This document shows positions 1-64,000 of a DNA stretch of 64,000 nucleotides, piece by piece. The notes under the pieces are model-generated. The model ran no database searches, was not told the origin of the DNA, and saw nothing but the letters and a program-made list of their open reading frames with translations. Both the position numbers and the translations under genes were made by a program. Within the stretch, counting starts at the first letter, position 1, and every line of letters begins with the position of its first letter. Source of the stretch: an uncultured Candidatus Rokubacteria bacterium (GTDB lineage: Bacteria > Methylomirabilota > Methylomirabilia > Rokubacteriales > DASRDR01); NCBI GenBank assembly GCA_963804185.1, contig CAWDPM010000018.1, positions 156,848 through 220,847 on the forward strand, written 5' to 3'.

Positions 1-2488
1 CGGTGAGGCGAGACCGCCCGCACCCCACGCGCCCTGGGGGACCCACGCGGCCTTCCTTCTCCTGCTCTTCCTGCTGGCTCCCGTCCACTTCCTCGGCCTC
101 CTGCCGGCCTTTTCGACCCACATCCTGGGCGACGTGATGGACGCCGCCGAGTACCCGTGGAACGAGTTCTGGACGGCTCACGCCTTGCTCGACCTCGGGA
201 CCAACCCCTTCAGGACTGACTACATGTTCTACCCGGTGGGGATCAACCTGGTCCAGCATACCTACACGTTTCTCGACGGGCTCCTCTACACGCTCGCGAG
301 GCCGCTCGTGCCGCTCCTAGTCTTTCACAACGCGCTCACCTGGCTGTCCGTGTTCCTGAATTCCGCCGCTGCTTACGCCCTGCTCTGGTCGCTGACCGGG
401 CTCTCCGGTCTGGCCTTCATCGGTGCCGTGGCCTTCGCCCATTCGCCGGTCCTCACCAGCTACTACGGGCCGCATTGCCTCATCGAGCCCTACTTGTTCG
501 TCCTCTTCGTCCTCGCGTCCATCCGGGTGTTCGGCACCCTCCAACCTGGCGGAGCCGTCGGCGCGGGGATCCTGCTCGGTCTGTCGGTCTACACGTATCC
601 GTACTACTTCGTTGCAGGTCTCCTCTGGCTTGCAATCCTCGGCCTCCACCGGCTGTGGCCGCGGGCCGAACGTCCGCGATCCCCCGGCCTCCCGACGCGC
701 TCGGTCGCGCCGTCAGTGATCCTCACTGGGCTGACGGTGACCTGGATCCTAGCCTTGGTGCTGATGCCGAAGGACTGGTGGAGGAGCGTCGGGCTCGGAC
801 GATACCTTCGAACCGACTACGTGGTGGTCATGGCTCTGCTCGTCTATCTCGTGGTCAAGGCGGCGAGCTGGCTCGCGAGGAGCCGAGGCCCCCGTGACGC
901 GGCCGGGGCCGAGCTGTCTCGCTCGGCCGTCACCCCGATAGCGGCGCCGCTCTCAGGCAAGACGGGGGGACAGGACCCTGACGAATCCTCGGTGCGCCGT
1001 CCGGGGGGAGCGACAGTGTCCGGCGCGCTTCACCGGATCCCACTGGGCCGCCAGGCGGCTCTCCGTGTCGTGCTCACCGCGCTGCTGGTAGCCGTGTCGG
1101 GGCTCGTCGTGGCCTTCCCCTACTCCGTATCGTACCTGACCGACGTGGCGGTCCGTTCGGCCGTCGCGAGCCCGCCGTCCGAGTTCCTCGACCAGAGTGT
1201 GGATGTCGTCAGCTTCTTCGCCCCGTTCCATCCCTGGCTGTCGCCGCTCTATCAGCGAGTCGCGCTGGACTGGGGCAGTGGACGGCCGATCGTCGGCACC
1301 CCGGCGTTCCTGGGCTGGTTCTGGCTCTGTCTCCTGGCCCTTGCCTTCGCCCTGTGGCCGAGGCGACCGGAGCTCGGGTTGTGGATCGGGGCGTGGACGG
1401 TATTCCTGCTCCTGTGCCTGGGGCCTCGGCTGAAGATCCACGGGATCATCCACCGAGGCTTCGTTCTGCCGGGAGACGTCCTGCCGAGCCTGCCCGTGCT
1501 GCAGAGCGTGCGCACCCTGTCGAGATTCCTGGTGCCCCTGGTGTTGTTCACGATCGTCATCGGGTGCCTCTTGTTGAAGGATCGTCTCGCCGGCGCCACG
1601 CAGCGTTGTCGCGTCGTCTGGTATGCGAGCGCGCTCCTCGTCGTCGGCCTCGAGTATGCCCTGCTGCCCTATCCGGTCCAGGCTTCGCGAGTCAACTACC
1701 AAGTACCGGCCGTCTATCACTCCCTCGCCAAGACCGCGGAGGGCAAGGTCGGAGTGCTGCTGGATCTTCCACTCCTCACCCACAGCGGCCGCCGGTCCGA
1801 GGGAAGGGGCCAGACACGCTGGCACTACTACCAGACCGTCCATCGACAGAAGCTGATCGGCGGTGTGTCCTCCGTGCTTCCCGACGAGGTCTTCGCCTTC
1901 TTCGAGGCGATTCCCGGTGTCAGGGCCCTCTGGTCTCAGTCGGCAATCGACGCGGGTCAGCTGGAGGCTTCACTCGCCGCGCTGCACGTGGACTGGATCG
2001 TCCTCAACAAGGAGCGGTACGGGCCGGCGACGCTGCGCGCCTACCTAGCGACCTTCCGCGAGAGCCCCTACCTGACTCCGTTCTTCGAGGACGCAGGCTA
2101 CGTCGCGTTCCGCGTGGATCGGTCGAAGATCTGCGAGAATTGCCCATTCAAGCCGAGGCTGGAGGCGTCACGCGCCGACTCCGCAGGTGCTGACGCCGGC
2201 TTCGCTGGCGGTTATCCGGACGGCTCCCGTCGCCCTCCAGTACTTGATCAACCGAAGACGTCTGCCGCTGGGGGGGGAGTCGCGAGCTTGATCGTGGGTG
2301 ATCCTGCGGCGGGTCGCGCTGCGGTCCGCGGCTCACTGCTCCTGAGATGGGGTGGTGCTCGTTCTCGTTGGGAATCACGTTCCCGTGGCATCGCTGCCAC
2401 GTGGAGTTGCGACGCCCAAGTTCCCCAAAAGACTGACCGCGATGTCCTCGCACTCGCACGCGGGTGCAATGTTGGCTTGCATCCATGA
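1..2488 (+). CDS. Polytopic integral membrane protein, 5'-partial. Possibly a membrane glycosyltransferase-like protein.
   Basis: The reading frame is open to position 1 with no upstream stop, so the gene starts outside the window. There are many hydrophobic helices (e.g. LLYTLARPLVPLLVFHNALTWLSVFL, ILALVLMP). The C-terminal approx. 100 aa are low-complexity and the true stop may be earlier. No specific family was recognised. Confidence 0.45.
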   Translation, partial: GEARPPAPHAPWGTHAAFLLLLFLLAPVHFLGLLPAFSTHILGDVMDAAEYPWNEFWTAHALLDLGTNPFRTDYMFYPVGINLVQHTYTFLDGLLYTLARPLVPLLVFHNALTWLSVFLNSAAAYALLWSLTGLSGLAFIGAVAFAHSPVLTSYYGPHCLIEPYLFVLFVLASIRVFGTLQPGGAVGAGILLGLSVYTYPYYFVAGLLWLAILGLHRLWPRAERPRSPGLPTRSVAPSVILTGLTVTWILALVLMPKDWWRSVGLGRYLRTDYVVVMALLVYLVVKAASWLARSRGPRDAAGAELSRSAVTPIAAPLSGKTGGQDPDESSVRRPGGATVSGALHRIPLGRQAALRVVLTALLVAVSGLVVAFPYSVSYLTDVAVRSAVASPPSEFLDQSVDVVSFFAPFHPWLSPLYQRVALDWGSGRPIVGTPAFLGWFWLCLLALAFALWPRRPELGLWIGAWTVFLLLCLGPRLKIHGIIHRGFVLPGDVLPSLPVLQSVRTLSRFLVPLVLFTIVIGCLLLKDRLAGATQRCRVVWYASALLVVGLEYALLPYPVQASRVNYQVPAVYHSLAKTAEGKVGVLLDLPLLTHSGRRSEGRGQTRWHYYQTVHRQKLIGGVSSVLPDEVFAFFEAIPGVRALWSQSAIDAGQLEASLAALHVDWIVLNKERYGPATLRAYLATFRESPYLTPFFEDAGYVAFRVDRSKICENCPFKPRLEASRADSAGADAGFAGGYPDGSRRPPVLDQPKTSAAGGGVASLIVGDPAAGRAAVRGSLLLRWGGARSRWESRSRGIAATWSCDAQVPQKTDRDVLALARGCNVGLHP

Positions 2489-2554
2489 TTCGGAAGTCCC
2501 TGTGTTCCTGGGCGCCCGAGATGGCACGGCCCTTGCCACCGTCGCAAGTCGGCC

Positions 2555-3544
2555 ATGACCTCTCGGAGCGTGCTCATCGGCGTGGACGTCGGCGGCACGA
2601 CCATGTCCGGCGGCTTGGTGACGCCGGTAGGCGAAGTCCTGTCGACCGTCCAGATCCACACTCACCGCGATGGCCCGGGGACGGCTCTGGAGGACCTGCT
2701 TCGGATCCTCGAGGAGCTAATGGCCCGAGCGGTCCAGGAGGGGCTAGCCGTTGGCGGGATCGGCATCGGCCTGCCCGGCATCGTGGACGCCGAGGCGGGC
2801 ACGATGAAGAAGGGCATCGAGCGAGTCACGGAGCTTACGGAACTCCCTCTCGCCCAGCGCATCCAGGCCAAGACCGGCTTGCCCGTCTTCGTCGACAACG
2901 ACGTCAACGCGCTCGCCCTCGGCGAATGGAGATACGGTCACGGGCGCGGCGCGTCATCCCTGGTCGTCCTAGCGCTCGGCACCGGGCTCGGGGGGGCCAT
3001 CATCCTGGACGGGCGGTTGCAGCGCGGAAGGAGCGGCTTCGGGGGCGAGTTCGGCCACGTCCCCGTCAACTTCGACGGGCGACCGTGCTTGTGTGGGGGG
3101 CGCGGCTGCCTCGGTGCCTACGCCGCGGGTTACGGGATTGCGGAAGAGTGGCGCCGGCGCGTCGCCCGGGACGGCAGTTCCGTCTCCGTCGATCCGGCCG
3201 GCGGCGATCTGGTGAGCGCGAACGCCGAGGAGGTCTTCCAGGCCGCGGCCAAGGGTGACGAGGCCGCGGGCGCGATCATCAAGGAGGCGTGTCAGGCGCT
3301 GGGCGCGGCGCTGGGCGGCGTGATCAACGGCCTCAATCCGGAGGTCATCGTCGTCACGGGCGGGATCCTCAAGTCGCTGGTGCACCACCAGGATGAGATT
3401 CTCCACCGCATCAGCGAGTACGCGCTCGCTCCGGCACGGGAGGTTGCCCGCATCCACCTGGTCCCGGGGCACAAGAGCCAGACCGTGAGAGGCGGTGCGG
3501 CCCTCGTCCAGTACGAGGAGGCCCGCCGCGTCGCGCGGCCATGA
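2555..3544 (+). CDS. ROK family sugar kinase or transcriptional regulator
   Basis: N-terminal ATPase motif LIGVDVGGTTM and DNDVNALALGE. It also carries the ROK zinc motif GHVPV...CLCGGRGCLGAYA. Confidence 0.8.
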   Translation: MTSRSVLIGVDVGGTTMSGGLVTPVGEVLSTVQIHTHRDGPGTALEDLLRILEELMARAVQEGLAVGGIGIGLPGIVDAEAGTMKKGIERVTELTELPLAQRIQAKTGLPVFVDNDVNALALGEWRYGHGRGASSLVVLALGTGLGGAIILDGRLQRGRSGFGGEFGHVPVNFDGRPCLCGGRGCLGAYAAGYGIAEEWRRRVARDGSSVSVDPAGGDLVSANAEEVFQAAAKGDEAAGAIIKEACQALGAALGGVINGLNPEVIVVTGGILKSLVHHQDEILHRISEYALAPAREVARIHLVPGHKSQTVRGGAALVQYEEARRVARP

Positions 3545-3672
3545 GCGCTAGCTCAGCTTGCTGGACGAATATCGCGGGGAATGCCCAGTTTCGGGACGCC
3601 GGGCCACATCAGGTGCAAGCCGGCAATGCAGCAGCCGTTGCATGGGTGAGCACAGACGTGCGTAGAGTTGAA

Positions 3673-3688
3673 CGGCACGGCAATTGCG
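3673..3688 (+). promoter_or_regulatory. Candidate sigma-54 (-24/-12) promoter upstream of the hydrolase-glycosyltransferase gene
   Basis: cGGCACGgcaaTTGCG matches the TGGCACG-N4-TTGCW consensus with correct GG/GC spacing. It lies 64 bp upstream of the ATG at 3752. An inverted repeat ATGCA-N8-TGCAT at approx. 3627-3649 could be an enhancer-binding-protein site. A sigma-54 activator is encoded in the same co-directional gene block. Confidence 0.35.
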
Positions 3689-3751
3689 TGACCAGCGGGG
3701 CTGGGGATCGGGGCTCCGCTCGACCCACAGAGGCCACAGAGGATTGATCGC

Positions 3752-5800
3752 ATGTACGTGACCCGCGGCGGCGTCAGGCTCTACTACCAGGTGACCGGCA
3801 ACGGCGGTCGGGACCTCTTCCTGCTCCCCCAGGTCCAGCCCGTCACCTACAGCCGGCAGTGGAAGTACCAGATCCCGTATCTCTCCCGCTACTTCCGCGT
3901 CGCGACCATGGACCACCGTGGCAACGGTCGCTCCGACCGGCCGGCCACCGGCTACGACCTCGACAGCCGGTACGAGGATCTCCTCGCCGTCCTCGAGGGG
4001 GCGGTGCGGCCGCCCTTCGCGCTCGTGGCGTATGCGTGTGCCGGCATGCTCGCGTTCCGGTACGCGGTCGAGCACCCGGAGCGCGTCTCTCACCTGATCC
4101 TGCTCGGTGGCCAGTACGCGGAGTCGGTGCCGCAGCCGTTCGACGAGCGCGTCGCGCCGGTGATCCGGGACGACTTCGACGGCTGGCGCGAGCGTCTGTT
4201 CCGGCGCTGCTTCCCCGAGCCGCATTCGCTCAAGGGGATCGAGGATTGCTTCGCCTGGGCCAGTGAGACGGCTCCGGAGATCCTCGTGGAGTCGCTCCGC
4301 GCCATCGACGGGTCGAACGTTCACGACCTGCTGCGGCGCGTCCAGGTGCCCACCCTCGCTCTTCACGGCACCGCGGACAAGATCGTCCCGTACACGCACG
4401 CCGAGAAGCTCGTCGCGGCGATCCCCGGCGCCAGGCTCGTGGCCTTCGAGGGGGCCGGTCACGTCCTCCACGGGCGCCACGCCGTCAAGGTCAACCGCCT
4501 GATCCGCGACTTCGTCCTGGATCGGCCCGTTGCGGGGCACACGATCCCGTCGACCACCGAGCGCCAGACGCCGCCGGCGCGGCGGCGCCGGACGAGCCAG
4601 CGCCGGATCCTCTGGCTGTCGAGCCCCATCGGCCTCGGTCACATCCAGCGTGACATCGCCGTCGCCCAGAAACTGCGCGAGATCCATCCCGACGTGACGG
4701 TGGACTTTCTCGCCGCGAACCCCGCCGACCGGCTGGTCGAGGCGGCCGGGGAGCGTCTGCACCCGGCGACCCGGCTGCTCCTGAACGAGAGCGCTCACGT
4801 TGAGGGCTGGGCGCGCGATCACGAGCTCCACGCCCAGAACGCGCTCTGGGACATGGACGAGATCCTCGCCGCCAACTTCATGACCTTCGCCGACGTCGTG
4901 GAGCGAGAGGACTACGACCTCTGGGTCGGGGACGAGGGCTGGGACCTCGACTACTTCCTTCACGAGAACCCCGAGCTCAAGCGGGCGCCCTACGCGTTCC
5001 TGACGGACTTCATCGGCATCCTCCCCATGCGCGATGACCCGGCGTCGGCAGAGTTCCGGCGCGCGTGGGACAAGAACGCCGAGAACATCGACCACCTGCG
5101 CCTGCATCCGGACGTGCGCGACCTTTCCGTGATGATCGGCGACGAGGAGGACGTGCTCGACCGCGAGTTCGGGCCGGATCTCCCGAACATGCGCCAGTGG
5201 GCGCGCGAGCACTTCCGCTTCCCGGGCTACACCTACCACTTCGATCCCGCCGACTACCGGGACAAAGCGGCCCTTCGCCGGGAGCTCGGCTACCAGGAGG
5301 GCGAGCGCGTGATCCTGGTCTCCGTGGGTGGCACCACTGTTGGGCGGAGCCTCCTCCGGAAGTGCGCCGAGGCCTTCGCCCTCGTCGCCCCCAGGCTCCC
5401 CGACACTCGCATGATCCTGGTGGCGGGGCCGCGGCTCGCCCAGGATGAGCTGCCGGGGGGGCCGCAGGTCGAGGTGAGGCCCTTCGTGCCTCAGCTGTTC
5501 CGCCACCATGCGGCCGCTCACCTCGCCATCGTCCAGGGCGGGCTGACCACGACGATGGAGCTGGCCGCCTTGAAGACGCCCTTCCTCTACTTTCCGCTGC
5601 GCAACCACTTCGAGCAGAACCTCCACGTCGCCCGCCGGCTGGAGCGTCTGGGCGCCGGTGTGCGGATGGACTACGACCGAACGACCGTCGAGGAGCTGGG
5701 TGACGCCATCCTCGACCACCTGGGCAAGCCCGTGCACCACCGCGAGGCGCCGGCGGGCGGCACCGAGCGGACGGCACGGATGATCGCCAACCTGCTCTGA
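3752..5800 (+). CDS. Fusion protein: N-terminal alpha/beta-hydrolase fold domain plus C-terminal GT1/GT28-type glycosyltransferase (MGT/UGT-like)
   Basis: The N-terminus has an alpha/beta-hydrolase pattern (HRGNGRSD, a nucleophile-elbow region, C-terminal GHVLH). The nucleophile elbow reads VAYACAG instead of GxSxG. The C-terminal half has GT-B signatures (WLSSPIGLGHIQRD... and QGGLTTTMELAALKTPFLYFP). It is 682 aa in one frame. Confidence 0.7.
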   Translation: MYVTRGGVRLYYQVTGNGGRDLFLLPQVQPVTYSRQWKYQIPYLSRYFRVATMDHRGNGRSDRPATGYDLDSRYEDLLAVLEGAVRPPFALVAYACAGMLAFRYAVEHPERVSHLILLGGQYAESVPQPFDERVAPVIRDDFDGWRERLFRRCFPEPHSLKGIEDCFAWASETAPEILVESLRAIDGSNVHDLLRRVQVPTLALHGTADKIVPYTHAEKLVAAIPGARLVAFEGAGHVLHGRHAVKVNRLIRDFVLDRPVAGHTIPSTTERQTPPARRRRTSQRRILWLSSPIGLGHIQRDIAVAQKLREIHPDVTVDFLAANPADRLVEAAGERLHPATRLLLNESAHVEGWARDHELHAQNALWDMDEILAANFMTFADVVEREDYDLWVGDEGWDLDYFLHENPELKRAPYAFLTDFIGILPMRDDPASAEFRRAWDKNAENIDHLRLHPDVRDLSVMIGDEEDVLDREFGPDLPNMRQWAREHFRFPGYTYHFDPADYRDKAALRRELGYQEGERVILVSVGGTTVGRSLLRKCAEAFALVAPRLPDTRMILVAGPRLAQDELPGGPQVEVRPFVPQLFRHHAAAHLAIVQGGLTTTMELAALKTPFLYFPLRNHFEQNLHVARRLERLGAGVRMDYDRTTVEELGDAILDHLGKPVHHREAPAGGTERTARMIANLL

Positions 5801-5818
5801 TGCAGGGGAGGACTCACC

Positions 5819-6382
5819 ATGGCGCAGGGATTGAACGACGTCAACCTCGAGAAGCTGAAGGCCACCGACGCGGCCGTCCGCCAGAACCCGGGTCTGGAGA
5901 AGATCACGGTCAAGGCCAGGTCCACGTGGTGCCGGGGGACCATGACCCAGGTCACCCTCAGCGAGTGGTACGCGGGCGGCAACCTCATGACCCCGCGACC
6001 CCGCCGCTTCACCATCATGGTGGACGAGCCCCCCGATCTGGGCGGCGGCGACGGCGCGCCGTTCCCGATCGAGGTGGTCCTTGCCGCGCTGGCCGGCTGC
6101 GTCACGAACGCGACCGTGACCAACGCCACGCTCTTCGACGTTCCGATCGACGGCGTCGAGATGGAGCTGGAAGCCCACATGGACGCGCGCGGGTTCCTCG
6201 GGCACGACAAGTCGGTGCCCAACGGGATCACCGACATCAACTACACCATCACCATCGAGAGTCCGGCGCCCGAGGACAAGGTTCGGCGCTGCAAGGAGAC
6301 GATCGACCGGAAGTCGGCCGTGCGGGACACGCTGGCAAGGCCGGTCAACATCACGTCGAGGTTCGTGTACAAGCCGAGCTGA
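5819..6382 (+). CDS. OsmC/Ohr family peroxiredoxin-like protein
   Basis: Conserved OsmC core VLAALAGCVT with the two-Cys family architecture; approx. 187 aa. Confidence 0.85.
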   Translation: MAQGLNDVNLEKLKATDAAVRQNPGLEKITVKARSTWCRGTMTQVTLSEWYAGGNLMTPRPRRFTIMVDEPPDLGGGDGAPFPIEVVLAALAGCVTNATVTNATLFDVPIDGVEMELEAHMDARGFLGHDKSVPNGITDINYTITIESPAPEDKVRRCKETIDRKSAVRDTLARPVNITSRFVYKPS

Positions 6383-6392
6383 GCGCGGGCGG

Positions 6393-8645
6393 ATGCCGGG
6401 CGAGCAGAACTGCATCTTCCTGAAGTCGCTGATTCCCCTGGTCGAGCAGGAGGTGGGGCCGGCCGGCGTGGAGGCGCTCGTCCGGAAAGCGGGCCGGCCC
6501 CGCGAGTGGCTCATCGCCGACCACAACTGGGTTCCCCAGGCGCTCGCCAATGAGCTCGTGCGCTTGGCCATCGAGCTGATGGGGGCGAGCGACGTCGAGA
6601 CCTGGGCACGACGGTGGGCCGAGTACCACATGGACTGGAAGCCGTCCCACGAGGAGCGCTCCTACTGGGGCACCTACACGATGGGGCTCGGCAGCCCGCG
6701 AGCGCTGTTCGCGCGCATCCCGCTGATCGACGGCGCGATCTATCGGTGGCAAGAGATCGAGCTGGTAGAGATGCGTCGCCGGCGAGCCGTGTTCCGCGCC
6801 ACCCCCCGGCCCGGCTTCCACATGCCACGCTGGGTGTGCATCTTTCAACGCGTATCCTTGGAGCGCTACCCCACGAACTGGGGGCTTCCGAGGGCGATCG
6901 TCACCGAGGAAGCTTGCGCCGCCAAGGGTGATGGCGCGTGCATCTGGCAGGTGCGTTGGAAGAACCTGTCTTTCGGAGCGCGCTTCTGGGGGCCGACCCT
7001 GACGGGCGTCGCCGGTGCCGTGCTCCTGTGGCTTGGGCTCGAGGTCGGTCAGCAGCTCCACGTGGCCGAGGCCACCGCCCTTGCCGCCCTGCCCGCCCTC
7101 GCTGGCCTCGCTTCCGGTGTCGCGCTCCTCGAGCGCCAGCGACGCCGCGACACCCAGCGTCTCCTCGACGTCCAGGCGGAGGAGATTCTCCACTCGAACC
7201 AGCAGCTCGAGGGGAAGTTCCGGGACCTGGAGACCAAGATCGAGCAGCTCTCGCTTCTCATCGACCTCGCCGCCGCCGTCAATGCCACGCTCGACCCCGA
7301 GACGATCTACGAGCAGGCGCTCCAGCGCCTCGTCGTCCACCGCATGGGTCATCGGCGCGCCCACCTCATGCTCGTGGATCCGACCCGTGGAGTCGTGCGC
7401 GGGCACAGGATGGCGGGCGCCGCGAACGGACGCCTCGAACCCTACGACCTCGAGTTTCGTCTCGACGACCCGCATTCGGCCTCCTCTCGAGTCGCAACCA
7501 CCGGCTCCCCCGTCGTGATCGACGACGTGGAAACGACGACCGTGCCCCTGGACCTCCCGGCCGTCCGCTCGCTCGGGGTGCGGTCGGTGGTGATGGTGCC
7601 CCTCCGAGTCAAGGAGCGGATCTTCGGTGTGCTCCAGGTCACCTCCAGCGAGCCGGGCCAGGTCGGTCAGGGAGACCTCGAGATGCTCACCGCGGTGGCC
7701 AACCACGTGGCGCTGGCGGTTGACCGCGCCCAGAGCTTCCAGACCATCGAGGAGCTCTCCGGCGGCCTCGAGGACAAGGTGCGCGTCCGGACGGAGCAGC
7801 TCCGCACGGCGAACGAGGAGCTCCAGGCCGCCTACCGGGAGCTCCAGGCCACCCAGATGCAGCTCGTCCAGCGCGAGAAGATGGCGTCGATGGGCCAGCT
7901 CGTGGCCGGTGTCGCCCACGAGCTCAACAACCCGATCGGGTTCGTCTACTCCAACGTCGCCACGCTGGAGGACTTTGTCCGCCGCCTGCGCGGCATGCTC
8001 GAGGTGTACCGAGCCGCGCCGCTCCCCGAGGCGGAGCGGGAGCGGATGCAGGCCGAGTGGGACGCCCGGAAGATCGACTACGCTCTCAAGTATCTGGACG
8101 CGATGACCCAGGGCATCAAGGAAGGTGCCGAGCGCGCGCGCAAGATCGTCCGCGACCTCCGCGTGTTCGCCCGGAGCCAGGACGACGTCTGGCAGTCCGT
8201 GGATCTCCACGAAGAGCTGGAGTCGAGCCTCACCCTGCTCAACCACCTCCTGAAGGACCGGGTCACCGTGCACAAGAAGTTCGGCGACCTGCCCCCGGTC
8301 GAGTGCATCCGCTCGCAGATCGATCAGGTCCTGCTCAATCTCCTCGCCAATGCCGCGCAGGCCATCCCCGGCCAGGGCGCCATCACCATCGAGACCCGGC
8401 GCGAGGATGACGCCGCCCTCCTCGTCGTCAGCGATACCGGCCCGGGCATCCCGCACGATGTCATCGGACGCATCTTCGACCCGTTCTTCACCACCAAGCC
8501 GGTCGGGGAGGGCACGGGCCTCGGCCTGTCGATCAGCTACCAGATCATCAAGAAGCACGGCGGCGACATCAGCGCCGACAGCCCGCCGGACGGCGGCGCC
8601 GTCTTCACGGTGCGCCTTCCGCTCGCGCGGACGCGAGAGGCATGA
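6393..8645 (+). CDS. Sensor histidine kinase with GAF domain
   Basis: N-terminal sensory region, a TM segment (LTGVAGAVLLWLGL), a coiled coil and a GAF-like region. The HisKA motif is VAGVAHELNNPIGFV. HATPase_c motifs are LLNLLANAAQA and DTGPGIP...GTGLGLSISYQII. The stop overlaps the next gene start (ATGA). Confidence 0.85.
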   Translation: MPGEQNCIFLKSLIPLVEQEVGPAGVEALVRKAGRPREWLIADHNWVPQALANELVRLAIELMGASDVETWARRWAEYHMDWKPSHEERSYWGTYTMGLGSPRALFARIPLIDGAIYRWQEIELVEMRRRRAVFRATPRPGFHMPRWVCIFQRVSLERYPTNWGLPRAIVTEEACAAKGDGACIWQVRWKNLSFGARFWGPTLTGVAGAVLLWLGLEVGQQLHVAEATALAALPALAGLASGVALLERQRRRDTQRLLDVQAEEILHSNQQLEGKFRDLETKIEQLSLLIDLAAAVNATLDPETIYEQALQRLVVHRMGHRRAHLMLVDPTRGVVRGHRMAGAANGRLEPYDLEFRLDDPHSASSRVATTGSPVVIDDVETTTVPLDLPAVRSLGVRSVVMVPLRVKERIFGVLQVTSSEPGQVGQGDLEMLTAVANHVALAVDRAQSFQTIEELSGGLEDKVRVRTEQLRTANEELQAAYRELQATQMQLVQREKMASMGQLVAGVAHELNNPIGFVYSNVATLEDFVRRLRGMLEVYRAAPLPEAERERMQAEWDARKIDYALKYLDAMTQGIKEGAERARKIVRDLRVFARSQDDVWQSVDLHEELESSLTLLNHLLKDRVTVHKKFGDLPPVECIRSQIDQVLLNLLANAAQAIPGQGAITIETRREDDAALLVVSDTGPGIPHDVIGRIFDPFFTTKPVGEGTGLGLSISYQIIKKHGGDISADSPPDGGAVFTVRLPLARTREA

Positions 8646-9802
8646 CGGACGAAGCGACCGTTCTCATCGTCGACGACGAGGCCCGCGTCCTCGATTCGCT
8701 GGAGGCGCTCCTGGCCATGGAGTACCGCGTCGTCCGCGCCGAACGGCCCGAGACGGCGCTCGAGATCCTGGAGCGTGAGGAGGTGGCCCTGGTCCTGAGC
8801 GATCAGCGCATGCCGGGCCTGACCGGCACCGAGCTCCTGACGCGGAGCCTCGCCATCTCGCCGGACAGCGTGCGGGTGCTCCTGACCGCCTTCACCGACG
8901 TCGACGCGCTCATGGATTCCATCAACGCGGCCAACATCTACCACTTCATCCTCAAGCCCTGGGACCCGAAGGAGCTGACCCACACCGTCCGGCGCGGCGT
9001 CGAGCGGTACCGTCTGGCGCGGGAGCGCGACGCGCTCCTGCGCGATCTCGCCGCCAAGAACCGGGACCTCGAGGGGACCCTGGCCGACCTCCGAGCGGCG
9101 CAGGAGCGGGTGGTCCGGGAGGCCTCCGTGCGCGCCCAGCTCCAGCGGTACGTCTCGCCGCGGCTGGCCGAGCTGGCCCTCGCGAATCCGACGCTTCTCG
9201 AGCTGGCGGGCGACTGGCGCGAGGCCACGGCGCTCTTCGCCGACATCCGGGGGTTCACCGGCCTCGTGGAGCGCGCTCCCGCGCCGACGGTCGTCCGGCT
9301 CCTCGACGAGTACTTCAGCGCCATGATCGACGTGATCTTCCGTCACCAGGGGACCGTCGAGCAGCTCGTCGGCGACGAGATCGTTGCCCTCTTCGGCGTC
9401 ACCGAAGGGGGCCACGACGCCGCGACCCGCGCGGTGCGGACCGCCATCGACATGGTCGACACGGTGCAGGCCCTCGCGGCCCGCTGGCGCGCCGAGGGGC
9501 TTCCAACCTTCGGCATCGGGGTCGGGATCTGCTCGGGACCGGTGTGGGCCGCCACCATCGGCTCCGACCGCCGCCGGGAGCTGATCGTGGTAGGTCGGCC
9601 GATGGTCGCCGCCGCGCGGATCCAGCGCATGACGCGGCTCTTCGACGCGCATATAATCGCCGCTGAGACGACGTTCCGCGAGGTCAAGCACGGCGTGCAC
9701 TATCGCGAGCTGGGCACCCCGAAGCTCAAGGGAATCAAGGACCGCCAGCCGCTCTACGAGATCACGGGCCTGCGGGACGGCGATGCGGCGCGTGTGAGCT
9801 AG
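8642..9802 (+). CDS. Response regulator with receiver domain and class III adenylate/guanylate cyclase output domain
   Basis: The REC domain reads LIVDDEARVLDSL...LVLSDQRMPGLTG. The CYC domain reads ATALFADIRGFTGL...LVGDEIVALFG...GIGVGICSGPVWAATIG. It is translationally coupled to the upstream kinase. Confidence 0.85.
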   Translation: MTDEATVLIVDDEARVLDSLEALLAMEYRVVRAERPETALEILEREEVALVLSDQRMPGLTGTELLTRSLAISPDSVRVLLTAFTDVDALMDSINAANIYHFILKPWDPKELTHTVRRGVERYRLARERDALLRDLAAKNRDLEGTLADLRAAQERVVREASVRAQLQRYVSPRLAELALANPTLLELAGDWREATALFADIRGFTGLVERAPAPTVVRLLDEYFSAMIDVIFRHQGTVEQLVGDEIVALFGVTEGGHDAATRAVRTAIDMVDTVQALAARWRAEGLPTFGIGVGICSGPVWAATIGSDRRRELIVVGRPMVAAARIQRMTRLFDAHIIAAETTFREVKHGVHYRELGTPKLKGIKDRQPLYEITGLRDGDAARVS

Positions 9803-9834
9803 CTCGAGGCCGCGCGGACGGCCCAGGAGGACGG

Positions 9835-11226
<1,392 letters not shown>

Positions 11227-11323
11227 GAGCGTCGCCACGCCGAGCCGGCGCCTCGGCCCACCTCGAACGAACGGCGCGGCTGGGACGCCCCGGCGAGGAT
11301 CCCGAGGCCTCGCTGCGGCGCAG

Positions 11324-12412
11324 CTAGGGGACCCGGCGCGGCGCGGTCTGGAGCAGCTCCCCCAGATCCTTCTTCCAGAATCTCGCCTGGGCGGTGGTGC
11401 CGTGGCCGGCGGTCTGATCGCTGGCGGGAATCAGCAGTACGCGGCCGTGCGTCACGCGCGTGATCTCGTGGTCGAGCACCCCGAGCTCCGGCGGGTTGCG
11501 CTCGTCGTCCGCTGAGTTGATCGCCAGCAGCACCGCCTGGATGCGGTCGAGGCCCGGCGCGGCGTTGTAGTCGCGCGACGAATCCCACTGGTACAGATGG
11601 TCGTTGGCATCGCCCCTGAACGGCGCGCTCAGGCGCTGGTCGAGCAGCTGGTCCGCCTTCTCGCGCGTCGCCGCGGCCTTGTGGAGCGCCTGGTTCCCCC
11701 CATTGGTGGCGATGCCGTAGAAGACGGACGCGAACTGAAGGCTGCGCGGCTGCGCCGTGTAGTTGCCGTTCATCCACTCCGGGTCGCGACGGATGGAGTC
11801 GATGATCAGGCGGCGGGTCATCCAGTTGCGGCCGGACATCTCGGTCGGCAACGACGCCATGGGCACCGCAATGTCCATGAACGCGGGATATTTCTGGGCC
11901 CAGAGCCAGGTCTGCATGCCGCCCATCGAGTTTCCCAGCACGAGCCGCAGGCGGCGCACGCCCAGGTGCTCGGTGACCAGCCGGTACTGCGCCTCGACCA
12001 TGTCGTCGTAGTTATACCGTGGAAAGGCCGTGCGCAGGCCGTCCGAGGGTTTGCTCGACTTACCGGTGCCGATCGCGTCCGGCAGAATGAGGTAGTGGCG
12101 GCTGGCGTCCAGCGGTTGCCCGAGTCCGAAGAGCTCGCCGGCGAAGGCTGGCGTCAGCATGCCGGCACCCGATCCGGTCGTGCCGTGCAGGATGAGGACC
12201 GGCTCGCCCGTGGGCGCGCCCACGGTCGTGTAGTGGAGACGCAGCTCGGGCAGAACCTCGCCCGTGTGAAAGCGGAAGTCGCGCACGACCCAGTCGCCTT
12301 CCTTCGGCGTCGGGTAGTCGGCGGCCAGGGCCGGAAGGACGGCCAAGAGTGATGCCAGGGTCACGATCGCCCGGTTGAGAAGGCTGGTCAGCCTCATGTC
12401 GACCTCCTTCAT
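11324..12412 (-). CDS. Secreted alpha/beta-hydrolase (MetX/homoserine acetyltransferase-like fold)
   Basis: Signal peptide (LASLLAVLPALAADYP). The nucleophile elbow is GNSMGGMQ, typical of the MetX-like alpha/beta-hydrolase subfamily. Confidence 0.6.
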   Translation of the reverse strand: MKEVDMRLTSLLNRAIVTLASLLAVLPALAADYPTPKEGDWVVRDFRFHTGEVLPELRLHYTTVGAPTGEPVLILHGTTGSGAGMLTPAFAGELFGLGQPLDASRHYLILPDAIGTGKSSKPSDGLRTAFPRYNYDDMVEAQYRLVTEHLGVRRLRLVLGNSMGGMQTWLWAQKYPAFMDIAVPMASLPTEMSGRNWMTRRLIIDSIRRDPEWMNGNYTAQPRSLQFASVFYGIATNGGNQALHKAAATREKADQLLDQRLSAPFRGDANDHLYQWDSSRDYNAAPGLDRIQAVLLAINSADDERNPPELGVLDHEITRVTHGRVLLIPASDQTAGHGTTAQARFWKKDLGELLQTAPRRVP

Positions 12413-12522
12413 GACCCATCAGGTCATGTGCGAGCACGGTGAGCGGGAAACGAGCCGCTCGACGCCGCCGAGGATCTGCCCGGCAAGGCGCCTCGTCAAG
12501 TAGCCGGGGGCGAGCTTTAGGC

Positions 12523-13017
12523 ATGGCCGGCAAGCAGAGCGCGGGGCTGCTCCTCTACCGGCGCCACCAAGGCGTCTGGCAGGTGTTCCTCGTCCATCCT
12601 GGAGGCCCCTTCTGGAAGGCCAAGGACTTGGGCGCATGGTCCATCCCGAAGGGCGAGTTCGAGGCCGGCGAGGACCCGCTCGAGGCGGCGAAGCGCGAGT
12701 TCCGCGAGGAGACCGGCCTCGTGATCGAAGGTGACGCCCTCGCGCTCACGCCGATCAAGCAGACGGGTGGCAAGCTGATCCACGCCTGGGCAATGGAGGG
12801 AGACTGCGACCCGGGCGCGATGCGGAGCAATACGTTCTCGATCGAGTGGCCGCCGCGCTCCGGCAGAGTGCGCCAGTTCCCCGAGGTCGACCGTGGCGAG
12901 TGGTTCGGGCTGGATGACGCGCAGGAGAGGCTCACGAAGGGGCAGCGCGGCTTCGTCGACCAGCTTCGCGCGCTGCTTCTGCCGGAGGGGCCTCCGCCAG
13001 ATGCTTGGCACGCATGA
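12523..13017 (+). CDS. NUDIX hydrolase
   Basis: NUDIX box GEFEAGEDPLEAAKREFREETGL. The start is chosen at the internal ATG (MAGKQSAGLLLY). The longer ORF from 12439 is an Arg-rich extension. Confidence 0.75.
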   Translation: MAGKQSAGLLLYRRHQGVWQVFLVHPGGPFWKAKDLGAWSIPKGEFEAGEDPLEAAKREFREETGLVIEGDALALTPIKQTGGKLIHAWAMEGDCDPGAMRSNTFSIEWPPRSGRVRQFPEVDRGEWFGLDDAQERLTKGQRGFVDQLRALLLPEGPPPDAWHA

Positions 13018-14249
13018 GCGGCTGGAGCGGCTGGGGAACCCGGCTCCTCACAGACCCGGGTGACTGGCAGGTCGCCGCGCTGCGTCGGCCCGTGCGCTAC
13101 TATGGCGAGGTCGACGGCGCGGCGATGCGATCCCAACCAGGGGAGACGCCTTCTCGGATTGGCATCATCGGCGCGGGCCCCGCCGGCGCAGCGACGGCTC
13201 TCCGCCTGGGGCAGCTGGGCGTGCCTGACGTCGTGCTCGTCGACCGGGACGAGTTTCCCCGCGACAAGACCTGTGGCAGCGGCGTCTCGCCCAAGGGTAT
13301 CCAGACGCTCAAGCGGCTGGGCGTGTGGGATCTCGTAGAGCGGCACGCCTACTGGATTCGGGGGGTCCGGCTCGTGACCCCTCGGGATCGGGAGCTCTGC
13401 TTGTCCGGCGGTGATTCGACGTCCGCGGTGATCTGCAACCGCCGGACGCTCGACGAGATCCTGCTCCAGCAGGCCCGCGCGCTCGGGGTCCGGTTCTTGC
13501 CACGGTTCCAGGTCACGGCTCTCCTCCGGGAAGGCGAGCGGGTTGTCGGCTTCGCGGCGCGCGACGGGCGCGAGGTGCGTGCCGCGTGCACCGTCGTGGC
13601 CGATGGCGCGCACTCGGTGTTGTCTCCCGCGACGAGATCCCGCCGGCTGATGCAGACCATCATGGGATGGTGGGACCACGTGCCGTTCCAGCCTCACACC
13701 GTCGAGATGGTCTTCGACCGCATGGTGACGCCCGGCTATGGGTGGCTCTTTCCCGAGAACGAGACCCGCGTCAGCATCGGCATCTGCTACGAGGACACCG
13801 CCCACGAACGGAACGCCCGCCGGCTGTTCGAGCGGTTCCTGGCCAAGCACTATGCCGACCGGCTCGCGGCCGCCACGGCCGTTGGCCGATGGAAGGGCCA
13901 TCCCATCGCCTATCGGTTCCGAGTGGGACGCTTGTCGTCACCCGGGCGCCTCGCCGTCGGAGAGGCCGGCGGGTTCGCTCACCCGGCGACGGCGGAGGGC
14001 ATCTATCAGGGGATGCACTCGGGCATCCTGGCTGGTGAGGCGCTGGCTGCGGTCGCGCACGGGCAGGCCGAGGAGCCGATGGCCTTCGCCGCGTACGAGT
14101 CGCGGTGCCGTCGAGCCTTCCAGCGCTCGTTTCAGGGGGCCCGCCTCTGGCGGGCGGCTCTCTGGACACCGCTCCCGGACTGGATCGTCGCGTTGATCCG
14201 CCGCCCGGGGCTCCAGACCGCGGTCGGCCGGCTGATGGCCGGCATGTAG
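13005..14249 (+). CDS. FAD-dependent oxidoreductase, geranylgeranyl reductase family
   Basis: Rossmann dinucleotide motif IGIIGAGPAGAATA, and a DGAHS-type motif ADGAHSVL. The start may be the ATG at 13014, which overlaps the NUDIX stop as ATGA. Confidence 0.7.
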   Translation: MARMSGWSGWGTRLLTDPGDWQVAALRRPVRYYGEVDGAAMRSQPGETPSRIGIIGAGPAGAATALRLGQLGVPDVVLVDRDEFPRDKTCGSGVSPKGIQTLKRLGVWDLVERHAYWIRGVRLVTPRDRELCLSGGDSTSAVICNRRTLDEILLQQARALGVRFLPRFQVTALLREGERVVGFAARDGREVRAACTVVADGAHSVLSPATRSRRLMQTIMGWWDHVPFQPHTVEMVFDRMVTPGYGWLFPENETRVSIGICYEDTAHERNARRLFERFLAKHYADRLAAATAVGRWKGHPIAYRFRVGRLSSPGRLAVGEAGGFAHPATAEGIYQGMHSGILAGEALAAVAHGQAEEPMAFAAYESRCRRAFQRSFQGARLWRAALWTPLPDWIVALIRRPGLQTAVGRLMAGM

Positions 14250-14386
14250 CGCCCCGGCAGCGCCCGCGCGACGCGGGCGTCTTGACGCCGGGAAAGGCGC
14301 CAACCATAGTTGGGCGAGCCCGGAGGCGAAATCGTGCTCCTTGTCGGCCCGCACCCGTCACGACGGCGACCCGAAGGCCTCCCCTG

Positions 14387-15367
14387 ATGCGCTTCGGCGT
14401 CATCGGCGCCGGCAGCATGGGCTCGCTCTACGGCGGCCTGCTCGCCCGGGCCGGCTTCGACGTGACGCTCGTCGACCTCTGGCAGGAGCACGTCGACCTT
14501 ATCCGGCGGGACGGGCTTCACCTGGACGGGATCACGGGCGACCTGCGGATCCCCGTCAAGGCGACCACCCGGGTGGAGGACGTGTCGCCCGTCGACTGCG
14601 CCATCATCCTCACCGACGCCAACTCGACCCGCGAGGCGGCGCAGACGGCCCGGCGTGTGCTGGGCTCGGAGGGGTTCGCCCTCACCCTTCAGAACGGCAT
14701 CGGCAACGTGGAGACGCTCGGCGAGGCGCTCGGCGCGGGGCGGGTCATGGGCGGTACGTCGAACCACAGCGCCGCCCTCCAGGCCCCGGGCCACGTGACC
14801 CACACGCACGCGGCGCCGACCTGGATCGGGGAGCTGGACGGCCGGCGGACAGGGCGCCTCGGCGAGGCGGAAGAGGCCCTGGCCCGAGCCGGCTTCACCC
14901 CCGTCGTCGTCGACAACATCCTCGCCCATATCTGGAACAAGTTCGTCCTCAACTGCGGCATCAACGCGATCAGCGCGGTCACTGGGCTGCGCCTCGGGGA
15001 GATCGTGCGCACGCCGGCGGTGGACGAGCTCCAGACGCGAGTGATCGAGGAGGTGCTGGCGGTCGTCCGCGCCAAGGGCGTCGTCCTGACGGACCCTGAC
15101 CCGATGCGGACGATCAAGGAACACTGCCGGAAGAAGTACAACAAGCCGTCGACGCTCCAGCACGTCGAGCAGGGGAAGCGCACGGAGATCGACGCCCTCA
15201 ACGGGGCCCTCGTGCGCGAAGCGAGGCGGCTCGGCATGCCGACGCCCTACAACGACGCCGTCACCCTTCTCCTCAAGGGAGTCGAGAAGCACTCGGCACA
15301 GACCCTCCGCGGGCCGGCGATCGACTACGACCGCCTGGAGGCGGAGGCGGCGAAGGAGCACGGCTGA
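14387..15367 (+). CDS. panE: 2-dehydropantoate 2-reductase (ketopantoate reductase)
   Basis: MRFGVIGAGSMGSLYGGLLARAG Rossmann N-terminus and a conserved ApbA/PanE C-terminal domain (NKFVLNCGINAISAVT, KPSTLQHVEQGKRTEID). Confidence 0.8.
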   Translation: MRFGVIGAGSMGSLYGGLLARAGFDVTLVDLWQEHVDLIRRDGLHLDGITGDLRIPVKATTRVEDVSPVDCAIILTDANSTREAAQTARRVLGSEGFALTLQNGIGNVETLGEALGAGRVMGGTSNHSAALQAPGHVTHTHAAPTWIGELDGRRTGRLGEAEEALARAGFTPVVVDNILAHIWNKFVLNCGINAISAVTGLRLGEIVRTPAVDELQTRVIEEVLAVVRAKGVVLTDPDPMRTIKEHCRKKYNKPSTLQHVEQGKRTEIDALNGALVREARRLGMPTPYNDAVTLLLKGVEKHSAQTLRGPAIDYDRLEAEAAKEHG

Positions 15368-15443
15368 CACCCGGTCGGCGTCGTCACCACGCGTCCAGGA
15401 TCGCATCGCGGGCGACGCCAGACCGACCCGGGAGGCATCGACG

Positions 15444-15701
15444 ATGGGTACGCTCATCACCACGCCGTCGACCGCGACCGGGTACCAGGCCCGCTTCGCG
15501 TGCTCGATGGTGCTCTGGGAGCGGGCGCGCCACCTGATCAATCACGACGTCCGGCGGATCGTACCGGTTCCGCTCTACATGAACCGCGCCCAGGGCTGCC
15601 GGAAGTGGGACGCGGAAGGGGACATCGACGATGCGGTCGGCCGATTCGCGCGAGCGCTCCGCCGGGTGACGCGAGAAGGGGTGCTGGCGCCGGGGCGCTG
15701 A
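15444..15701 (+). CDS. Hypothetical small protein (85 aa)
   Basis: This ORF has high third-position GC bias, consistent with coding, in the 450-bp gap before the Liv transporter. No recognisable family. Confidence 0.2.
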   Translation: MGTLITTPSTATGYQARFACSMVLWERARHLINHDVRRIVPVPLYMNRAQGCRKWDAEGDIDDAVGRFARALRRVTREGVLAPGR

Positions 15702-15819
15702 CCGGAAGCTCGGGGCCGCCGCGGCCAGAGGGGGTGAGGCGAAAAGCAAACGGGGCAGGGCACTGCTGGTGGCAGGAGCGCCGCGGTCGCGGCGCGAGAT
15801 CAACCAGGGAGGGACGGGC

Positions 15820-16972
15820 GATGAGCTACGGACAACGTGTCGTGGTGGCACTGGGGACGGTCGCGCTCCTGCTGGGGCCGGGCACTGGCCCGCCGGCGGT
15901 CGAGGCCCAGCAGGTGGTCAAGATCGGCGTCGAGGGACCCATCACGGGGCCGCTCGCCAAGATGGGCCAGGAGCTGGCCAACGCCGTCAAGCTGGCGGCG
16001 GAGGACTGGAACAAGAAGGAGGGCGGCGTCCTCGGGAAGAAGATCGAGGTCGTCGAGCTGGACGACCAGAACAACCCGCAGGCGGGGGTGTCCGCGGCGG
16101 AGAAGGCGGTCGCGGATCCCGCGGTGCTGGGCGTGGTGATCGGAGTGGCCAGCGCCATCTGCATCCCCGCGTCGGAGGTCTTCGAGCGGGCGAATCTCGC
16201 GATGATCAGCCCGGGCTGCAGCAGTCCGAAGGTGACGGACCGGGGTCTGAAGGTGACCAACCGAGTCTGCGCGCGGGACGACTTCCAGGGGCCGGCGATG
16301 GCGATCTTCGCCGTCCAGGAGCTCAAGGCCAAGAAGCTCGCGATCTTCGACGACGGCACCACGGGACCGCGGGTGGGTGCGGACGAGGTGGAGAAGAAGG
16401 CGAAGGCGCTCGGGGCGACGACCCACCGCTATGTCATCCGTTCCGGGGACAAGGATTTTCGCGCCGTCCTCGGCACGATTCCCAAGGACATCGACGTCAT
16501 CGTGCCCGTCCTCTGGGCTCCCGACGCCGCCCTCATCGCCAAGCAGCTCCCCGACGTGGGCCTGAAGGTCCGGATGGTGGGCCCCGACGGGCAGTTCGAG
16601 CCGGTCGACTACATCGAGGCCTCCGGCGGCGCCGCGGAGGGGAACTACGTCACGTTCTTCGTGCCCGACATGAAGAAGGTCCCGGCCGCGGTCGAGTTCG
16701 TGAAGGCATACGAGGCCAAGTACGGGCCGCTCTCCTCCTACGGGCCGCTGGCGTACGAGGGGGCCAACATCATCCTGACGGCGATCAAGAAGGTGGGAAA
16801 GGCCGACCGGGCGGCCGTCCGCGACGCGGTCCGGGCCACGAAGGGCTACCGGGGGATCCTCGGGCAGGACATCACGTTCAACGAGAAGGGCGACGTGGCG
16901 AACCCGGTGCTCTACGTCTACCAGGTCAAGGGCAAGAGTTTCGAGCTGATCAAGCCCGTCGTCGTGAAGTAG
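15820..16972 (+). CDS. Branched-chain amino acid ABC transporter substrate-binding protein (LivJ/LivK family)
   Basis: Signal peptide followed by VKIGVEGPITGPLA...GQEL and a periplasmic binding protein type I fold signature. The start is at MSYGQR. Confidence 0.85.
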
Positions 16973-16989
16973 GGTCTTCCGCCAGCGGG

Positions 16990-17772
16990 ATGGCGCTCTT
17001 CGAGACGGCAGGGCTGACGAAGGACTTCGGGGGGCTCCGGGCGGTCGACGCCCTCGACCTCCGCGTCGAGGACGGCGAGATCGTCGGGCTGATCGGCCCA
17101 AACGGCTCGGGCAAGACGACCGTGTTCAACGTGATCACGGGTCTCCACCGGGCCACCGCGGGCCGTGTCCGCTTCGATCACGGCCGCCGGGAGCTGACCG
17201 CCCTGCCGTCTCACGCCATCACCGCGGCCGGCATCGCGCGCACCTTCCAGAACCAGCGCCTCTTCGGTCAGATGACCGTCCTCGAGAACGTGCTGGTGGG
17301 TATGCACTGTCGGACTCGCGCGGGAATCGCGGGTATCCTCCTGGGCACCCCGGGGACGCGGGCGGAGAAGCGCCGGGCGCGAGAACGTGCCGCGGAGCTG
17401 CTCGCGCTTTTCGGCAGCCGGCTCCTGCCCCGGGCCGATCGGCCGGCCCGGACACTCTCCTATGCCAACCGGCGCCGGCTGGAGATCGCCCGCGCGCTCG
17501 GCACCGCTCCGCGGCTCCTCCTGCTGGACGAGCCGGCGGCAGGGATGAACCCGACCGAGACGCAGGAGCTGATGGGCGACATCCGGCGCATCCGCGACGA
17601 AGGTATCGCCATCCTGCTCATCGAGCACGACATGCGGCTGGTGCGGGGCATCTGCGAGCGGGTCGTCGCCCTCGACCACGGCCTCAAGATCGCGGAGGGC
17701 ACCTTCGAGGAGGTGCGCGACACCCCCGCGCTGCTCGAGGCCTACCTCGGCCGCCGAGGCGCCCGTGCTTAA
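16990..17772 (+). CDS. Branched-chain amino acid ABC transporter ATP-binding protein (LivG-like)
   Basis: Walker A GPNGSGKTT, ABC signature LSYANRRRLEIARAL, Walker B LLLLDEPAAGMN. Confidence 0.85.
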   Translation: MALFETAGLTKDFGGLRAVDALDLRVEDGEIVGLIGPNGSGKTTVFNVITGLHRATAGRVRFDHGRRELTALPSHAITAAGIARTFQNQRLFGQMTVLENVLVGMHCRTRAGIAGILLGTPGTRAEKRRARERAAELLALFGSRLLPRADRPARTLSYANRRRLEIARALGTAPRLLLLDEPAAGMNPTETQELMGDIRRIRDEGIAILLIEHDMRLVRGICERVVALDHGLKIAEGTFEEVRDTPALLEAYLGRRGARA

Positions 17773-18478
17773 GCTCAAGGACGTCGTCACGTTCTACGGC
17801 GCGCTCCGGGCGCTCCAGGGGGTGACCCTGGAGGTGCACGAGGGCGAGATCGTGTGCCTGCTCGGCGGCAACGCCTCGGGCAAGTCGACGACGATGAAGA
17901 CGATCCTCGGGATGGTGCGGCCGAGCGCCGGGCGCGTGGAATTTGAAGGGCAGCGGATCGACCATCTCCCGACCGAGACGGTCGTCCGGCGGGGGATCTC
18001 GCTCGTGCCGGAGGCGCGTCGCATCTTCGGGCGCATGACGGTCTGGGAGAACCTGGCCATGGGGGCCCTGGTCCGGCGGGGCGCGCCAGCTCCCGAGGTG
18101 GCCCAGGACCTCGAGCGCGTCTACGCGCTCTTTCCCCGGCTCAGGGAGCGGGCCCGGCAGCTGGGGGGCACCCTGTCCGGGGGCGAGCAGCAAATGCTGG
18201 CCATCGGGCGCGCGCTGATGGCGCGTCCGCGGCTGCTCCTCATGGACGAGCCCTCGATGGGCCTGGCGCCCGTGCTGGTGGACCAGGTCTTCGACATCAT
18301 CCAGACGATCAACCGGCAGGGCACGACGATCCTCGTGGTGGAGCAGAACGCCGCGGTGGCCCTCGGCATCGCCAGCCGGGGGTACGTGCTGCAGAACGGG
18401 CGGATCGTCGTGCACGACACGGCGGAGACGCTACTCCGGGCGGACCACATCCGTCGCGCCTACCTCGGGGAGAACTGA
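17765..18478 (+). CDS. Branched-chain amino acid ABC transporter ATP-binding protein (LivF-like)
   Basis: Walker A GGNASGKST, signature LSGGEQQMLAIGRAL, Walker B LLLMDEPSMGLAP. It overlaps the upstream gene. Confidence 0.85.
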   Translation: MLKLKDVVTFYGALRALQGVTLEVHEGEIVCLLGGNASGKSTTMKTILGMVRPSAGRVEFEGQRIDHLPTETVVRRGISLVPEARRIFGRMTVWENLAMGALVRRGAPAPEVAQDLERVYALFPRLRERARQLGGTLSGGEQQMLAIGRALMARPRLLLMDEPSMGLAPVLVDQVFDIIQTINRQGTTILVVEQNAAVALGIASRGYVLQNGRIVVHDTAETLLRADHIRRAYLGEN

Positions 18479-18523
18479 CACCACCGTGAACACCTCATCC
18501 CGACGACGCGACCCGTACGCACA

Positions 18524-19519
18524 ATGTGGTGGGGGGGCGCGGGGGAGGAGTGGCGCCGCTCCCCCCCGCGAAGACTGATCGTGGACGTGCTCCAGATCCT
18601 GCCCCAGCAGCTCGTCTTCGGCCTGGCGCTGGGGACCGTCTACGGGCTGATCGCGCTCGGCTACACGATGGTCTACGGCATCCTCTTCATGATCAACTTC
18701 GCCCACGGCGACGTGTTCATGATCGGCTCCTACATCGGCTGGGGCGTCCTCGTCGCCGTCATCAACGCCCAGGTCGGCGGGCTCCACCCCCTCTGGGTCG
18801 TCCCGCTGATGCTGGTGGTCGCCATGGTCGGCGCTGGGTTCCTCGGCGCGGGCCTCGAGCGCTTCGCTTACCGGCCGCTGTACGCGCGCGGCGCCACCCG
18901 GCTCGGGCCGCTGATCAGCGCGGTGGGGGCCTCCCTCTTTCTGCAGAACGCCGTCATGCTGACCCTGGGCGCCCGGATGAAGGTCTACATGACCAACGTC
19001 CTGTTCCCGCGAACGTGGCGGATCCAGGTGGGCAGCGTGAACGTCTCGGTGCTGGTCGTGGTCATGATGGGCGTCGCCCTCCTGATGATGTGGGGTCTGC
19101 ACGTGCTCGTGCAGCGGACCACGCTCGGGCGGTCGATCCGGGCGGTCGCCGAGGACCGCGAGATGGCGGCGATCATGGGCGTCAACGTCCGTCGGGTGAT
19201 CGCGACCACCTTCTTCCTCGGCTCGGCGCTGGGCGGGGCGGCGGGAGTGCTGGTCGGGCTCTACTACACGCAGATCGACTTCTTCATGGGGTACTCGGCG
19301 GGACTCAAGGCATTCACCGCCGCGGTGCTGGGCGGGATCGGGAACATCCGGGGCGCCATGCTCGGCGGGCTCGTCCTGGGCATCATCGAGAGCCTCGCGG
19401 TGACGTTCGTGAACCCGGCGTTCAAGGACGTCATCGCCTTCCTCATCCTGATCCTCACCCTCGTGTTCCGACCCACCGGGCTCCTGGGTGAGTCCTTGCC
19501 CGACTGGGAGAAGGTCTAG
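18524..19519 (+). CDS. Branched-chain amino acid ABC transporter permease (LivH-like)
   Basis: LALGYTMVYGILFMINFAHGD is characteristic of LivH. It is polytopic. The exact start is uncertain and is probably internal to the listed ORF. Confidence 0.8.
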   Translation: MWWGGAGEEWRRSPPRRLIVDVLQILPQQLVFGLALGTVYGLIALGYTMVYGILFMINFAHGDVFMIGSYIGWGVLVAVINAQVGGLHPLWVVPLMLVVAMVGAGFLGAGLERFAYRPLYARGATRLGPLISAVGASLFLQNAVMLTLGARMKVYMTNVLFPRTWRIQVGSVNVSVLVVVMMGVALLMMWGLHVLVQRTTLGRSIRAVAEDREMAAIMGVNVRRVIATTFFLGSALGGAAGVLVGLYYTQIDFFMGYSAGLKAFTAAVLGGIGNIRGAMLGGLVLGIIESLAVTFVNPAFKDVIAFLILILTLVFRPTGLLGESLPDWEKV

Positions 19520-19522
19520 ACG

Positions 19523-20527
19523 GTGGGCGGCCCCGCGAAGCGGCTGACGCTCGTCGCCGGGGTCGTCGTCGCCGCGCTCGTCGTGCCCCTGCTGGCCCCC
19601 AACGACTACGTGATCGGGGTGCTGACCCGCATCTGCCTCTACGCCACGCTGGCGCTCGGGCTCAACATCGTGGTGGGATTCGCCGGCCTGCTCGACCTCG
19701 GGTACGTGGCGTTCTTCGGGATCGGCTCGTACCTCTATGCCTTCCTCGCCTCTCCGCACTTCGGCGTCCACCTGCCGTTCCTGCTGGCGCTCCCGATCAT
19801 CATCGTGGCGACGGCGGTGTCCGGGATCCTGATCGGAGCGCCGACGCTCCGCCTGCGGGGCGACTACCTGGCGATCGTGACCTTGGGGTTCGGCGAGATC
19901 ACCTACCTCCTGCTGATCAACCTGGACCGGGATCCGGTGAACATCACCGGGGGCCCGAACGGCATCATCGCCATCGACGCTCCCGCGCTGGCCGGGTTCG
20001 TCTTCTCGCGTAACATCGAGTACTACTACCTGTTCCTGACCGCCCTCCTCCTCGTGCTGGGCGCCTCGGTCCGCCTCCGCGATTCCAGGATCGGCTGGGC
20101 CTGGCAGGCGATCCGGGAGGACGAGCTGGCCGCCCGCGCCATGGGGATCAACACGACCGTGGCGAAGCTGCAGGCGTTCGCGATCGGCGCCGCCTTCGCC
20201 GGGATCGGCGGCGCCTTCCTGGCGTCCTGGCAGCGGTCGGTCTTCCCCGACAACTTCCTGTTCACGGAGTCCGTGAACATCCTCGCCATGGTGATCCTGG
20301 GGGGCATGGGGAACCTGGTCGGCGTGCTGCTGGGGGCGGCGCTGCTCGTCGCCTTTCCGGAGATCTTCCGGGACTTCCAGGTCTACCGGATGCTGGTGTT
20401 CGGGCTCCTGCTGATGGTCCTCATGATCTTCCGCCCGCACGGGCTGCTCGCCGTCCGGAGCCGGCGCGAGGAGGAGCCGGCGGTCGAGCGGGTCGCGGAG
20501 GAGGAGGGGGCCGGAGCCTCCCTGTGA
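19523..20527 (+). CDS. Branched-chain amino acid ABC transporter permease (LivM-like)
   Basis: LALGLNIVVGFAGLLDLGYVAFFGIGSY is characteristic of LivM. It is polytopic and immediately follows LivH. Confidence 0.8.
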   Translation: MGGPAKRLTLVAGVVVAALVVPLLAPNDYVIGVLTRICLYATLALGLNIVVGFAGLLDLGYVAFFGIGSYLYAFLASPHFGVHLPFLLALPIIIVATAVSGILIGAPTLRLRGDYLAIVTLGFGEITYLLLINLDRDPVNITGGPNGIIAIDAPALAGFVFSRNIEYYYLFLTALLLVLGASVRLRDSRIGWAWQAIREDELAARAMGINTTVAKLQAFAIGAAFAGIGGAFLASWQRSVFPDNFLFTESVNILAMVILGGMGNLVGVLLGAALLVAFPEIFRDFQVYRMLVFGLLLMVLMIFRPHGLLAVRSRREEEPAVERVAEEEGAGASL

Positions 20528-20610
20528 CGCGCCGGGTGGGCGCGATCCTACTGCTCTCCGTTTGCAATCTATCAGACCCGGCCTGCGATGGTGCTCGTCG
20601 AGCGCGCGGG

Positions 20611-20630
20611 CCGGACGCGTCCGGCGTTTC
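20611..20630 (+). terminator. Candidate intrinsic terminator of the liv operon
   Basis: Perfect 14-bp palindrome CCGGACGCGTCCGG followed by CGTTTCG, about 85 bp after the LivM stop. Confidence 0.35.
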
Positions 20631-20842
20631 GCGTCCCGGCGGCCAGCGGAGCCAGGTACCAAGGCCAGGACCTCGTGTTCTGGGACCCACGTGGCGAAGC
20701 GTCGGTGATCTGGTCGGGCCTCGCCCTCGCGTGCCACCGCCGCTGAGCGACGTGCCGCCCGCTCGCCACGCGCCGCATCCTCTCACGGCCTCATCGCCGC
20801 TGGGCTGGAGTCTGGCACGGAGGTTGCTGGACTTCCCGCGTC

Positions 20843-21871
20843 ATGCCGGGGATGCGGCTCGTCGCCTGGGTGTCGCTGAGCCTTCTGGCGGTCCTCCCGG
20901 CCGCCGCCCTCGACAGTGCGCCGATCCCGGGGCCGTCCGCGCCGGAGTCCGCCGAGCTCCGGACGGAGATCGATCGGCTGCAGAGCCGGCTGGATCGGCT
21001 TGAAGCCGCGCAGGCCGCATTACCCCGGTCGCTGCACGCCTTCGAGTTGCCGATGCGTCTGGAGTTCGCTGGAGAGGGCGTGCCGCTGACCCGGTGGGAC
21101 GTGGCGGAGCGACTCGAGCGGGAGTTTTTCCTCTCCCTGGGGAATCCCGCCCAAGTGGTTCTCTGGCTCAAGCGCAGTGCCCGGTACTTCCCGTACATCG
21201 AGCGTGAGCTCAGCCGAGCGGGGCTCCCCGAGGATCTCAAGTACGTAGCGGTGATCGAGAGCGCGCTCCTGCCGAGCGCCTACTCGCACGCCAGCGCGTT
21301 GGGCATCTGGCAGTTCATCGCTTCGACGGCTAGGCGGTACGGGTTAGCGGTCTCCTCGGGCTGGGACGAGCGACGGAATCCCGAGCGTTCCACCGCTGCC
21401 GCTCTCGCCTATCTTCGAGAGCTGCGCCAGCGCTTCGGCGACTGGCCACTGGCTCTCGCGGCGTACAACGCCGGGGAGGGCCGCGTCGATCAAGCCATGC
21501 GTCAGCAGGGTGTGTCGAGCTACTACCAGCTCGCCCTCGCCGCGGAAACCGAGCGCTACGTCTTCCGCGCGCTCGCCGCGAAGCTGATCCTCTCCGAACC
21601 GGAGCGGTACGGCTTCGAGGTCGCACAGGAGCAGCGGTACCGCCCCTACGACGCCGACGTGGTCGGGGTCGAGCTCCGCGATCGCGTGGCGGTGGCCGAG
21701 CTCGCGCGGCAGGCCGGCTCGTTCTACCGGGAGCTCAAGGCCTTCAACCCCGAGATCGTCGACGACTGGCTGGCGAAGGGGCGCTACGAGCTCCGCGTTC
21801 CAAAGGGACACGGGCCCGCTCTCCGCGCGGCGCTCGGAGCACCGACCCGGACGATCGGCGCCGTTCGCTAG
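20843..21871 (+). CDS. Secreted lytic transglycosylase (SLT domain, MltD/Slt family)
   Basis: Signal peptide, coiled coil, then an SLT catalytic region (ES...GIWQFIASTARRYGL...AAYNAGEGRV). Confidence 0.75.
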   Translation: MPGMRLVAWVSLSLLAVLPAAALDSAPIPGPSAPESAELRTEIDRLQSRLDRLEAAQAALPRSLHAFELPMRLEFAGEGVPLTRWDVAERLEREFFLSLGNPAQVVLWLKRSARYFPYIERELSRAGLPEDLKYVAVIESALLPSAYSHASALGIWQFIASTARRYGLAVSSGWDERRNPERSTAAALAYLRELRQRFGDWPLALAAYNAGEGRVDQAMRQQGVSSYYQLALAAETERYVFRALAAKLILSEPERYGFEVAQEQRYRPYDADVVGVELRDRVAVAELARQAGSFYRELKAFNPEIVDDWLAKGRYELRVPKGHGPALRAALGAPTRTIGAVR

Positions 21872-21940
21872 CGTGAGCCGTCAACGACGCCCGGAGCGCG
21901 AGGTGGGGATGGGCGCGCCGTTGAGGACCGCCTCCCGTGC

Positions 21941-22297
21941 TCAGGCTTCGACCAGGACCTTGTATCCGCCGTAGGCCATGCGCTTCATGTCGAAGGGCAT
22001 CGACGTCGGGTCCATGTCCGCCAGGCGCTTGTCCTTCATGACCTTCGCGTTGACGCGGTCGCGATGCGCCCGCGACTTGAACACGATCCAGGAGAACACC
22101 ACCGTCTCGCCGGGCTTGGCCTTGACGACCCGCGGGAATGGTGTCCCCCACTTCGCCTTGAGGTCGTCGCCGACGCACTCCCGGTACTCCAGGGCGCCGT
22201 GCTCCCGCCAGATCTTTCCGGCCTTCCGGGCGATGCGCAGGTAGATCTGAAGCTTCCTCTTCGGCACCGGCAACACGTACCCATCGACATAGCGCAT
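21941..22297 (-). CDS. DUF1428 family protein
   Basis: MRYVDGYVLPVPKRKL...MPFDMKRMAYGGYKVLVEA is typical of the small DUF1428 family. The start is chosen at the internal ATG (cat at 22295-22297). Confidence 0.6.
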   Translation of the reverse strand: MRYVDGYVLPVPKRKLQIYLRIARKAGKIWREHGALEYRECVGDDLKAKWGTPFPRVVKAKPGETVVFSWIVFKSRAHRDRVNAKVMKDKRLADMDPTSMPFDMKRMAYGGYKVLVEA

Positions 22298-22335
22298 GGA
22301 ATCCTCCACGGTAGGGGTGAGCGTGGCGCGCGCCG

Positions 22336-22593
22336 CTACGGCTGTCCGAGGTCCAGGATCGGGTGCACCTCGACGCGCTCTGGGCGCGCCAGCGTGATCC
22401 TCGAGGCCACCCGGATCGCCTCGTCGCGATCCAGCTTCCCGTCCCGGATGCGGAGCGACGTGGCCACATCCACCGGCTGGAGAGCCTCGGCTGCAAGGTG
22501 GATGAGGCATTCGTCCATCACGGTGGCCGACTCGCTCCCGGTCAGGGCGTCGCGCTTCCTCGCCTCAAGGTACACCAGGCACACGCACTTCAC
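22336..22593 (-). CDS. YciI-like (DGPF domain) protein, shortened variant with an apparent in-frame internal deletion
   Basis: N-terminus MKCVCLVYLE...ALQPVDVATSLRIRDGK and C-terminus DEAIRVASRI..ARPERVEVHPI match the YciI family. The central approx. 22 aa (DGPF/ETKEQLGG core) are missing when compared with the paralogue at 24412. Confidence 0.5.
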   Translation of the reverse strand: MKCVCLVYLEARKRDALTGSESATVMDECLIHLAAEALQPVDVATSLRIRDGKLDRDEAIRVASRITLARPERVEVHPILDLGQP

Positions 22594-22783
22594 TCGTCCT
22601 ACATAGTCGTTCGGCGCGCGCCGAATCGACCGGGACCCGAGCGCGAAGGGGCCGCCAGGATGGAGCCCGCGGGGGGCACGTGGTCACGCCGTTCTGACGC
22701 GATCGGACCTCGACGGAGACGTCGACCCCGACCACGCCGGAGCCCTGACCGGGCGGCGTGGGCTGTCGATCTCGGTCGACCCG

Positions 22784-22819
22784 TTCGACTATACAGTAGT
22801 GGTCGACTGTACAGTGGTG
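22784..22819. promoter_or_regulatory. Tandem 18-bp direct repeats with an embedded perfect palindrome, in a divergent promoter region
   Basis: The repeats are TCGACTATACAGTAGTGG and TCGACTGTACAGTGGTGG. The second contains the 10-bp palindrome ACTGTACAGT. Two further TCGA(C/T) half-sites lie 10 and 20 bp upstream, with helical periodicity. The region lies 80-120 bp upstream of the BNR gene. Confidence 0.3.
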
Positions 22820-22900
22820 GGAGGCGCCCATGTGGGTGCGTGGCATCGGCCGGGGCGCTGACCGGCCGAGAATCTCCAGACGCTCAGGAAGGAGCGAGGG

Positions 22901-24088
22901 ATGAGCGACGTACGGGTACTGGTCGGCACGCGCAAGGGGGCATTCGTCCTGACGGCGGACGCGAAGCGCCAAGGGTGGGACATCACCGGCCCCCACTTCG
23001 CGGGCTGGGAGATCTATCACCTGAAAGGATCGCCGGCTGACGCGAATCGGCTGTATGCGTCGCAGTCCAGCGGCTGGTTCGGGCAGATCATTCAGCGCTC
23101 GGACGACGGCGGCAAGACGTGGTACCAACCGGGAACACCCCCCGGCGAACCGACCGTCACCCCGGAGGGCATGCCCAAGGCCGAGAGCAACAAGTTCGTC
23201 TACGACACGTCTCCCGAAACCGGCAAGCCGCTCACCACCCACCAGTGGTACGACGGCACGCCGCATCCGTGGGAGTTCAAGCGAGTCTGGCATCTCGAGC
23301 CATCGCTGACCGATCCGGACACCGTCTACGCCGGGGTCGAGGACGCCGCCCTGTTCCGCTCCACCGACGGCGGGCAGACGTGGCTGGAGCTCGCCGGCCT
23401 CCGCGGGCACGGCTCGGGACCCTCCTGGCAGCCGGGCGCCGGTGGCATGTGCTTGCACACGATCCTTCTGGATCCAGGCAATCCCGAACGCATCTTCGTC
23501 GCCATCTCGGCGGCGGGCACGTTCCGCACCGACGACGCCGGCAAGACGTGGCGCCCGATCAATCGGGGCCTCCATTCCCAGTACATCCCGAACCCCACTG
23601 CCGAGGTCGGCCACTGCGTTCACCGCATCGCGATGCACCGATCGCGCCCGGGCGTGCTGTTCATGCAGAAGCACTGGGACGTCATGCGCAGCGACGACGC
23701 CGGCGAGTCGTGGCGGGAGATCAGCGGCAACCTGCCGACCGACTTCGGGTTCCCGATCGACGTGCACGCGCACGAGCCGGACACCATCTACGTCGTCCCG
23801 ATCAAGAGCGACTCGGAGCACTATCCGCCCGAGGGCAAGCTGCGCGTGTACCGCAGTCGGACGGGCGGGAACGAGTGGGAGGCGCTCACGAAGGGGCTGC
23901 CGCAGCGCGACTGCTACGTCAACGTGTTGCGTGACGCCATGGCCGTCGACGCGCTCGATCCGTGCGGCGTGTACTTCGGGACCACCGGGGGGCAGGTGTA
24001 CCTCTCGGCGGACGCCGGGGACAGCTGGGCGCCCATCGTCCGAGATCTTCCGTCTGTGGTGTCCGTCGAGGTCCAGACGCTTCCATGA
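22901..24088 (+). CDS. BNR/Asp-box repeat protein (sialidase/Ycf48-like beta-propeller)
   Basis: Five SxDxGxTW Asp-box repeats: [33 protein letters not shown] and SADAGDSW. Confidence 0.75.
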
Positions 24089-24381
24089 TCCGAGTCGTGC
24101 TCCCGGCGCATCTCAGGACGCTGGCGCGCGTCGACGGCGAGGTGAAGCTGGACGTCGAGGGGCCGGTCACGCAGCGCTCGGTCCTCGATGCGCTGGAGGC
24201 CCGGTATCCGATGCTGCGCGGGACGATCCGCGACCACGTCACGCAGGAGCGCCGGGCGTTCGTGAGGTTCTTCGCCTGCGAGCAGGATCTGTCCCACGAG
24301 CCGCCAGACACCCTGCTGCCGGAGGCGGTCGCGACGGGCGCCGAGCCGTTCCTGCTCGTTGGCGCGATAGCCGGCGGCTAG
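24085..24381 (+). CDS. MoaD/ThiS/CysO-like ubiquitin-fold sulfur-carrier-type protein (C-terminal GG)
   Basis: 98 aa. The N-terminus [11 protein letters not shown] and the C-terminus [10 protein letters not shown] resemble the CysO/MoaD2 beta-grasp family. Its start ATG overlaps the BNR stop (ATGA). Confidence 0.7.
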
Positions 24382-24411
24382 TGCCGGCGTGGCGACAACG
24401 GAGGTCGACCC

Positions 24412-24768
24412 GTGAGGTTCATGCTGCTGATCTACCTGGACGAGCAGGCCCTGGACGAAGCGGAGCGGGAGCAGTGCTACCGGGAGTCCATCCAGCTTGC
24501 GCGCGAGATCGAGTCCACCGGGCAGTATCTGGCCTCCGCGCCGCTCTGTCCGACGTCGACGGCGGCCAGCGTCCGGGTCCGGAAGGGCAAGCGTTTCGTG
24601 ACCGACGGCCCGTTTGCCGAGACACGGGAGCAGCTGGGCGGCTACTTCCTGGTCGACGCCAAGGACCGTGACGAGGCGATCGCGATCGCCGAGCGAATTC
24701 CGATGGCGCGCCGGGGCACGGTCGAGGTCCGTCCTGTCATCGAGATTCCGGGTATGCCGCCGGGGTAG
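24412..24768 (+). CDS. YciI-like (DGPF domain) protein
   Basis: MRFMLLIYLDEQ...VRKGKRFVTDGPFAETREQLGGYFLVDAKDRDEAIAIAERIP is the full-length YciI-family pattern. Confidence 0.75.
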   Translation: MRFMLLIYLDEQALDEAEREQCYRESIQLAREIESTGQYLASAPLCPTSTAASVRVRKGKRFVTDGPFAETREQLGGYFLVDAKDRDEAIAIAERIPMARRGTVEVRPVIEIPGMPPG

Positions 24769-24791
24769 GCCCGGAGGCAGGAGGGAGCCCG

Positions 24792-25199
24792 ATGTTGACC
24801 CGCGCGCTGTGGGTTGTCCAGGGACTGCTCGCGCTCCTGTTCCTGTTCGCCGGTGGCGTGAAGCTGGTCATGCCCATCGAGGAGATGACGAGGCAGATGC
24901 CGGTGCCGCTGCCGGGCCTCTTCCTCCGGTTCATCGGCGTGGCCGAGGTGCTCGGCGCAATCGGTCTCATTCTTCCCGGGCTGCTGCGCATCCGGCCGGG
25001 CCTGACACCCCTGGCGGCCGCCGGGCTGGCGATCATCATGATCGGTGCGACGGTGATCACGCTTGCGGCCGGCGATGTCGCACCGGCGCTCATCCCGCTG
25101 ACAGTGGGACTCCTCGCGGCGTTCGTCGCCTACGGCCGGTGGCGGCAGGCGCCGCACGGCGGGTCCTCTCGCCCGTCGACTCTCCGGGCGGCCAGCTAG
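24792..25199 (+). CDS. DoxX family membrane protein
   Basis: Four-helix small membrane protein with the DoxX-like pattern LLALLFLFAGGVKL...GVAEVLGAIGLILPG. Confidence 0.75.
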   Translation: MLTRALWVVQGLLALLFLFAGGVKLVMPIEEMTRQMPVPLPGLFLRFIGVAEVLGAIGLILPGLLRIRPGLTPLAAAGLAIIMIGATVITLAAGDVAPALIPLTVGLLAAFVAYGRWRQAPHGGSSRPSTLRAAS

Positions 25200-25241
25200 G
25201 TCCGGGACCTCGGTCAGCTCGCCGGGCGGCGCGGGAGCCGG

Positions 25242-27443
25242 TCACGGCGCCGCGAAGCGGCGGAGGACGTTGTCGACGACGCGAGAGATGTTGTTCCGGT
25301 AGCCGTTGTGGGAGAGGCTCCCGCAGAAGGTGATCGAGCCAACCGAGAACACGGCCCCGCCGTTCGGCGTCTCGAAGTACACCATGTCGGCCCGGATCAG
25401 CTTCTCGGGCGGGTCGCCGGGCCAGGTCGCGACGTGGGTGAGCCAGTCCTCGGGGACGAGGACGAATCGCGTGAGGTCGTGCTTCTCCGACGAGGCCAGG
25501 ACCACCGCGTGCGGCGGCGTCCCGAGCCGCAGGTCGGCCCGGTCCAGCTCGAAGCCGGCGGCGCCTCCTCCCGAGAGGCCGAAGTCGCCGAGGATCTCGT
25601 CCGGCACGCCCTCGAAGATCCACGAGACGCGGGCGTCCTCCGACGCCGGGAGGCGGCGGTAGTACGACCCCTCGAATGGCCCCTGCGAGGTGAAGCCGAC
25701 GCCGGCCAGCTTCTGGGGTGGCCGCCCGTTGCGGCGCCAGAGCCCTCCGTACTGGCCGTCGAAGCTCATGAAGTACTCGCCGGACTCGGCGGCCCAAGCC
25801 CGGATGCCCCCCTCCGCGCGTCGCACCTCCAGCGCGCCCGGGACCGCGGGATGGGCCGCGACCCGCCAGTAGAAGCCGTTGCCACCGAGATACATCAGCC
25901 GGCCGCCCCGCTCGAGGTAGGCCGTCAGCGCGTCCATCGTCCGGAGGCTCTGGTACTCGGGGTGCGTCGGGGTCAGGACGACCCTGTACCGGGAGAGCAG
26001 TTCGAGACCCTCGGCGTGGAGGTCCTCGTCGGTGACCACGTCGTAGCCGTGGCCCATCCGCTCCAGCCAGTCGAGGAGGTAGAGATCGGCGGGCAGGTGG
26101 CGGACGCCGGACCCCCGCGGGTCCACGTAGGCCAGGAAACCCGATCGGAGGTTCAGGATGGGCCGGAGACGCGAGGAGTATGCGATCCCGCTCCCGTCGC
26201 GGTGGTAGTTGTAGGTGGAGAGCCCGTAGTCCTGGTGCTCGTCGCTCGTCCACGGGCGCGCGCCCCAGGCCGCCACGCGCGCCCGGTACTCGTCGTCGGT
26301 GACCCCTCGCGCGATGTTCGCGTACACGATATAGGTGAAGGTGGGCATCAGCACGCAGATGTCGGCCATCGGCCGGCCGCGCCGCGGGCGGACGAAGAAC
26401 GGGATCATGTCCTCGACGTCGCCCGCGCGCAGGCGCACCGCGTACACGCCGCTTCGAAGCCCGTCCGGCACGGTGTATGTGAAGTCGGTGGCCCACCCTG
26501 AGTCGTAGAGGTCGTCGTCGTGGAAGTGGATGGCGCCATACTCACCGGGCGCGTGGCGCCAGCAGGTTTCCTCGCCCGTCCAGCTCGAGCCCATCATGGC
26601 GCGCGCCGGGAGGTTCACCAGCTCCCCGTGAAGCCCGCTGGGCCCCACGTCCACCGCGCGAGTGCTCGAGGTCTCCCGGCTGAAGTCCCACGCCGCCACC
26701 AGATGGCGGCCGGTGGCTCCGTCCGGCGCGGCAGGGATGGCCGTCTCCGCGAGGGCGATGTCGTAGAGCGCGGGCCCCTCGATCTTGCCGTTGTAGTGAC
26801 CGCCCACCGGGGTGCCGCCCAGCGCGGCGACCAGCAGCGGGGTGCCGCTGTCGAGCTCCGGCGTGAACGCCACGGTGATGGAGTCGCCACCGGCGTCGTC
26901 CGCCCGCACACGAGGAACGAGCGGCGCTTGGCGCACGGCGAGCGTTCGCGTGGCCGCGTCGTACGTGGCCCACACGCGATACCAGGTCCGCGCGAGCAGG
27001 GGCTTGCCGACGTGGACCGCCGCGACGCTCCCGCGGCCGTCCCCGACCAGAGCGCCCGCGCCGCGGTCGTCCACGAAGAGGGCGAATCCGGTGCCCGCGT
27101 TCGGCTCGTGGCGCGCCACGATTCCCTGTCGGCCCTGCCCGGGGGTGGTCGGCCAGATCATCGCGACCAGCGTGAAGCTGTTGAGCCGCCGGAGCGCCGG
27201 CGAGTCGGGCACCCGGAGGTAGGAGCCGAGTGGCACCGGCTGGACGCGAGAGGGATAGCTCGCCGCGAACGGCGCGGCGACGGGCTCCTCCTTGATTCCG
27301 GGGCCCGCCGGATTCGGGTCGCCCGAGATCAAGCGGACCAGGCGGACCTGGTAGGGTATCGCCGCGGTGCTGGACACCTTGAAGGCGATCGTCTCGCCCG
27401 GGGCAACGGAGAAGCGGTCGGCGTAGCCGGTCAGTGGCAGCAT
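25242..27443 (-). CDS. Large protein of the N,N-dimethylformamidase large (beta) subunit-like family (tentative)
   Basis: 733 aa. Recognition of the DmfA2-like / LamG-jellyroll architecture is from memory only, so the call is tentative. No catalytic residues were verified. Confidence 0.45.
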   Translation of the reverse strand: MLPLTGYADRFSVAPGETIAFKVSSTAAIPYQVRLVRLISGDPNPAGPGIKEEPVAAPFAASYPSRVQPVPLGSYLRVPDSPALRRLNSFTLVAMIWPTTPGQGRQGIVARHEPNAGTGFALFVDDRGAGALVGDGRGSVAAVHVGKPLLARTWYRVWATYDAATRTLAVRQAPLVPRVRADDAGGDSITVAFTPELDSGTPLLVAALGGTPVGGHYNGKIEGPALYDIALAETAIPAAPDGATGRHLVAAWDFSRETSSTRAVDVGPSGLHGELVNLPARAMMGSSWTGEETCWRHAPGEYGAIHFHDDDLYDSGWATDFTYTVPDGLRSGVYAVRLRAGDVEDMIPFFVRPRRGRPMADICVLMPTFTYIVYANIARGVTDDEYRARVAAWGARPWTSDEHQDYGLSTYNYHRDGSGIAYSSRLRPILNLRSGFLAYVDPRGSGVRHLPADLYLLDWLERMGHGYDVVTDEDLHAEGLELLSRYRVVLTPTHPEYQSLRTMDALTAYLERGGRLMYLGGNGFYWRVAAHPAVPGALEVRRAEGGIRAWAAESGEYFMSFDGQYGGLWRRNGRPPQKLAGVGFTSQGPFEGSYYRRLPASEDARVSWIFEGVPDEILGDFGLSGGGAAGFELDRADLRLGTPPHAVVLASSEKHDLTRFVLVPEDWLTHVATWPGDPPEKLIRADMVYFETPNGGAVFSVGSITFCGSLSHNGYRNNISRVVDNVLRRFAAP

Positions 27444-27557
27444 GGTCCTCCTCGGCAGCCGGACCGGCTGGGGCCGGTCCGGGGATGAGGGCGCGCCGGG
27501 CGCTCGGTCGTGTCACCGGCGTGGCCGGGGTCAGCGCGCCCCCGGTCGGGGCGAGCG

Positions 27558-28670
27558 TCAGGCGCCCCGGTTGAGAGCCGACTCCGCGATCCGCGGCGGT
27601 GCGACTACAAGGTAGCTCACGAGCCAGCCCACTCCCCCGGCGATTGCGATCGCGCCCGTCCAGAGGTGCACGGACCAGGTCACGCGGGCCCACAGCATGA
27701 TCGCGACGAAGTACAGCAGGTACTGCAGGGCGGGGATTGCGAACGCCACCGCGCGGAACGCGCGGATACGGACGGGCGATGGGCGGAGCCACCAGAGCAC
27801 GGCGTCCCCGACCAGCCCGGCCAGGACGGCGGCGCCAATCAGCGGGTACGGGCCCGTGTCGAGATACTTGTCGTGGATGATCGCCATCAGCGCGACGTTC
27901 ACCGACAGCAAGACGGTGAGACTCCCCAGGGGGAGCGGGCGGCTTCGGAGGACGAACAGCACCAGCCCGGTCAGGACCGCGGGCTGCACCAGGAACCCGG
28001 CGAGCCCGACCGACTGGTACAGGAACGCCGCCCCCTTGTTCCCGGCGGCGGATGGCTGCGTCACCCACGTCGTCCCGTACGGGCTCGCGTACTCGGTGAA
28101 GAACGTGATGAGGGAGAGGAAGAGGGTGAGGGAGGCGACCATCGGCATCCGCGCGATCCAGCTCTGCGCGGATGGCGGTGGACCGTGGAGTCCGGCGCGA
28201 AGCGGGCCGGTCACCATGAGCCCGCCACCGACGGCGAGGGCGAGATGACTCGGGCTGATGAGGCCTTCGATACCGTCCTCGATTCCGAAGACCACGTGCC
28301 ACAGCATGTCGGCCACACCGGCAACCAGGAAGATGAACACGCCGACGAAGGACACTCCGTAGCCGACCGGCAGGGCGGTCGACCAGGACGCTCCCCGGCG
28401 CGTGTTCCCGTAGAAGACCGCGGCGAGCGCGCCAGCACCGGCGGCGAAGCCCGAGTAGAGAACTGCGTGCCACGGGGTGAAGAACGTCTCGAGCTCCGGC
28501 ACGTGGATGTGCGCCCACCCGTCGAGGTAGAGGCCGCCGAGGAGCCAGGCGCCGAGCGCCACCATCAGCCAGTCGAACCGGACGCCGCTCTCGGGCAGGG
28601 CGGCGCGTCTGGGCGGCTCCAGCATCCCTTCAGTCGACTCGCGTAGGACCGTCACTGAGCGGCTCGCCAT
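27558..28670 (-). CDS. Hypothetical polytopic membrane protein
   Basis: About 10 predicted TM helices; no recognised family. Confidence 0.5.
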   Translation of the reverse strand: MASRSVTVLRESTEGMLEPPRRAALPESGVRFDWLMVALGAWLLGGLYLDGWAHIHVPELETFFTPWHAVLYSGFAAGAGALAAVFYGNTRRGASWSTALPVGYGVSFVGVFIFLVAGVADMLWHVVFGIEDGIEGLISPSHLALAVGGGLMVTGPLRAGLHGPPPSAQSWIARMPMVASLTLFLSLITFFTEYASPYGTTWVTQPSAAGNKGAAFLYQSVGLAGFLVQPAVLTGLVLFVLRSRPLPLGSLTVLLSVNVALMAIIHDKYLDTGPYPLIGAAVLAGLVGDAVLWWLRPSPVRIRAFRAVAFAIPALQYLLYFVAIMLWARVTWSVHLWTGAIAIAGGVGWLVSYLVVAPPRIAESALNRGA

Positions 28671-28952
28671 CGAGGTTCCGCCATGTGGGTCCGATATGTG
28701 TCCGATATGGCCGTAGTGTAACGCGCCACATGAGGGGCCAGTTCCCCTGATGGTCCGCGGTGTGCGGCACCACCGAATCCCGCCAGCGGCGGCTCGCGGC
28801 GGCCCTCGGTGTGTGAATCCTCAGATGGGCGAGCGAAGACGTGCGACCCTCGCTGAAGACGTGCGACCGACGTCGCGCCGCCCGGGCTTGTCCGCACTGT
28901 TTCGCCGGGAGCGGGGAGACTGCGCCTACGGCGCGCTCACGCTTGAGATGAG

Positions 28953-28981
28953 GCTGGCCCGGCGCACGCCGCCGGGCCAGC
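28953..28981 (-). terminator. GC-rich hairpin, candidate terminator for the small-protein gene pair
   Basis: Perfect 13-bp inverted repeat GGCTGGCCCGGCG-cac-CGCCGGGCCAGCC, about 85 bp downstream (minus strand) of the stop at 29066. Confidence 0.4.
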
Positions 28982-29065
28982 CTCGGCCGAGCGCTCCCCG
29001 CGAAGAGGAATAGCCTGCCTGATGCCCGATCTCTGGCCAGGGAGACCGGTGACCGGCTGCTTCGG

Positions 29066-29326
29066 TTACTTTCGGAGCCGGGCCTCGATGCGATCGCCCT
29101 CCTTCAGATCCTGGAGGGTCTCTTTCGACGCCTCGAACTCGTGGGTCTGGCCGTTGCTGGCCCGGATGGTCACGCGCCCCTTGCTCCGGTCGATCTTGAT
29201 CACTTGCCCTTCCACGGTCTGGGGCGTGTTACCCGGGGGGTTCGCGGCTTGCCCGAGCGCGATCCCGCTCCACAGCAGGATCGGGGCGGCAAGGGCGACG
29301 CCGAACCGTGTCCAAATCTTCATCAC
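29066..29326 (-). CDS. Small secreted/periplasmic protein (86 aa)
   Basis: Clear signal peptide (MMKIWTRFGVALAAPILLWSGIALGQAA) followed by a short beta-rich domain. No recognised family. Confidence 0.5.
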   Translation of the reverse strand: MMKIWTRFGVALAAPILLWSGIALGQAANPPGNTPQTVEGQVIKIDRSKGRVTIRASNGQTHEFEASKETLQDLKEGDRIEARLRK

Positions 29327-29336
29327 ACGCCTCCCG

Positions 29337-29558
29337 TCAGTTCTTCTTCATGATGTCGTACACCGCCCCCGCGGCCGCGCCGACACCTGTGCCGATGAGC
29401 GCACCCTTGCCCGCGCCGTAGCCGGTGCCGGCTCCGATCGCGGCGCCAGATCCCGCGCCGACCGCCGCACCGCCGACCGTGCCGCAAGCAGTGATCAGGG
29501 ACGTCGCCAGCGCGAGGCCGGTCAGCGGAGCCATCAAACGAACCCGAGTCTTCGTCAT
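29337..29558 (-). CDS. Glycine-zipper lipoprotein (OsmB/YMGG-like)
   Basis: Lipobox LITAC followed by a Gly-zipper (GAAVGAGSGAAIGAGTGYGAGKGALIGTGVGAAAGA). The start is chosen at MTKTRV. Confidence 0.6.
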   Translation of the reverse strand: MTKTRVRLMAPLTGLALATSLITACGTVGGAAVGAGSGAAIGAGTGYGAGKGALIGTGVGAAAGAVYDIMKKN

Positions 29559-29734
29559 TGGGACCTCCTTCCTTTCCAATCCCTTTGACGGACGATGGGC
29601 AATTTTCATGCCCTCGATCGACCTCCGCTCCCGATCTTCGGTAAGACGTATTTCCGGGTGTTCTTTCGGCAGGGGACGTCAGGCTGTCGTCGCCGCGACA
29701 AGACGACACAGCCGGGAGGCAAGCGGCATGCTCT

Positions 29735-31318
29735 CTAAGCGGTCCGCTCCCGCTCGATCAGCACGCGCCGCAGGACCTTGCCCGATGCTGACTTCGGAAT
29801 CTGGTCGGTGAAGCGCACGTGCCGGATGCGCTTGTGGGGGGCCACCCGCTCGGCGACCCACGCCATCAGCGTGTCGGCGCTGGTCCCGCGCGCAGCGTCG
29901 TCGGGCTTGAGCACCACGTACGCGAGGGGGACCTCACCCGCCTCCTCGTCGGCCTTGCGGATGACCGCGACGTCGAGGACCGCGGCGTGCGTCAGCAGGA
30001 GCGCCTCCAGCTCGGCTGGAGCTACCTGCAGGCCCTTGTACTTGATGAGCTCCTTGGTGCGATCGACGACATAGAACCACCCCTCGTCGTCCACGTAGCC
30101 GACGTCGCCGGTGTGGTACCAGCCCTCCTCGTCGATGGCCTCCGCCGTGTCCTGGGGCCGATTGAGGTAGCCGCGCATGATCTGGGGCCCGCGGATCAGG
30201 AGCTCGCCCGACTGGCGCGCGCCGAGCGCGGCGCCGGTCACGAGATCGACGATCTTCACCTCGGTGTTCGGCACGACCTTGCCGATCGACCCGGGCTTCG
30301 ATGGGGCGCCGACCGTCGGGCTGAGATGGGTGACGGGGCTCGCCTCCGTCATGCCGTACCCCTGGACGACGGGACAGCCCAGCTTCTGTCCGAGCGCGCG
30401 GGCGATCTCCTCCCCGAGCGGCGCCGCGCCCGAGAACACGAGGCGCACGCTCGAGAGATCGAACTGCGCGACCGCCGGGTGCTTCACCAGCCCCAGAACG
30501 ATGGGCGGCACGAGCGGCAGGACGGTCACCCGATGCTTCTGGACGAGGCCCAGAAACTCCACGAGGTCGAAGCGTGGCATCGTCACCACCGTGCTGCCGT
30601 TGGCCAGGCACAGCTTCATGATGACGACGAGGCCGTAGATGTGGAAGAACGGGAGCACCGCCACGACCACGTCGCGCTCGCCGAAGCACTCGAACCCCTG
30701 CATGCCCTCGCACTGCCGGAGATTCGCGACCAGGTGGCGGTGGCTGAGCATGACCCCCTTGGGCAGCCCCGTCGTCCCGCTGGAGTAAGGCAGCGCGACG
30801 AGGTCCCGTCCCGGGTCGATGGCGACAGCGCGCGGGATCGGAGGCGCCTCCAGCAGCTCCGCGAACGGACGGGCGCCCTCCCCGGTCCCGATGACGAAGA
30901 TCTCCTTGATCCCCGTCCGCGCTGCCGCCTCCCTCGCCTTTTCGAGAGCGGCCGGGACCGTGACCAGGAACCGCGCGCCCGAGTCCCTGAGCTGAGTGGC
31001 CAGCTCGTCGGCGGTGTACAGGGGATTGACCGTGGTATTGATCGCGCCGAGCGTCGCCACCGCGTGGAACACCACTGCGTACTCGGCGCAGTTCGGGCTG
31101 TAGATGGCGACCACGTCGCCCTTGCGCAGTCCGTGCTGCGACAGACCGCTCGCGGCGCGGCGCACGGTGTCGGCGAGCTGCCGGTACGTCAGGACGCGGC
31201 CGCTCGGCCCGTCGATGAAGGCTGGCTTGTCGCCGAGGCGCTCGGCGTGCCGCAGGACGTACTCGGTGATGGTGAGCTCGGGGATCGTGACGTCAGGGCT
31301 GCTGCTCCTGATGATCAC
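29735..31318 (-). CDS. AMP-dependent synthetase/ligase (4-coumarate-CoA ligase-like acyl-CoA synthetase)
   Basis: AMP-binding motif YSSGTTGLPKGVMLSH, GYGMTE, and GWYHTGD...KELIKYKG (A8/A10 motifs). Confidence 0.8.
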   Translation of the reverse strand: MIIRSSSPDVTIPELTITEYVLRHAERLGDKPAFIDGPSGRVLTYRQLADTVRRAASGLSQHGLRKGDVVAIYSPNCAEYAVVFHAVATLGAINTTVNPLYTADELATQLRDSGARFLVTVPAALEKAREAAARTGIKEIFVIGTGEGARPFAELLEAPPIPRAVAIDPGRDLVALPYSSGTTGLPKGVMLSHRHLVANLRQCEGMQGFECFGERDVVVAVLPFFHIYGLVVIMKLCLANGSTVVTMPRFDLVEFLGLVQKHRVTVLPLVPPIVLGLVKHPAVAQFDLSSVRLVFSGAAPLGEEIARALGQKLGCPVVQGYGMTEASPVTHLSPTVGAPSKPGSIGKVVPNTEVKIVDLVTGAALGARQSGELLIRGPQIMRGYLNRPQDTAEAIDEEGWYHTGDVGYVDDEGWFYVVDRTKELIKYKGLQVAPAELEALLLTHAAVLDVAVIRKADEEAGEVPLAYVVLKPDDAARGTSADTLMAWVAERVAPHKRIRHVRFTDQIPKSASGKVLRRVLIERERTA

Positions 31319-31557
31319 TGGGCTGCCCGGTCTGTGAGCCGGTGTAGGCCGGTCATCGACAGGAGCCTATCGTCAGCGCTCGGAGGCCGTCAAGTCCGGG
31401 GTCAGCTGGTGCGTGGTCAGCTGGGGCGAGGAGTTGACGAGCCCGGTGGAAGATGGTGTGGTTTCAGCGGCCCGGCAGTCCACACGCGTCCGCGGCGCTG
31501 CTCCTCGATGCCGAAGAGCTTGGGGCTCGTGGGGGTGGACGACGGAGGAGGAAAGCG

Positions 31558-32115
31558 ATGACGGAACGCATCATCCTGCGAACAGGCGAGGCGCTCGTGG
31601 CCGGAGGGCCGCCGGGAACGGCGGCGGAGCCCGAGGTCGTGATCGGCGCCCTGGACGGTCCGGTCGGCACCGCGATGGCCACGCTCATCGGCGCCCAGGT
31701 CAAGGGGCACACCCGCGTCTTCGCGCTCCTCAACACCGACGTGCAGGTCCGCCCCGCCACCCTGATGGTCAGCAAGGTCACGGTCCGGGGCGAGAAGGCA
31801 ACCAAGTACACGAACATCCTCATGGGTACCGTGCAGGCGGCGATCGCGCATGGCGTGCTCGACGCGGTGCGCTCGGGCGACCTCCCGAGGAGCCAGGTGA
31901 ACGAGCTTGGCATCATCTGCGCCGTCTGGCTGGCCCCGACCATCGTCGACGTGGCCGACCTCGATCACCGGATGCTGTTCGACATCCATCGCCGCGGGAT
32001 GGCGAAGGCGATAGGCAAGGCCATGCGCCACGAGCCGTCGATCGACTGGTTGCTCGAGAACCAGGACAAGGTCGTGCACCGGTATTTCCAGATGGGAGTC
32101 GAGGGCAAGATCTAG
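31558..32115 (+). CDS. Formaldehyde-activating enzyme (Fae/Fhm family) homologue
   Basis: 185 aa. GEALVAGGPPGTAAEPEVVIGALDGPVG and RPATLMVSKVTV align with Fae ([22 protein letters not shown]...KPNTLMFNKVTI). There is a good RBS (GGAGGAGG) upstream. Confidence 0.6.
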   Translation: MTERIILRTGEALVAGGPPGTAAEPEVVIGALDGPVGTAMATLIGAQVKGHTRVFALLNTDVQVRPATLMVSKVTVRGEKATKYTNILMGTVQAAIAHGVLDAVRSGDLPRSQVNELGIICAVWLAPTIVDVADLDHRMLFDIHRRGMAKAIGKAMRHEPSIDWLLENQDKVVHRYFQMGVEGKI

Positions 32116-32446
32116 GTCGCGCTCCGGGCCGGTCGTGCCTGCCGCGAGTGATCGTCCTCGTCGAGTGCTCCCGCGCCGGCTCCCGATCCGGAGCCCGGCC
32201 TCGGGCACCCGTCGAGGATTCCGCTGGGCCTTTCTGCGGGGTTGGCAAGCCGAGGCTACGATTTCCGTGCACGCCGGGACGGGCCACGGTATACTGACGC
32301 CCGTCTGGTTCTGACCGCAGGTTCATCTCCGAGCCCGAGTCCCTCTCAGACCGCGGATCCCCGCCCCCTCTTCCGCACGGTGGGACGCGACGTCAACATC
32401 GCGGAAGACTGGCTGGGCCCAGGTTTGCCCCGAGGGACTCTCACCC

Positions 32447-33700
32447 ATGTCGTTCAACACGTTTGACCTTCACCCCGACCTCCTGCGCGCCGTCGCCGCT
32501 CTCGGCTTCGAGACGCCCACCCCGATCCAGCGGGACGCCATCCCGCCGGTTCTCGCGGGCCGGGACGTCCTGGCGTGCGCCATGACCGGGAGCGGCAAGA
32601 CCGCGGCCTTCCTCCTCCCGATTCTCCAGCGCCTGATCGGGCGCCCGCGTGGCGTCACGCGCGCCCTCGTCCTCGCCCCCACGCGCGAGCTGGCCGCGCA
32701 GATCGACGAGCACCGGCAGGAGCTGGCCCGTCACGCTCGCCTCACCGGGGCCGCCGTCTTCGGCGGGGTCGGCTACGTCCCCCAGGAGCAGGCGTTCCGC
32801 CGCGGGGTCGACGTCCTCGTGGCCACGCCGGGCCGCCTGTTGGACCACCTGGGTCAGTCCCACGGCCGCCTGCCCGGCCTGGACGTGCTGGTGCTCGACG
32901 AGGCGGACCGCATGCTCGACATGGGCTTTCTGCCGGACATCCGTCGATTGCTCCGGCAGCTCCCGGCTCGCCGCCAGACCCTCCTCTTCTCGGCGACGAT
33001 GCCATCGCCGATCGTGGCGCTCGCCCGCGAGATCCTGCGCGAGCCCGTGACCATTGCCGTGGAGCGCCCGGCGGCGCCGGCCACCGGCATCACCCACACC
33101 GCGTACCCGGTCGCGACCGAGCTGAAGTCGCGCCTCCTCCTTGCGCTCCTCGAGCGTCGCGACACCCGCAGCGTCCTCGCTTTCACGCGAACGAAACACC
33201 GCGCCAACCGCCTCGCCGAGTTCCTCGGCCGGAACGGCGTGCGAGTGGAGCGGATTCACGGGAACCGTAGCCAGGCTCAGCGGACACAGGCCCTCGCGGG
33301 CTTCAAGCGCGGGCACTTCCAGGTGCTGGTGGCCACGGACATCGCCGCGCGGGGCATCGACATCGACGCCCTGAGTCACGTGGTGAACTTCGACGTTCCG
33401 CCGTTGCCCGAGGACTACATCCATCGCGTGGGCCGGACCGCGCGGGCCGACGCCCTGGGCGATGCGCTGACGCTCGTCGCCCCGGGTGAGGAAGCGGATC
33501 TTCGCACCATCGAACGGGCCATCGGGACTCGGATCGCCCGGGCCACCCTCCCGGGTTTCGACTACGGTCAGCGGCCGTCCGAACGACTGGAGGTCCCCCT
33601 TGCCGAGCGCATCGCCGCGATCCGGGCCCAGCGGGCCAGTCAGGGACATCGCCGAGCGGCTGGCGGGCGCCGGCACACGGCGGCGGTTGTCGGCCGGTAG
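32447..33700 (+). CDS. DEAD-box ATP-dependent RNA helicase (RhlE-like)
   Basis: Q-motif, Walker A AMTGSGKTAAF, DEAD box VLDEADRML, SAT, and HRVGRTARA motif VI. It has a long (approx. 330 nt) 5' leader. Confidence 0.9.
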   Translation: MSFNTFDLHPDLLRAVAALGFETPTPIQRDAIPPVLAGRDVLACAMTGSGKTAAFLLPILQRLIGRPRGVTRALVLAPTRELAAQIDEHRQELARHARLTGAAVFGGVGYVPQEQAFRRGVDVLVATPGRLLDHLGQSHGRLPGLDVLVLDEADRMLDMGFLPDIRRLLRQLPARRQTLLFSATMPSPIVALAREILREPVTIAVERPAAPATGITHTAYPVATELKSRLLLALLERRDTRSVLAFTRTKHRANRLAEFLGRNGVRVERIHGNRSQAQRTQALAGFKRGHFQVLVATDIAARGIDIDALSHVVNFDVPPLPEDYIHRVGRTARADALGDALTLVAPGEEADLRTIERAIGTRIARATLPGFDYGQRPSERLEVPLAERIAAIRAQRASQGHRRAAGGRRHTAAVVGR

Positions 33701-33746
33701 GGACTGGCCCCGATGGCTCTAGCCTGACCCGGCTGGACGAGGTGCG

Positions 33747-34817
33747 TCAGACCGACGGGCGCGTCCGATCCGGGCCCGCGAGTTCACCCGACGGCACGTC
33801 GGCGGCCCCTCCGGTCGGGGCCGAGGCGCGCCCGGCCGTTGCGGCGCCTGCGCCGGCGGAGGGTGTCTTGGGGCCGCGCATGGTCGCGAGGCAGATGTAA
33901 CCGATGAGGATCCAGACACCTTCCCGGAACCGGCGCGCGACACCGAAGGCCAGCCCGGTGCTCGATTCGAGGCCGAGCAGGGCGAAGATGCCGACGAGCC
34001 CTCCCTCGAACACGCCGATCGATCCTGGAATCAGGAACCCGACCGCGCGTACGCCGGTCGCGCCCGCTTCGATGACCAGCGCGGTCAGGAGCGACACCGG
34101 CGCGCCGAGCAGGACCAGCATTAGCCACGTCTCGAGTGCGCCGGCGGCCCACCCCACGAGGCTCAGACCGAGGGTCGCCGCCGCCCGCCCGCGCCGTTCC
34201 CGGTAATACCAGCGAAGGTCGGCGTCGAGCCGCGCGCCTCCGGCCGCGACGCGGTGGCCCAGTCCGATCCATGCGAGCGCCCGCCCACCCAGCCGGAACA
34301 TTCCTCGGACCTGCGCCCACGCGAAACCCGCCGTCGAGAGCGCCATGTAGGCCGCGAGCAGGGCAAGCATCGAAAGCATCGCCGGCGACGTGTCCGAGAG
34401 CCCCCACGCGAGGAGCAGGGCGCCTGCGATGAACGCTGCCAGCGATGCGACGAGTGCCGTCTTGGCCACCACGACCGAGACGAGCCCCTCCTCGACGGGC
34501 ACCCCCGCACCTACGCGCACGAGGAGGAACGCCTTCAGGGCTTCCCCGCCCATCGTGCCAGTCGGCGTGGTCTCGTTCACCGCCTCGCCAGCGAGGCGGA
34601 CCGGAAAGAGAAGCCCGAACCGCGGGCGCGTCCGGGGGAACGCCGTGCCCCATCCCACCGTCTTGAAGACGTTCGTCACGAGCTGGGGAAGGAGAATCAG
34701 CGGGAGACGCCAGGAGAGCTTGCGCAGCTCGGCGATGAGCGCGGAGACCCCGATTTCCCAGACGAGCCAGACGAGGATGCCGCCCCCCGCCAGGATGGCC
34801 AGCGGGCGGAGCGCCTT
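33747..34817 (-). CDS. UPF0104 / lysyl-phosphatidylglycerol-synthase-TM-like ('flippase-like') membrane protein
   Basis: Polytopic. It is a paralogue of the 44275-45291 gene (shared patterns LLVRVGAG..EEGLVSVVVAKTA and ALVIEAGATGVR). The start is uncertain; the ORF extends to 35000 but the N-terminal approx. 60 aa look non-native. Confidence 0.55.
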   Translation of the reverse strand, partial: KALRPLAILAGGGILVWLVWEIGVSALIAELRKLSWRLPLILLPQLVTNVFKTVGWGTAFPRTRPRFGLLFPVRLAGEAVNETTPTGTMGGEALKAFLLVRVGAGVPVEEGLVSVVVAKTALVASLAAFIAGALLLAWGLSDTSPAMLSMLALLAAYMALSTAGFAWAQVRGMFRLGGRALAWIGLGHRVAAGGARLDADLRWYYRERRGRAAATLGLSLVGWAAGALETWLMLVLLGAPVSLLTALVIEAGATGVRAVGFLIPGSIGVFEGGLVGIFALLGLESSTGLAFGVARRFREGVWILIGYICLATMRGPKTPSAGAGAATAGRASAPTGGAADVPSGELAGPDRTRPSV

Positions 34818-35231
34818 CACGGGCGGCGCGCGGGCGAGAGGAGTGACGCCGAAGGATGTGCGGAGCAAGTCTCGTGGCAGCTCACCGAGGATGCATCTTA
34901 CGCCAAGGAGCGCAAGCGGCGGGGGTGTTGCGGGCGGAAACCCTCCCCTCCGCACCCGGGATCCCGCAGGGGCGTCGGCCGACCACGAGCCGACCGGCAT
35001 CGGGAGGCTCCGGCTGGCCGATGTCAGGCCCGCGCAGGCGGGAGGCGCTTGACGCTCGCGTGGGCATCGGGCATGGTTCTTACGTTCCCGAGCGGGAGGT
35101 GCGGATGCGACGGCCCCCGGGCGCGCCCGCGGACCGTGGCACGGCCCGGAGCCTTCTCACCTGTGGGCAACGGGAGGTCCGCTCGGGTCAAGGGTTAGCG
35201 AAGTCGCCATTCCAGAAATGGAGGACCATCC

Positions 35232-36779
35232 ATGCGCGTGCCGCTGAACGTCTGGGACTACCTCGAACGCGCGGCTTGCGTTCACGGCAGCCGCGTGGCG
35301 GTGGTGGACGAGCCGAACGTGCTCGGCTCGCTGGGCCGGCTGACCTACGCCCAGCTCGAGGGGCGCGCGCGCGGCATGGCCATCGCGCTCGATCGGATGG
35401 GCGTGGGAGACGGGGAGCGAGTCGCGATCGTCAGCCCGAACGCCGCCCGTGTCCTGGTCGCTTTTTTCGGTGTGAGCGGCTTCAACCGCATCGTCGTGCC
35501 CGCCAACTTCCGGCTCACCGCCGACGAGATCCGCTACATCGTCGATCACTCCGGGGCCTCGGTGCTCCTGGTGGACCCCGAGCTCGACCAGGCGCTGGCG
35601 TCCGTGAAGGCCAGGCACCGGATCGTGATGGACGGCGTTCACGATGCCGAGCTGTTCGCGGAGGCGCCGGCGGGTGCGATGCCTCGGCGCCGCGAGATCG
35701 ACGAGAACGAGACCGCGAGCATCAACTACACGTCCGGCACCACCGCGCGGCCGAAGGGTGTGCAGGTGACCCACCGCTGCATCTGGCTCAACGCCGCGAT
35801 CTTCGGCTGGCACACCGGCGTCTCCGAGCGTGAGGTCTACCTCCACACGCTCCCCATGTTCCACTGCAACGGCTGGGGCATGTGCTACGCCGTGACCGGC
35901 ATGGCTGGCCGGCACATCGTCCTGCGGAAGGTCGACGGCGAGGAGATCCTGCGGCGTGTCGAGTCCGAAGGCGTCAGTCTCATGTGCGGGGCTCCCGCGG
36001 TGGTGGCCGCGATCCTGGGCGGGGCCGAGCGGCGGCGCGCGGCGGGCCGCGATGTCCCGGGCCGGGGCACCGTGCGGATGATCGTGGCGGGCGCTCCGCC
36101 CCCCTCGAAGCTCATCGCGCGCATGCAGGACGAGCTCGGGTGGGAGTTCATCCAGATCTACGGGCTCACCGAGACGTCGCCGCTTCTCACCTTCAACCGC
36201 GCGGGGCCGGAGCTCGACGGGCTGGCGAACGAGGAGAGGGCGCGCCTGCTGGCGCGCACCGGCGTGCCGGCGCTCGGCGTGCAGATCCGCGTGGACGAGC
36301 ACGGGGAGGTGCTCGCGCGCTCGAACCACGTGTTCGAGGGCTACTGGGAGCAGCCGGCGGAGACGGCCAAGGCCATCGTGGACGGCTGGTTCCACACCGG
36401 CGACGGCGGCTACATGGACGGGCCGTATCTCGTGATCAGCGACCGGAAAAAGGACGTCATCATCACCGGCGGCGAGAACGTGTCGTCGATCGAGATCGAG
36501 GACTGCCTCTTCCAGCACCCGGCCGTGGCCGAGGCAGCGGTGATCGGGGTGCCTGACGAGAAGTGGGGCGAGACGATCAAGGCGCTGGTCGTCTTGAAGC
36601 CGGGCACGGCGGCGACCGAGCAGGAGCTCGTCGACTTCTGCCGCGCCCGGATGGCTCACTTCAAGTGCCCGACCTCCTTCGAGATACGCAGCGAGCTGGC
36701 GCGCACCGCCACCGGTAAGCTGCAGAAGTTCAAGCTGCGCGAGCCGTACTGGAAGGGGCACGAGCGTCGCGTGAGCTGA
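35232..36779 (+). CDS. Acyl-CoA synthetase (AMP-dependent synthetase/ligase)
   Basis: YTSGTTARPKGV, YGLTET, GWFHTGD...KDVIITGGENV. Confidence 0.85.
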   Translation: MRVPLNVWDYLERAACVHGSRVAVVDEPNVLGSLGRLTYAQLEGRARGMAIALDRMGVGDGERVAIVSPNAARVLVAFFGVSGFNRIVVPANFRLTADEIRYIVDHSGASVLLVDPELDQALASVKARHRIVMDGVHDAELFAEAPAGAMPRRREIDENETASINYTSGTTARPKGVQVTHRCIWLNAAIFGWHTGVSEREVYLHTLPMFHCNGWGMCYAVTGMAGRHIVLRKVDGEEILRRVESEGVSLMCGAPAVVAAILGGAERRRAAGRDVPGRGTVRMIVAGAPPPSKLIARMQDELGWEFIQIYGLTETSPLLTFNRAGPELDGLANEERARLLARTGVPALGVQIRVDEHGEVLARSNHVFEGYWEQPAETAKAIVDGWFHTGDGGYMDGPYLVISDRKKDVIITGGENVSSIEIEDCLFQHPAVAEAAVIGVPDEKWGETIKALVVLKPGTAATEQELVDFCRARMAHFKCPTSFEIRSELARTATGKLQKFKLREPYWKGHERRVS

Positions 36780-36830
36780 GCTGGCCCATCGGCGCGGAGT
36801 ACAGCCCCTCGGAGGCTCAGGCGGCGCGGG

Positions 36831-37544
36831 CTAGATGTCCGTGCCCGTCCCGGTGATGTGGGCGCTCCAGTAGTGGTGCGTCTTGGCCACGACCGTGACG
36901 ACGCTCTTGACCTGGTCGGCCAGCGCAAAGCTGGGATCGGCGGGCACGAGGAGCCGCTCCTCGTCGCAGCGGGCGTCGACGTTCTCCAGGATGATTGTCG
37001 CGCACAGCCAGGCCGCCATCCGGGACGACTCGCACGTGATCGCCAGCCAGCCTGACGGCGCCGGCTCGGAGTAGAGCCCTGTCGTCTCCCAGATGCCCCG
37101 GCGGATCTCTTCGATCGCGCCGGGCCCGTCGCTCGACGTGCCGGGGATTGCCAGCGCCACGAGCGCGCTCTCGGGGCCGCGGTGGGGCGGGCCCCCGAAT
37201 AGGGCGAGCTCGCAGAAGCCGCTCCACATCGCGCGCCAATCGGGACGGCCGTCGGGCCGCCAGATGAACGGTGCCGAGGACATGGGGGCGCCGGCGGCCG
37301 GGCCGGGCTCGATGACCTCTCGCAGTCCGGCCGGGCCCTCGCTCAGTGCCATCGCGATTCTCGGGCCCGTTTCGGCCGACCCGTCGAGCCGCCAGAGCTC
37401 CACTGGGCTTCCAAGGAACTCCGCGAGCAGGCGGCACTGGACACGCCAGTCGTCCACGATGCTGTGCGGGATCTCGACCGGGCACACGAGCAGCACGTGT
37501 GTAGACAAGGCGCCTTCCTCGTTGAGGTAGTATGGAGGTTCCAT
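36831..37544 (-). CDS. Hypothetical protein (237 aa)
   Basis: Long ORF with coding-like composition; no recognisable family. Confidence 0.4.
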   Translation of the reverse strand: MEPPYYLNEEGALSTHVLLVCPVEIPHSIVDDWRVQCRLLAEFLGSPVELWRLDGSAETGPRIAMALSEGPAGLREVIEPGPAAGAPMSSAPFIWRPDGRPDWRAMWSGFCELALFGGPPHRGPESALVALAIPGTSSDGPGAIEEIRRGIWETTGLYSEPAPSGWLAITCESSRMAAWLCATIILENVDARCDEERLLVPADPSFALADQVKSVVTVVAKTHHYWSAHITGTGTDI

Positions 37545-37572
37545 CAGTGCGCGGTCCGGAGAGCGAATGTCA

Positions 37573-37818
37573 ATGGCACTCTACGACTTCCGTTGCACTC
37601 TCTGCGGCCTCGAGTTCGAGGTGTCCCGGCCCATGGCCGAGGCTGGGGAGCCTGCCCTCTGTCCCGTCGATGGCGCGCAGAGCCAGCGGTCCTTCACGAT
37701 GCCGATGACCTTCTCCAAGTCGAGGACTCCGAAACGCTCCGCTCCGACCGCTCCGGCGCGGGGCTTTCGCCATCACGGTCACCGCCACGCTCCGGGCACG
37801 GGCTCACATAGCCACTGA
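37573..37818 (+). CDS. FmdB-family zinc-ribbon protein
   Basis: MALYDFRCTLCGLEFEV...ALCPVDG is the CxxC...C zinc-ribbon pattern of the FmdB family. The C-terminal tail is low-complexity. Confidence 0.55.
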   Translation: MALYDFRCTLCGLEFEVSRPMAEAGEPALCPVDGAQSQRSFTMPMTFSKSRTPKRSAPTAPARGFRHHGHRHAPGTGSHSH

Positions 37819-37856
37819 GTCGACCTCCAGGCCGGGCCCGGTTCACCTTCGGTAGC

Positions 37857-38240
37857 TCAGTCGACTCCATCCGTCCGCGAGCGGCGCCGCATCGAGTCGA
37901 GAAAGGCGTCGAGCTCGGCGTCGGTGGCGAAGACATCCGTGGACGGCAGGGCCTTCACGATGTCGAACACCTGTCGCACTGACGGCTGCAGATGGGCCAC
38001 CGCCACCCCGCCTCCGCGGGACTCGAGCGTCTTCCGGGCCTTGACTAGGACGCGGATGCCCGCGCTCCCGACGTATTCCAGGCCGGCCAGGTCGAAGAGG
38101 GCGGCGGTCACGGCGGGCGATTCGAGGACGGGTCGGAGGCGATCCTCCAGCGCCGGAGCGGTCTCGGTATCGAGGCGCCCGCGGAGCGACACGCGACGGC
38201 CTCCGTAGCCCACTTCGGTGATTTCGATGTCGAGTCCCAT
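37857..38240 (-). CDS. STAS-domain anti-sigma-factor antagonist (SpoIIAA-like)
   Basis: DLAGLEYVGSAGIRVLVKA is typical of STAS/SpoIIAA. Confidence 0.75.
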   Translation of the reverse strand: MGLDIEITEVGYGGRRVSLRGRLDTETAPALEDRLRPVLESPAVTAALFDLAGLEYVGSAGIRVLVKARKTLESRGGGVAVAHLQPSVRQVFDIVKALPSTDVFATDAELDAFLDSMRRRSRTDGVD

Positions 38241-38464
38241 GAAAGCCTCCAGGGGTCAATCTTCGGTCGTATCCGTCGCGTCCGATGCCGAGACGCGGGT
38301 CGGACATGCCGGGTGCCTCCGTACCAGTGCGTGGCGCTCGTCAGCGTAGACGAGTCGGCGGCCGCAAGCCAGGGGGGCCCTGAGTTGGACGGTGCCGGCA
38401 GCCGCGCTACACTGACGGCGACGACATGGCCGCGTCGTTCATGGAGGCCGGTAGCCCGGTGGCT

Positions 38465-38860
38465 TCACACGCTGCGCACCCCCGGTTCCTGCGGTGCTCG
38501 GGTCGCGGGGACGACCGTGAAGCCGAGCACCCGCATGAGGGCGTCGGTCGGGTTGGCGGGTGGACGACGGCGATCGCCCTGCCGGCGGTCCTGGGCGACG
38601 AGATGAGCCGCGCGGCGTCGCTCCGAGACCCGACGGTCCAGGATCACCTGCCCGCGGCCTGAAGTTTCCTGGGGAAACCGCAGGAACTCGGCGAGCTCGG
38701 CCAGCGCGAGGCTGACGATTACGAGATCCTCGGGCGAGGGGCCCAGGCGAACCCTGCCCCTGTGACTGGCCTTTCCCCCTTGCGTCCCCTGCGTCTGGCC
38801 GTCGTGCGGCGCCCGCGACGTCGATCCCATGGCTGACTTGGTGGAGAACGCCCGTCTCAT
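38465..38860 (-). CDS. Hypothetical protein (possible)
   Basis: ORF with high GC3 bias upstream of the STAS gene on the same strand. Arg-rich; no family recognised. Confidence 0.2.
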   Translation of the reverse strand: MRRAFSTKSAMGSTSRAPHDGQTQGTQGGKASHRGRVRLGPSPEDLVIVSLALAELAEFLRFPQETSGRGQVILDRRVSERRRAAHLVAQDRRQGDRRRPPANPTDALMRVLGFTVVPATRAPQEPGVRSV

Positions 38861-39181
38861 CGCAGGCTCGAGGATGCCAAAGGGAGCCTTGGAGCTCCAA
38901 GCCTTATCGAGCGTCTCCGGGAGAGGCGTGGCGCGCAGGGGCCGGCTGGCTGAACCACTCCACCGCGCCGGTCACCGGTGCAGCGGCACCGCAGAGGGTG
39001 AGGATCGCAGGGAAGTTAAGATCCCGCCGAATAAGGCATCCTACCGCACCCGGGTCAGTCCGGAGGGCCTGGCCTGGGCCCGGGCATCGGGTTCTTTCCT
39101 CGGGAGCGGCCAGGGGCCTGGCGTTCTCCTCCCTGGGCGGCCGGCCCCGATCGGGCACTCACGGGTCACGCCAGCGACGAG

Positions 39182-40279
39182 TTATTCGCTCGTTCCGCTC
39201 ACACTGTCCGACAGCTTCGGAGCGCCGGGTTCCTCGGCGAAGCGGAAGAGCGCGATCGCGAGGGCAACGATCACGGGGCCAAGGAACATCCCGATGGCGC
39301 CGAAGGCAGCGAGCCCACCCAGGAGGCCGAGGAAAACGGCGAAGGTCGGCAGGCCGGCGCGGCCGGACACGACGAGAGGCTTGATGACGTTGTCGATGGA
39401 GGCCACCAGTCCGATCGACCAGATCAGGAAGAAGATCGCGGCCCACGTCCGCCCTTGCACGAGCAAAACGAGGGCCGCCGGGACCCAGACGAGCGCGGTG
39501 CCGACGAAGGGCACCACCGATGCCAGCGCGGACAGCACTCCGAACACGACCGGCGAGGGCAGGCCGACGATCGCGAAGCCGGTCCCCAGGAGTGCGCCTT
39601 GGACCACTGCCGTGAGCAGCGTGCCGAGCACGAGCGCGCGGGTGACGGACGACAAGTGGTCGAGGAGCGCGGTCTTTCGTTTCTCCTCCATCGGTACCAG
39701 ACGCATCGCCCGTCGCACCAGCTCCTCGCCGTCCCGAAGGAAGAAGAAGAGCAGGAACAGCATGAGCACGAGGCCCACCATCGCCCCGAGCACGCTGGCC
39801 AGCGCGGCCCCGCTCACCCCGACCAGCGTCAGGAGGAAGCTGCGCCCGTTCTCGATCAGCCAGGCCTGGATCTGATCGGCGGTGATCGGCGCGTATGACC
39901 CGATCCAGTCGATCGCCCGGGAGGCGAGCGGGATCCGGAGCAGATCGCTCAGCCGCGAGACGTGGTAACCCTCGGCGACGTGCTGGATGCGAGTCACGAG
40001 CTCCCCGGCCTGGGTGGCGAAGGCCACCGCGATCAGTGACGCCGGCACCATGATGAGGAGAACCCCGGCGAGCGTCAGCAGGAGCGCAGCCAGGCCCCGC
40101 CGGCCCCGCAGGGCACGTCGGAGCGCGTCGTTTAGCGGGTAGAGGAGGAAGGCGAGAAGGAACGCCCAGAGGATCGCCCCCGCAAAGGGCAGGGCCATGA
40201 GCACCAAGGTATAGGCGAGGAGGCCTGCCGTGACGAGCGCGAAGACCTTCGGATAGAAGCCCTCGTCGGTGTGATTCAC
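39182..40279 (-). CDS. AI-2E family transporter (PerM/YhhT, UPF0118)
   Basis: Eight-TM topology with conserved LLAFLLYPL and GLLGGLAAFGAIGMFLGPVIVAL. Confidence 0.8.
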   Translation of the reverse strand: MNHTDEGFYPKVFALVTAGLLAYTLVLMALPFAGAILWAFLLAFLLYPLNDALRRALRGRRGLAALLLTLAGVLLIMVPASLIAVAFATQAGELVTRIQHVAEGYHVSRLSDLLRIPLASRAIDWIGSYAPITADQIQAWLIENGRSFLLTLVGVSGAALASVLGAMVGLVLMLFLLFFFLRDGEELVRRAMRLVPMEEKRKTALLDHLSSVTRALVLGTLLTAVVQGALLGTGFAIVGLPSPVVFGVLSALASVVPFVGTALVWVPAALVLLVQGRTWAAIFFLIWSIGLVASIDNVIKPLVVSGRAGLPTFAVFLGLLGGLAAFGAIGMFLGPVIVALAIALFRFAEEPGAPKLSDSVSGTSE

Positions 40280-40521
40280 GAAGCCTCCCCTCCGCAGGGC
40301 GTCCCGGCGCCAGTCACGGTGTGGCCGCGAACATGATACATGCCGGACGCAGCTACCATCATGTCCCGCCGGGCGGCACGCCTTCTTCCCGGCGGCCGAT
40401 CCCGGGAGGCGTAGTATGGATCCCGAGCGGGATTGCTGGCTCCGGAGCGAACGGCCGTCCGGCTGGCTCGTCCAGCGATAGGAAGGGGCCAGGCAGCGCC
40501 GGAGCGAGGGGAGGCGTCGAG

Positions 40522-40995
40522 ATGAGCAAGAGCCAGGTGAAGCCGGTTCCCGAGGGACATCACAGCGTTACCCCGTACCTGGTCGTCGATGGCGCCGCGA
40601 GGGCCCTGGACTTCTACCGGCGCGTCTTCGGCGCCGCTGAACGGATGCGGATGCCGGGCCCCGACGGCAAGGTAGGACACGCCGAGATCAGCATAGGCGA
40701 CTCGGTGATCATGCTGGCGGACGAGCACCCGGAGGTCGGGGCCCGCGGCCCTCGGGCGTTCGGCGGCTCGCCGGTGAGCCTCATGCTCTATGTCGCGGAC
40801 GTGGATGCCACGGTCAAGACGGCGGTGGCTGCGGGAGCGAAGATCCTCCGGCCCGTGGAGGACAAGTTCTACGGCGACCGGTCAGGCAGCATAGAGGATC
40901 CCTTCGGTCACCACTGGCACATCTCCACGCACAAGGAGGACGTGCCGCCCGACGAGATGAAGCGCCGGGCCGCCGCCCTGACCAAGTCGGCTTAG
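40522..40995 (+). CDS. VOC-family (glyoxalase/bleomycin-resistance/PhnB-like) protein
   Basis: VTPYLVVDGAARALDFYRRVFGA...HAEISIGDSVIMLADE...KFYGDRSGSIEDPFGHHWHI. Confidence 0.8.
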   Translation: MSKSQVKPVPEGHHSVTPYLVVDGAARALDFYRRVFGAAERMRMPGPDGKVGHAEISIGDSVIMLADEHPEVGARGPRAFGGSPVSLMLYVADVDATVKTAVAAGAKILRPVEDKFYGDRSGSIEDPFGHHWHISTHKEDVPPDEMKRRAAALTKSA

Positions 40996-41070
40996 CAACA
41001 GACCGCATTCCCGGGCGCTCGGGGCACGGCGTGGGCTCCTGGTGACGATGTCTGGCCCGGCGGGGGCGGA

Positions 41071-42312
41071 GTGGCCGGGCCAGGTGCGGCTCAGCGAGCC
41101 GTGACCTCTCGTCGGCGGCGCCTGTCCGTGGACGGCTGGATGGGACGCCTCGTCCTGGTCGTGGGCTCGTTCGCAGTCACGCTCGGGCTCGTCGAGGCCG
41201 TGCTTCGCCTGGTGCCGGCGTGGAGCCGCGCCACTACACGCGACGAGCGCTTCGCCTTCAATCCCTATAGGCCCGACGGACGGCTCGGCTTCACCCTGCG
41301 CCCCGGAGTCCGGGTCCGGCATACCGACCGGGATTTCTCAGTGACGGTCGCGGTGAACGCGCTCGGCGCTCGGGGACCTGAGCGCGGAAGTCCCAAGCCT
41401 CCAGGCACGCGGAGGATCCTGCTCCTCGGAGACTCCTTTGCGTTCGGATGGGGGGTCGAGCAGGAAGAGACCTTCGGCGCTCGGCTCGAGCGACTCCTCA
41501 GCGAGCGCGTGGGGCCGGTCGAAGTGCTGTCGGCGGCCGTGCCGGGCTGGAGCACCGACCAGCAGTACCTCTACCTGCGCGTGCACGGCCTGGCCCTCGA
41601 CCCTGACCTCATCTTGCTCGCTGAAGGCGAGAACGATCTCGAGGAGATCGGCCTCAATCGACTCACGCTTGACGAGGACGGGCTGCCCGTCCGTATCGAG
41701 CCGATGTGGCGGATCATCGATGCCACCGGACGCATGCGCTACGTGGGCTCGCGACGCACGGCCCTGCCGCGCCAGGCGTGGCCGGGAGAGACATGGCTGA
41801 AGGACCACTCCCTCCTCTACCACTGGCTGCGCTTCCGGCTGGTAAAGGCGTCCTCCGCACTGGCCGTCCGCCGCGCGCGGCCCCCTGCGCCGGAGTGGCT
41901 CACCAGAGAGCCCGCCCTTCCCATCAACCGCGTGCCGCCGGACGAACTGCAGCGCGCCCTGGCCTCGAGCGCCGACTTTCGCCTCCGCTATCACCTCTTC
42001 CTGCTGGAGGCCATGGAGCACGAGGCCCGCGCTCGTGGGGTCCCCATGCGCACCCTGCTGGTCGCCCACAGCGGCGAGACGCGGCCGGCCGATCCGGCAT
42101 TGGAGGGTCTCCACGCCGCGTGCGCGGCCCGAGGGGAGGCATGCTTCGACAGTGCGCGCGTGATCTCCGCCGCCGAGAGGGAGCGATTCACCTTCGCACA
42201 CGACTCCCACTGGAACGCAGAGGGCCACCGCCGAATCGGCGAGGCGCTGGCCGCCTGGCTGGAGGCAGAACCAGGGCTTCGGCGCGGACCTGGCCGGGAG
42301 GGAAGCGGATGA
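41071..42312 (+). CDS. Membrane-anchored SGNH/GDSL-family hydrolase
   Basis: N-terminal TM anchor, GDS block LLLGDSFAFGWGV, and C-terminal DSHWNAEGH (DxxH). The start may be the internal ATG at 41140. Confidence 0.65.
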   Translation: MAGPGAAQRAVTSRRRRLSVDGWMGRLVLVVGSFAVTLGLVEAVLRLVPAWSRATTRDERFAFNPYRPDGRLGFTLRPGVRVRHTDRDFSVTVAVNALGARGPERGSPKPPGTRRILLLGDSFAFGWGVEQEETFGARLERLLSERVGPVEVLSAAVPGWSTDQQYLYLRVHGLALDPDLILLAEGENDLEEIGLNRLTLDEDGLPVRIEPMWRIIDATGRMRYVGSRRTALPRQAWPGETWLKDHSLLYHWLRFRLVKASSALAVRRARPPAPEWLTREPALPINRVPPDELQRALASSADFRLRYHLFLLEAMEHEARARGVPMRTLLVAHSGETRPADPALEGLHAACAARGEACFDSARVISAAERERFTFAHDSHWNAEGHRRIGEALAAWLEAEPGLRRGPGREGSG

Positions 42313-42407
42313 TGACCAGGGATGGCCGCCAGGCGCTGTGTCAGGCACGACAGCCTGGCGGCACTACGACAGGGCGACGGGGGCGTGTCAGCGCCGAGTT
42401 TGTGAGA

Positions 42408-43435
42408 CTAGAATCTCAGGCCCAACCTGACGGCCCCGAACGGCCCAGACTCGACGTCGATTCGATTCCGGTCGCGCTCGTCGAAGTCCTCGCCTTCGAA
42501 GTAGAAGCGATCGAAGCTGTAGCCGACCGCGATGTCGACGAAAGCCTGCCGGGCGAGCCCGATGATGGCGCCGGCCCGCACGCGCTTCTCGTAGTAGAAG
42601 AGACGGTCGTCGGAATCGGCGCGATCCGCGAGAAGGTACCGCTCGTTCGTCCAGTCGAAGCCGACCCAGAGACGCACCGGGCGGAAGAGCTGATAGGTCA
42701 GCCGGACGTCCACGGTTCGCACTGCCACGTACAGCGCCGTGAGCGTCAGCTTCTCCAGCGGCCGGTACTCCACTGACACGATACCCGTGGTGATGACGGC
42801 CGTCAGCTGGTCGGAAGGGGTGTACGAGTATCCAAGCCCGGGAATCGGGACGTGTGGCAGGAACTCCCGGTTGCTGCCGTAGTTCAGGAAGAAGATCCAC
42901 GCGTCACGCTCTCGCACCGGGATACGTAGCACGGCCGTGGCGCTCACATCCATCTCGTCCCAGCTCGCGAAGGGCTCGTCGCTCGGCGATCCGACGTTGA
43001 CGTTCAGAGCCCCGATCCAGCCCGAGTCGAAACGGTGTCGATAGCTCGTGCCGATCCGGACGTTCCACAGCTCGTCCGGGAACGGCTGGCCGGTGTCCGG
43101 AAGCACGGCTCCGGTGGCGAACTCCTGGTTCCGGAGGCGTGCGGACGCGTACCACTCGTCGGTAACGCTCTGTAGCAGCGGCACCGAGAGGGTGAAGTCT
43201 TGCTGGACCAGCCCGAGCTCGGCATTTTGCCCCTCGACCGGCTGGTCGGGGAAGTAAGTGACCCGGTATTCCGAGCGGATCGGCAGCTCACCAAGCTCGG
43301 GAGCGAACAGGTTCGTGAGCTCCTCCTGGGCGTGGGCTGGAAGTGCGACAAGGCCCAAGAGACACGCCACCAGAGAGATCCAGGCCGGGCGGAATGTCCG
43401 CCCCGGCCGGGGCCGGCGAGCCTGCCGCGAAGGGA
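42408..43435 (-). CDS. Outer-membrane beta-barrel protein
   Basis: Signal peptide (LVACLLGLVALPAHA/QEE), alternating amphipathic beta-strands, and a C-terminal ...LGLRF ending in Phe. There is no canonical start codon in frame immediately upstream of the signal peptide, so the start coordinate is approximate. It is adjacent to the PAP2 stop. Confidence 0.55.
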
Positions 43436-43438
43436 GGG

Positions 43439-44185
43439 CTAGGATGCTTCGGGCGCTTCGGGACTGGTCGCCGCGGGAGCGACGACCAAGTCCACGGACA
43501 ATCCGACCGAGGCCGGGATCAGCAGGCCGCCGTCCGCGCCGCGGGCGAGATGTGTCGATCGGAGGGCGCGCCTCAGGCGAGGCGCCGACTCGACCAGCCA
43601 GATCGCAACCAGGAGATACGCGAAGCCCCCCGCGAAGCCACCCAGGATATCGGAGAGCCAGTGAGCGTCGAGATACATCCGGCTGTATGCCACGGTGCAG
43701 ACGATGAGAGTGCATGCTCCCATCCCGACGAGCCGTCGCCGCCGGGCGCAGCCGAGGCTGACCGCGTAAGCGAGGTATCCGCACAGCACGACGAGACTCA
43801 GAACGTGGGCGCTGGGAAAGCCCCATGCCTCGAGGTTCGGACGGGGTCGATCGGCCGACCACTTCGCCAGGTACTGGGCGACTCCCGCGCCCGCGACGAC
43901 CAGCGGCAGCGCCATGGCCCACCGACGCCGCCTGGGCCAGAGGATCGCGAAGCCCACCACGAGGACCGCGACTTGGCCAGGCTGACCTCCGAGGTTGGAG
44001 GCCCCGGCCATGAAGCTCAGGAGCGATGGGTGATGTGACTGATAAACCAGGGACCGGGCCGCGAGATCCACGTGGGCCAAACGGTCCTGCGTGACGACGA
44101 CGGTCAGGACCAGGAAGCTGAGCAGGAACAGGAGTCCGCCCTGGAGCGCTCGACCCGCATCCCTCGGGGGAGACCCTTGTGCCAT
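43439..44185 (-). CDS. PAP2-family (type 2 phosphatidic acid phosphatase) membrane phosphatase
   Basis: The three PAP2 motifs: KWSADRPRP, PSAH, SRMYLDAHWLSDILGG. Confidence 0.8.
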   Translation of the reverse strand: MAQGSPPRDAGRALQGGLLFLLSFLVLTVVVTQDRLAHVDLAARSLVYQSHHPSLLSFMAGASNLGGQPGQVAVLVVGFAILWPRRRRWAMALPLVVAGAGVAQYLAKWSADRPRPNLEAWGFPSAHVLSLVVLCGYLAYAVSLGCARRRRLVGMGACTLIVCTVAYSRMYLDAHWLSDILGGFAGGFAYLLVAIWLVESAPRLRRALRSTHLARGADGGLLIPASVGLSVDLVVAPAATSPEAPEAS

Positions 44186-44274
44186 GGCAATGACTTGTCC
44201 ACACTAGCACGGTCGCGACCTGGAAAAACAGTGAAGAGATTCGACACGCGGGGGCGAGGGTCCCCGCGGTCGGC

Positions 44275-45291
44275 ATGGTTCTTGCTGAGAGGACTCGAGT
44301 GCGAATCCTGCGAGCTCTGCCCCTCGCCGCTGGCCTCCTCGCGCTCGTCCTCCTCATTCGCCACTTTGGCCTGGAATCCCTGACCGCTGCGCTCACACGA
44401 ATCGCCTGGTGGCAGTTCGTCCTGGTCTGCCTCATTTACGGGGTCAGCATGGTCCTGGACACGCTCGGCTGGCGCGCCACGCTCGTGGCCGACCGGCCGC
44501 CGTTCGTGAGGCTTCTGGCGGCGCGGTGCGCGGGCCAGGCGGTTAACGTGATCACGGCGCTGGGCGGACTGGGAGGAGAAGCGATCAAGGCGTGGCTCGT
44601 GCGCCGGGACATCCCTTATGAGGCCAGCGTTCCGTCGCTCATCCTTGCCAAGACAGCCGAGGTGGTGGGGCAGGCGCTGCTGCTCGCTACCGGGATCCTG
44701 GTCGGGTGGGCGACGGGCGTCGTCGGATCGACCCTCCTCATCCCGATGTGCTACCTGCTCCTCGTCGAGGTCATCGGCGTGGGCGGATTCATCGTGGCGC
44801 AGGTGGCGGGAGGTGTCGGCCGTGTGGGACGCCTCCTGGCGTGGGCAGGCGTCGGGCGCGGAGTGGGCCGCGTCGACGGCGCGGTCCGCGACTTCTACCG
44901 CTCGCACACGAGGTCGCTCCTGACCTCGGTCGGGTTTCACTTCGCCAGCTGGCTCGTGGGTGTCGTGGAGGTCCTGCTCATTCTCCGCGCCTTGCACGTG
45001 CCGGCCTCGCTGGTGACAGCTACGGTCATCGAAGCCCTCGGGACCGGCGTGCGGTTCGCCACGTTCTTCGTCCCGGCGAGCCTCGGCACGCTGGAGGGCG
45101 CCAATGCGGCGGCGTTCGCGGCGCTGGGATGGGCCGCCAGCGACGGGTTGGCCTTCAGCCTCGTGCGACGCGGCCGCCAAGCGGTCTGGATCGGGGTCGG
45201 GCTCGCGATCCTCGGGGCTGTGGGAGCCATCGGAGGCACGCGGGACGCTGGTCAAGAGCCGGCTTCGCCGACCCCGGCCCGCGTCGATTGA
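44275..45291 (+). CDS. UPF0104 / lysyl-phosphatidylglycerol-synthase-TM-like ('flippase-like') membrane protein
   Basis: Polytopic. It is a paralogue of 33747-34817 and is divergently transcribed from the PAP2/OMP pair. Confidence 0.6.
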   Translation: MVLAERTRVRILRALPLAAGLLALVLLIRHFGLESLTAALTRIAWWQFVLVCLIYGVSMVLDTLGWRATLVADRPPFVRLLAARCAGQAVNVITALGGLGGEAIKAWLVRRDIPYEASVPSLILAKTAEVVGQALLLATGILVGWATGVVGSTLLIPMCYLLLVEVIGVGGFIVAQVAGGVGRVGRLLAWAGVGRGVGRVDGAVRDFYRSHTRSLLTSVGFHFASWLVGVVEVLLILRALHVPASLVTATVIEALGTGVRFATFFVPASLGTLEGANAAAFAALGWAASDGLAFSLVRRGRQAVWIGVGLAILGAVGAIGGTRDAGQEPASPTPARVD

Positions 45292-45758
45292 CCGTCTCAC
45301 GCGACCAGGCCGGAAACCCGGGAAACCTGGTCCTCCCACCAGCGGTCCCGCTCCAGGGCCGCGGCCGTGGCCGGCGACACCACGATGCGCAGCCGGTGGC
45401 GCAGCACCTCGAGACGGTCCCGCATCGTGCCTAGCCCGGAAACCGACACACGCTGGCCGCGGCAGCGCAGCGATCCCGCGTCCGTTCCGGGGATTCGGAG
45501 GTGGCGCCGGAGGAGCTTCGCGAACACCTGCCGGCGTGTGGCCGCGCTCATGACGAAGACGTCGAGAGGCCGTCGACGGGCGAGGCCTCCGGTGTGAGGG
45601 GAAGCCAGGCCCCGTAGGTCTTCACGTTGGCCACGATGACGAGGGTCGCGTCGACCGCCACGACGCGTCCGTCCACGACCGCCTGCAGCCGCCTCGGCGG
45701 CTCTTCTCGAAGGTGGCGAAGAGCGGCCCGGTAGACAGGTTGGCGATGCGCTACGGGA

Positions 45759-46493
45759 TCAATGCGACGAGCTGGGTTGAATCCGAAGGGTGGCCACGAG
45801 GGGCAAGTGGTCGGACGCGACGCGCGACAGACGAGTCCGGTGTACGCGGAGACCTTCGCCTCGGACCGTGTGGTCCCAGTAAATCCGGTCAAGGGCCCAC
45901 AGCGGCAGCAGGGCCGGGTGAGTGCGACGCCGCCGCAGGCTCGTGAACTCGTTCCTCAATGCCCGACCCACGCGGCCGGGGAACCACTCGTTCAGGTCGC
46001 CGATCACGATTCGCGGGCCGATGCGGTCATCCCATAGGATGTGGCGTTCGATCAACCACTTCACCTGCGCCGCGCGCTCGTGTCTCCTCAGACCAAGGTG
46101 GACGTTGAAGACGTGGAGGATCTGCTCGCGGAAGGCGAGGTCCGCACGAATTCCCCCGCGAGCCTCGCGCGTTTGCACCGACAGGTCGAAGGTCGCCACA
46201 CCGTGCAACGGGAGGTGCGTCAGGACGGCGTTGCCGTACGCGCCGTCAGATCGATGAACGGTGGTCCCGATGACGAGCTGCATGCCGAGCTCGCGGGCCA
46301 GATGTTCGGCCTGCGCCTCGTAGACCTCCTGGACGCCTACCACGTCGGCGTCGATCTCGCGCAGGACTTCGGCAATGCGCGGCAGGCTCACTCGTCCGTC
46401 GAGGCCACGGCCCCGATGGATGTTGTACGTCGCCACGCGAAGATCGCGACGCGCGGCGCGTGAGGTGCCATGCCCGGTTCGTGAAGCTGACAC
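45759..46493 (-). CDS. Endonuclease/exonuclease/phosphatase (EEP) family protein
   Basis: LRVATYNIHRG...VVGVQEV...GDLNE...SDHLPLVATL is the catalytic signature of the EEP family. Confidence 0.8.
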   Translation of the reverse strand: MSASRTGHGTSRAARRDLRVATYNIHRGRGLDGRVSLPRIAEVLREIDADVVGVQEVYEAQAEHLARELGMQLVIGTTVHRSDGAYGNAVLTHLPLHGVATFDLSVQTREARGGIRADLAFREQILHVFNVHLGLRRHERAAQVKWLIERHILWDDRIGPRIVIGDLNEWFPGRVGRALRNEFTSLRRRRTHPALLPLWALDRIYWDHTVRGEGLRVHRTRLSRVASDHLPLVATLRIQPSSSH

Positions 46494-46722
46494 GATAAGA
46501 CCTCGCTTTCAGGATAGCGGACATCCGAGCCTCGGCAACGCGGCGCCCCTTGGATGCCACCGTGTCGCCCACACGACAGGGTGGCGCCGCAAGGCGCCGA
46601 TGGCATGCCTGCTCGGCTTCCCTCGGGTGTGACCAAGCCATCGGGCTCCTTCAAACGCCCGGGCCTCTTCACTTCGCGGGCCAACGGCCCCCCGGTGTCG
46701 TTCAAGACGTGAGGTCCCGACG

Positions 46723-46738
46723 TGGCACGTGGCTTGCG
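46723..46738 (+). promoter_or_regulatory. Candidate sigma-54 (-24/-12) promoter inside a 640-bp non-coding island
   Basis: TGGCACGtggcTTGCG matches TGGCACG-N4-TTGCW exactly. It points toward rlpA, about 400 nt upstream of its ATG. Confidence 0.3.
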
Positions 46739-47134
46739 AACCTTCGCCCGCATGACTCATCCAAGCTCGCATCGAGCCGAAACATACCGTGCGCTTCCTC
46801 GAGCCGCCGAGATTTCGGCTGCCCCCGTTGCCTTCCCGGTCCTTCGCCCCTTGCGGAACACGACGGTTACTCCACGGACCGGACTCCTGCGCTTGGCGCC
46901 GCGTCTCTCGGTCCTGCCTGGCAATCGGAAGCGGCCGAGCTGGCCAGCCATCGCCCGGGGGATGAGGGCCGCAGTGACGAGGGTGGCCGATCCCTGCATG
47001 GGCGATAACGAAGATGGTCCGCAGTGCGCCTGAGGCCCGCGCTTGACCGACGGTTGGCGAAAACTGGAAGCGGGACGAACGGTGTGCTGATCGAGGGAGG
47101 GAAGCTGCATGGCGAGGGGCGGTGATCCCGAACC

Positions 47135-47578
47135 ATGGCTCGACGCCGCGGAGCGCTCCGCACGGCTTTTCTCCTCCTGCTCGGGATTCCGGTGTTCCTG
47201 TCGGCGGGGCCACCGGTGCCGACTAGCGGTCCGGCGACGGGGGCGATCGTCCGCGTGGCTCGATCGTCCGCCACGAGTCAGGCAGGGCCGGTAGGTCGCG
47301 CCTCGTGGTACGGCGAGTTCCATCACGGCCAGCTGACGGCGTCCGGCGAGACCTTCGACATGATGCAGCTCACGGCGGCCCATCGCACGCTACCGCTTGG
47401 AACACGACTCCGGGTCACTAACCTCGAGAACGGCCGAATGGTCCGGGTGCGCGTGAACGACCGAGGCCCATACGTGGACGGCCGGATTCTCGACCTGAGC
47501 CTCGGAGCCGCGCGAGCACTGAACATGGTCGAGCGCGGTGTCGTTCCCGTGCGACTCGACATCATTGGGATGCACTGA
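47135..47578 (+). CDS. rlpA: RlpA-like septal ring lytic transglycosylase (DPBB domain)
   Basis: Signal peptide, then GRASWYGEFHHGQLTASGETFDM...LGTRLRVTNLENGRMVRVRVNDRGPYVDGRILDLS, the double-psi beta-barrel of RlpA. Confidence 0.8.
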   Translation: MARRRGALRTAFLLLLGIPVFLSAGPPVPTSGPATGAIVRVARSSATSQAGPVGRASWYGEFHHGQLTASGETFDMMQLTAAHRTLPLGTRLRVTNLENGRMVRVRVNDRGPYVDGRILDLSLGAARALNMVERGVVPVRLDIIGMH

Positions 47579-48016
47579 CATCATTGCGATACACTGAGCA
47601 GAACAACTTGTCAGCCTGGTGTCGAACTACCCGACGCAGTTCAACCGGATCATCCAGCAGTCCGGCTATGCCGAGCTCGTGAACAAGCTGAAGACCAAGC
47701 AGGAGGAGCGGCAGTTTGAGAGCGCCGGGCGGGAGGCTGAACCAGGCGGGAAGTGGATGATCCAGGGTGGCCGGATTCTGCGCTCCTCGCGTCCGTTCTG
47801 GTGGAGACGCCGGGACCCTGGCGCGTCGAGCGCATCGCACGCGCAGCAGCGTGTTCTCCGACCCAACGGAGCCCGAGGAGCGGCGGGACCGGCCGGCAGG
47901 TTGAGCTGAGCCAGGTGGAGCGCCAGGCTCGGAGCGTCCGGTGGGCATGACGACCAGGCACAGCATTCAGTTCGTCGATCTGCCCGGCGCCCCGTGATGT
48001 CCGCGGCGATTCGAGT

Positions 48017-48841
48017 GTGAGCGGGAACCCGGCGGCGGCGCTCCGCAATGGCGCGGGATGGGAGACCGTCCTCAGGGCGCCGGCCCAGGGTCAGCACGTC
48101 GCGCAGCTCTACAGCGAGCGGCGCTTTCTGTTCCATGCGGTCGGTGAGTTCGTCGGCGCCGGCCTTCGGCAGGGTGAGGCAGTCCTCCTCATCCTGACGC
48201 CCGCCCACCGTCACCCCATCGTGCGTCAGCTCGAGGGCCAGGGGTTCACGCTCGGGGATCTCTCGCGCCGCCGGCAGCTGACCATCCTCGATGCCACGCC
48301 GACCCTGACCGAGTTGATGGTCGGTGGTCTGCCGAATCGCGAGCGTTTCCAGCTGGTGATCGGCGGAGCGGTCGAGGCGGCGAGGGCCGCCGGATATCGG
48401 AAGCTACGCTCGTTCGGCGAGATGGTGGACGTGCTGCGTCGAACCAGCCTCACCGCCACGTTGCAGCTGGAGGCGCTGTGGAGCGAGCTGGTGCTGGCTC
48501 ATGGGATGGCGCTCCTGTGTGGCTATTCGATCGACAACTTCGATCCCCATACCTACCAGGGGATCCTGCAGGGCGTCAGCAGGGCGCACTCCCATCTCGT
48601 TCCCGTCGAGGACTACGCGCGCCTGGAGCGGGCGGTGGAACGGGCCTACGCGGAGGTCTTCGGTGTCAGGCGCGACGCAGGTTTTCTGCGTCGGGCGTTT
48701 CTCGCCCACTACCCGAGACCGGCCGTGATGCCCGACGCCGAGGCGGCCATTCTCGCCGCGAGGGAGTTCGTTCCGGCGGCGGCCAGCACGCTCCTCGAGC
48801 GGATCCGGCACCACTACCAGAGCTCCACGCCGACAGCCTGA
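48017..48841 (+). CDS. MEDS-domain protein (putative sensory/regulatory)
   Basis: HVAQLYSERRFLFHAVGEFVGAGLRQGEAVLLILTP resembles the N-terminal MEDS (DcmR sensory) domain. The identification is tentative. Confidence 0.45.
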   Translation: MSGNPAAALRNGAGWETVLRAPAQGQHVAQLYSERRFLFHAVGEFVGAGLRQGEAVLLILTPAHRHPIVRQLEGQGFTLGDLSRRRQLTILDATPTLTELMVGGLPNRERFQLVIGGAVEAARAAGYRKLRSFGEMVDVLRRTSLTATLQLEALWSELVLAHGMALLCGYSIDNFDPHTYQGILQGVSRAHSHLVPVEDYARLERAVERAYAEVFGVRRDAGFLRRAFLAHYPRPAVMPDAEAAILAAREFVPAAASTLLERIRHHYQSSTPTA

Positions 48842-49209
48842 CCGTCACGCGCCGATGCCGGGCCTGACCGCCTTAGGTCAGGCGACCCAGCGGACCCAGA
48901 TCCAGCTTCAGATCTTCCGGCGTGAGACCGAACCGCCGGGCCAGTGCGCGAATGGCCCTCTCCAGCCTCAGGAGAGCTCCGGCACGAGCCAGATCGGGCG
49001 CCCGGGGAATGCTGCACGGACGGCGGCGATGGCCTCGAGCTCGGCGCCCACCCGTTGGCGCTCGAGCGCGTCCCTTGCGCTCCGAGGCGCGTGACCCGGT
49101 TCACGAGAATCTCGCCGATCGCGATGCCGCTCACTTCCAGCGCGCGCACTGCATCGCGCCCCTCTTCCACGGCCAGTGAGGCCGCCGACGAGGAGGGTGT
49201 CGAGGATGA

Positions 49210-50193
49210 TCACTCGGACTCCTGCGCGCGCTCGAGCTTCAGACGGATGTTGACGAAGTTGTACGGCGGCCAGGGCCCCGTGTAGCGGAAGGTGAGCTTG
49301 TCGTAGAGTGCGCCAACCTCCTTGACCTTCGCGTCGAAGGCCGTTTCCTTGTCCCGGGAGACGAGGAAGGCCGCGTTCATGATCATCTTGTCGCCGATGG
49401 GCTTGTTGGCGCGGGCGGCCACCGACACGTCCCGCAGCTGCGCGAAGATGTCGGATGCGTACTGATCGGTCCGCGCCTGGAGGGCCGCCTCGATCTGCCG
49501 GCCATACTGCATGCGGGCGAAGTAGGTCGAGCCCGGGACGGCCGCGATCTCGTTCTTGAGCCGCCGGATGTCCTCGTCGTCGTTCTCGATCTCGCGGACC
49601 ATGACATCCCGGTCCCACAGGACCTTGAGGCCGAACTCCACCTTGTCCTGCATCTTGTCGAGCACGTCCCGGAAAGCGTCGTAGGCGCCCCGCAGGAGCT
49701 CCACGATGTCGTCGCGCGTCTTGAACACGGTTCCGAAAGACATCGGGATCACCGTGAAGCTCTTCATCACCGTCTCGTTGACTCGCTCGTGAGCGAGGAC
49801 GTTCTCGCGCGTCGCGTCCAGCACCTCTTCCGGGGTGTCCGAGATGACCGCGGCGATCTCCCGGAAGCCGACGGTCTGGACCTCGGTCGGCTCGCCACCG
49901 AGACTGATCGCCCCGAACCGACGCGGCTCGGCGCTCCGGATGATGCAGTAGACGTACTTGGCGCGGCTGTCGGTTGATCGGCTCACGGGAGCCCCACTGC
50001 CGGGGCCGGGACGCTGCCGGAGGGGCGCCCTCGAGACGGCGTCGCCCGTCGACACGTCCGCCGCCGGTGCGCGTTTTCGCTCCACGGGGAGCTTGACGGG
50101 CGTCGCGCGCTTCGCGGCCGTCGGGGGGGGCGAGGGGAGGGGCCGTGGCGTTACCGTGCGACGGGCCCTCGGTTTCGAGGGCTTCTTCTTCAC
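49210..50193 (-). CDS. GvpF/GvpL-family protein (gas vesicle protein F/L homologue) with basic Pro/Lys/Arg-rich N-terminal extension
   Basis: It aligns to GvpF/L along the whole domain: YVYCII vs LYLYGIF, ENVLAHERVNETVMKSFTVIPMSFGTVF, VEFGLKVLWD, MIMNAAFLVSRDKETAFDAKV..LTFRYTGPWPPYNFVNI. The GTG start is about 5 nt downstream of the receiver gene stop. The N-terminal approx. 110 aa are low-complexity and basic. Confidence 0.75.
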   Translation of the reverse strand: MKKKPSKPRARRTVTPRPLPSPPPTAAKRATPVKLPVERKRAPAADVSTGDAVSRAPLRQRPGPGSGAPVSRSTDSRAKYVYCIIRSAEPRRFGAISLGGEPTEVQTVGFREIAAVISDTPEEVLDATRENVLAHERVNETVMKSFTVIPMSFGTVFKTRDDIVELLRGAYDAFRDVLDKMQDKVEFGLKVLWDRDVMVREIENDDEDIRRLKNEIAAVPGSTYFARMQYGRQIEAALQARTDQYASDIFAQLRDVSVAARANKPIGDKMIMNAAFLVSRDKETAFDAKVKEVGALYDKLTFRYTGPWPPYNFVNIRLKLERAQESE

Positions 50194-50197
50194 GACG

Positions 50198-50653
50198 TCA
50201 CCTCTCGTTCTTCGGCCGGGACTTCGGCGAATCGAGGATACGCCGGATGGCGTCCAGGAGCTGATCCGGCAAACAAGGTTTCGTGATGACGAGATCGCAG
50301 CCGGCCTCGCGAGCCGTCTGCGCGTGCTCGGGCAGGGCATGCCCGGTCAGCACGACGACGGGGATCTTCTTCGTCCGGGGGTCGCGCTTCAGGCGCCGGG
50401 TGGCCTCCCAGCCGTCCATCACCGGCAGCGAGAGGTCCATGACGATGATGTCCGGCTTGAGCGCCTCGGCCTGGCGGATAGCGTCCGCGCCGTTCTCGGC
50501 CTCGGCGACTCGGAAGCCCGAAAACTTTAGGAAGAGCACGTACACCGTCCGGTTGTCCTGGACGTCGTCCACGATTAGGACGAGCGGCCCGTTCTCGTCG
50601 CCCGCCGCCACGTCCTTCCGCGTCCCGGGCTCGGCGGCGTTCTTCGTCATCAC
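50198..50653 (-). CDS. Single-domain response regulator (CheY-like receiver)
   Basis: LIVDDVQDNRTV...IIVMDLSLPVMDGWEA...KIPVVVLTGH. There is no output domain. The ATG overlaps the kinase stop (ATGA). Confidence 0.85.
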   Translation of the reverse strand: MMTKNAAEPGTRKDVAAGDENGPLVLIVDDVQDNRTVYVLFLKFSGFRVAEAENGADAIRQAEALKPDIIVMDLSLPVMDGWEATRRLKRDPRTKKIPVVVLTGHALPEHAQTAREAGCDLVITKPCLPDQLLDAIRRILDSPKSRPKNER

Positions 50654-52791
50654 CGCTTCGACCCGAGAGGGAGGATGAGGGTGAAGATGGAGCCCTGGCG
50701 GAGCTTGCTCTCGAGGGTGATCCGACCACCAAGCACCACCGCGAGGCGGCGGGAGATCGACAGTCCGAGACCAGTCCCGCCGGCCTCCCGCGTCAGAGTG
50801 GGATCGGCTTGAGAGAAGGCCTCGAAGATCCGTGCCTGATCCGCCTCCGCGATGCCGATGCCGGTGTCGGCGACCGCGATGGCCAACTCCCGGGTCGATC
50901 TCTGGTGCGTGCAGGAGACGGTCACCGAGCCGCGCGGCGTGAACTTGAGCGCGTTCGTGAGGAGGTTCAGGAGGATCTGCTTCACCTTCTGGCGGTCGCT
51001 CCGGATCGGGGCGAGTCCCGGCGGGACATTCGCGGTCACCGCCAGGTTCGAGCGTGCGATGAGCGGCTCGACCTCGCTCATGATCTCGTCGACCAGCTCG
51101 TTCAGCTTGATCGAGGAGAGCCGAACCGGCATCTTGCCGGCCTCGATCCGCGAGATGTCGAGGATCTCGTTGATCAGGGTCAGCAGGTGGCGGCCGTTGG
51201 CGTCGATGCGGGCCAGGGACTCCCGCTGGGTCGGACCCAGCGGGCCCGAGACGCCGCGGAGGAGCAGGCTCGTGTAGCCGAGGATGGCATTGAGGGGTGT
51301 CCGCACGTCGTGGGAGACGTTGGCCAGGAACTGGGACTTGGCCACCGACGCCTGCTCCAGCTCGATGGCCTGCCGGCGGAGGAGCTCGTTCTGGTGGGCG
51401 AGCGCCGATGTCGCCTCCTGGACCCGTCGCTCGAGCTGGGCCGAGGCCGCCTTAAGCTGCTCGTAGAGCTGCTCGCGCTCGATGGCCTCCGCCCGGTCGT
51501 GAAGGATGGTGACGATGGCCGACACCTCGGCGGAGTCGCCGTACACTGTACCCGACACGGCCTCCATCGGCACCTGCTGACCCGTCTTGGGGTCGACGAG
51601 GTTCACGCCGCCGTGGTACCGCGACTGTCCGGTCTTCCCGAAGAGGAGGTTCGACACGAACGAGGTGAAGTGCGCGTCGTTCGCCTGGACGCGCTGGGTC
51701 TCGGCCGGGCTCGCGTTCTCGGAGGTGGAGAAGAGGCGCTCGGCCGGAGTGTTCATCATCACGAGGTTGCCTGAGGGGTCGGTGACGAGGATGGGATCGG
51801 CGACCGAGTCGATGACGAGATCAAGCCGGTCGCGCTCGGCCCGAACTTCCGCCTCCGTGGCGCGCAGCTTCCGGTAGTTCTCCTGGATCTCCAGGGTCGC
51901 GCGCCGGAGGTCGGACACGTTCCGCAGGATGGACACGATGCCCATGCCAATGCGCGCGTCCCCGGCCGTCGTGCTGATCAGCTCGAAGAGCAGATCCGAC
52001 CCCTCGGTGGGGTCCACCAGCGCGAGCTCGTGGGGCGCCGACCGCAGGGGCTCCACGGCGCTTCGGCCGAGCGCCGACGAGAACAGGATGTTATTGATGG
52101 CCACCGCCCGGCGGCGGCCCTCGCTCTCGTCCTCCCGCGTGGCGAAGAGGCGCTCGGCTCGCGCGTTCGCGATGACCATGCGACCCTCGGTGTCGGTCAG
52201 CATGATCGGATCGGTCACCCGGTCGAGGACGCTGTGGAGAAGATCGCGCTCTCGGCGAAGGCGCCGCTCGGCCTCGACGCTGGTGGCACTCATCCGCGCG
52301 CGCGCGAGCCGGTACCCGAGATACTCGGATGCCCATGCGAGCTCGTGCCGGTTCGCGGTGACCGGGCGGACCAGCAGTAGCCCCGTCGGCGCCTCCACTT
52401 CGGCCTGAGTGCCATGGAGCGGCATGGCCAGGATGGGCGGACGCCCGGAGAAGAGTGGCCCCGTCGTCTCCCTGGACACCACGACGGGTTGCGACGCGGA
52501 CAGGACACGGACCAGGGGATGCTCCCGCGCCTCCAGGTCGAGCGTGAAGCCGTTGACGGCTTCATGCAGAGCGCCTCGGGCCGCCAGGTGAATCAGCCGT
52601 GTTCGATCCGCGTCCAGCACGAGACAGCGGCCCTCTCGCAAGCCCGCGTGTTCCGTGAGCCACTCGAGACATCGCCGGACCATCTCGGCCGCGTCTTCAC
52701 AGGCAAGGAGAAACTCCAGGAGCGCGAGCCGCTCCTCAGGTCCCGGCTCGGGCCGTCGCGCCGGTCGCGCCGACGCAGCGCCGCGCGTCAC
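50650..52791 (-). CDS. Cytoplasmic multi-sensor histidine kinase (GAF-like + two PAS + HisKA + HATPase_c)
   Basis: No TM helices. The PAS cores are LDRVTDPIMLTDTEGRMVIANARAERLF and IDSVADPILVTDPSGNLVMMNTPAERLF. The H-box is FLANVSHDVRTPLNAILGY. N, G1 and G2 boxes are present (LLNLLTNALKFT, DTGIGI, GGTGLGLSI). Confidence 0.85.
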   Translation of the reverse strand: MTRGAASARPARRPEPGPEERLALLEFLLACEDAAEMVRRCLEWLTEHAGLREGRCLVLDADRTRLIHLAARGALHEAVNGFTLDLEAREHPLVRVLSASQPVVVSRETTGPLFSGRPPILAMPLHGTQAEVEAPTGLLLVRPVTANRHELAWASEYLGYRLARARMSATSVEAERRLRRERDLLHSVLDRVTDPIMLTDTEGRMVIANARAERLFATREDESEGRRRAVAINNILFSSALGRSAVEPLRSAPHELALVDPTEGSDLLFELISTTAGDARIGMGIVSILRNVSDLRRATLEIQENYRKLRATEAEVRAERDRLDLVIDSVADPILVTDPSGNLVMMNTPAERLFSTSENASPAETQRVQANDAHFTSFVSNLLFGKTGQSRYHGGVNLVDPKTGQQVPMEAVSGTVYGDSAEVSAIVTILHDRAEAIEREQLYEQLKAASAQLERRVQEATSALAHQNELLRRQAIELEQASVAKSQFLANVSHDVRTPLNAILGYTSLLLRGVSGPLGPTQRESLARIDANGRHLLTLINEILDISRIEAGKMPVRLSSIKLNELVDEIMSEVEPLIARSNLAVTANVPPGLAPIRSDRQKVKQILLNLLTNALKFTPRGSVTVSCTHQRSTRELAIAVADTGIGIAEADQARIFEAFSQADPTLTREAGGTGLGLSISRRLAVVLGGRITLESKLRQGSIFTLILPLGSKR

Positions 52792-52794
52792 GGT

Positions 52795-53103
52795 CTAGGC
52801 GGGCTGGGGCGTCCGCCGCGCCCCACGGGGCCGCGTGGCGCCCGAGAGTGTGGCCGCGAGTTGCGCCCGGAGGGCGGCGTTCTCGGCGAGGACGGCTTCC
52901 TGGGAGATGACCGCGGCCGTCCGTGACACTGGTGGTAGCTGCGCTACCCACTCCGAGTACCTCAGGTAGGTGTCGATCGAGGCCACCACGGCTCGTGCCT
53001 CGACCGTGATCAGGTCGATGCCCATGAGAAGTCCCTTGTCGAGGACCCGGTCGAGCAGGTCGACAAGACCGGTGCCCCGCTGTCCCGCTAGATCGGTCCG
53101 CAC
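52795..53103 (-). CDS. GvpA/GvpJ-family small protein (gas vesicle structural protein homologue)
   Basis: LVDLLDRVLDKGLLMGIDLITVEARAVVASIDTYLRYSEWV matches the GvpA core (L.dvLdriLDkG.v..........iEaR.viASveTYLryaEa). The beta-hairpin region is about 9 aa shorter than in canonical GvpA. The 45-aa C-terminal extension is GvpJ-like. Its stop abuts the kinase start. Confidence 0.7.
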   Translation of the reverse strand: MRTDLAGQRGTGLVDLLDRVLDKGLLMGIDLITVEARAVVASIDTYLRYSEWVAQLPPVSRTAAVISQEAVLAENAALRAQLAATLSGATRPRGARRTPQPA

Positions 53104-53235
53104 GTTTCGGGCCCACCCCTTTCACGCCAGTAGCGACCCGATGAGCTGAGGGGCCCCGCCGAAGGGACCGCCGCCCGCCCCGAAGACCCGATGCGGTGCC
53201 AGGATAGTCGACGACCCCGCCCACCGCAAGGTCGC

Positions 53236-53266
53236 GGGTCAGGCGTGGGTCAGGCGGGACGGTCAG
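53236..53266. promoter_or_regulatory. Triple GGTCAG direct repeat in the 500-bp leader upstream of the gvpJ-like operon
   Basis: cGGGTCAGgcgtGGGTCAGgcgggacGGTCAG with 11-13 bp spacing, 130-165 bp upstream (operon sense) of the GvpA/J-like start. Confidence 0.25.
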
Positions 53267-53600
53267 CTGGGACATGCCGCCCAAGCAAGCGGCATCGATC
53301 GTGGGATCTGACCTTCGATGCGTGCAGGGAAGCGCGATCGAGGGCTCACCCTCAGAACTGAGTTTCGAGCGCTGGGGACCGCGTTCCAAGGCAAGAGTCG
53401 ACTCTCTTGGCGCGAGCTCCTCACGGTGGGGAACGCGATCTGGCCCAGCTGATCAAGGACGGCTGTCCCAGGGATGATTTGCGCCGGCGATCGGCGTCGT
53501 GCGCTGGAGAGGCCCCGTCCGTCGCGACGATATGGCGCGTGGACGACGCACATCATAGGCCCGTCGGACGTCGGAGTGCCCGGAAGAACTCGAGCCGATT

Positions 53601-54089
53601 TCAGCTCCTGGGCCGGGGTGTCTCGCGTCCGGGCGGCGTGGGACCGTGCCGCCGGGGGATCACGGAAATCTCGCCGCTCCGCTCGAGGATGGCTTCTTCG
53701 ATGTCCTCCACGCGCGCCACCCCGTGCCGCTCGCGGGCCGAGGCCAGGATGTCGTCCATGTCGACGCGCTCACGCGCCATGTCCTCGTCCCGCGGCTTCC
53801 CGTTCCGGAAGAGGACCAGCGGCACGCCATCGATCAGGGCCTCGAGGCGCGGTGACCGTCGCTTGACCAGCGACAGCCCGATGTCCAGGAGGACCAGGGT
53901 GAAGACGATGAGTGCGGCGTTCGTGAGGGAGTAGTCGTTTCCGACCAGGCCGTTCTGGATGGCCTCGCTGATGATCAAGAGCAGCACCAGGTCGAAGGTC
54001 GTGGTGTGAGCGAGTGTCCGCTTGCCAGCCACCCGGAACAGTCCGAGCAGGAGGACGTACACGATCCCGGCCCGCACGACGGACTCCAT
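53601..54089 (-). CDS. DUF421 (YetF-like) membrane protein
   Basis: N-terminal TM pair, then the conserved DUF421 region LVLLLIISEAIQNGLVGNDYSLTNAALIVFTLVLLD and a C-terminal soluble domain. Confidence 0.65.
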   Translation of the reverse strand: MESVVRAGIVYVLLLGLFRVAGKRTLAHTTTFDLVLLLIISEAIQNGLVGNDYSLTNAALIVFTLVLLDIGLSLVKRRSPRLEALIDGVPLVLFRNGKPRDEDMARERVDMDDILASARERHGVARVEDIEEAILERSGEISVIPRRHGPTPPGRETPRPRS

Positions 54090-54107
54090 GGCCTTACCAA
54101 TCCCCGG

Positions 54108-54611
54108 CTAGGGGTAGACCCACTGGCGGAACCTCACTCCAGGTCCCGCCTCCAGGCCGATCCCCGCCCACCGCGTGCCGCTCCCCTCCGGGACAAGGTG
54201 GATCGTCACCGTCATCTGCTCCCTTGGCTCGCGCGGACTGACCTCGAATCCCCAGGTGATGCGGTCGCCGGCACCCTGGACCCGGCGCGGCGGCGGAAGC
54301 ACGCTGTCAACCTTCATCGCCTCGAGATAGGGTCGGGCTAGCCATAGAGCGAGGGTCGATGACTCCGCACTCGCCGGCCGCAGGTGTACCCGGAGAGTGG
54401 TTCGGGTATCCCGACGGACGAAGCGCTCGTAGTCCACCCGAACCGCGCCGTCCGCGCTCGTCACCGATGTCGGGCTGAGGGGGCCGGATCCCAGGAGCCC
54501 GGCGAGACCCGCCAGAAGGACGAGCGCCATCAGACCCCACGCGACTCGCTGAGCCTGCCACTCTCGTCGCAGGAACACGGCAGGGACGGCCGAATCGAGC
54601 TGTCGCTTCAC
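54108..54611 (-). CDS. Hypothetical membrane-anchored protein (167 aa, GTG start)
   Basis: One N-terminal TM helix (WGLMALVLLAGLAGLLG), then a beta-rich domain. It lies directly upstream of and co-oriented with the DUF421 gene. The longer ORF to 55115 overlaps pafA antisense and is rejected. Confidence 0.4.
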   Translation of the reverse strand: MKRQLDSAVPAVFLRREWQAQRVAWGLMALVLLAGLAGLLGSGPLSPTSVTSADGAVRVDYERFVRRDTRTTLRVHLRPASAESSTLALWLARPYLEAMKVDSVLPPPRRVQGAGDRITWGFEVSPREPREQMTVTIHLVPEGSGTRWAGIGLEAGPGVRFRQWVYP

Positions 54612-54762
54612 CGCAGCTCCTCTTTGGTGCAAGAGGGCTGCCACGGGCCCGCCCTGTCCGCGGTCACGACATGCTGTCGACTGCAACCCCGAAGTTGGCA
54701 ACGCCCCGGACTGGCCTGGCGGCTGGGGGGCACGCCCCTTGCTACCGTCTCGTCGGGTTGAG

Positions 54763-56112
54763 ATGAATCGTCGGATCTTCGGCCTCGAAAGCGAGTACGG
54801 CCTTACTTGCACGCATGAGGGCCGGCCTGTCCTGGCCCCCGATATACTCGCGCGATTCCTGTTCGAGGAAGTCGTCCCGGGTCCGAGGTATCCGAATGTC
54901 TTCCTGGAGAACGGCGGCCGGCTGTACGTGGATACCGGCTTCCATCCTGAGTACGCCACGCCGGAATGCGACGACCTCATCGAGCTCGTGGCATACGACC
55001 GGGCGGGCGAGCGGCTCGTCGAGGACCTCGTGTGGCGGGCCGATCGGCGACTCAAGAACGACGGGATCACTGGGCGAATCCAGGCGTTCAAGAACAACAC
55101 GGACTCCGCCGGCAACTCCTACGGCTGTCACGAGAACTACCTCGTGTCGCGTGGCACGCCCTTCCCCCGTCTGGTGGAGGCGCTGATTCCCTTCCTTGTC
55201 AGCCGTCAGGCCTTCGCGGGCGCCGGCAAGATCCATCGCGGCCGGCGCGGCGTGGAGTACCACCTGAGCCAGCGCGCCGACCATATCGTCGACGAGGTGT
55301 CGGGAACCACGGTGTCCGGCCGACCCATCATCGACACGCGCGACGAGCCGCACGCGGACGGCGGGCGGTTTCGCCGCCTCCACGTGATCGTCGGCGACTC
55401 CAACATGTCCGACGTGGCGACCTACCTCAAGGTCGGCACCACTGCCCTCGTGCTCGATATGGTCGAGGACGGGTTCTTCGACCAGGACGTCGGGCTCGAG
55501 TCCGCCGTCGACGCCCTGCACACCATCTCGAGGGATCCTTCGCTTCGCGAGCCGGTGCGGCTCAAGGACGGTCGCGCCTACACGGCCCTCGAGATCCAGC
55601 TCGCCTACCTGGAGAGGTGCCAGGCCCACGAGCACCGGGTCGGGGGCGACGCGACCTCGCGGGCAGTGCTGAGGCGGTGGAGCGACGTCCTGGCGGGGCT
55701 CGCGCAGGACCCGCCGGCGGCGCAGCGCGAGGTGGACTGGGCCATCAAGCGCTCCCTGATCGAGCGCTACATGACGAAGCATGCCTGCTCGCTCGAGGAT
55801 CCCCGTGTCGCCCAGCTGGACCTCCAGTACCACGACATCCGCGCGGGACGCGGTCTCTACCATCTCCTTGCCCGGCACGGCGAGGTCGGGACGCTTGTCC
55901 GCGACGAAGTTGTCGAGCGGGCGAAGCACCGCCCGCCCCAGACCACTCGGGCGCGCCTGCGTGGCGACTTCGTCCGCCGCGCGAACCTTCTGGGGTGGGA
56001 GTACCAGGTGGATTGGGCCTACGTGAGGACGCTGGGTCCGGACAGCGAGACCATCCTCTGTCCAGACCCCTTCCTTGCCCACGACGAGCGAGTGGAGCGG
56101 CTAGCGGCCTGA
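54763..56112 (+). CDS. pafA: Pup-protein ligase PafA (PafA/Dop family, carboxylate-amine ligase fold)
   Basis: MNRRIFGLESEYGLTC...YPNVFLENGGRLYVDTGFHPEYATPECD...AFKNNTDSAGNSYGCHENYLV closely tracks the PafA N-terminal and catalytic regions. The Dop deamidase alternative is not fully excluded. Confidence 0.8.
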   Translation: MNRRIFGLESEYGLTCTHEGRPVLAPDILARFLFEEVVPGPRYPNVFLENGGRLYVDTGFHPEYATPECDDLIELVAYDRAGERLVEDLVWRADRRLKNDGITGRIQAFKNNTDSAGNSYGCHENYLVSRGTPFPRLVEALIPFLVSRQAFAGAGKIHRGRRGVEYHLSQRADHIVDEVSGTTVSGRPIIDTRDEPHADGGRFRRLHVIVGDSNMSDVATYLKVGTTALVLDMVEDGFFDQDVGLESAVDALHTISRDPSLREPVRLKDGRAYTALEIQLAYLERCQAHEHRVGGDATSRAVLRRWSDVLAGLAQDPPAAQREVDWAIKRSLIERYMTKHACSLEDPRVAQLDLQYHDIRAGRGLYHLLARHGEVGTLVRDEVVERAKHRPPQTTRARLRGDFVRRANLLGWEYQVDWAYVRTLGPDSETILCPDPFLAHDERVERLAA

Positions 56113-56136
56113 CCGGGCAGGACGAGGTGGCGCCCG

Positions 56137-56817
56137 CTAGGAAGCGCGAGCGGACGACGCGCCGCTCGGCCGGCTCTGGAGCGGATGCCGCGGGGCGCTC
56201 GGGGCCCCGGGCGAGACCAGGCGTTCGAGGTCGAGCCGGTGCGAGGGCTTGATGTCAGCCCTGAACACCCGCCGCATGTACATGAGTGCCCGCCGATTGG
56301 CCTGCCGATCTGCCGACGCCACGCAATCCCCCGGCACGAACAGGCGATAGGCCCGGAGGTATGCGTCGGCGGCGGTCAGGAGGACGCACGCGTCCCCCGC
56401 GAGGCCGGCCAGGACCAGGCTCCTCGCTCCCAGGTGCGTCAGCAGCAGCTCGAGCGGCGTCGCGTAGAAACCGGAGTGCTTCGGCTTGACGACGGCGTAG
56501 TCGTCGCGCTGGGGCTCGAGCAATCTCACGACGGGCCGACCACGGACCGGCTCCTGGAGACACCGGCGCACCACGGCGCTGAACTCCGACCGCCACTTCC
56601 CGAAGTTATCGTTCACGTAGACCACAGGAATTCCGAGGTCCTTGCATCGACGCTTGAGCCGGGCGAGCCGCCGCGCCATGGGCAGCGCGTGGCGCAGCAC
56701 GCTCCCGCCCTCGGGAAACTCTAGGTCGTTGACGACATCGATCAGGAGGAGGGCGACCGGCGCGGTATCCGGGGCATTGCCGTGAAGGTCGTCGTCACCA
56801 GTCGTCTTCCGTGGCAT
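56137..56817 (-). CDS. Isochorismatase-family cysteine hydrolase
   Basis: ALLLIDVVNDLEF...PVVYVNDNFGKW...SGFYATPLELLL...LVLAGLAGDACVLLTAADAY is the isochorismatase/CSHase fold with its catalytic Cys. Confidence 0.75.
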   Translation of the reverse strand: MPRKTTGDDDLHGNAPDTAPVALLLIDVVNDLEFPEGGSVLRHALPMARRLARLKRRCKDLGIPVVYVNDNFGKWRSEFSAVVRRCLQEPVRGRPVVRLLEPQRDDYAVVKPKHSGFYATPLELLLTHLGARSLVLAGLAGDACVLLTAADAYLRAYRLFVPGDCVASADRQANRRALMYMRRVFRADIKPSHRLDLERLVSPGAPSAPRHPLQSRPSGASSARAS

Positions 56818-57032
56818 GGCGTCAGGCGTCAGCGATCATGCGTGCCGTGACCGGGGAACCGGGAACCATCCACGCGCACCGCGTATCCATGAGGATCAGA
56901 GACGGCTCTCTTGCTGGGGTATCCGCAAGTGTCGTGCCCGCGACGCTCGGCGGCCGGCGAGGTGTCATGCATCAATACAAGACGCCACCACTGACTCGGC
57001 GTCGGCACACACCTTGCTCGGGTGACTGTGCC

Positions 57033-58115
57033 ATGACGGACGCAGTCCGACGAGACATGAGGCGGGGGCGGGCACGCCCTTGTCAGGATGATCCTTCCGC
57101 CACGGCGCAGGCGGCGCACCTGCGCCATGTGACCGATGCCCAGCCCGGCATCCGCCGGCTACGCGCGGGTCGGGGATTCCGCTACGTGAGTGCCGATGGA
57201 GCGCCCGTCCGCGATCCCGCGATCCTTCGCCGGATCCGTGCGCTGGCAATCCCGCCCGCCTGGCAGGCCGTCTGGATCTGTCCGGCGGCGCACGGACACC
57301 TGCAAGCCGTCGGGCGCGACCGCCGGGGGCGCAAGCAGTACCGCTACCATTCGCGGTGGCGCGCCGTCCGGGACGAGACGAAGTACGCTCGGCTCGTCGA
57401 GTTCGCCCGGGCGCTGCCCCGCATTCGCACTCGCGTGCGAGCCGACCTGGCCCGGCGGGGCCTGGCTCGCGAGACGGTGCTCGCGACGGTGGTCCGATTG
57501 CTCGAGAGCACGGCCATCCGTGTTGGCAACCAGGAATATGCGCGGCAGAACGGCTCCTTCGGGCTCACGACGCTGCGTAACCGGCACGTGACCGTCCAGG
57601 GCTCGCAGCTCTGCTTCGAGTTCCGGGGGAAAGGCGGGAAGCGCCACTGCGTGAAGGTCAGCGACCGTCGCATCGCCGCGATCGTCCGCCGGTGCCAGGA
57701 CCTCCCGGGCCAGGAGCTGTTCCAGTACCGCGACGAGTCGGGTCAGAGCCAGACGATCGACTCCGCCGACATTAACGCCTATCTGCGAGAGATCGGCGGC
57801 GGCCCTTTCACCGCCAAGGACTTTCGAACCTGGGTCGGCACCGTCCTCGCGACTCGCATCCTCGCGGGGAGAAGACAACCGGCGCCGACGCGAGCCGCTC
57901 GGCTGCGGCGTGTGCGTGAAGCCATCGCACATGTCAGCCTCCAGCTCGGCAACACGCCCACGATCTGCCGCAAGTGTTATGTGCATCCGGTGGTCATCGA
58001 GACGTATCTGGAGAAACGGTCCCGTCGCCGCCCCCATCGGCACCTCATCCGGCGTGGGCTTCGACGTGACGAGCTCTCGGCACTGTCGATCCTCAGCGAG
58101 AGGGTGGCTGCCTAG
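57033..58115 (+). CDS. Bacterial (poxvirus-type) DNA topoisomerase IB
   Basis: RGFRY...IPPAWQ.VWIC....GHLQAVGRDRRGRKQYRYH, catalytic-region residues, and the C-terminal active-site Tyr context LGNTPTICRKCYVHP, as in bacterial TopIB. The start is chosen at MTDAVRRD. Confidence 0.7.
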   Translation: MTDAVRRDMRRGRARPCQDDPSATAQAAHLRHVTDAQPGIRRLRAGRGFRYVSADGAPVRDPAILRRIRALAIPPAWQAVWICPAAHGHLQAVGRDRRGRKQYRYHSRWRAVRDETKYARLVEFARALPRIRTRVRADLARRGLARETVLATVVRLLESTAIRVGNQEYARQNGSFGLTTLRNRHVTVQGSQLCFEFRGKGGKRHCVKVSDRRIAAIVRRCQDLPGQELFQYRDESGQSQTIDSADINAYLREIGGGPFTAKDFRTWVGTVLATRILAGRRQPAPTRAARLRRVREAIAHVSLQLGNTPTICRKCYVHPVVIETYLEKRSRRRPHRHLIRRGLRRDELSALSILSERVAA

Positions 58116-58474
58116 CCTGGGCGTCGCGCCAGTGTGTCGCAGCCGCGACCTCGCGTCGCGACGAGGATCGACAAGCGGAAGCTGCCGTCCCGGGGCTGCC
58201 TGCTCGACATTACCGGCTCGCTGCGGGCATGAGGCTTGCGTCTGCGCGAGGACGAGGTGGATGCCGCTGGCAACGTGCCGACAGCGTGGACGAGGAGGGC
58301 GTAGGTGAGACGGTGGCCACGCCTGATTGGGATGTCGTAGACGAGATTGGTCGGGCGCTTCGGCGTGGAGCAGGAGTCGGATGCCGAGGTGCGCAACTCG
58401 GAGGAGCTTTTGCGCGACCGCGACGGGCGCCGCTGGCAGCTGGAGCGTGAGGCTGCGGAGGAGAACCGCTCGGC

Positions 58475-58618
58475 ATGAAAGGACCCTGGTTCGAGATCCT
58501 CGGAGTGGCCGCCATCGTTGCGCTGGCCGTGGCTGTGTGGCGGGGGCGGCATCGGCGAAGGGGCCTCCGCATCGCGGCCGAAGAGGCCCGCATGGAGCCG
58601 GCGCCCGTCGTGTACTGA
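58475..58618 (+). CDS. Possible small single-TM protein (47 aa)
   Basis: MKGPWFEILGVAAIVALAVAVWRGRHRRRG... with an RBS-like GGAGGA 14 nt upstream. Unsupported beyond composition. Confidence 0.2.
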   Translation: MKGPWFEILGVAAIVALAVAVWRGRHRRRGLRIAAEEARMEPAPVVY

Positions 58619-58632
58619 TCTACGTTCTTGTC

Positions 58633-59313
58633 CTACCCCTCACCGTGATCGGCGAACAGTCGGGCCACCGCCGTCAGGTCCTTGACCAGCCGTTCCATCG
58701 TGGCGTGGCGCGCGGCCTCATCCGGCGCCCGCAGCACCGCCGACGGGTGAATGGTCGCGATGACGTATCGCGCCAGCGTCGACGGGATTGGCTCACCCCG
58801 GGACTGGGTGACGCGGACGCCTCGCCCAAGCAGGGTCTGCGCGGCCGTCGCGCCGAGGCAGACGATCGCGCGGGGCCGTACCGCGGCGAGCTCGGACGTC
58901 AGCCACGGCCGGCAGGCGCGAATTTCCCACGCCGTGGGCTTCTTGTGAATGCGCCACTTTCCTCGCGGCTCCCAGTTGAAGTGCTTCACCACGTTGGTGA
59001 CGTACACACGCGTCCGGTCCAGCCCTGCTGCCTCGAGAGCCCGATCGAGGAGCCGTCCGGCGGGCCCGACGAATGGACGACCGGCCAGATCCTCCTCGTG
59101 GCCAGGCTGCTCGCCGACGAGCATCACATCGGCCGGCACCGGGCCCTCGCCGAACACGGTCTGGGTCGCCCTTTCCCACAGGTCGCACGCCCGGCAGCCG
59201 GCGGCCGAGCCGCGGAGATCGGCCAGTGCCGGGGGGGACCCGCCGGCGTCGACCTCCGGTGCCGGCGGCACGGCATTCCTGCCAGACGGCATCCTGTGCC
59301 CGCCGGTCCTCAC
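58633..59313 (-). CDS. Uracil-DNA glycosylase, family 4
   Basis: GEGPVPADVMLVGEQPGHEEDLAGRPFVGPAGRLLD...VYVTNVVKH, the family-4 UDG motifs. Confidence 0.8.
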   Translation of the reverse strand: MRTGGHRMPSGRNAVPPAPEVDAGGSPPALADLRGSAAGCRACDLWERATQTVFGEGPVPADVMLVGEQPGHEEDLAGRPFVGPAGRLLDRALEAAGLDRTRVYVTNVVKHFNWEPRGKWRIHKKPTAWEIRACRPWLTSELAAVRPRAIVCLGATAAQTLLGRGVRVTQSRGEPIPSTLARYVIATIHPSAVLRAPDEAARHATMERLVKDLTAVARLFADHGEG

Positions 59314-60314
59314 GCGGCACGGCTCCGGGGAAGCTGGCGTCGCCGTGGGGTCCTGACCCGACGCAGCCGGGGCAGGATCTCGGCCTCATAGAACCGGATG
59401 AACCCCTCCTGGTCGGACCCGATCTGGTGCACGCAGACGTGGTCGTAGCCCGCGTGACTCGCTCGCCGGATCGCCGCGAGATGCCGGGCCGGGTCGGGCC
59501 CGCAGACGACGACTCTGGCGACCTGCTCCTCGCTGATCGGTTTGAACGCCGCCTCGAAGTGCGCGGGCTGCGCGATCTCCGTGAACAGCGCGCCCTCGAG
59601 AGCGGCCAAGGCCCAGATCTCGTGAGCGGTTCGACGGGCGTCCCGCTCACTCTTGGCCCAGCAGACCGTCACCTCGACGAAGCTGGGCTTGCCACGACCC
59701 CCCGCCCGGCGGAAGGTGCGGAGCAGAGCTGGATCGGGATCGGTCGTGACGAAGCCGTCACCGATCTGACCCGCCAGACGTGCCGCCTTCGCGCCGCTGG
59801 CAGCCACGACGATCGGCGGCGGCTTCGGCGGCAGCGTATACAGCCGCGCGGCCTCCACCGTGTAATGAGCGCCGCGATGCGACTGGACATCCCCGCGCCA
59901 GAGCAAGCGCATGACCGCCACGGCCTCTTCCAGCATCTCGCGCCGCACGTCCACCGGCGGCCACTTGGCGCCTGTCACGTGTTCGTTCAGGTTCTCGCCG
60001 GTCCCCACCCCCAGGAAGAAGCGGCCCGGCATCATGGCCGCCACGGTCGCTGCCGCGTGGGCCACGATCGCGGGATGCGTCCGGATGATCGGGCAGGTCA
60101 CGCCTGTTCCGACGGTGAGCCGCTCGGTCGCGCGAGCGATCCCTCCCAGTGCGGCCCACACGAAGGGGCTCTGGCCTTGCCGGTCGGTCCACGGGTGGAA
60201 ATGATCAGAGATCAGCGCGAAATCGAAACCCGCTGTCTCGGCCCGCACTGCCTGCTGGACCAGTTCGGTTGGGCCGAACTCTTCACTTGAGAGCTTGTAG
60301 CCGATTCGCGTCAT
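59310..60314 (-). CDS. Luciferase-like monooxygenase (LLM) class oxidoreductase, F420-dependent G6PD-like subfamily
   Basis: MTRIGYKLSSEEFGP..LV..A..AE.AGFDFALISDHFHPW is the N-terminal signature of the F420-dependent LLM family. Its stop overlaps the UDG start (ATGA). Confidence 0.75.
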   Translation of the reverse strand: MTRIGYKLSSEEFGPTELVQQAVRAETAGFDFALISDHFHPWTDRQGQSPFVWAALGGIARATERLTVGTGVTCPIIRTHPAIVAHAAATVAAMMPGRFFLGVGTGENLNEHVTGAKWPPVDVRREMLEEAVAVMRLLWRGDVQSHRGAHYTVEAARLYTLPPKPPPIVVAASGAKAARLAGQIGDGFVTTDPDPALLRTFRRAGGRGKPSFVEVTVCWAKSERDARRTAHEIWALAALEGALFTEIAQPAHFEAAFKPISEEQVARVVVCGPDPARHLAAIRRASHAGYDHVCVHQIGSDQEGFIRFYEAEILPRLRRVRTPRRRQLPRSRAA

Positions 60315-60333
60315 CGGAGCATCGTCTCCGTAC

Positions 60334-61191
60334 TTAACCCCACCCAGCGATGAGAGAGACGAGGAGCAGGCTGATCAGCGTCGGGCCGTCGGTCGTGCGG
60401 CCCCGGCCAGTCCCAGGCGTATCGGACGCCTCCGACAGGACCCGCCTCGCACGGCCGCGCTCATAGCCCGCGCGGAACGCCGGCTCCTCGGCAGCCGGAC
60501 CATACCGGTCCCGAAGGGTCGTGCCCGTGCCCTCGAAGGGCGGGGCCTCGCGGGGCAGGCGGAACGCCGAGTCGAACCCCAGACGGTACAGCGCCTCGTC
60601 CTTGCGGAAGTCGCCGCCCTGGCGCGTGTATTCCGCCTCCTCGGCATCGCGGAGGCCGACCCACCACTCCTCGCGTGCAGCGTCGACGCTCTCCGCCCCC
60701 ATTCGGGTCATGAGCTCGCGGACCTTGCGCGCCTCCGCGTCGTCCTCTGCCATCGCGACCACGATGCTCCGCCCACTGCGCAAGGCATGGCGGTAGACGT
60801 ACAGCTCATCGGTTGGGAGTCCCTTGGAGAGCGTGTCGTCGAGCTGACTGCCGATTGCGCCCCCAGCCAGGGCCCCGATCACTCCCAGCGCGAGCGCCCC
60901 GGCCGCGAGCACGGGACCCACGCCAGGCAGGGCGAGCGATGCAACGGCGAGGCCGCCCGCCGTTCCCGCGGCCCCGCCCACTACGCTCCCGATCGTCCCG
61001 CCGATGCCCGGCTGCTCCGCGTCGGTCGTCGGCACGGCGGCCTTCAGAGTTGCCTCGGCCGGATCGGAGGATTGGACACTCGCCGGCGACAGAGCGCTGA
61101 GTCGAGCCTCGGGAATGCCGGCCGCCCGGAGGGCGTCGACAATCTGGAGCGCTGCGGAATAGCGTTGGACGACGCCAACGACTGCCTGCAT
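60334..61191 (-). CDS. Hypothetical membrane protein with glycine-zipper segment
   Basis: Gly-zipper TM region (GGTIGSVVGGAAGTAGGLAVASLALPGVGPVLAAGALALGVIGALAGGAIG), an acidic soluble region, and a C-terminal TM (LISLLLVSLIAGWG). Confidence 0.45.
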   Translation of the reverse strand: MQAVVGVVQRYSAALQIVDALRAAGIPEARLSALSPASVQSSDPAEATLKAAVPTTDAEQPGIGGTIGSVVGGAAGTAGGLAVASLALPGVGPVLAAGALALGVIGALAGGAIGSQLDDTLSKGLPTDELYVYRHALRSGRSIVVAMAEDDAEARKVRELMTRMGAESVDAAREEWWVGLRDAEEAEYTRQGGDFRKDEALYRLGFDSAFRLPREAPPFEGTGTTLRDRYGPAAEEPAFRAGYERGRARRVLSEASDTPGTGRGRTTDGPTLISLLLVSLIAGWG

Positions 61192-61760
61192 GTCCGTGTC
61201 TCCTCTCTAGCAAACTCCGCGTTGCCGAGTGAATGAGCAAGCGGGGTGCCATGCCCTTCGGCACAGTCGTTGCACCCGTTGAGCATCATGAAGCCGCGCC
61301 CGTCCGGACGACTAGAGTCGATGTCACGTGGCCAAGGCTCCGGACGTGGTCGATGCCCCGCGACTGCGCGCCCGTTAGCTGCGTTCCGGGACGTACGAGT
61401 CATTCGAAGCGTCGTCGCGGTGGCGGCCTTGGTGCTCGGCGCGTACTGCCTGATGGCCGCGGCGACCGCCCTTTACGCACAGCCTGCGCCGGGGAACCCG
61501 GATCCGCAGGAGCTGGCGGCGCGGGAACGGCACCGGTGGCCGGGATGGATCCCGGTCCTCTTCCTCGTGATCGTCGTCGGCTACGCAATCACAGTGGCGG
61601 CGCGGCGTCGGGGGTCGCGCGGCCGATCGAGCCCACCGTCCACGCAGGGTCCGCCCCCGATCGACCCGCGTCCGACGGATCGGCACCGCGACACCACGTC
61701 GCGCTGACGCCAGTCTGTCCGGCGCGTCGGAGACACCGACCCCCCCCGAGTACCCTCCGC

Positions 61761-62342
61761 TCAGGCCCGATCGGCCACGGCCTCAATTGAGCGCTTCCGG
61801 AGGAGGACGAGGGCCACGACAAAAACCAGCACCATCACAGTGAGGAGTCCTAGCTCCAGCATGGCGTGCTGGAAGACGACTCCCCCGGCCTCGGCCAACT
61901 CGGCGAACTCGGCGGTCACCACGAGGATACGGCGCGTCGCGGCGATCAAGCCGACAATGAGGAAGGGCTCCGGCACGAGTGTGTGCTCGCGGAAGGAGAC
62001 CTGGACCGTGTAGAGGAGCTCCACGATCATCACAATCAGCAGGACCCGGTCAAGCAGTTCGATGATGGCCCCCGGCATGGTGCCGGCGATGGAATGGCGG
62101 CCGAACATCAGCACCCCGTCGACCAGCAGGACCAGCGCCCCGCCGGCCAGCAGGAGGCCGAGGCCGACGTAGACCACGTCCTCGACGCGGGTGAAGGATT
62201 GCGCGATCCGATCGCGGACGGCGGGTGAGATACCGCCGGGCGCTGTCGCTCCGGCTGCCACCCGCGACGAACTCGTCTTGTCGTGCGACTGACCGTCTCC
62301 CGTCGTGGGTGACGCAGCGGCGGAACCGTGGCTACGAGTCAT
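61761..62342 (-). CDS. PsiE-family (phosphate-starvation-inducible E-like) membrane protein
   Basis: Four-TM pattern with IIELLDRVLLIVMIVELLYTV, typical of PsiE-like proteins. Confidence 0.6.
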   Translation of the reverse strand: MTRSHGSAAASPTTGDGQSHDKTSSSRVAAGATAPGGISPAVRDRIAQSFTRVEDVVYVGLGLLLAGGALVLLVDGVLMFGRHSIAGTMPGAIIELLDRVLLIVMIVELLYTVQVSFREHTLVPEPFLIVGLIAATRRILVVTAEFAELAEAGGVVFQHAMLELGLLTVMVLVFVVALVLLRKRSIEAVADRA

Positions 62343-62408
62343 TCCGGATCACGCCGCTGCGCGGGCTGGAAGAGGCTCCACAAGGTGAACGCGTGTCAGC
62401 TTACCCCG

Positions 62409-63095
62409 TCACGGCAGCTGACGGAGCGCCTGGATCCGGTCGTTCGTGCCGGGGTGCGTCGCGAACCAGCCGCCGCCCTCTCCGCCGCCCGAAGTGCGCG
62501 CCAGCCAGGTTAGCGTGTTCTCGAGGGCTTCCTTCGAAGATCCGACTCGCCGGAGCAGCTTCACCGCGTGCCGGTCCGCCTCGAGCTCCTCCGACCGGCT
62601 GTATGCCCGGGTGATCAGGGTGCCGGCGATGGGCGTGATGATGGCCGAGGTCGGGATCACCTGCTCGAGGATCGCCGCGCCGAGATCCACGCCGGCCTGG
62701 ACACGCTGGGCCTTCGCCACGTGCCCGAGGTCGTTGTGGGCGAACTCGTGGGCCATGATCGCCAGGAGTTGCTCGTCCGTGGCGCGATCCAGCAAGCCGC
62801 GCGTCACGTAGAACTCGCCACCACCTGCATTCGCGGCGTTGATGCTCTTGTCGGACATGATGCCGACCGTGACCTGCGCGGGCGGCCGGTCGGCGGCTTT
62901 GGCCAATGGCTCGACGATCCGGCGGAGCCGGGCCGCGTCCTGCTGACTGACGCGCTCCAGGGTCGGGCCGGACCGGCTCTGCCCCGTCTGGGACCCCGTG
63001 CCGTCCGGCAGGGGCACCAGTGCACAGCCCGCGGCTAGCAACCCGGTGAGTGCGACGACAAGGCCTGACGCTCGGACGGCATGCAAGGGCCGCAT
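62409..63095 (-). CDS. M48-family zinc metallopeptidase, lipoprotein
   Basis: Lipobox LLAAGCA. Zinc-binding motif HEFAHNDLGH plus downstream E (EELEADRHA). The start is chosen at MRPLHAV. Confidence 0.75.
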   Translation of the reverse strand: MRPLHAVRASGLVVALTGLLAAGCALVPLPDGTGSQTGQSRSGPTLERVSQQDAARLRRIVEPLAKAADRPPAQVTVGIMSDKSINAANAGGGEFYVTRGLLDRATDEQLLAIMAHEFAHNDLGHVAKAQRVQAGVDLGAAILEQVIPTSAIITPIAGTLITRAYSRSEELEADRHAVKLLRRVGSSKEALENTLTWLARTSGGGEGGGWFATHPGTNDRIQALRQLP

Positions 63096-63105
63096 GTCTC
63101 CCTCC

Positions 63106-63324
63106 CTAGCGTTTCCTGAACTTCGGTTTGGCGGCGCTCCAGGCGACCCGAGGTCCCTCGTCGGTCTGCATGACCATGGTGTCCTTCCGGATGGCCACGG
63201 TCGCCCGACGCTGCCGGCGAGTCTTCTGGCGCGCTGCCGACTCGACGGCCGGTCGCGCCGGCGCCTTGGGAGACCGCGAGGCTGGAGCGAGCGGGCTTCT
63301 GAGTTTCTTCTTCGTGGGTGCCAT
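63106..63324 (-). CDS. Possible small basic (Lys/Arg/Ala/Pro-rich) protein
   Basis: MAPTKKKLRSPLAPASRSPKAPARPAV...KPKFRKR has a histone-tail-like composition. It sits between the encapsulin and M48 genes on the same strand. Low support. Confidence 0.3.
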   Translation of the reverse strand: MAPTKKKLRSPLAPASRSPKAPARPAVESAARQKTRRQRRATVAIRKDTMVMQTDEGPRVAWSAAKPKFRKR

Positions 63325-63477
63325 ATGCCAGCGGTGGAGCAAGGCATGTGCCACAGGGACGCGTGGTCTTCGAGGCGCGCCGAAACTCTCGCGATACCAG
63401 TGCGGCCCGGGGCGCGCGCCACCGCGTCGTCAGGTCGACACGGTGGCGCGATTGAGGAGCAGCCGGCAGGCGGGGGA

Positions 63478-64000
63478 TCAGGCGCTCGCGGCGTCACCCT
63501 CCAGCACGCAAACCGCCTCGGGATCGAGGGTCTGGGGCGAGACGGTCTCGACGCAGAACAGATGCAGGCTGTCACGGTCGTGCGACCGGTAGCCGACCGA
63601 GAGATCGCCGCCGACGGTGAGGATGAAGTCGCCGCCCCGCATCGAGAAGAGCGCCCCGCCGTCTCGCATCACGAGAGACCGGTGGACATCGGCCACGATG
63701 GCCTTGGTGTGCCGAGTCACCGGGTAGCCGCGGTTCGCGGCCGAGAGATACGCGTAGTAGCGATCGGGAGACAGGACCGCCTCGTACGGGCCGGGCACCG
63801 TCAGCCGGTCCAGCATCTCGACAGCCCGGACGAGATCGGCGATGACGCGAGCGGGATCCGACCAGTCACCGAGCTGGAAGCGCGACGACCGCGGATCCTC
63901 GAGAAATCCGGTGCCCACGGGCTGGCCCGAGTACGCGAGGCGTTCCTCCGCGAGTCCGACCTCGCGCGCGGCGGTCTCGGCGGGCGCCGCGTCGAGCGCC
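63478..64000 (-). CDS. Family-1 encapsulin (linocin M18-like) shell protein, 3' portion. The gene continues beyond the right edge of the window.
   Basis: The C-terminus SMRGGDFILTVGGDLSVGYRSHDRDSLHLFCVETVSPQTLDPEAVCVLEG aligns with the T. maritima encapsulin [47 protein letters not shown]. The frame stays open to position 64000. Confidence 0.7.
   Translation of the reverse strand, partial: ALDAAPAETAAREVGLAEERLAYSGQPVGTGFLEDPRSSRFQLGDWSDPARVIADLVRAVEMLDRLTVPGPYEAVLSPDRYYAYLSAANRGYPVTRHTKAIVADVHRSLVMRDGGALFSMRGGDFILTVGGDLSVGYRSHDRDSLHLFCVETVSPQTLDPEAVCVLEGDAASA

Follow-up and report, generated by a model that had tools for sequence, protein, structure and literature searches.

The window analysed here, a 64,000-nucleotide (64-kb) stretch of a Candidatus Rokubacteria contig, carries at positions 31558..32115 of the plus strand a gene encoding a 185-aa protein plus stop codon. 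The open reading frame, the Pfam match, the AF2 model, the dN/dS values and the tree identify it as a non-canonical paralogue of the formaldehyde-activating enzyme (Fae) family, assigned to what is termed here the Fae3-like clade. A Shine-Dalgarno-like sequence, GGAGGAGGA, can be read directly at 31544..31552 (+), 5 bases upstream of the ATG codon, which confirms the 185-aa Fae-like frame with a strong ribosome-binding site described in an earlier, sequence-only reading of this DNA. A longer ORF of 220 aa starting from the ATG at 31453 was considered and rejected, because all homologues begin at MTERII and span 100% of the 185-aa query. Neither sigma-70-like nor terminator-like sites were found on scanning the gene and its surroundings, and Rfam gave no match. 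The gene is a genuine one and evolves under strong purifying selection, with dN/dS of 0.05-0.15 for nine orthologues (dS 0.4-1.2) and in the same range at dS 0.4-0.6 within Rokubacteria. Its GC3 of 0.88 is similar to that of the adjacent genes.

Upstream, an AMP-binding acyl-CoA ligase is encoded divergently at 29735-31318 (-), and the 239-bp intergenic region common to both genes (31319..31557) presumably contains the promoter. Downstream, following a gap of 331 bp, lies the gene of a DEAD-box helicase at 32447-33700 (+); both neighbours had been correctly named before. The gap to the helicase gene and the variable neighbours found in relatives suggest that the fae-like gene is monocistronic.

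Genomic context in the window and in relatives

Pfam scans of about 50 ORFs in the 64-kb window found no members of the Mch, MtdB, Fhc, MptG or cofactor-biosynthesis families, and tblastn with 15 proteins of the tetrahydromethanopterin (H4MPT) cluster of Azospirillum brasilense gave no match in it, bearing out the earlier statement that no H4MPT genes are nearby. H4MPT-pathway genes were also absent from nine Rokubacteria loci (L001-L011) subjected to tblastn and Pfam scans. The A. brasilense fae1 gene, in contrast, lies inside an H4MPT cluster. In the search with the A. brasilense Mch protein, those named among the 120 matches listed were Azospirillum-like.

When the neighbouring ORFs of about 85-87 loci carrying members of the clade were clustered, no conserved neighbour was found across the clade. 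Synteny in the 87 loci was lineage-specific; nothing beyond the gene and its antisense shadow ORFs recurred in different taxa. Standing alone is therefore the normal state of this gene: the sequence-only reading was right to describe a Fae homologue outside a methylotrophy cluster, and this solitude is clade-wide rather than peculiar to the genome. In Rokubacteria the gene occurs in at least four different contexts, with L009, L010 and L011 each differing.

Only 3-4 of about 85 clade loci contain H4MPT genes within 10 kb, and the 15-protein tblastn search matched just three loci, none of them from Rokubacteria. In a gammaproteobacterial MAG (L051) the gene is located directly 3' of fhcBADC, with mptG, mtdB and mch near; fhc genes are also found near the clade member in L057 and L077, and Pfam families of H4MPT/methanofuran biosynthesis in L086. 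A different association is seen in plasmid pLVM1 of Methylobacterium sp. DM1, where the gene directly follows mgsABC-gmaS of the N-methylglutamate pathway, and in a Methylotenera MAG, where it is located 7 kb from gmaS-mgsABC. These two were the only ones of about 85 loci matched by tblastn with the pLVM1 N-methylglutamate genes. No N-methylglutamate or folate genes were found near the gene in any Rokubacteria locus, and a synteny check revealed that fae3 of Methyloversatilis universalis does not adjoin N-methylglutamate genes. A functional tie to an upstream DMFA2_C (dimethylformamidase-beta-like) gene was rejected, as this family is broad on rhizobial plasmids; pLVM1 was absent among the best 25 DMFA2_C matches listed.

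Family assignment, predicted fold and clade-specific residues

The Fae HMM, PF08714, matches the protein end to end with 177.2 bits (E 3e-52), residues 9-176 corresponding to profile positions 1-158 of 159; the Fae-like reading thus survives the check by HMM that the sequence-only reading had named as able to refute it. The score against TIGR03126 (one_C_fae), the NCBI equivalog for true Fae and a stricter model than the Pfam one, is 106.7 bits, below the curated cut-off of 118.05. A bifunctional Fae-Hps fusion (NF009833) was rejected: this model gives 77.8 bits against a cut-off of 274, and the 185-aa protein consists of a single domain with the Hps domain absent. The AF2 monomer model has a mean pLDDT of 79.7 and a pTM of 0.79. 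In a Foldseek search with this model the best five matches were all chains of 1Y5Y/1Y60, the Fae1 structures of Methylobacterium/Methylorubrum extorquens AM1 (E 3e-14 to 6e-13; TM-scores of 0.74-0.77 query-normalised and 0.84-0.88 target-normalised), after which the next match drops to E 2e-3. The protein is thus predicted to adopt the alpha/beta fold of Fae. The M. extorquens enzyme itself aligns with 41 bits and 25% identity. By its sequence the Rokubacteria protein falls outside canonical Fae (EC 4.2.1.147): it misses the TIGR03126 cut-off, has this low identity to the M. extorquens enzyme and belongs to a clade of its own.

This clade, defined here by a length of 182-185 aa and the TAAEPE motif, comprises proteins from Rokubacteria, Aurantimonadaceae, methanotrophs, Methylophilaceae and Planctomycetes with 64-95% identity; column identity in the clade alignment averages 85% across phyla. 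A neighbour-joining bootstrap tree resolves three clades, namely, canonical Fae (90%), Fae2-like proteins (100%) and the Fae3-like clade (96-100%), the latter two being sisters with a bootstrap of 73%. Membership of the Rokubacteria protein is well supported. At least eight Rokubacteria species representatives possess the gene, and the nearest relatives outside this group are alphaproteobacterial (78-83% identity). Orthologues lie, for example, on the Rokubacteria contigs CAWEXD010000008.1 (4.05 Mb), CAVUVU010000004.1 (627 kb), CAVPSB010000002.1 (420 kb) and DASZOL010000052.1. Other carriers are nearly all methylotrophs, methanotrophs or Planctomycetes; methylotrophs such as Methylococcales and Methylotenera have one member of the clade. 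In tblastn searches of plasmids, identity was 67% to the Fae3-like gene of pLVM1, 38-48% to Fae2-like genes, including fae2 of M. aquaticum, and 25-30% to canonical fae.

The Pfam domain is common to the protein and Fae1 of M. extorquens over its full length, and G10-E11, the GP turn, GH(T/S), the (R/K)PxT motif, Gln88 and D97 are kept. Relative to Fae1, His22 is replaced by Glu, Ile23 by Pro, Asp24 by Glu, Phe84 by Met and Phe119 by Trp, and five residues are inserted after Trp124 and about 10 are added at the C-terminus. In M. extorquens Fae, His22 is taken to be the acid catalyst and Gln88 a residue of the coenzyme cleft, roles that were reportedly assigned by Acharya et al. (J Biol Chem, 2005).

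The replacements of His22 and Asp24 fall within the clade signature T21-A-A-E24-P-E26, encoded at 31618..31635 (+), in which E24, P25 and E26 are present in all 121 members aligned; Glu24 occupies the position of His22, and Glu26 that of Asp24. Both canonical and archaeal Fae sequences retain His at position 22. Gln93 (codon 31834..31836, +), the equivalent of Gln88, is kept in 121/121 members, and canonical and Fae2-like proteins conserve it too. The W124-L-A-P127 segment, together with the five-residue insertion relative to canonical Fae, is encoded at 31927..31971 (+). W124, which aligns with Phe119 of Fae1, and P127 are invariant; the change of Phe119 to Trp is found in 121/121 members and that of Phe84 to Met in 111/121. 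The C-terminal extension H174-x-Y176...M179-G180 is present here and invariant across the clade alignment.

Several of these features are shared with the Fae2-like proteins, that is, Fae2 of Methylobacterium aquaticum 22A (Maq22A_1p31155) and the products of Burkholderia, Caballeronia and Azospirillum genes: an xPE motif in place of HID, Trp124, the five-residue insertion and the C-terminal extension. However, the Rokubacteria protein has only 39% identity to them, carries Glu where they have Met (DAMPEV) at the position of His22, and falls outside their 100%-supported clade, so that Fae2-like membership was rejected. Archaeal Fae is also distant (33% identity in the Fae domain for the representative P0246) and keeps VAHIDL with His22.

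In the literature the name Fae3 is used for METUNv1_700516 of Methyloversatilis universalis FAM5 and MEALZ_RS07105 of Methylotuvimicrobium alcaliphilum, distant Fae homologues that are dispensable, not interchangeable with Fae1 and of unknown function (PMC5023235, PMC11748545), the last of which applies to Fae groups 2-4 in general (PMC11748545). The M. universalis gene is induced about 10-fold on methylamine, while its knockout has no phenotype (PMC5023235), and fae3 of M. alcaliphilum fails to complement the delta-fae1 mutant of M. extorquens (PMC11748545). Methylamine induction agrees with the position of clade members beside N-methylglutamate genes in pLVM1 and the Methylotenera MAG. By elimination and from this association, the clade is probably the one named "Fae3" in the literature, although naming varies between papers. 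The Fae3 hosts possess the complete H4MPT pathway along with a canonical fae1, whereas the Rokubacteria gene is known here at the level of its locus.

Possible function and significance

The window also encodes, at 59310-60314 (-), an F420-dependent, FGD-like oxidoreductase of the LLM class (TIGR03557, 441 bits with the cut-off at 210), where the sequence-only reading had noticed an F420-type oxidoreductase. Its assignment as Mer was rejected (70 bits, the cut-off being 349). Bacterial H4MPT pathways do without F420 and employ MtdB, which is NAD(P)-dependent. The enzyme being FGD-like and not Mer, and F420 biosynthesis genes having already been reported for Rokubacteria (PMC8498797), the earlier hint of archaeal-type C1 cofactors in this lineage finds no support. 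Nor is the fae-like gene proof of such cofactors here, since it belongs to a non-canonical clade in which the catalytic His is replaced by Glu. In one genome study of Rokubacteria none of three formaldehyde-oxidation pathways was found, that via H4MPT included, while XoxF was reported (PMC5103831); Methylomirabilis (NC10), of the same phylum, has the H4MPT pathway (PMC5020050).

We lean modestly towards the reading that the gene encodes a cytoplasmic Fae-fold protein of a conserved paralogue clade, which acts in accessory Fae-type handling of formaldehyde with an altered cofactor, substrate or direction. The suggestion of a Fae paralogue with a different substrate, earlier offered as a fallback, proves to be the better one, given the TIGR03126 score below the cut-off and the replacement of His22 by Glu in every member of the clade. 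Like Fae, the protein may form homopentamers that hold the ligand in clefts at the subunit interfaces, where formaldehyde, or another C1 or aldehyde unit, would be added reversibly to a pterin-type amine. The carboxylate of Glu24, in place of the imidazole, could act as the acid in the dehydration of the carbinolamine. The cleft, which appears reshaped in the alignment, would then confer a cofactor, substrate or direction unlike those of canonical Fae. In Rokubacteria, such a protein might serve as an accessory handler of formaldehyde originating from XoxF-type methanol oxidation or from demethylations; it would not be the entry enzyme of any clustered H4MPT pathway.

Ordinary H4MPT-dependent Fae activity (EC 4.2.1.147), with the pathway and cofactor genes located elsewhere in the genome, was the main reading proposed before and appears rather unlikely to us. 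The full-length Pfam match and the predicted fold resembling 1Y60 agree with it, as do the public annotation of homologues as "formaldehyde-activating enzyme" or "5,6,7,8-tetrahydromethanopterin hydro-lyase", the gene directly after fhcBADC in one gammaproteobacterial MAG and the presence of the pathway in Methylomirabilis (PMC5020050). The clade occurs mostly in taxa with known H4MPT pathways, its hosts being otherwise nearly all methylotrophs, methanotrophs or Planctomycetes, as would be expected of a simple accessory isoenzyme that depends on H4MPT. The replacement of His22 by Glu would be compatible with ordinary activity too, because Glu can be a general acid. But the same replacement in all members, the 25% identity to the characterised enzyme and the score under the equivalog cut-off speak against this reading, and H4MPT genes were found neither in the window nor in any of nine Rokubacteria loci. 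Moreover, carriers of the clade also keep an essential canonical fae1, fae3 failed to complement delta-fae1 (PMC11748545, PMC5023235), and the pathway is reported to be absent from Rokubacteria genomes (PMC5103831). This last report, together with that of XoxF (PMC5103831), is instead in line with a protein that works with tetrahydrofolate (H4F) or another non-H4MPT amine, for example in forming or cleaving methylene-H4F or in carrying C1 units between the N-methylglutamate pathway and folate, so that Rokubacteria would need no H4MPT. The altered regions of the cleft and the C-terminal arm, as seen in the alignment, could point the same way, and N-methylglutamate genes are adjacent or near in two lineages. 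For the methylamine-induced fae3 of M. universalis, it was proposed that C1 units might be shuttled from one to the other of H4F and H4MPT (PMC5023235), and modelling pointed to a role with H4F for another Fae homologue (PMC11748545). We nevertheless regard this alternative as doubtful: the N-methylglutamate linkage is seen at only 2 of about 85 loci, the Rokubacteria loci lack N-methylglutamate and folate genes nearby, and the spread of the clade follows H4MPT-bearing groups.

A non-catalytic role, in which the Fae fold binds formaldehyde or a C1 unit and reports the level of formaldehyde or methylene-pterin as a sensor or regulator, seems quite improbable. Fae homologues have been proposed to act in sensing, signalling or regulation (PMC3728764, PMC11748545), knockouts lack a growth phenotype (PMC5023235, PMC11748545), the gene is solitary with variable neighbours, and its extreme conservation across phyla would fit constraint by partner interactions. 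On the other hand, the protein has no DNA-binding or signalling domain and no conserved adjacent partner gene, the fae of the Methylotenera chemotaxis cluster is of a different subtype (PMC3728764), and the E24/E26 acidic pair and Gln at positions of the Fae active site resemble a maintained catalytic site. Finally, the alphaproteobacterial affinity of the nearest relatives outside Rokubacteria and the several differing contexts within the group could be taken to indicate that the gene was transferred recently, is decaying or does not function. The selection analysis largely refutes this reading, with low dN/dS even at dS 0.4-0.6 within Rokubacteria, and the intact ORF with its strong ribosome-binding site, the GC3 matching that of neighbouring genes and the occurrence in at least eight species representatives make it highly improbable.

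The Rokubacteria gene is a further member of an already known, uncharacterised and widespread side branch of the Fae family. To our knowledge, Fae2 and Fae3 paralogues have been recognised in methylotroph genomes for nearly twenty years with no assigned function, knockout phenotype or biochemistry. Annotation pipelines label all Fae paralogues "formaldehyde-activating enzyme / H4MPT hydro-lyase", and these labels enter metabolic reconstructions of soil MAGs. Because the Fae call in Rokubacteria concerns a clade that lacks the catalytic His and is located outside an H4MPT context, it should not be taken as evidence for an H4MPT pathway. A speculative extension, to which we give little credence at present, is that the whole Fae3-like clade is H4MPT-independent, using Glu instead of His and H4F or another amine as acceptor, and supplies the missing first step of formaldehyde capture in Rokubacteria. 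If true, Rokubacteria would represent a natural H4MPT-free background revealing the role of the long-enigmatic Fae3 proteins. Should complete Rokubacteria genomes with the gene lack H4MPT biosynthesis, this would be the first clear sign of an H4MPT-free function of the clade, and also a clue to how XoxF-bearing Rokubacteria handle formaldehyde.

The Fae-like gene and its protein family

The Fae-like gene noticed in the sequence-only reading (31558-32115, + strand) is confirmed. The ORF is intact and encodes 185 aa, with the ribosome-binding site GGAGGAGGA (31544-31552, +) five bases 5' of the ATG, and its GC3 of 0.88 is similar to that of the genes around it. Comparison with nine orthologues gave dN/dS values of 0.05-0.15 at dS 0.4-1.2; the gene is therefore functional and strongly constrained. 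An upstream start at 31453 was rejected, because all homologues start at MTERII and cover the whole query.

In agreement with the assignment to Fae, Pfam family PF08714 matches the protein end to end with 177 bits. It scores 106.7 bits with TIGR03126, the NCBI equivalog of true Fae, which is under the cut-off of 118.05, and 77.8 bits with the Fae-Hps model versus a cut-off of 274. The sole meaningful match among solved structures is Fae of M. extorquens (1Y5Y, 41 bits). The top five PDB matches of an AlphaFold2 model (mean pLDDT 79.7) were chains of 1Y5Y and 1Y60 (E about 1e-13 to 1e-14), with TM-scores of 0.74-0.77 when query-normalised and 0.84-0.88 when target-normalised, and no other PDB entry matched with E below 1e-3. 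Together, these scores show a predicted Fae fold and a sequence that is only distantly related to the characterised enzyme.

A search of 5.8 billion protein sequences returned 6026 matches, of which the best 120 measure 182-185 aa and have 71-95% identity. Among species-representative genomes, the closest relatives were found in Candidatus Rokubacteria/Methylomirabilota MAGs (88-95% identity to the window protein), one alphaproteobacterial MAG (83%) and Aurantimonadaceae (Jiella, Aurantimonas, Fulvimarina and Aureimonas; 76-81%), followed at 70-76% by Methylococcales and other gammaproteobacterial methylotrophs, Methylotenera, Methylopila/Ancylobacter/Hansschlegelia and many Pirellulaceae (Planctomycetes). 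These relationships place the organism of the window in the Rokubacteriales; the GC content is 69% in the window and 70-75% in related Rokubacteria loci. Three ENA soil-metagenome contigs encode an identical protein, their DNA having 94-98% identity to the window. One of them (ERZ25039591 contig_42386, 241 kb) shows many indels and fragmented gene calls, e.g. split DMFA2_C and acyl-CoA ligase genes; it resembles a long-read assembly with errors left uncorrected, or a related strain, more than the actual origin of the window. CAZPNB010000155.1 (71% GC), a contig assigned to an "uncultured Spirochaetales" bin, carries a 94%-identical orthologue with Rokubacteria-type ligase synteny and is probably a misbinned Rokubacteria contig.

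Against plasmids, tblastn gave three grades of similarity: 67% to a gene on plasmid pLVM1 of Methylobacterium sp. DM1, 38-48% to a second group including the M. aquaticum 22A gene named fae2, and 25-30% to canonical fae genes. A bootstrapped NJ tree built from the alignment resolves three clades. One, supported at 90%, holds canonical Fae together with the archaeal Fae-Hps domain; the other two, sisters with 73% bootstrap, are a Fae2-like clade (100%) and that of the window protein (96-100%). Mean column identity of the window's clade across phyla is 85%.

Active-site positions

In work by Acharya et al. in 2005, His22 was reportedly assigned as the acid catalyst of M. extorquens Fae, with Gln88 lining the coenzyme cleft; these numbers agree with the sequence. 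The motif at the His22 position is VAHIDL in canonical and archaeal Fae, DAMPEV in the Fae2-like clade and AAEPEV in the window's clade. All 121 members of the latter carry the replacements His22 to Glu, Ile23 to Pro, Asp24 to Glu and Phe119 to Trp while retaining Gln88, and Phe84 is replaced by Met in 111 of them. In the alignment, both non-canonical clades have five extra residues after Trp124 and about ten at the C terminus; an additional three-residue insertion, G-E-K (residues 79-81), is shared by the sequences from Rokubacteria with those from two alphaproteobacterial MAGs. Maintenance of the acidic pair and Gln at catalytic positions argues for a conserved active site distinct from that of canonical Fae1. 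A divergent relative branching at the base of this clade (representative protein P0131; 178 aa, 52% identical) has a clade-type motif in which the catalytic residue is His, EAHPEV, and may be an intermediate between canonical and Glu-type active sites.

Genomic context and the cofactor question

The gene lies, as described earlier, between a divergent AMP-binding acyl-CoA ligase (29735-31318, -) and a DEAD-box helicase (32447-33700, +), and H4MPT genes are indeed lacking nearby. Among about 50 window ORFs scanned there were no C1 genes, and no Pfam family of H4MPT, methanofuran or F420 biosynthesis; tblastn with 15 proteins of an A. brasilense H4MPT cluster, among them those of fhcABCD, mptG, mtdB and mch, gave no match in the window or any Rokubacteria locus. 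The ligase-Fae-helicase order is retained in the closest Rokubacteria relatives, and three other Rokubacteria loci (L009, L010 and L011) hold the gene in mutually unrelated contexts. Since no neighbour family is conserved across about 85 loci of all taxa, the stand-alone position is the rule for the clade and not peculiar to this genome.

Some loci depart from this rule and are informative. In a gammaproteobacterial MAG (L051) the clade's gene comes immediately after fhcBADC, and mptG, mtdB and mch lie a little farther on; fhc genes lie within a few kb at two further loci (L057 and L077), and H4MPT/methanofuran biosynthesis families at 5-10 kb on a Methylococcales contig (L086). On the conjugative plasmid pLVM1 (L088, 3403-8549) it is directly downstream of mgsABC and gmaS, encoding the N-methylglutamate pathway for methylamine, and is followed by a globin gene, while gmaS-mgsABC is 7 kb from the copy in a Methylotenera MAG (L073, 16979-20544).

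Upstream of the Fae-like gene, at a distance of 4 kb, is a gene for a 733-aa protein with LamG-like and DMFA2_C (N,N-dimethylformamidase beta-subunit-like) domains (25242-27443, -). Its synteny is kept in the closest contigs from Rokubacteria, and no NCBIfam model matches its product. Rhizobial and roseobacter plasmids commonly carry homologues of it (43-51% identity), and Methylobacterium sp. DM1, the host of pLVM1, is a dimethylformamide degrader; no evidence of a functional link between the two genes was found.

The oxidoreductase gene at 59310-60314 (-) belongs to the FGD-like, F420-dependent LLM family TIGR03557 (441 bits versus a cut-off of 210). Methylene-H4MPT reductase (Mer) was rejected, the Mer models giving 70-88 bits versus cut-offs of 276-349. 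A 4-bp overlap with the start of a uracil-DNA-glycosylase-superfamily gene (58633-59313, -) suggests co-transcription. Because bacterial H4MPT pathways employ NAD(P)-dependent MtdB and not F420, the oxidoreductase is uninformative on H4MPT. No F420 biosynthesis genes are present in the window; they have previously been reported in Rokubacteria (PMC8498797). The proposal that the Fae-like gene together with this oxidoreductase hints at archaeal-type C1 cofactors is thus not supported.

Among the matches listed in a protein search with Mch, only Azospirillum-like sequences occurred. A proteogenomic study described Rokubacteria with XoxF and without any of the three formaldehyde-oxidation pathways (PMC5103831). 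A later survey, covering two MAGs of Rokubacteria, names methanol dehydrogenase and formate dehydrogenase, with no mention of H4MPT genes (PMC8780371). The H4MPT pathway is present in Methylomirabilis (NC10), the sister lineage (PMC5020050).

Elsewhere in the window, a MEDS-domain protein (the DcmR-type sensory domain of methanogens/methylotrophs) adjoins a GvpL/GvpF gas-vesicle gene, a response regulator with PAS histidine kinase and a small GvpA-like protein (48017-48841, +; 49210-50340, 50198-52791 and 52795-53103, -), gas-vesicle genes being unexpected in a soil Rokubacteria lineage. A PafA/Dop-like Pup-ligase family protein (54739-56112, +; 506 bits) suggests that this Rokubacteria genome encodes a pupylation system, and at the window edge lies the C-terminal portion of a Linocin_M18-family encapsulin shell protein (63478-63918, -). 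For three sizeable ORFs, all gene-like in GC3, neither Pfam nor NCBIfam gave a match (134-2488, +; 27558-28670, -; 60334-61191, -; 784, 370 and 285 aa); the 370-aa product resembles a multi-pass membrane protein, and synteny of its gene is kept in related contigs.

Relation to Fae3 and possible role

Its occurrence in methylotroph and methanotroph lineages and its association with methylamine genes make the clade most probably the Fae3 of the methylotroph literature, although the nomenclature of Fae paralogues differs among papers (PMC6277846, PMC6373157). In M. universalis FAM5, fae3, a "distant homologue", is upregulated about 10-fold on methylamine along with the N-methylglutamate pathway, which the linkage to mgsABC-gmaS fits; a fae3 deletion there causes no phenotype, in contrast to the essential fae1 (PMC5023235). 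The fae3 of M. alcaliphilum 20Z does not rescue an M. extorquens fae1 deletion and is itself dispensable without phenotype; a five-group Fae phylogeny left groups 2-4 without assigned function (PMC11748545). In Methylophilaceae, expression of fae2 and fae3 was moderate and unresponsive (PMC3728764).

The best-supported reading is a Fae-fold accessory enzyme. Beyond the classification, which the data show, we infer a presumably pentameric protein whose chemistry would still be that of a pterin/formaldehyde lyase, Glu24 taking over from His22 as the acid group, with an altered cleft and C-terminal arm. It would handle formaldehyde, putatively released by XoxF-type methanol oxidation or demethylations, or C1 units as an accessory and not as the pathway entry enzyme. 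An ordinary H4MPT-dependent isoenzyme, its pathway encoded elsewhere, has to be set beside both the fhc-linked clade members and the empty searches of the Rokubacteria loci, and seems unlikely. Sensing or folate-linked roles have been proposed for Fae homologues (PMC11748545); a folate-linked or otherwise H4MPT-independent enzyme is similarly improbable. Its specific form, a Glu-for-His capture of formaldehyde via tetrahydrofolate or another amine as the missing first step in Rokubacteria, is somewhat more doubtful, as is a sensor, given the maintained catalytic positions. A decaying transferred gene is contradicted by the dN/dS values and very improbable.

The cautious alternative of the sequence-only reading, a Fae paralogue with a different substrate, is thus favoured by the TIGR03126 score and the His22 replacement, while its archaeal-type cofactor interpretation is not. 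The gene adds a new lineage to a Fae paralogue clade that has been recognised before but is uncharacterised, and a "Fae" call of the Fae3-like type must not be counted as evidence for H4MPT-dependent C1 metabolism.

Follow-up and report, generated by a model that had tools for sequence, protein, structure and literature searches.

Four gas-vesicle-linked genes in a Rokubacteria-like genome are probably the leftovers of a cluster truncated by three deletions

Results

A four-gene block with an embedded kinase and receiver

ORF calling across the window (the whole 64-kb stretch of DNA that was analysed) places four ORFs on the minus strand, which together span 49210-53103:

52795..53103, minus strand: chimeric small gene, 102 aa (Pfam, tblastn, blastn breakpoints, structure alignment)
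50650..52791, minus strand: sensor histidine kinase (HK), 713 aa (Pfam; motifs read from the translation)
50198..50653, minus strand: stand-alone CheY-like receiver (REC), 151 aa (Pfam Response_reg, 97.4 bits)
49210..50193, minus strand: GvpF/L-family protein, 327 aa from GTG 50193 (PF06386 GvpL_GvpF, orthology)

The stop codon of the small gene lies 3 nt before the kinase start, and the ORF coordinates and intergene spacing bear out an earlier sequence-only reading of the locus as four tightly coupled genes. Its details require correction: the kinase starts with GTG and not ATG, the kinase stop and receiver start overlap as GTGA or TGATG and not as ATGA, and the GTG start of the GvpF/L gene, correctly placed close to the receiver stop, lies 4 nt from it rather than approximately 5 nt.

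The HK is predicted to be cytoplasmic and contains two PAS regions, a HisKA and a HATPase_c domain (Pfam), with an N-terminal region without an assigned fold; its H, N, G1 and G2 boxes are intact in the translation. Of the GAF-PAS-PAS arrangement proposed previously, the two PAS regions stand, whereas no GAF domain is detected by Pfam at E <= 0.1. Over its entire length, the HK shares 74% identity with the kinase located between gvpA and REC in L001, a relative with an intact cluster. The REC, 80% identical to the L001 receiver, possesses the acidic pocket and the phospho-acceptor Asp, Thr and Lys and carries no output domain, which together with the Response_reg match agrees with its description as a stand-alone receiver.

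The assignment of the last gene to the GvpF/L family is confirmed by a PF06386 match of 255 bits over the whole model (positions 2-245 of 245). The most likely start is GTG 50193, which matches the relatives; a 376-aa ORF from 50340 was rejected, as it overlaps the receiver gene. The protein is 87% and 91% identical to its counterparts in L001 and L005, respectively, its relatives in the PDB are 6L5D and 4QSG, and it carries an N-terminal extension of approximately 75 residues that is basic and Pro/Ala-rich (composition across 155 orthologues).

The intact cluster in related genomes

A neighbourhood survey of 162 loci, anchored on the GvpF/L orthologue and with informative loci as denominators, reveals a larger ancestral cluster in the order GvpJ/M-like gene, gvpA, PAS HK, REC, gvpF/L-1, gvpG, one or two ArsA-like genes, gvpF/L-2, gvpS/M, gvpF/L-3 and gvpK. 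The full order is present with Pfam labels in L001 and L002, and also in L167 and L168 (a relative named Vicinamibacterales by one source), where the ArsA-like gene is a single gene of 650 aa; in the closest relatives of the window it is split into two one-domain genes. The window GvpF/L is the orthologue of the first of the three GvpF/L paralogues. This 12-gene cluster type is common in soil Rokubacteria and Acidobacteria, and the GvpA of intact relatives gives an end-to-end alignment with that of Anabaena (8GBS, residues 1-70).

HK and REC lie directly upstream of the GvpF/L orthologue in all 112 informative loci, and REC alone does so in 145/145; REC and GvpF/L are thus invariably adjacent, and they are frequently translationally coupled. 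The proposed tie between gas-vesicle genes and a phospho-relay is therefore real and conserved, with orthologous HK and REC genes between gvpA and gvpF/L. Additionally, gvpG follows the GvpF/L orthologue in 147 of 152 loci, and gvpK is present in 68 of 80. Recurrence of the four-gene block itself, which had been suggested as a check, is not observed: no independent lineage among the 162 loci has the same four-gene set, and the sole candidate, L013, is accounted for by an inversion.

Remnants of deleted genes downstream of gvpF/L

Both flanks of the block are syntenic with L005 and L001, which places it at the orthologous chromosomal site. Pfam searches of approximately 55 ORFs and tblastn searches with 13 cluster proteins identify no further intact gvp gene in the 64 kb. 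The claim that no other gvp genes are present thus holds for intact genes, but three remnants directly downstream of gvpF/L, all within 48876-49213 and followed by a MEDS gene, had been overlooked:

49178..49213, minus strand: gvpG remnant, start codon and 11 codons (V/M-IILDTLLVGGL) (tblastn, blastn breakpoints)
48938..49176, minus strand: ArsA-like ATPase fragment, from the first ArsA-like gene (tblastn, blastn, junction reading)
48876..48977, minus strand: gvpK remnant, last 34 codons and native stop (tblastn, blastn)
48017..48841, plus strand: MEDS-domain gene, convergent, not gvp (Pfam MEDS, 88.7 bits)

The gvpG remnant is identical to residues 1-12 of L001 GvpG at 11 of 12 positions (tblastn), and its GTG and the gvpF/L stop overlap, an arrangement shared with intact clusters. 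It yields no Pfam GvpG match because it is too short; in the close relatives L086 and L085, the same 12 residues run on into a full GvpG, followed by the ArsA-like gene. The ArsA-like fragment corresponds to residues ~231-309 of the 381-aa L001 protein, in two pieces in different frames (tblastn, E 3e-11) with an internal frameshift near 49090, and aligns to L005 11780-11982 (blastn). It is bounded by the junctions J2 (49177|49176) and J3 (~48975-48977), the latter slightly overrun by the ArsA-frame protein match. The gvpG stub and this fragment together form an 81-aa nonsense ORF (48968-49213), which P0121/L165, an independent ENA assembly, carries at 95% identity. The gvpK remnant matches residues 85-118 of L001 GvpK (85% identity, E 4.5e-14, tblastn) and aligns to L005 15083-15193 (blastn). 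The same convergent MEDS gene lies downstream of gvpK in L001, L005 and L006 and, judged from this gene order, marks the original cluster end.

These features correspond to three deletions, at whose junctions homology is slight or absent, with a total loss of approximately 4.5 kb; their breakpoints are consistent at the nucleotide level across L005, L001 and L006. J1 (~390 bp) joins the first gene in frame to gvpA; J2 (~970 bp) removes most of gvpG and the first ~230 ArsA-like codons, leading from gvpG codon 12 into the middle of the ArsA-like gene; and J3 (~3.1 kb) removes everything from the ArsA-like fragment to gvpK codon ~85. A full gvp cluster immediately outside the window had been named as the finding that would reduce the block to a regulatory end; the full cluster instead stood inside the locus and has been deleted. 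The gvpF/L gene of L086, where full gvpG and ArsA-like genes are kept, is 93% identical at the nucleotide level, which indicates a recent loss in the window lineage. We consider it likely from these comparisons that the four genes are the leftovers of a 12-gene gas-vesicle cluster and not a purpose-built minimal module.

The junctions recur in other assemblies

The same junctions are found in four other metagenome assemblies (J1 in L003 and L004, J2 and J3 in L165, all three in L166), which indicates that the deletions are not artefacts. L166 is 97.2% identical to the window over 6 kb that include all three junctions. The L003 allele carrying J1 is 10% diverged, which implies that the truncation is of some age. 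Mis-joining by the assembler, for example by collapse between two GvpA-family paralogues, could in principle be prompted by the conserved LDRVLDKG-coding stretch that the fused paralogues share. However, J1 is out of register with this stretch, L003 and L004 share its exact junction sequence CTCATGGGCATCGAC, and the L166 alignment is continuous across J1; neither J2 nor J3 lies at a repeat, and both are found again in L165 and L166. The junction-bearing contigs derive from different samples and, to judge by their names, from different assemblers. An artefact is thus exceedingly improbable, and this reading is essentially refuted.

The small gene is a broken gvpA

At J1 (~53024-53028), approximately 28 codons of the first, GvpJ/M-like gene are fused in frame to gvpA codon ~35. 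In tblastn searches, the L001 first-gene protein matches 53103-52972 and L001 GvpA matches 53076-52813, and the J1 breakpoints agree in blastn against L005, L001 and L006. The chimera lacks GvpA's own N-terminus and helix α1, and strand β1 is entirely missing, which appears as a 9-residue gap in alignments with the solved GvpA structures 7R1C and 8GBS. The 102-aa ORF passes the PF00741 Gas_vesicle cut-off (27.2 bits against 25; 29 residues across 38 model positions) but fails that of the NCBIfam GvpA model (54 bits against 100). The previous label "GvpA/J-like" is correct to the extent of the Pfam match, while the gene itself combines parts of two adjacent paralogues and has a hole at β1.

Every fused allele shows a change of its own at a column with at least 98% conservation, whereas 107 of 112 intact GvpA sequences show none. 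The dN/dS values between fused alleles range from 0.54 to 0.94, compared with a median of 0.12 in the background. By these measures the chimera shows relaxed constraint. Judged from the sequence, J1 destroys the sole shell-protein gene, so that, with the other deletions, gas vesicles could not be built from the window locus.

These data bear on the proposal that the block is a self-contained, signal-controlled assembly, with the small GvpA-like protein and GvpF/L as structural partners that have taken on a role other than buoyancy. The reading frame of the chimera is preserved across the junction and uninterrupted in alleles of four assemblies that are up to 10% diverged at the nucleotide level (a +1 indel lies close to the 3' end of the L166 copy), the chimera passes the Pfam gathering score, the neighbouring trio is under purifying selection (see below), and the adjacency of REC and GvpF/L is universal and often translationally coupled. 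However, the core of gas-vesicle ribs is formed by the GvpA β-hairpin (PMC9994262), and the chimera, with half of this hairpin missing, lacks a strand needed for polymerisation, in addition to failing the NCBIfam cut-off and changing at otherwise invariant sites. The layout, at the chromosomal site it shares with full clusters, is the product of deletions that also account for the nonsense remnants downstream of it, and the four-gene set recurs in no independent lineage among the 162 loci. A GvpA-like/GvpF-like pair built around a two-component system is accordingly very unlikely.

Purifying selection on the retained genes

The window and L166 are two fully truncated haplotypes, and selection was tested between them on the assumption that their differences postdate the deletions. 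On this assumption, the HK has 28.5 synonymous and 18.5 non-synonymous differences (ω 0.23, P = 7e-7), and GvpF/L has an ω of 0.15 (P = 7e-6); for REC and the chimera the differences are too few for significance. In intact clusters at similar dS, the HK ω is 0.09-0.31. The HK has one change in 144 columns at least 98% conserved, which is not above intact relatives, the REC none in 33 conserved columns, and GvpF/L no excess. These comparisons indicate that HK and GvpF/L are under purifying selection in lineages lacking the rest of the cluster, and since dN/dS is significantly below 1 between truncated haplotypes, the HK/REC/GvpF/L trio is probably still functional.

The whole block could instead be a relic, with HK, REC and GvpF/L functionless and disabling mutations not yet accumulated, and with the low dN/dS caused by recombination from intact-cluster strains or by divergence predating the deletions. 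Some ratios do exceed the background (gvpF/L against L086, 0.23 versus a median of 0.08; the N-terminal part of the HK against L004, 0.40 versus 0.22). The remnant stretch 49223-48864 has no substitution between the window and L166 where approximately 10-18 are expected, which hints at recombination with strains holding intact clusters; imported, already-filtered variation could then lie behind the differences elsewhere. In L166 another ~1 kb is missing, the 5' part of the MEDS gene with it, and gvpF/L contains a +1 and a -1 single-base indel. If these indels are real, GvpF/L would be dispensable in this haplotype; they may be assembly errors, because a flanking DUF421 gene also has one. Against a relic, the HK and GvpF/L ratios between haplotypes sharing all junctions (0.23 and 0.15, P < 1e-5) are within the intact-cluster range, changes at conserved columns are not in excess, none of the three ORFs is interrupted in the window, and J1 is old enough to occur in the diverged L003 allele. 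We regard a pure relic as unlikely, if less so than the repurposed structural pair discussed above.

Discussion

The locus is probably a decayed lineage-typical gvp cluster in a Rokubacteria/Methylomirabilota-like genome, from which HK, REC and gvpF/L-1 were spared and appear to be under selection still. In the intact cluster, the cytoplasmic PAS kinase would phosphorylate the single-domain receiver, which may control gas-vesicle production via partners or directly via the translationally coupled GvpF/L-1. The trio of the truncated lineage may keep working on gvp genes elsewhere in the genome (gvp content was judged within the 64-kb window, and a second locus would lie outside its view) or in a role independent of gas vesicles. 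Preserved transcription and translational coupling of the operon are probably the sole reason why the in-frame chimera and the nonsense ORF downstream are tolerated or kept open.

In Serratia, the sensor-kinase-like GvrB and the receiver-type regulator GvrC would follow the same logic as the HK-REC pair beside GvpF/L. The Serratia regulators are encoded in the cluster among gvpF-family genes and are needed for gas vesicles and gvpA1 transcription (PMC4982088, PMC6617781). Serratia also has an NtrC-type GvrA, gvpN, gvpC and gvpV, none of which is found within 10 kb in the present cluster type; the order differs, with HK-REC between gvpA and gvpF/L-1 in the present type, and the window copy is truncated.

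ArsA homologues encoded within gvp clusters were described by Castillo and Saier in 2010 (PMC2963123), and in the parts of that paper concerned with gas vesicles an acidobacterial example has two genes of the L/F type and single J, K and M genes, a content that corresponds to the right half of the clusters in intact relatives; no kinase or receiver within a cluster is mentioned in the same passages. From these clusters, the nearest relatives of the window differ in the split ArsA-like gene, and the window in keeping only a frameshifted fragment of approximately 80 codons. With the Serratia gvrA/gvrB/gvrC system (PMC4982088) and, from those passages, the ArsA-linked clusters (PMC2963123) known, the previous statement that no described system has such an architecture is overstated.

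The Streptomyces gvpOAFG-JLSK cluster and other soil-bacterial clusters also lack gvpN, and for actinomycete and soil clusters the production and role of vesicles are questioned (discussion of PMC4982088; Table 1 of PMC9501494). These clusters lack both an embedded two-component system and an ArsA-like gene, and their GvpA is divergent, unlike that of the intact relatives, with its end-to-end alignment to the Anabaena protein.

Degeneration or loss of gvp genes by rearrangement is documented in Anabaena PCC 7120 and in buoyancy-loss mutants of Microcystis, according to PMC7204071 and to Mlouka et al. 2004 as cited in PMC2963123. In comparison, the decay in the window is selective: structural and assembly genes are gone, whereas the regulatory pair and one GvpF/L gene are kept under what appears to be purifying selection. 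The locus is thus a decayed member of an apparently undescribed gvp-cluster variant that is ArsA-linked and has an embedded HK-REC pair.

Organization of the locus

The interval 49210-53103 is filled by four co-directional ORFs on the minus strand, which were assigned with Pfam as listed below.

Open reading frames of the locus
52795..53103, minus strand: small protein, 102 aa, Gas_vesicle (PF00741), 27.2 bits against a gathering score of 25
Minus strand: histidine kinase (HK), 713 aa, two PAS regions, HisKA (76.6 bits) and HATPase_c (93.3 bits)
Minus strand: stand-alone receiver (REC), 151 aa, Response_reg (97.4 bits)
Minus strand: GvpF/L protein, GvpL_GvpF (PF06386), 255.2 bits, model positions 2-245 of 245

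The tight coupling of the four genes, as read from the sequence alone, is confirmed by a gap of 3 nt between the small-gene stop and the kinase start, an overlap of the kinase stop with the receiver start and a spacing of 4 nt between the receiver stop and GTG 50193, although the kinase starts with GTG rather than ATG. Comparison of the orthologues of relatives indicates that GTG 50193 is the likely real start of gvpF/L, with a predicted product of 327 aa. A promoter and terminator scan of 48700-53700 yielded nothing above chance.

The kinase translation contains no hydrophobic segment and carries the motifs SHDVRTP, NLLTNALKF, DTGIGI and GGTGLGLS, and the receiver carries DD, MDLSLP, LTGH and TKP; the predicted pair thereby shows the features of a classical two-component system (a HisKA kinase and a receiver, with the phospho-acceptor and boxes). 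The kinase had been described as GAF-PAS-PAS; the two PAS regions, HisKA and HATPase_c stand, but Pfam detects no GAF domain in the 713 aa. The placement of the last gene in the GvpF/L family is upheld by the full-length Pfam match and by homology to solved GvpF structures (PDB 6L5D, E 2e-19; 4QSG, E 4e-17). This protein scores under the NCBIfam equivalog cut-offs for both GvpL and GvpF, and its predicted identity is that of a family member assignable to neither named orthologue. NCBIfam contains no dedicated family for the kinase, the receiver or the protein of the neighboring MEDS gene, every match being under its cut-off. Searches for exact copies of the window kinase, receiver and GvpF/L sequences returned no entry.

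A complete gas-vesicle cluster in relatives

The small protein has 2,359 relatives in the database, nearly all of which are approximately 10 residues longer. In the window protein and two others (P0001 and P0002), 9 core residues are absent and the N-terminus differs from that of the other relatives. The contig of relative P0011 (L001) contains the intact cluster used here as the reference, which is followed by a convergent MEDS gene. The cluster occupies 8899-17565 in L001 and 6482-15193 in L005, a Rokubacteria MAG.

Genes of the intact cluster in L001
Gene 1: Gas_vesicle, 120 aa
Gene 2: Gas_vesicle, 113 aa
Gene 3: PAS/HisKA/HATPase kinase, 707 aa
Gene 4: Response_reg, 140 aa
Gene 5: GvpL_GvpF, 315 aa
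Gene 6: GvpG, 108 aa
Gene 7: ArsA_ATPase, 381 aa
Gene 8: ArsA_ATPase, 310 aa
Gene 9: GvpL_GvpF, 279 aa
Gene 10: Gas_vesicle, 81 aa
Gene 11: GvpL_GvpF, 230 aa
Gene 12: GvpK, 118 aa

The second gene is a true gvpA, according to NCBIfam and an end-to-end alignment with Anabaena GvpA (8GBS), and the first encodes a GvpJ/M-like paralogue. The gene order of this cluster type is GvpJ-like, gvpA, HK, REC, gvpF/L, gvpG, ArsA, gvpF/L, gvpS/M, gvpF/L, gvpK. The window HK, REC and GvpF/L are 74%, 80% and 87% identical to their L001 counterparts.

Two scans anchored on the window GvpF/L retrieved 160 loci (L005-L164, from 80 GTDB species genomes and 80 JGI metagenomes); with the loci fetched earlier, 162 contain an orthologue of this protein. 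MAG labels among them include Rokubacteria/Methylomirabilota, Myxococcales and Vicinamibacterales/Acidobacteriota. REC lies directly upstream of GvpF/L in all 145 loci with enough flank, HK and REC together precede it in 112 of 112, and gvpA stands ahead of HK-REC in 109 of 109; gvpG follows GvpF/L in 147 of 152 loci, and gvpK is present in 68 of 80. A relative named by its source as Vicinamibacterales (L167/L168) has the same order with a single 650-aa two-domain ArsA. The GvpN, GvpC and GvpO families are not seen within 10 kb of the cluster in the annotated examples. HK-REC is invariant across the loci and is therefore an ancestral component of this cluster type, not an addition around a GvpA/GvpF pair. 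The link between gas-vesicle genes and a phospho-relay proposed in the sequence-only reading is thus real.

Some loci contain further kinase-receiver units. In L014, a second, distantly related unit (11057-12256) is inserted between gvpF/L-1, the REC-adjacent paralogue, and gvpG; the same unit occurs in L017, L020, L023, L025, L029 and L013, all of a Methylomirabilota subgroup. It is approximately 35% identical to the first pair and forms a single 503-aa ORF in L013. A pair of gvp sub-clusters within approximately 10 kb is present in some Vicinamibacterales genomes (L046, L048, L052, L058, L060, L066, L072, L074, L079 and L081). In one sub-cluster, a GvpA-family gene and a different kinase-receiver pair (approximately 25-30% identical) precede the GvpF/L orthologue; the second starts with a GvpJ-like gene, gvpA and HK, with REC next in several loci.

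L013 was considered as a second, independent locus with HK-REC-GvpF/L only and was rejected: its downstream flank matches the upstream flank of L014 inverted, and its layout is better accounted for by an inversion that broke up the cluster. The L013 contig also begins inside the kinase.

Three deletions and the remnants of lost genes

The apparent absence of other gvp genes is borne out at the level of families, in that Pfam analysis of approximately 55 more ORFs reveals no further gvp family in the 64 kb, in agreement with tblastn searches using 13 cluster proteins. However, tblastn with the proteins of the intact relative reveals short remnants, all between gvpF/L and the MEDS gene, that came to light only in this search.

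Remnants downstream of gvpF/L (tblastn)
49213-49178, minus strand: gvpG remnant, L001 GvpG residues 1-12
49176-48938, minus strand: ArsA-like remnant, L001 residues 231-259 and 259-309 in two different frames
48977-48876, minus strand: gvpK remnant, L001 GvpK residues 85-118

Owing to their short length or to frameshifts, the fragments give no GvpG, ArsA or GvpK match with Pfam in the two frames downstream of gvpF/L. The breakpoints were located by nucleotide alignment with L005, the closest genome (GvpF/L 91% identical, nucleotide identity approximately 80%).

Deletion junctions relative to L005
J1: 6588 joined to 6977, approximately 390 bp lost
J2: 10807 joined to 11780, approximately 970 bp lost
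J3: 11982 joined to 15083, approximately 3.1 kb lost

Both flanks of the window locus are syntenic with L005 and L001, and the locus is therefore the orthologous site. It shares with the cluster type of the soil phyla the orthologous genes, as the identities indicate, the syntenic flanks and the expected order of the remnants; what it lacks is the complete gene set, approximately 4.5 kb being missing at the three junctions compared with L005.

The deletions are not an artefact, as the junctions are common to other metagenome assemblies. J1 is identical in L003 (JGI) and L004 (ENA), and L003 has the same DUF421 gene upstream as the window. An 81-aa nonsense ORF, composed of the gvpG stub and the ArsA fragment, recurs at 95% identity in the ENA assembly L165, which spans J2 and J3. 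All three junctions occur in L166 (ENA, 7.9 kb), which is 97.2% identical to the window in an alignment over 54634-48584. In L086, in which gvpF/L is 93% identical, the same 12 GvpG residues begin a full-length gvpG that is followed by an ArsA-like gene, and J2 and J3 are judged to be recent because this locus still has both genes. In L166 (6051-6072, compared with window 48584-47578), approximately 1 kb more is lost, including the 5' portion of the MEDS gene and the sequence as far as the DPBB gene; this suggests that erosion at the site is still going on.

A functional cluster comprises intact gvpA, gvpF/L, gvpG, gvpK and a gvpJ/M-type gene, with gvpN in most described clusters (PMC9501494). 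In the window, a single gvpF/L remains whole, gvpA is reduced to a truncated fusion, and only stubs of gvpG and gvpK are left. The other two gvpF/L paralogues and gvpS/M have been lost as well, and the locus, with its broken gvpA and without gvpG or gvpK, is therefore unable to make gas vesicles. It had been read as a purpose-built module bracketed by GvpA and GvpF homologues; the gvpG, ArsA-like and gvpK remnants and the three junctions reveal instead a decayed member of an apparently undescribed variant of the gas-vesicle cluster.

The small gene is a chimera

The 5' end of the small gene (53103-52972) matches the protein of the first cluster gene, and the remainder matches GvpA (tblastn). 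At J1, ...GGA CTT CTC AT is joined to G GGC ATC GAC..., out of register with the LDRVLDKG stretch common to both paralogues, which accounts for a hole of 9 residues in the chimera. The GvpA fold is coil-alpha-beta-beta-alpha, and its beta-hairpin polymerises into ribs (PMC9994262). In alignments to 7R1C and 8GBS, the gap coincides exactly with strand beta-1 (VIDAWVRVS), so that the chimera lacks this strand as well as the N-terminus proper to GvpA. The same gap is present against 16 of 18 aligned relatives, the remaining two being further fused alleles. The description of the small protein as GvpA/J-like is accordingly only partly sustained: its PF00741 match comprises 29 residues over 38 of 39 model positions, but against NCBIfam GvpA (NF006874, cut-off 100 bits) it scores 54.1, compared with 113.4 for the intact L001 orthologue.

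Each of the three fused alleles examined carries a private substitution at a column conserved to at least 98%, whereas 107 of 112 intact GvpA sequences have no private change at such columns. In the GvpA-derived part of the fused alleles, dN/dS is 0.54-0.94 on small counts, compared with 0.12 for the background median. The simplest view of the chimera and the nonsense ORF is that they are by-products; by staying open, they would preserve operon transcription and translational coupling.

Selection on the retained genes

In the window HK, REC and GvpF/L, changes at conserved columns are no more numerous than in the closest intact relatives. The key comparison is that with L166, since both loci carry all three deletions.

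Substitution rates, window versus L166
HK: dN/dS 0.23; 28.5 synonymous and 18.5 non-synonymous; P = 7e-7 for omega < 1
GvpF/L: dN/dS 0.15; P = 7e-6
REC: dN/dS 0.25; 7 differences, not significant
Chimera: dN/dS 0.33; 9 differences, not significant
DUF421 (flanking control): dN/dS 0.15

In intact clusters at similar divergence, omega is 0.09-0.31 for HK and has a median of 0.08 (90th percentile 0.16) for GvpF/L. Sequencing errors raise omega rather than lower it. The gvpF/L of L166 contains +1 and -1 indels, which may be errors because DUF421 in L166 also has one. The retained trio (HK, REC and GvpF/L) looks to be still under selection, with significance for HK and GvpF/L only.

The low omega of the trio could also stem from recombination with strains bearing the intact cluster, which would import variation already filtered by selection. 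The remnant region of approximately 360 bp (49223-48864) has 0 substitutions between the window and L166, compared with a flanking synonymous divergence of approximately 5%, and is a possible recombination tract; L165 differs from both at 8 sites in this region. The view taken here is that of the 64-kb window, and the genome may contain a second gvp locus outside it. Of the original proposal, the phospho-relay link is retained, HK and GvpF/L being still under selection, and the purpose-built module is abandoned.

Other genes in the window

An encapsulin shell gene (Linocin_M18) lies at 63478-63918 and runs past the window end, with a counterpart at 1079-2283 in L001. In relatives, the shell gene follows an EncFtn-like cargo gene and is located approximately 7 kb upstream of the gvp cluster, and two protein-compartment systems are thus close together. 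A bacterial type IB topoisomerase gene is present at 56811-58115 (Topoisom_I catalytic core and Top1B_N_bact). Upstream of the locus is a Pup-ligase family gene (54739-56112; PafA/Dop-like, 506 bits in Pfam). Pupylation genes are also found outside Actinobacteria, and the Pup-ligase gene is consistent with a Rokubacteria-like origin.

A second signalling block at 6393-11226, unrelated to the gvp locus, encodes a histidine kinase with a GAF domain, a receiver-adenylate/guanylate cyclase and a sigma-54 activator of the NtrC type. C1 or methylated-amine metabolism is hinted at by two genes, one (25242-27443) whose product has a C-terminal domain resembling the beta subunit of N,N-dimethylformamidase and one (31453-32115) for a formaldehyde-activating enzyme (Fae). 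Two paralogues with a lysylphosphatidylglycerol synthase transmembrane region are located at 33747-35000 and 44275-45291.

Discussion

The conserved HK-REC-GvpF/L linkage and its survival after loss of the organelle genes are the main interest of the locus. In intact clusters, the cytoplasmic PAS kinase would sense an intracellular cue and then phosphorylate the single-domain receiver, which would have to act through a partner protein because it has no output domain. GvpF/L-1 would be the obvious candidate because of its invariant adjacency to the receiver and the start/stop coupling that is frequent among the loci. A Rosetta-stone search of 144 loci found no natural REC-GvpF/L fusion protein. 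The N-terminus of GvpF/L-1 is extended by a basic, low-complexity stretch tens of residues long (window 49963-50193), which in the orthologues of 155 loci has a median net charge of approximately +14; Pro, Ala, Gly, Ser or Thr make up about half of it. The other two GvpF/L paralogues of L001 have a much shorter extension or none.

The truncated lineage is a natural experiment in which HK, REC and GvpF/L-1 are kept by selection and everything else is lost, and this retention suggests that the receiver and GvpF/L are functionally linked. In this lineage, the trio would probably continue its activity on another target. It seems to us rather unlikely that the kinase, the receiver and the basic-tailed GvpF/L make up a signalling unit that is sufficient in itself and independent of gas vesicles, and in which the receiver acts on GvpF/L directly; such a unit would explain the survival of exactly these three genes after the loss of shell and assembly functions. 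If true, it would imply a second role for GvpF/L-family proteins and a natural separation-of-function allele of the gvp cluster.

The apparently new architecture is the product of gene-cluster erosion, which was recognised by short remnants, out-of-register fusions and comparison of orthologous sites. The analysis also brings out a widespread gvp cluster type in uncultured soil phyla, with a near-canonical GvpA and ArsA-like ATPases, in which a PAS kinase and a stand-alone receiver are always embedded. Such clusters bear on the regulation and energy supply of gas-vesicle assembly in the absence of GvpN, and they could be mined for acoustic-reporter engineering.

In the literature searched, no published description of a cluster type with this HK-REC pair was found, and no paper combines "gas vesicle" with "Rokubacteria". 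Parts of the picture have precedents. ArsA homologues in gvp clusters were noted in 2010, including one acidobacterial cluster with L/F, J, K and M genes (PMC2963123), and gvp-cluster degeneration is documented (PMC7204071). In Serratia and other Proteobacteria, gvp clusters are known to contain embedded regulators; GvrB and GvrC of Serratia resemble the window HK-REC as cluster-embedded regulators, a likeness by analogy only (PMC4982088).

Follow-up and report, generated by a model that had tools for sequence, protein, structure and literature searches.

Does the gvpF-like gene of this uncultured Candidatus Rokubacteria bacterium really encode a basic tail ahead of its gas-vesicle domain, and what could such a tail do? 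The question arises in the 64,000-nucleotide stretch of DNA analysed here (the window), where the initial annotation had pointed to a K/R/P/A-rich stretch preceding a GvpL_GvpF domain. This stretch is present, in a minus-strand open reading frame whose stop codon ends at position 49210. Gas vesicles, now also engineered as acoustic reporters, require GvpF/L proteins as nucleation factors whose mechanism is obscure.

The GvpF core, including the stop codon, occupies 49210..49956 on the minus strand and carries a GvpL_GvpF domain with the two-domain GvpF fold. Residues 79–315 of the 327-residue product matched Pfam PF06386 with 255.8 bits (gathering cut-off 23.6), and Foldseek comparison of the AlphaFold2 model with 6l5d and 4qsg gave target-normalised TM-scores of 0.71–0.81. 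The NCBIfam equivalog cut-offs were not reached by the matches to GvpF (NF052351, 104.4 vs. 350) and GvpL (NF045778, 105.8 vs. 200), and on these profile scores the window protein is a divergent member of the superfamily. Its identification as GvpF was based on the Pfam and fold matches and on the A-...-F-G gene order in relatives. In three of these relatives (L081, L082 and L001) the gene belongs to a gvp cluster and has gvpA and gvpG as neighbours, whereas the window keeps only a gvpJ/gvpA chimera and a 12-codon gvpG remnant.

Reading upstream from the core, the frame is open as far as an ATG at 50340. This ATG was rejected as the gvpF start. It is not conserved, the reading frame beyond 50193 runs into the response-regulator gene at its 3′ end, and GC3 in that part is 0.55–0.75, compared with 0.80–0.90 in the extension and 0.85–1.0 in the core. 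The start was placed at a GTG (50191..50193, minus strand) that lies 4 nt past the TGA of the response regulator (50198–50200), with a Shine-Dalgarno-like GAGAGG (50201..50206, minus strand) 7 nt upstream of it. The N-terminal extension is therefore 79 codons long (49957..50193, minus strand; VKKKPSKPRARRTVTPRPLPSPPPTAAKRATPVKLPVERKRAPAADVSTGDAVSRAPLRQRPGPGSGAPVSRSTDSRAK). The interval given for it in the initial annotation (49867–50193, about 110 residues) was too long, as it includes about 30 codons of the domain. Nor is the region in between free of ATG and GTG codons, as had been stated: in-frame GTGs occur at 50085, 50055 and 49986 (codons 37, 47 and 70), spanning 49984..50085 on the minus strand, and could give rise to shorter isoforms. 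These three codons are shared only with L083, an independent JGI contig, and are absent from L081 and L082. The GAGAGG-TGA-CGTC-GTG context of the upstream start is identical in the window, L081 and L082 and is also conserved in L083.

The same arrangement was found well beyond the window. A protein search returned more than a hundred homologues at 56–97% identity, nearly all of which carried 40–90 basic low-complexity residues followed by a near-invariant SR(A/G)KYVYC junction. When one genome per species was scanned for the locus, 80 loci were obtained; all come from MAGs, labelled as Rokubacteria/Methylomirabilota (the closest, 80%), Vicinamibacterales/Acidobacteriota or Myxococcales. Sixty-eight of them were usable as species-level loci, with start codons read from the DNA. 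Loci that seemed frameshifted or lacked a clear start or motif, such as L030, L068, L072 and L074, were left out of this set, and at seven loci, where the automatic start lay too far upstream, the start was set by hand. Using the first letter of database proteins (M vs. V) as evidence for an ATG proved unreliable; L081 and L082 begin with GTG.

Homologous extensions were present at all 68 loci. They were 36–102 residues long (median 61.5) and began with ATG in 60 cases and GTG in eight, with a Shine-Dalgarno-like motif at the start in 56/68. At 17 of the 68 loci no further ATG, GTG or TTG occurred ahead of the domain, and in L081 and L082 (88–89% identical, with intact clusters) codon 1 was the sole ATG, GTG, TTG or CTG within 80–81 codons. 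GC3 was the highest of the three codon positions in 62/68 extensions. The orthologues thus contradict the idea of a 5′ untranslated region, which had been tied to a start codon right before YVYCII and an unconserved upstream stretch: they have no start at that place, and they carry equivalents of the extension. The earlier claim of translation is supported by the loci that offer no alternative start, and the extension at 49957–50193 is almost certainly translated from the GTG at 50193.

Conservation of the tail was assessed from substitution rates. Extension dN/dS was mostly about 0.1–0.6 among the closest pairs listed and 0.8 for L081 vs. L082; core dN/dS in the same pairwise comparison was 0.02–0.08, the extension values being 5–10 times those of the core. 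Within the window's own clade, extension dN/dS was 0.5–0.8, which indicates weak sequence constraint on the tail. The tail is conserved across relatives in kind, not in sequence. Together, the loci show it to be a family trait of a GvpF paralogue encoded after gvpA and a two-component system in soil MAGs labelled as Rokubacteria/Methylomirabilota, Vicinamibacterales and Myxococcota.

The limits of this family were explored by searching with the core alone against 1.84 billion cluster representatives. At 48% identity or more, representatives had an N-terminal stretch of 19–113 mostly basic residues ahead of the domain. In about 50 full-length representatives at 33–43% identity, the median was about six residues before the motif, in agreement with the initial annotation's statement that canonical GvpF/L proteins begin at that motif; the exceptions in this group were P0171 (40 residues), P0197 (101) and P0203 (205). 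The tail is specific to this GvpF subfamily.

The composition of the extension is far removed from what chance would give. In the window it has a net charge of +16 and a pI of 12, with 15 Pro, 12 Arg, 11 Ala, 8 Lys, 8 Ser and no aromatic residue; the core has a net charge of −6 and a pI of 5.2. Net charge ranged from +7 to +22 (median +13) over all 68 loci, at a density of about +20 per 100 residues, and the extensions were Pro-rich and non-hydrophobic. The first 18 residues were the most basic part (31–42% K/R). Among 48 genes around the clusters of relatives, this N-terminus was the most basic and least hydrophobic (+12 to +16 vs. a median of +1.5). Overall, the 68 extensions contained 19.5% A, 15.3% R, 11.7% P, about 11% K, 8.4% S, 7.9% G and 6.6% T, and these seven residues made up about 80% of the total. 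Measured against the extensions' own nucleotide frequencies, Lys was enriched 5.5-fold (11.0% vs. 2.0% expected), Phe, Tyr, Trp and Cys were absent from 4,469 residues (about 3% expected), and His, Leu and Gln were depleted. The Lys enrichment and the lack of F/Y/W/C were confined to the coding frame, the other five frames having 0.9% Lys and 17.7% hydrophobic residues. The Lys excess, the absence of F/Y/W/C and the contrast with the other frames show that the composition is a product of selection and does not simply follow from GC content. What selection was shown to preserve is the composition, with its positive charge, its Lys, Arg, Pro, Ala and Ser and its lack of aromatic or bulky hydrophobic residues; neither sequence nor length is the target.

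Consistent with the disorder proposed in the initial annotation, the AlphaFold2 model (33-sequence alignment) had block-averaged pLDDT values of 37–52 across residues 1–70, and DSSP assigned no secondary structure to residues 1–78, the first beta-strand beginning at residue 79. The extension is predicted to be intrinsically disordered. It also has the hallmarks of such regions: composition is kept, sequence and length vary, and order-promoting residues are depleted. No Tat motif and no hydrophobic run of four or more residues were found in any of the 68 extensions, so it is not a signal peptide; the highest Kyte-Doolittle value of any 15-residue stretch was 0.24 for the extension in the window and did not exceed 0.78 at the other loci. 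Short motifs were clade-specific: one Rokubacteria clade has RVIRE, acidobacterial clades have LERV(K/R)xP and SEKxVQ, and the clade of the window has RKR. No peptide motif common to all clades was found in the extensions.

The genes around gvpF were compared to place the tail in context. The nearest intact cluster has the order gvpJ-like, gvpA, PAS histidine kinase, receiver-only regulator, extended gvpF, gvpG, two-domain arsA-like ATPase, gvpL/F, gvpS-like, gvpL/F and gvpK, and is followed by a MEDS-domain gene on the opposite strand. Most of the 80 loci share its segment from gvpA through the kinase and regulator to gvpF. In the window, the PAS-containing histidine kinase lies at 50650..52791 (minus strand; Pfam HisKA, HATPase_c and PAS) and the receiver-only response regulator at 50198..50653 (minus strand; Pfam Response_reg), in a conserved position upstream of gvpF, with which it is probably translationally coupled. 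A histidine kinase match was present in 78 of the 80 loci, in most of them upstream of gvpF. Downstream of gvpF, at least 58 of the 80 loci had gvpG, at least 56 arsA and at least 39 gvpK, numbers limited by the length of flank retrieved. In a Vicinamibacterales variant the kinase is a hybrid one and gvpA lies directly upstream of gvpF; the tail is kept there. With gvpA as the upstream gene it is kept in L034, L062 and L064. The gvpG start overlaps the gvpF stop, and no cluster protein other than GvpG is acidic (net charge −11 in L081; median −10 across loci). Several other cluster proteins also have Arg-rich tails. No gvpO was seen in these clusters.

In the window, this cluster has decayed; the initial annotation had recognised neither the cluster type with its embedded two-component system nor the deletions. 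Nucleotide alignment with L081 and L082 revealed three deletion junctions. At 53024|53023 the first ~26 codons of gvpJ are fused to gvpA from codon ~36 onward, giving a chimeric gvpJ/gvpA reading frame of 102 amino acids (52795..53103, minus strand) that has lost one beta-strand of the GvpA hairpin. This fusion and the lost strand account for the sub-cut-off scores of the chimera against NCBIfam GvpA and for its 9-residue gap against the profile. Only 12 gvpG codons precede the junction at 49177|49176, where the remainder of that gene and the 5′ part of arsA are lost; the junction at 48975|48971 marks the loss of the remaining arsA sequence, of the two gvpL/F genes, of gvpS and of most of gvpK. 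Three remnants lie at these scars on the minus strand: the first 12 codons of gvpG (VIILDTLLVGGL; 49177..49213), for which the blastn match to L081 stops at L081 position 10023; an internal fragment of the arsA-like ATPase between two of the junctions (48975..49176), with 83% nucleotide identity to L081 10994–11196; and the last 34 codons of gvpK (48876..48977), with 94% identity by tblastn to residues 40–73 of L081 GvpK. The histidine kinase, the response regulator and gvpF are exactly the genes left intact. Within the other 60 kb of the window, no second gvp cluster was found.

Comparison with L083 indicated that these losses are genuine and that gvpF has outlived them. Over 2,528 nt the two sequences are 97.7% identical and their alignment has one gap, of 1 nt; the spacing from gvpF to the MEDS-domain gene is 369 bp in both; this shared, near-identical layout means that the deletions are real and older than the split of the two strains. 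Between them, the gvpF core differs by five nonsynonymous and 12 synonymous changes (17 changes; binomial P = 5e-5 vs. neutrality) and the tail by three nonsynonymous and seven synonymous changes (10 changes; P = 0.009). From these counts, gvpF is still constrained, its tail included. In the window lineage, the tail is either vestigial or has a function that can do without the lost genes.

The most likely role of the tail, we infer, is that of a polycationic disordered tether on a GvpA-binding assembly factor. As a flexible electrostatic arm of GvpF, it would capture or concentrate the protein on a polyanionic partner during vesicle nucleation; candidate partners would be GvpG, an acidic protein whose gene lies downstream and overlaps gvpF, or else polyphosphate or nucleic acid, or a surface of anionic lipids. 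Extension charge and GvpG charge showed no signal of covariation (49 loci, rho −0.13, p = 0.39). The Arg-rich tails on other cluster proteins also make a lineage-wide compositional habit possible in place of a specific device. On balance, we give this reading as a whole, in which a translated, disordered and polycationic tail is a composition-selected family trait and acts as an electrostatic arm on the assembly factor, somewhat better than an even chance.

Several other explanations were weighed against it. An untranslated 5′ leader, with the protein starting at an internal GTG such as 49986, would fit the three in-frame GTGs of the window. The last of these has a weak GGGG 6–9 nt upstream and as a start would leave 10 residues ahead of YVYCII; high-GC DNA, moreover, stays open by chance, the other frames having just 0.78 stops per 100 codons. 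We judge a leader highly improbable, given that the internal GTGs are missing from L081 and L082 and that 17 loci have no internal start at all, while the start codon at the far end and its Shine-Dalgarno-like site are conserved, in-frame dN/dS is below 1, and the Lys enrichment and lack of F/Y/W/C appear in the coding frame only. The scan for internal promoters and terminators found no promoter-like site inside the extension, and no Rfam match reached the gathering threshold in 48500–53700. The one terminator-like site inside gvpF was on the wrong strand and within chance expectation. A translated tail could still be neutral, a spacer left by start migration that keeps the coupling with the upstream gene and takes its composition from GC-rich codons. 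Its hypervariable sequence and length (36–102 residues), the dN/dS of 0.5–0.8 in the window's clade, the Arg-rich tails on neighbouring cluster proteins and the fact that GC-rich DNA encodes R, P, A and G anyway all agree with such a spacer. We consider it unlikely because of the excess of Lys, with its AAR codons, the missing aromatics and Cys, the net-charge floor of +7 and, for most close pairs listed, a dN/dS under 1. The depletion of His, Leu and Gln, the retention of the tail behind either upstream gene, response regulator or gvpA, and the purifying selection on the tail between the window and L083 also count against a spacer.

The remaining explanations accept that the tail has a function and differ in its target. 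One draws on chemotaxis, where CheY-P binds the disordered N-terminus of FliM. By analogy, the tail could be where the phosphorylated receiver-only regulator docks or exerts its control, and the PAS kinase would gate vesicle assembly post-translationally. A regulator that has no output domain, is probably translationally coupled to gvpF, keeps its place between kinase and gvpF in most loci and survives with just these two genes in the decayed cluster would suit this arrangement. We nevertheless think it distinctly unlikely, as the motifs in the tail (RVIRE, LERVKxP, SEKxVQ) are clade-specific with none crossing clades, and as the Vicinamibacterales variant keeps the tail with a hybrid kinase and gvpA directly upstream. 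The next idea goes back to the initial annotation, which had suggested that the extension could interact with nucleic acid or membranes or take part in phase separation. Binding of nucleic acid, or formation of condensates, that tethers GvpF or the nascent vesicle to nucleoid or RNA with no need of other Gvp proteins would be in keeping with the charge density, the Pro-rich non-hydrophobic composition and the retention of gvpF under selection in a lineage that lacks gvpG through gvpK. Against it, an AT-hook RGRP was found in only 1/68 loci (GRP in 4/68, none in the window), SPKK-type and PAKKA-type motifs in 7/68 each, and TRF detected no tandem repeats in the extension; aromatic and other 'sticker' residues are absent, and a second gvp cluster may exist elsewhere in the genome. 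This, too, is a decidedly doubtful reading. Finally, the intact kinase, regulator and gvpF, together with the purifying selection on gvpF core and tail despite the deletions, form the basis for supposing that tailed GvpF, PAS kinase and receiver-only regulator may be a signalling or assembly module with a gas-vesicle-independent function. We hold that to be unlikely; were it true, the tail would act as the effector part, for instance by binding nucleic acid or another polyanion or by forming condensates under the control of the regulator.

The two-component system embedded in the cluster, and the persistence of gvpF under selection after most structural and accessory genes were lost, lend the locus some added interest. 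The comparison supports a tail that is widespread in uncultured soil phyla, a translated, basic and predicted disordered region absent from canonical GvpF/L. Taken alone, the finding amounts to a disordered tail added to a known protein, with candidate partners only. A large subfamily of broad phylogenetic range, with a selected polycationic disordered arm and encoded beside a dedicated two-component system, points to an unstudied recruitment or regulation of a GvpA chaperone, and its carriers are soil bacteria never shown to make vesicles. The decayed cluster of the window offers a natural experiment on whether GvpF, with its tail, serves any purpose other than forming vesicles. In the literature searched, neither an embedded two-component system nor a GvpF tail or disorder was described, and searches on gas vesicles in Rokubacteria, Methylomirabilota or Vicinamibacterales, or in connection with a histidine kinase, returned nothing relevant.

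Among known basic tails, the Lys/Ala/Pro-rich 'histone H1-like' tails of bacterial proteins such as mycobacterial HupB/Hlp or Pseudomonas AlgP are the closest comparison, and the initial annotation had called the extension histone-H1-like. The resemblance is a loose, compositional one: these tails are likewise low-complexity, basic, Pro/Ala-rich and predicted to be disordered. It does not extend to their architecture, as the GvpF tail has no tandem repeats, contains more Arg than Lys, rarely carries PAKKA-type or SPKK-type motifs, and sits at the N-terminus of an assembly chaperone, not on a DNA-binding fold.

Cyanobacterial GvpF (6L5D from Anabaena, 4QSG from Microcystis) shares the two-domain fold (Foldseek E 2e-16, TM-score 0.81; phmmer E 2e-19) and the Pfam family of the window protein at 24% identity, but the solved chains, of 250–253 residues, have no basic extension. 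Residue 97 of the query aligns to residue 32 of the solved chain, whose domain begins within ~15 residues of the N-terminus, which leaves no room for such an extension. A gas-vesicle role of GvpF/L is known from Halobacterium and cyanobacteria only, and Halobacterium GvpF is a GvpA-binding accessory protein that also contacts GvpG and GvpL (PMC9501494). The Halobacterium salinarum GvpF/GvpL proteins are homologous to the one studied here, and in its relatives gvpA and gvpG adjoin the gene; a long polycationic tail has not been described for them, and regulation there is through GvpD/E, whereas the clusters here, known from their genes alone, have a two-component system. Two-domain ArsA homologues inside gvp clusters were reported by Castillo & Saier 2010 (PMC2963123); one of these clusters is acidobacterial and has two L/F genes as well as J, K and M. 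Neither a two-component system nor a GvpF extension is described there. The cluster of Streptomyces coelicolor, also a soil organism, is gvpOAFG-JLSK (PMC9501494), and its core order A-F-G ... J/L/S/K is like that of the intact relatives. In the latter, gvpO was not seen, gvpA and gvpF are separated by the PAS kinase and receiver-only regulator, gvpG is followed by an arsA-like ATPase, and the tail is present on GvpF.

Gene loss in the gvp cluster of the window is marked by three deletion junctions, identified by comparison with the intact clusters of its nearest relatives (L081 and L082). The ORF annotated as GvpA-like (52,795–53,103, minus strand) is an in-frame gvpJ/gvpA chimera, in which approximately 26 codons of the gvpJ 5′ end are followed by gvpA sequence starting at approximately codon 36. 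At this junction (53,024|53,023), ~400 bp present in both relatives are absent from the window, and the GvpA hairpin consequently lacks one of its beta-strands. Two more junctions, 49,177|49,176 and 48,975|48,971, lie downstream within 48,876–49,213 (minus strand); compared with L081, ~0.97 kb and ~3.1 kb, respectively, are deleted there. Together, these two deletions left only the first 12 codons of gvpG, eliminated gvpS and both gvpL/F genes, and took out the greater part of arsA and of gvpK. The spacing from gvpF to the MEDS-domain gene was the same in an independent contig (L083).

The gene content of the intact clusters was read from the called genes of L081 (5623–14,427) and L082 (5689–14,710). 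Neither gvpC nor gvpO was found among the called genes of either cluster, and gvpN was not found among those of L081. The L081 cluster encodes a two-domain ArsA-like ATPase, and the product of the last gvpL/F gene in L082, called at 457 aa, also matches AAA_3. Arg-rich tails or extreme basicity extend beyond GvpF to other L081 products: the C-termini of GvpA and GvpJ, the N-terminus of GvpS, and GvpL1 (net charge +36, with a basic N-terminus of 25 aa); GvpG is the sole acidic protein of this cluster. A Pup-ligase gene flanks the cluster in both the window (54,739–56,112, plus strand) and L082. The window carries an extra DUF421/YetF gene (53,601–54,089, minus strand) between the gvp remnant and the Pup-ligase gene (region 53,601–56,112).

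The GvpF core (49,213–49,956 in the window) was very strongly conserved across all loci, with dN/dS of 0.02–0.08 between close pairs, 57–85% identity between MAGs whose phylum assignments differ, and a C-terminal YTGPWPPYNFVNIRLKLE that was invariant in all 33 aligned sequences. Such conservation suggests that the core is strongly constrained, that soil phyla have exchanged the cluster laterally, or both. One homologue, P0106, carries an internal duplication of ~40 residues in the N-terminal domain (alignment A1, columns 151–190). The basic N-terminal tail is otherwise variable and contains short clade-specific motifs, namely SRVIRE(T/M)PPR, GKLERV(K/R)xP, ERRxSEKxVQ, and REKxxSRR (in loci L003, L011, L012, L017, L018, L022, L025, L026, L032, L036, and L042, among others), which may serve as linear binding motifs. 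At locus L068 (7512–9451), the frame upstream of gvpF continues directly from a gvpA-like C-terminus, suggesting a fusion or a frameshift, and the gvpF extension of L074 looks frameshifted.

Between gvpA and gvpF (50,198–52,791, minus strand) lie genes for a PAS histidine kinase and for a receiver-only response regulator. In L083, a 1-nt insertion relative to the window at approximately position 298 (window ~50,206) falls within the final few codons of the gene for the response regulator and alters the C-terminus of its product, such that the called gene overlaps the gvpF start. No description of a two-component system embedded between gvpA and gvpF was found in the literature searched; the arrangement is kept across MAGs labelled as three phyla (loci L001–L082).

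Follow-up and report, generated by a model that had tools for sequence, protein, structure and literature searches.

A conserved sigma-54 type promoter element and a family of small polycationic proteins beside an encapsulin gene in Candidatus Rokubacteria

Introduction

One end of a 64,000-nucleotide stretch of DNA from an uncultured Candidatus Rokubacteria bacterium (the whole of which is hereafter called the window) carries three consecutive genes that make odd company. These encode an encapsulin shell protein, a small and very basic protein, and an M48 peptidase, all on the minus strand, as an earlier note made from the sequence had described them. The small protein would be an unusual member of an encapsulin operon, and the locus therefore raises the question of whether this protein and the peptidase belong to the encapsulin system at all. 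If they do not, it must be asked what controls them and in which process they might take part.

Given the evidence described below, we consider it probable that the locus is composed of two adjacent but separate units, the first being the end of an EncFtn-encapsulin operon and the second a sigma-54 stress operon that comprises the genes for the small protein, the M48 peptidase and a PsiE-like protein. The features that bear on this question are collected in Table 1.

Table 1. Features at the end of the window, in the order of transcription
Feature	Position	Strand	Remarks
Family 1 encapsulin shell gene, 3' part	63478..64000	-	last 173 codons and stop
Inverted repeat GCGCCACCGTGTCG-ACCTGA-CGACGCGGTGGCGC	63415..63450	-	conserved intergenic block
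Sigma-54 (RpoN) type promoter element TGGCAC-ATGCC-TTGC (-24 GG / -12 GC)	63339..63353	-	exact consensus
Small basic protein gene, 72 aa	63106..63324	-	from ATG; no named family
M48 zinc metallopeptidase lipoprotein, 228 aa	62409..63095	-	PF01435, HEFAH, lipobox
PsiE-like membrane protein, 193 aa	61761..62342	-	PF06146, 34.6 bits (cutoff 23.9)

Results and discussion

An encapsulin probably of the EncFtn type

The shell gene runs off the window, such that its frame (63478-63999) encodes 173 amino acids with 0 internal stops and is open at the window end, and the 5' 97 codons as well as the cargo gene are missing. The fragment alone nevertheless passes the cutoffs of two curated models for the HK97 fold. 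It matches PF04454 (Linocin_M18), the model that the earlier note had named as a check, with an E value of 7e-29 and 101 bits (cutoff 24) over profile positions 99-252 of 253, and it matches NF041155 (encap_f1) with 115 bits (cutoff 100) over positions 96-261 of 261. The gene at the window edge is a Family 1 encapsulin, as had been supposed. Its product aligns at 95% identity with residues 98-270 of P0001, a shell protein of 270 aa from a metagenome, and the nearest solved shells, which are those of T. maritima, H. ochraceum and similar, were found with E values from 1e-31 to 1e-35. An exact look-up of the M48 protein product found nothing on record, and an exact search of metagenome contigs with 71 nt of window DNA gave 0 matches.

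The nature of the unseen cargo is suggested by related contigs (L001-L011 and L014), whose shells are 83-95% identical to that of the window and whose gene order is GlgX, TreY, EncFtn-like protein, shell, intergenic region, M48 and usually PsiE. The gene directly upstream of the shell codes for EncFtn in every one of these syntenic relatives, and the pairing of the shell with an EncFtn that carries a targeting peptide is seen in all relatives, over shell identities from 59% to 95%. The EncFtn proteins of the relatives are 125-132 aa long with a disordered tail, and the shell gene begins on the EncFtn stop codon, so that the two genes overlap. They match TIGR04535 with 138 bits (cutoff 125) and solved EncFtn chains with E values from 1e-33 to 1e-37. 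Their C-terminus reads ...SVTVGSLRGRR, with variants of the form VTVGSLRG(R)R, and this matches the published pattern of FLP targeting peptides (PMC11202242).

From this synteny we infer that the cargo of the window's own encapsulin is EncFtn. The earlier note had offered a DyP peroxidase or a ferritin-like protein bearing a targeting peptide at its C-terminus as the usual cargoes; the second of these is what the syntenic relatives carry, whereas a DyP cargo is very unlikely because EncFtn is present in all of them. The system is therefore probably of the EncFtn type, and it resembles the Family 1 systems of Rhodospirillum rubrum (5da5) and Haliangium ochraceum (7odw/7oe2) (PMC5012862, PMC8791618) in that the shell models are passed and EncFtn lies upstream in the relatives. 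Unlike those systems, the EncFtn-shell pair of this clade sits after GlgX-TreY, which are genes for trehalose synthesis. Otherwise the encapsulin would be an ordinary EncFtn iron-storage system that offers nothing new in itself.

The small basic protein represents an undescribed family

Judged by its coding pattern, its substitution rates and the size of its family, the small ORF is a genuine gene under purifying selection. Its GC content at codon positions 1/2/3 is 0.62/0.62/0.81, which is a coding pattern for a genome with 69% GC. The reading frame is intact in the orthologues of four other lineages, with pairwise dN/dS values of 0.30-0.41, and of 0.64 when the closest relative is compared. 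When 1.84 billion cluster representatives were searched exhaustively with a profile, 61 matched at E<=1e-3, mostly with lengths of 55-85 aa.

The protein contains 9 Lys, 12 Arg, 13 Ala and 8 Pro, with a pI of 12 and a net charge of +17. Its N-terminal half is variable, and its C-terminal part is strongly conserved as VRKDTT(V/I)(M/L)QT..GPR(V/A)AWSA(A/S)KP.F.K(R/Q). The alignment of the family has the consensus RSxKAGRPP-x8-PRVRRRxKTAxxAVRKDTTLLQTxxGPRxxWxAxxPKxKKR, and the C-terminal 30 residues remain strongly conserved across subfamilies that reside in unrelated operons with ordinary Shine-Dalgarno sites. No match to Pfam, NCBIfam or the PDB was found for the protein of the window; 36 family members likewise had no Pfam match, and a PDB profile search was also empty. 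An AF2 model made with a 36-sequence alignment is of low confidence, with a pLDDT of 67.7 and a pTM of 0.26, and is mostly extended with one weak helix, and the protein is predicted to be a mostly disordered polycation. There is no hydrophobic stretch, and a Tat or Sec signal was ruled out on that basis.

All genome matches to the small protein are from Methylomirabilota/Rokubacteria, with the exception of one MAG labelled 'uncultured bacterium' and one Steroidobacteraceae match that we judged to be a false positive. Within the searches run here, these sequences define an undescribed family found only in Methylomirabilota. We also noted a Pup ligase and a high GC content in this DNA, and one shell match came from Solirubrobacterales. 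An actinobacterial origin was ruled out because the genome matches of the small ORF are from Methylomirabilota/Rokubacteria, and the putative sigma-54 machinery described below is consistent with that placement.

The earlier note likened the basic protein to histone-like tails. This likeness proved to be one of composition, given that no Pfam, NCBIfam or PDB family was matched, and comparison with histone-like and AT-hook proteins revealed no HU, H1-like or Lsr2 homology and no R-G-R-P core. The nearest points of reference are small basic stress proteins associated with nucleic acids or ribosomes, such as AT-hook proteins, the Lys/Ala/Pro-rich tails of actinobacterial HU/HupB, and Sra of E. 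coli. Like these stress proteins, the small protein is small, has a pI of 12, is predicted to be disordered and occurs in neighbourhoods of stress genes, and most members of the wider family have K-A-G-R-P-P, a stretch reminiscent of the G-R-P core found in AT-hooks. However, homology to any of these proteins is not detectable, and the resemblance should be read as an analogy and not as membership. Moreover, the encapsulin-linked copies form a diverged subfamily in which KAGRPP is gone and is replaced by KAPARP or KAPAQA. The copy in the window has KAPARP and no GRP, and this loss of the AT-hook-like GRPP motif weakens any suggestion that this copy binds DNA.

Two conserved blocks separate the shell gene from the small gene

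A spacer of 153 nt separates the shell gene from the small ORF. When this spacer is aligned among seven lineages, just two conserved blocks emerge, namely the inverted repeat and the sequence GTGGCAy-N5-TTGCTCC. The latter is invariant across diverged relatives even though its flanks are not conserved. The Rfam scan of the whole window at gathering scores gave 0 hits, and the conservation between the two genes is thus not accounted for by any known riboswitch or sRNA. A promoter scan found no sigma-70-like promoter in 62300-64000. A terminator-like site on the plus strand inside the small ORF was judged to be due to chance.

On sequence grounds, the second block qualifies as a promoter of the sigma-54 type, since it has the -24 GG and -12 GC at exact spacing, is conserved, and occurs in a non-random manner. 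The motif TGGCAY-N5-TTGC was observed 5 times in the window versus 0.12 times expected from shuffles, and all five occurrences have an ORF downstream on the strand that matches. This motif is frequent in related loci too. The window furthermore encodes an NtrC-type activator (9835-11226) with the architecture response regulator-AAA+(GAFTGA)-HTH_8, whose PF00158 match has an E value of 2e-70. Thus, the region in front of the small gene resembles NtrC-activated sigma-54 promoters in its exact TGGCAC-N5-TTGC, in the inverted repeat located 54-92 nt upstream, and in the presence of a GAFTGA activator in the window, and it appears likely that the predicted promoter is used by sigma-54.

The other block has a 10+10 inverted repeat, CACCGTGTCG-N6-CGACACGGTG, at its core. 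It follows the shell stop codon by ~30 nt and precedes the -24 element by ~80 nt, and it is present in all encapsulin-linked lineages, at a distance of 54-92 nt on the upstream side of the sigma-54 motif. Its place after the shell gene invites the reading that it is only an intrinsic terminator or an mRNA-stabilising stem-loop of the encapsulin operon, with no role in promoter activation. Once transcribed, it would fold into a 15-bp hairpin with -35.8 kcal/mol and z = -5.2, and although the hairpin has no U-tract, transcripts of high-GC bacteria commonly end in GC-rich hairpins of this kind. The stability of the hairpin suggests that the encapsulin transcript may have its 3' end here. A role confined to the RNA, however, does not agree well with the manner in which the repeat is conserved, because the sequence of the arms is retained and the changes are one-sided rather than compensatory. 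Nor does it account for a near-identical copy at 46558-46583, which follows no co-oriented gene but lies upstream of the start of a divergent gene, 165 nt before another sigma-54 motif, or for related palindromes at several further places, where sigma-54-like motifs lie 40-170 nt away. We regard a terminator-only function as possible but rather doubtful.

These same observations, which are the conservation of the arms without compensation, the second copy, and the related palindromes near sigma-54 motifs, lead us to favour the interpretation that the repeat is a candidate site for an enhancer-binding protein that possibly doubles as a terminator. The two roles are not mutually exclusive.

A messenger RNA predicted to lack a leader

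The usual start of a sigma-54 transcript is ~12 nt past the C in the -12 GC. In the window, the small ORF has its ATG 14 nt after this C and has no Shine-Dalgarno sequence, and in six lineages the ATG follows TTGC by 12-15 nt, with a Shine-Dalgarno sequence in none. Given the usual start position, these distances would give the mRNA of the small gene a leader of 0-3 nt, and we therefore predict this message to be leaderless. Classical sigma-54 genes, in contrast, have leaders with a Shine-Dalgarno sequence.

The same arrangement appears to recur. Among the 63 non-redundant sigma-54 motifs from the window and the fetched loci, the first ATG is 12-18 nt downstream in 23, compared with 5.7% at random positions (p = 2.5e-13), and 21 of these 23 close ATGs open ORFs of at least 50 aa. 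Examples in the window are an MltD-like gene (20843), a topoisomerase IB gene (57033) and a gene for a membrane protein (61289), and for the first two of these the close ATG is the annotated start. Other sigma-54 motifs in the window, such as that at 61237-61251, are followed by normal leaders with GGAGG. A text search of the literature found no description of a sigma-54 promoter combined with a leaderless start, and as far as such searches reveal, the combination appears to be undescribed. The case for it is made by the spacing between motif and start codon.

The small gene is not tied to the encapsulin system

If the small protein were a working part of the encapsulin, the two should be found together, and we therefore took a census of the neighbours within 3 kb of small-protein genes in genomes and metagenomes, for which the metagenome scan used a 4-sequence alignment. 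The 46 loci found via the small protein have same-strand neighbours that include CBS (21 loci), DksA/TraR (16), HSP20 (11) and encapsulin (1), and a few also have a P-type ATPase, USP or DUF6335. The usual neighbourhood is HSP20, CBS, small protein and DksA/TraR, wherein the DksA/TraR zinc-finger gene is typically ~170 nt downstream of the small gene. The sole locus with encapsulin and M48 (L014) is from the genome closest to the window.

One could still suppose that EncFtn, shell, small protein and M48 are encoded by one operon and that the small protein serves as a secondary cargo or shell component, for example a neutraliser of the lumen or a nucleator of the mineral. The adjacency of shell gene, small ORF and M48 is after all kept across the lineages with 83-95% shell identity and in L014, and the lumen of Family 1 shells is generally acidic, such that a polycation could bind there. 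Several lines of evidence nonetheless make this proposal very improbable. The targeting motif L/F-x-V/I-G-S/T-L/I (PMC11202242) is absent anywhere in the 72 aa of the small protein, including its C-terminus (...AWSAAKPKFRKR / ...GPRVAWSAAKPKFRKR). A cargo is expected to be associated with a shell gene, yet 45 of the 46 small-protein loci have no encapsulin. Conversely, more distant EncFtn-shell pairs (59-66% shell identity) are followed by other genes, for example those for an ABC permease or an MBL hydrolase, and have no small protein. The small gene also has a promoter of its own, as predicted above. Finally, only a remnant of 16 codons is left of the small gene in L005, and its copies in L010/L011 carry a frameshift, whereas the shell gene, the promoter and M48 are kept; the small gene is therefore dispensable at the encapsulin locus.

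The earlier note had placed the basic protein and the M48 peptidase in the encapsulin operon. We prefer to assign both to a second unit, given the conserved sigma-54 type promoter in front of them and the presence of encapsulin in just 1/46 loci.

The M48 peptidase and the PsiE-like protein

The M48 gene, which lies just outside the interval 63106-64000 that the earlier note had covered, was correctly named there as a lipoprotein peptidase. It matches PF01435 (E 1e-28, 100.6 bits), has the HExxH motif as HEFAH at residue 116, and carries a signal peptide with the lipobox LAAGC at residues 20-24, which includes the lipobox cysteine. In its M48 domain, HExxH motif, lipobox signal peptide and length of ~230 aa the protein is similar to M48 metalloproteases of the LoiP/YggG type, which are lipoproteins of the outer membrane, and also to BepA and HtpX. 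LoiP is likewise its best NCBIfam match (NF052399), but the score of 63 bits is far below the cutoff of 365 and thus the protein is not a LoiP equivalog. By its sequence it is best described as a generic M48 lipoprotein. The PsiE-like gene follows 66 nt downstream on the same strand, and the order M48-PsiE is also found in L005, L006-8 and L014. This gene probably closes the M48 unit.

Reading from the sequence, the ATG of M48 is 10 nt past the stop codon of the small ORF and is preceded by GGGAGGGAG. This close junction (stop codon, then GGGAGGGAGAC-ATG) raises the question of whether the small ORF acts chiefly in cis, as an upstream ORF that is leaderless, delivers ribosomes to the M48 start and has a peptide of little importance. 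Such a function would fit the poor conservation of the N-terminal half, the dN/dS of up to 0.64 in the comparison with the closest relative, and the persistence of promoter and M48 in lineages where the small ORF is deleted or frameshifted. We consider it improbable, however, because the overall dN/dS of the ORF is 0.3-0.4, and because its C-terminal 30 residues are conserved across subfamilies, including in unrelated operons where Shine-Dalgarno sites are used. Coupling would also be superfluous, as M48 has a strong Shine-Dalgarno sequence of its own.

A model for the two units

In the model that we consider probable, the first unit would provide EncFtn, which oxidises Fe(II) and enters the shell by means of the VTVGSLRG peptide at its C-terminus. 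This unit and the GlgX-TreY trehalose genes may share a transcript. The second unit would begin ~125 nt past the shell stop codon, at the sigma-54 promoter, which is probably activated by an enhancer-binding protein at the inverted repeat ~80 nt upstream. Its transcript would start at the ATG of the small gene or within ~3 nt of it and would run through M48 and the PsiE-like gene.

On this reading the small gene in the window is a diverged paralogue that was placed before M48, with the usual home of the family being the HSP20-CBS-small protein-DksA/TraR stress cluster. The M48 protein would be exported as a lipoprotein protease, presumably for protein quality control in the envelope, and the PsiE-like protein would be a stress protein of the inner membrane. 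Since the small protein has no signal sequence, it would stay in the cytoplasm, and we infer that it is neither an encapsulin cargo nor a partner of the exported protease. Its character as a disordered polycation and the location of its family beside genes for HSP20, CBS, USP and DksA/TraR suggest that it may be induced by stress and may bind or protect a polyanion, which could be DNA, RNA or ribosomes, during stress or dormancy.

Implications

With regard to the encapsulin, the locus would add a further EncFtn system to those known, in this case from a soil phylum that is uncultured. A broader proposal can also be put forward tentatively. In the lineage of Methylomirabilota to which the window belongs, sigma-54 promoters might routinely give rise to leaderless mRNAs, with the ATG 12-18 nt past the -12 GC. 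Some of these promoters might be under the control of one enhancer-binding protein that acts at GnCACnnTGTCG-N6-CGACAnnGTGnC palindromes and thereby governs a dormancy or desiccation regulon. Such a regulon would include M48, DUF6335, gas-vesicle and cell-wall genes, along with polycationic disordered proteins of 55-85 aa that protect nucleic acids or ribosomes.

The small protein itself stands for a real family that is unannotated, is often not called as a gene, and is tied to stress clusters, and it is a candidate for inclusion in annotation resources. The predicted leaderless sigma-54 layout is conserved and recurrent in the clade, and if it is true, it would alter how gene starts should be predicted in these genomes. 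Leaderless sigma-54 messages, if they exist, would also pose the question of how the formation of the open complex is combined with leaderless initiation by 70S ribosomes.

Sigma-54 motifs and start codons

Among 63 sigma-54 motifs (-24/-12 elements) drawn from the window and from the related loci L001-L059, 23 (about one third) are followed by a first ATG located 12-18 nt past the -12 GC, compared with 5.7% at random positions. This spacing suggests that leaderless sigma-54 transcripts may be widespread in these Methylomirabilota.

Two motifs are arranged back-to-back between the 285-aa gene and a small membrane protein gene, and the latter likely starts at ATG 61289, 14 nt past the GC, rather than at GTG 61246 as given in the ORF list. 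The ATG that follows the motif at 57003 opens a topoisomerase IB of 360 aa, matching the 361 aa of the gene called in relatives, and the 434-aa ORF from GTG 56811 is probably too long. Sigma-54 control of a bacterial Top1B would be unusual. For the DUF6335 gene, tblastn matches are split over two frames (58268-58360 and 58359-58493), a pattern suggestive of either a frameshift or an error of sequencing in the window.

The inverted repeat that lies between the encapsulin shell gene and the small basic ORF occurs a second time 165 nt upstream of an exact sigma-54 motif, where an ATG again occurs 14 nt past the GC. Possible identities for the region opened by this ATG (46752-47033) are a small gene, an RNA and a long leader. 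The NtrC-type response regulator could activate a subset of the window's sigma-54 promoters.

Separately, genes of stress or dormancy type are grouped at 48017-56112. The Pup ligase among them is noteworthy given that pupylation genes are here found beyond Actinobacteria and Nitrospirae.

Features of the window and of small-ORF-loss loci (window positions unless a locus is named)
Feature	Position	Strand	Remarks
NtrC-type response regulator	9835-11226	+	sigma-54 interaction domain (GAFTGA), AAA lid, HTH_8
Sigma-54-like motif	about 29599-29613	-	GGGCATGAAAATTGC; then normal leader with GGAAGGAGG
Palindrome	29684-29713	-	GTCAGGCTGTCG-N6-CGACAAGACGAC; beside sigma-54-like motif
Second inverted-repeat copy	46558-46583	+	GCCACCGTGTCG-CCCACA-CGACAGGGTGGC
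Exact sigma-54 motif	46723-46737	+	near second repeat copy
93-aa ORF	46752-47033	+	no family match; weak coding signal
RlpA-like DPBB gene	47135-47578	+	downstream of 93-aa ORF
MEDS sensory-domain protein	48017-48841		
GvpL/GvpF gas-vesicle protein	49210-50340		
PAS histidine kinase	50650-52791		
YetF/DUF421 protein	53601-54089		
Pup ligase	54739-56112		PafA-like
Sigma-54-like motif	57003-57017	+	CGGCAC-N5-TTGC; ATG 57033 15 nt after
Palindrome	58134-58163	+	kind shared with first repeat; upstream of DUF6335 gene
Sigma-54-like motif	58225-58239	+	upstream of DUF6335 gene
DUF6335 gene	58268-58493	+	tblastn
285-aa gene	60334-61191		weak YflT-like match; normal leader with GAGGAGA
Sigma-54 motif	61237-61251	-	divergent pair
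Sigma-54 motif	61259-61273	+	divergent pair
Small-ORF remnant	L005 8937-9025		16 codons, MQNPRENLRARLDGRA then stop; behind intact sigma-54 motif
Frameshifted small ORF	L010 5882-6114 / L011		conserved C-terminal tail removed

Gene context of the small basic protein and the encapsulin pair

The small basic protein is usually encoded in a recurrent same-strand cluster comprising HSP20, two to three CBS-domain genes, the small protein itself and, approximately 170 nt downstream of it, a DksA/TraR zinc-finger protein (L012, L016, L017, L022, L033, L036, L045, L048, L058 and others). Sigma-54 motifs are often present at the head of this cluster (e.g. L020 1844 and L026 3340). That the small protein is so tightly paired with a DksA/TraR protein may be a sign that its function is linked to RNA polymerase. 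Two encapsulin-linked lineages, L005 and L010/L011 (the latter identical in sequence between two farmland samples), have lost the small ORF, and both retain the promoter and the M48 gene.

The genes beyond the window's end were read in relatives. In L001 (2504-7569), only 46 nt separate the genes for GlgX (TreX) and malto-oligosyltrehalose synthase (TreY) from the downstream pair encoding encapsulated ferritin (EncFtn) and encapsulin. This short gap suggests that iron sequestration may be co-expressed with trehalose synthesis.
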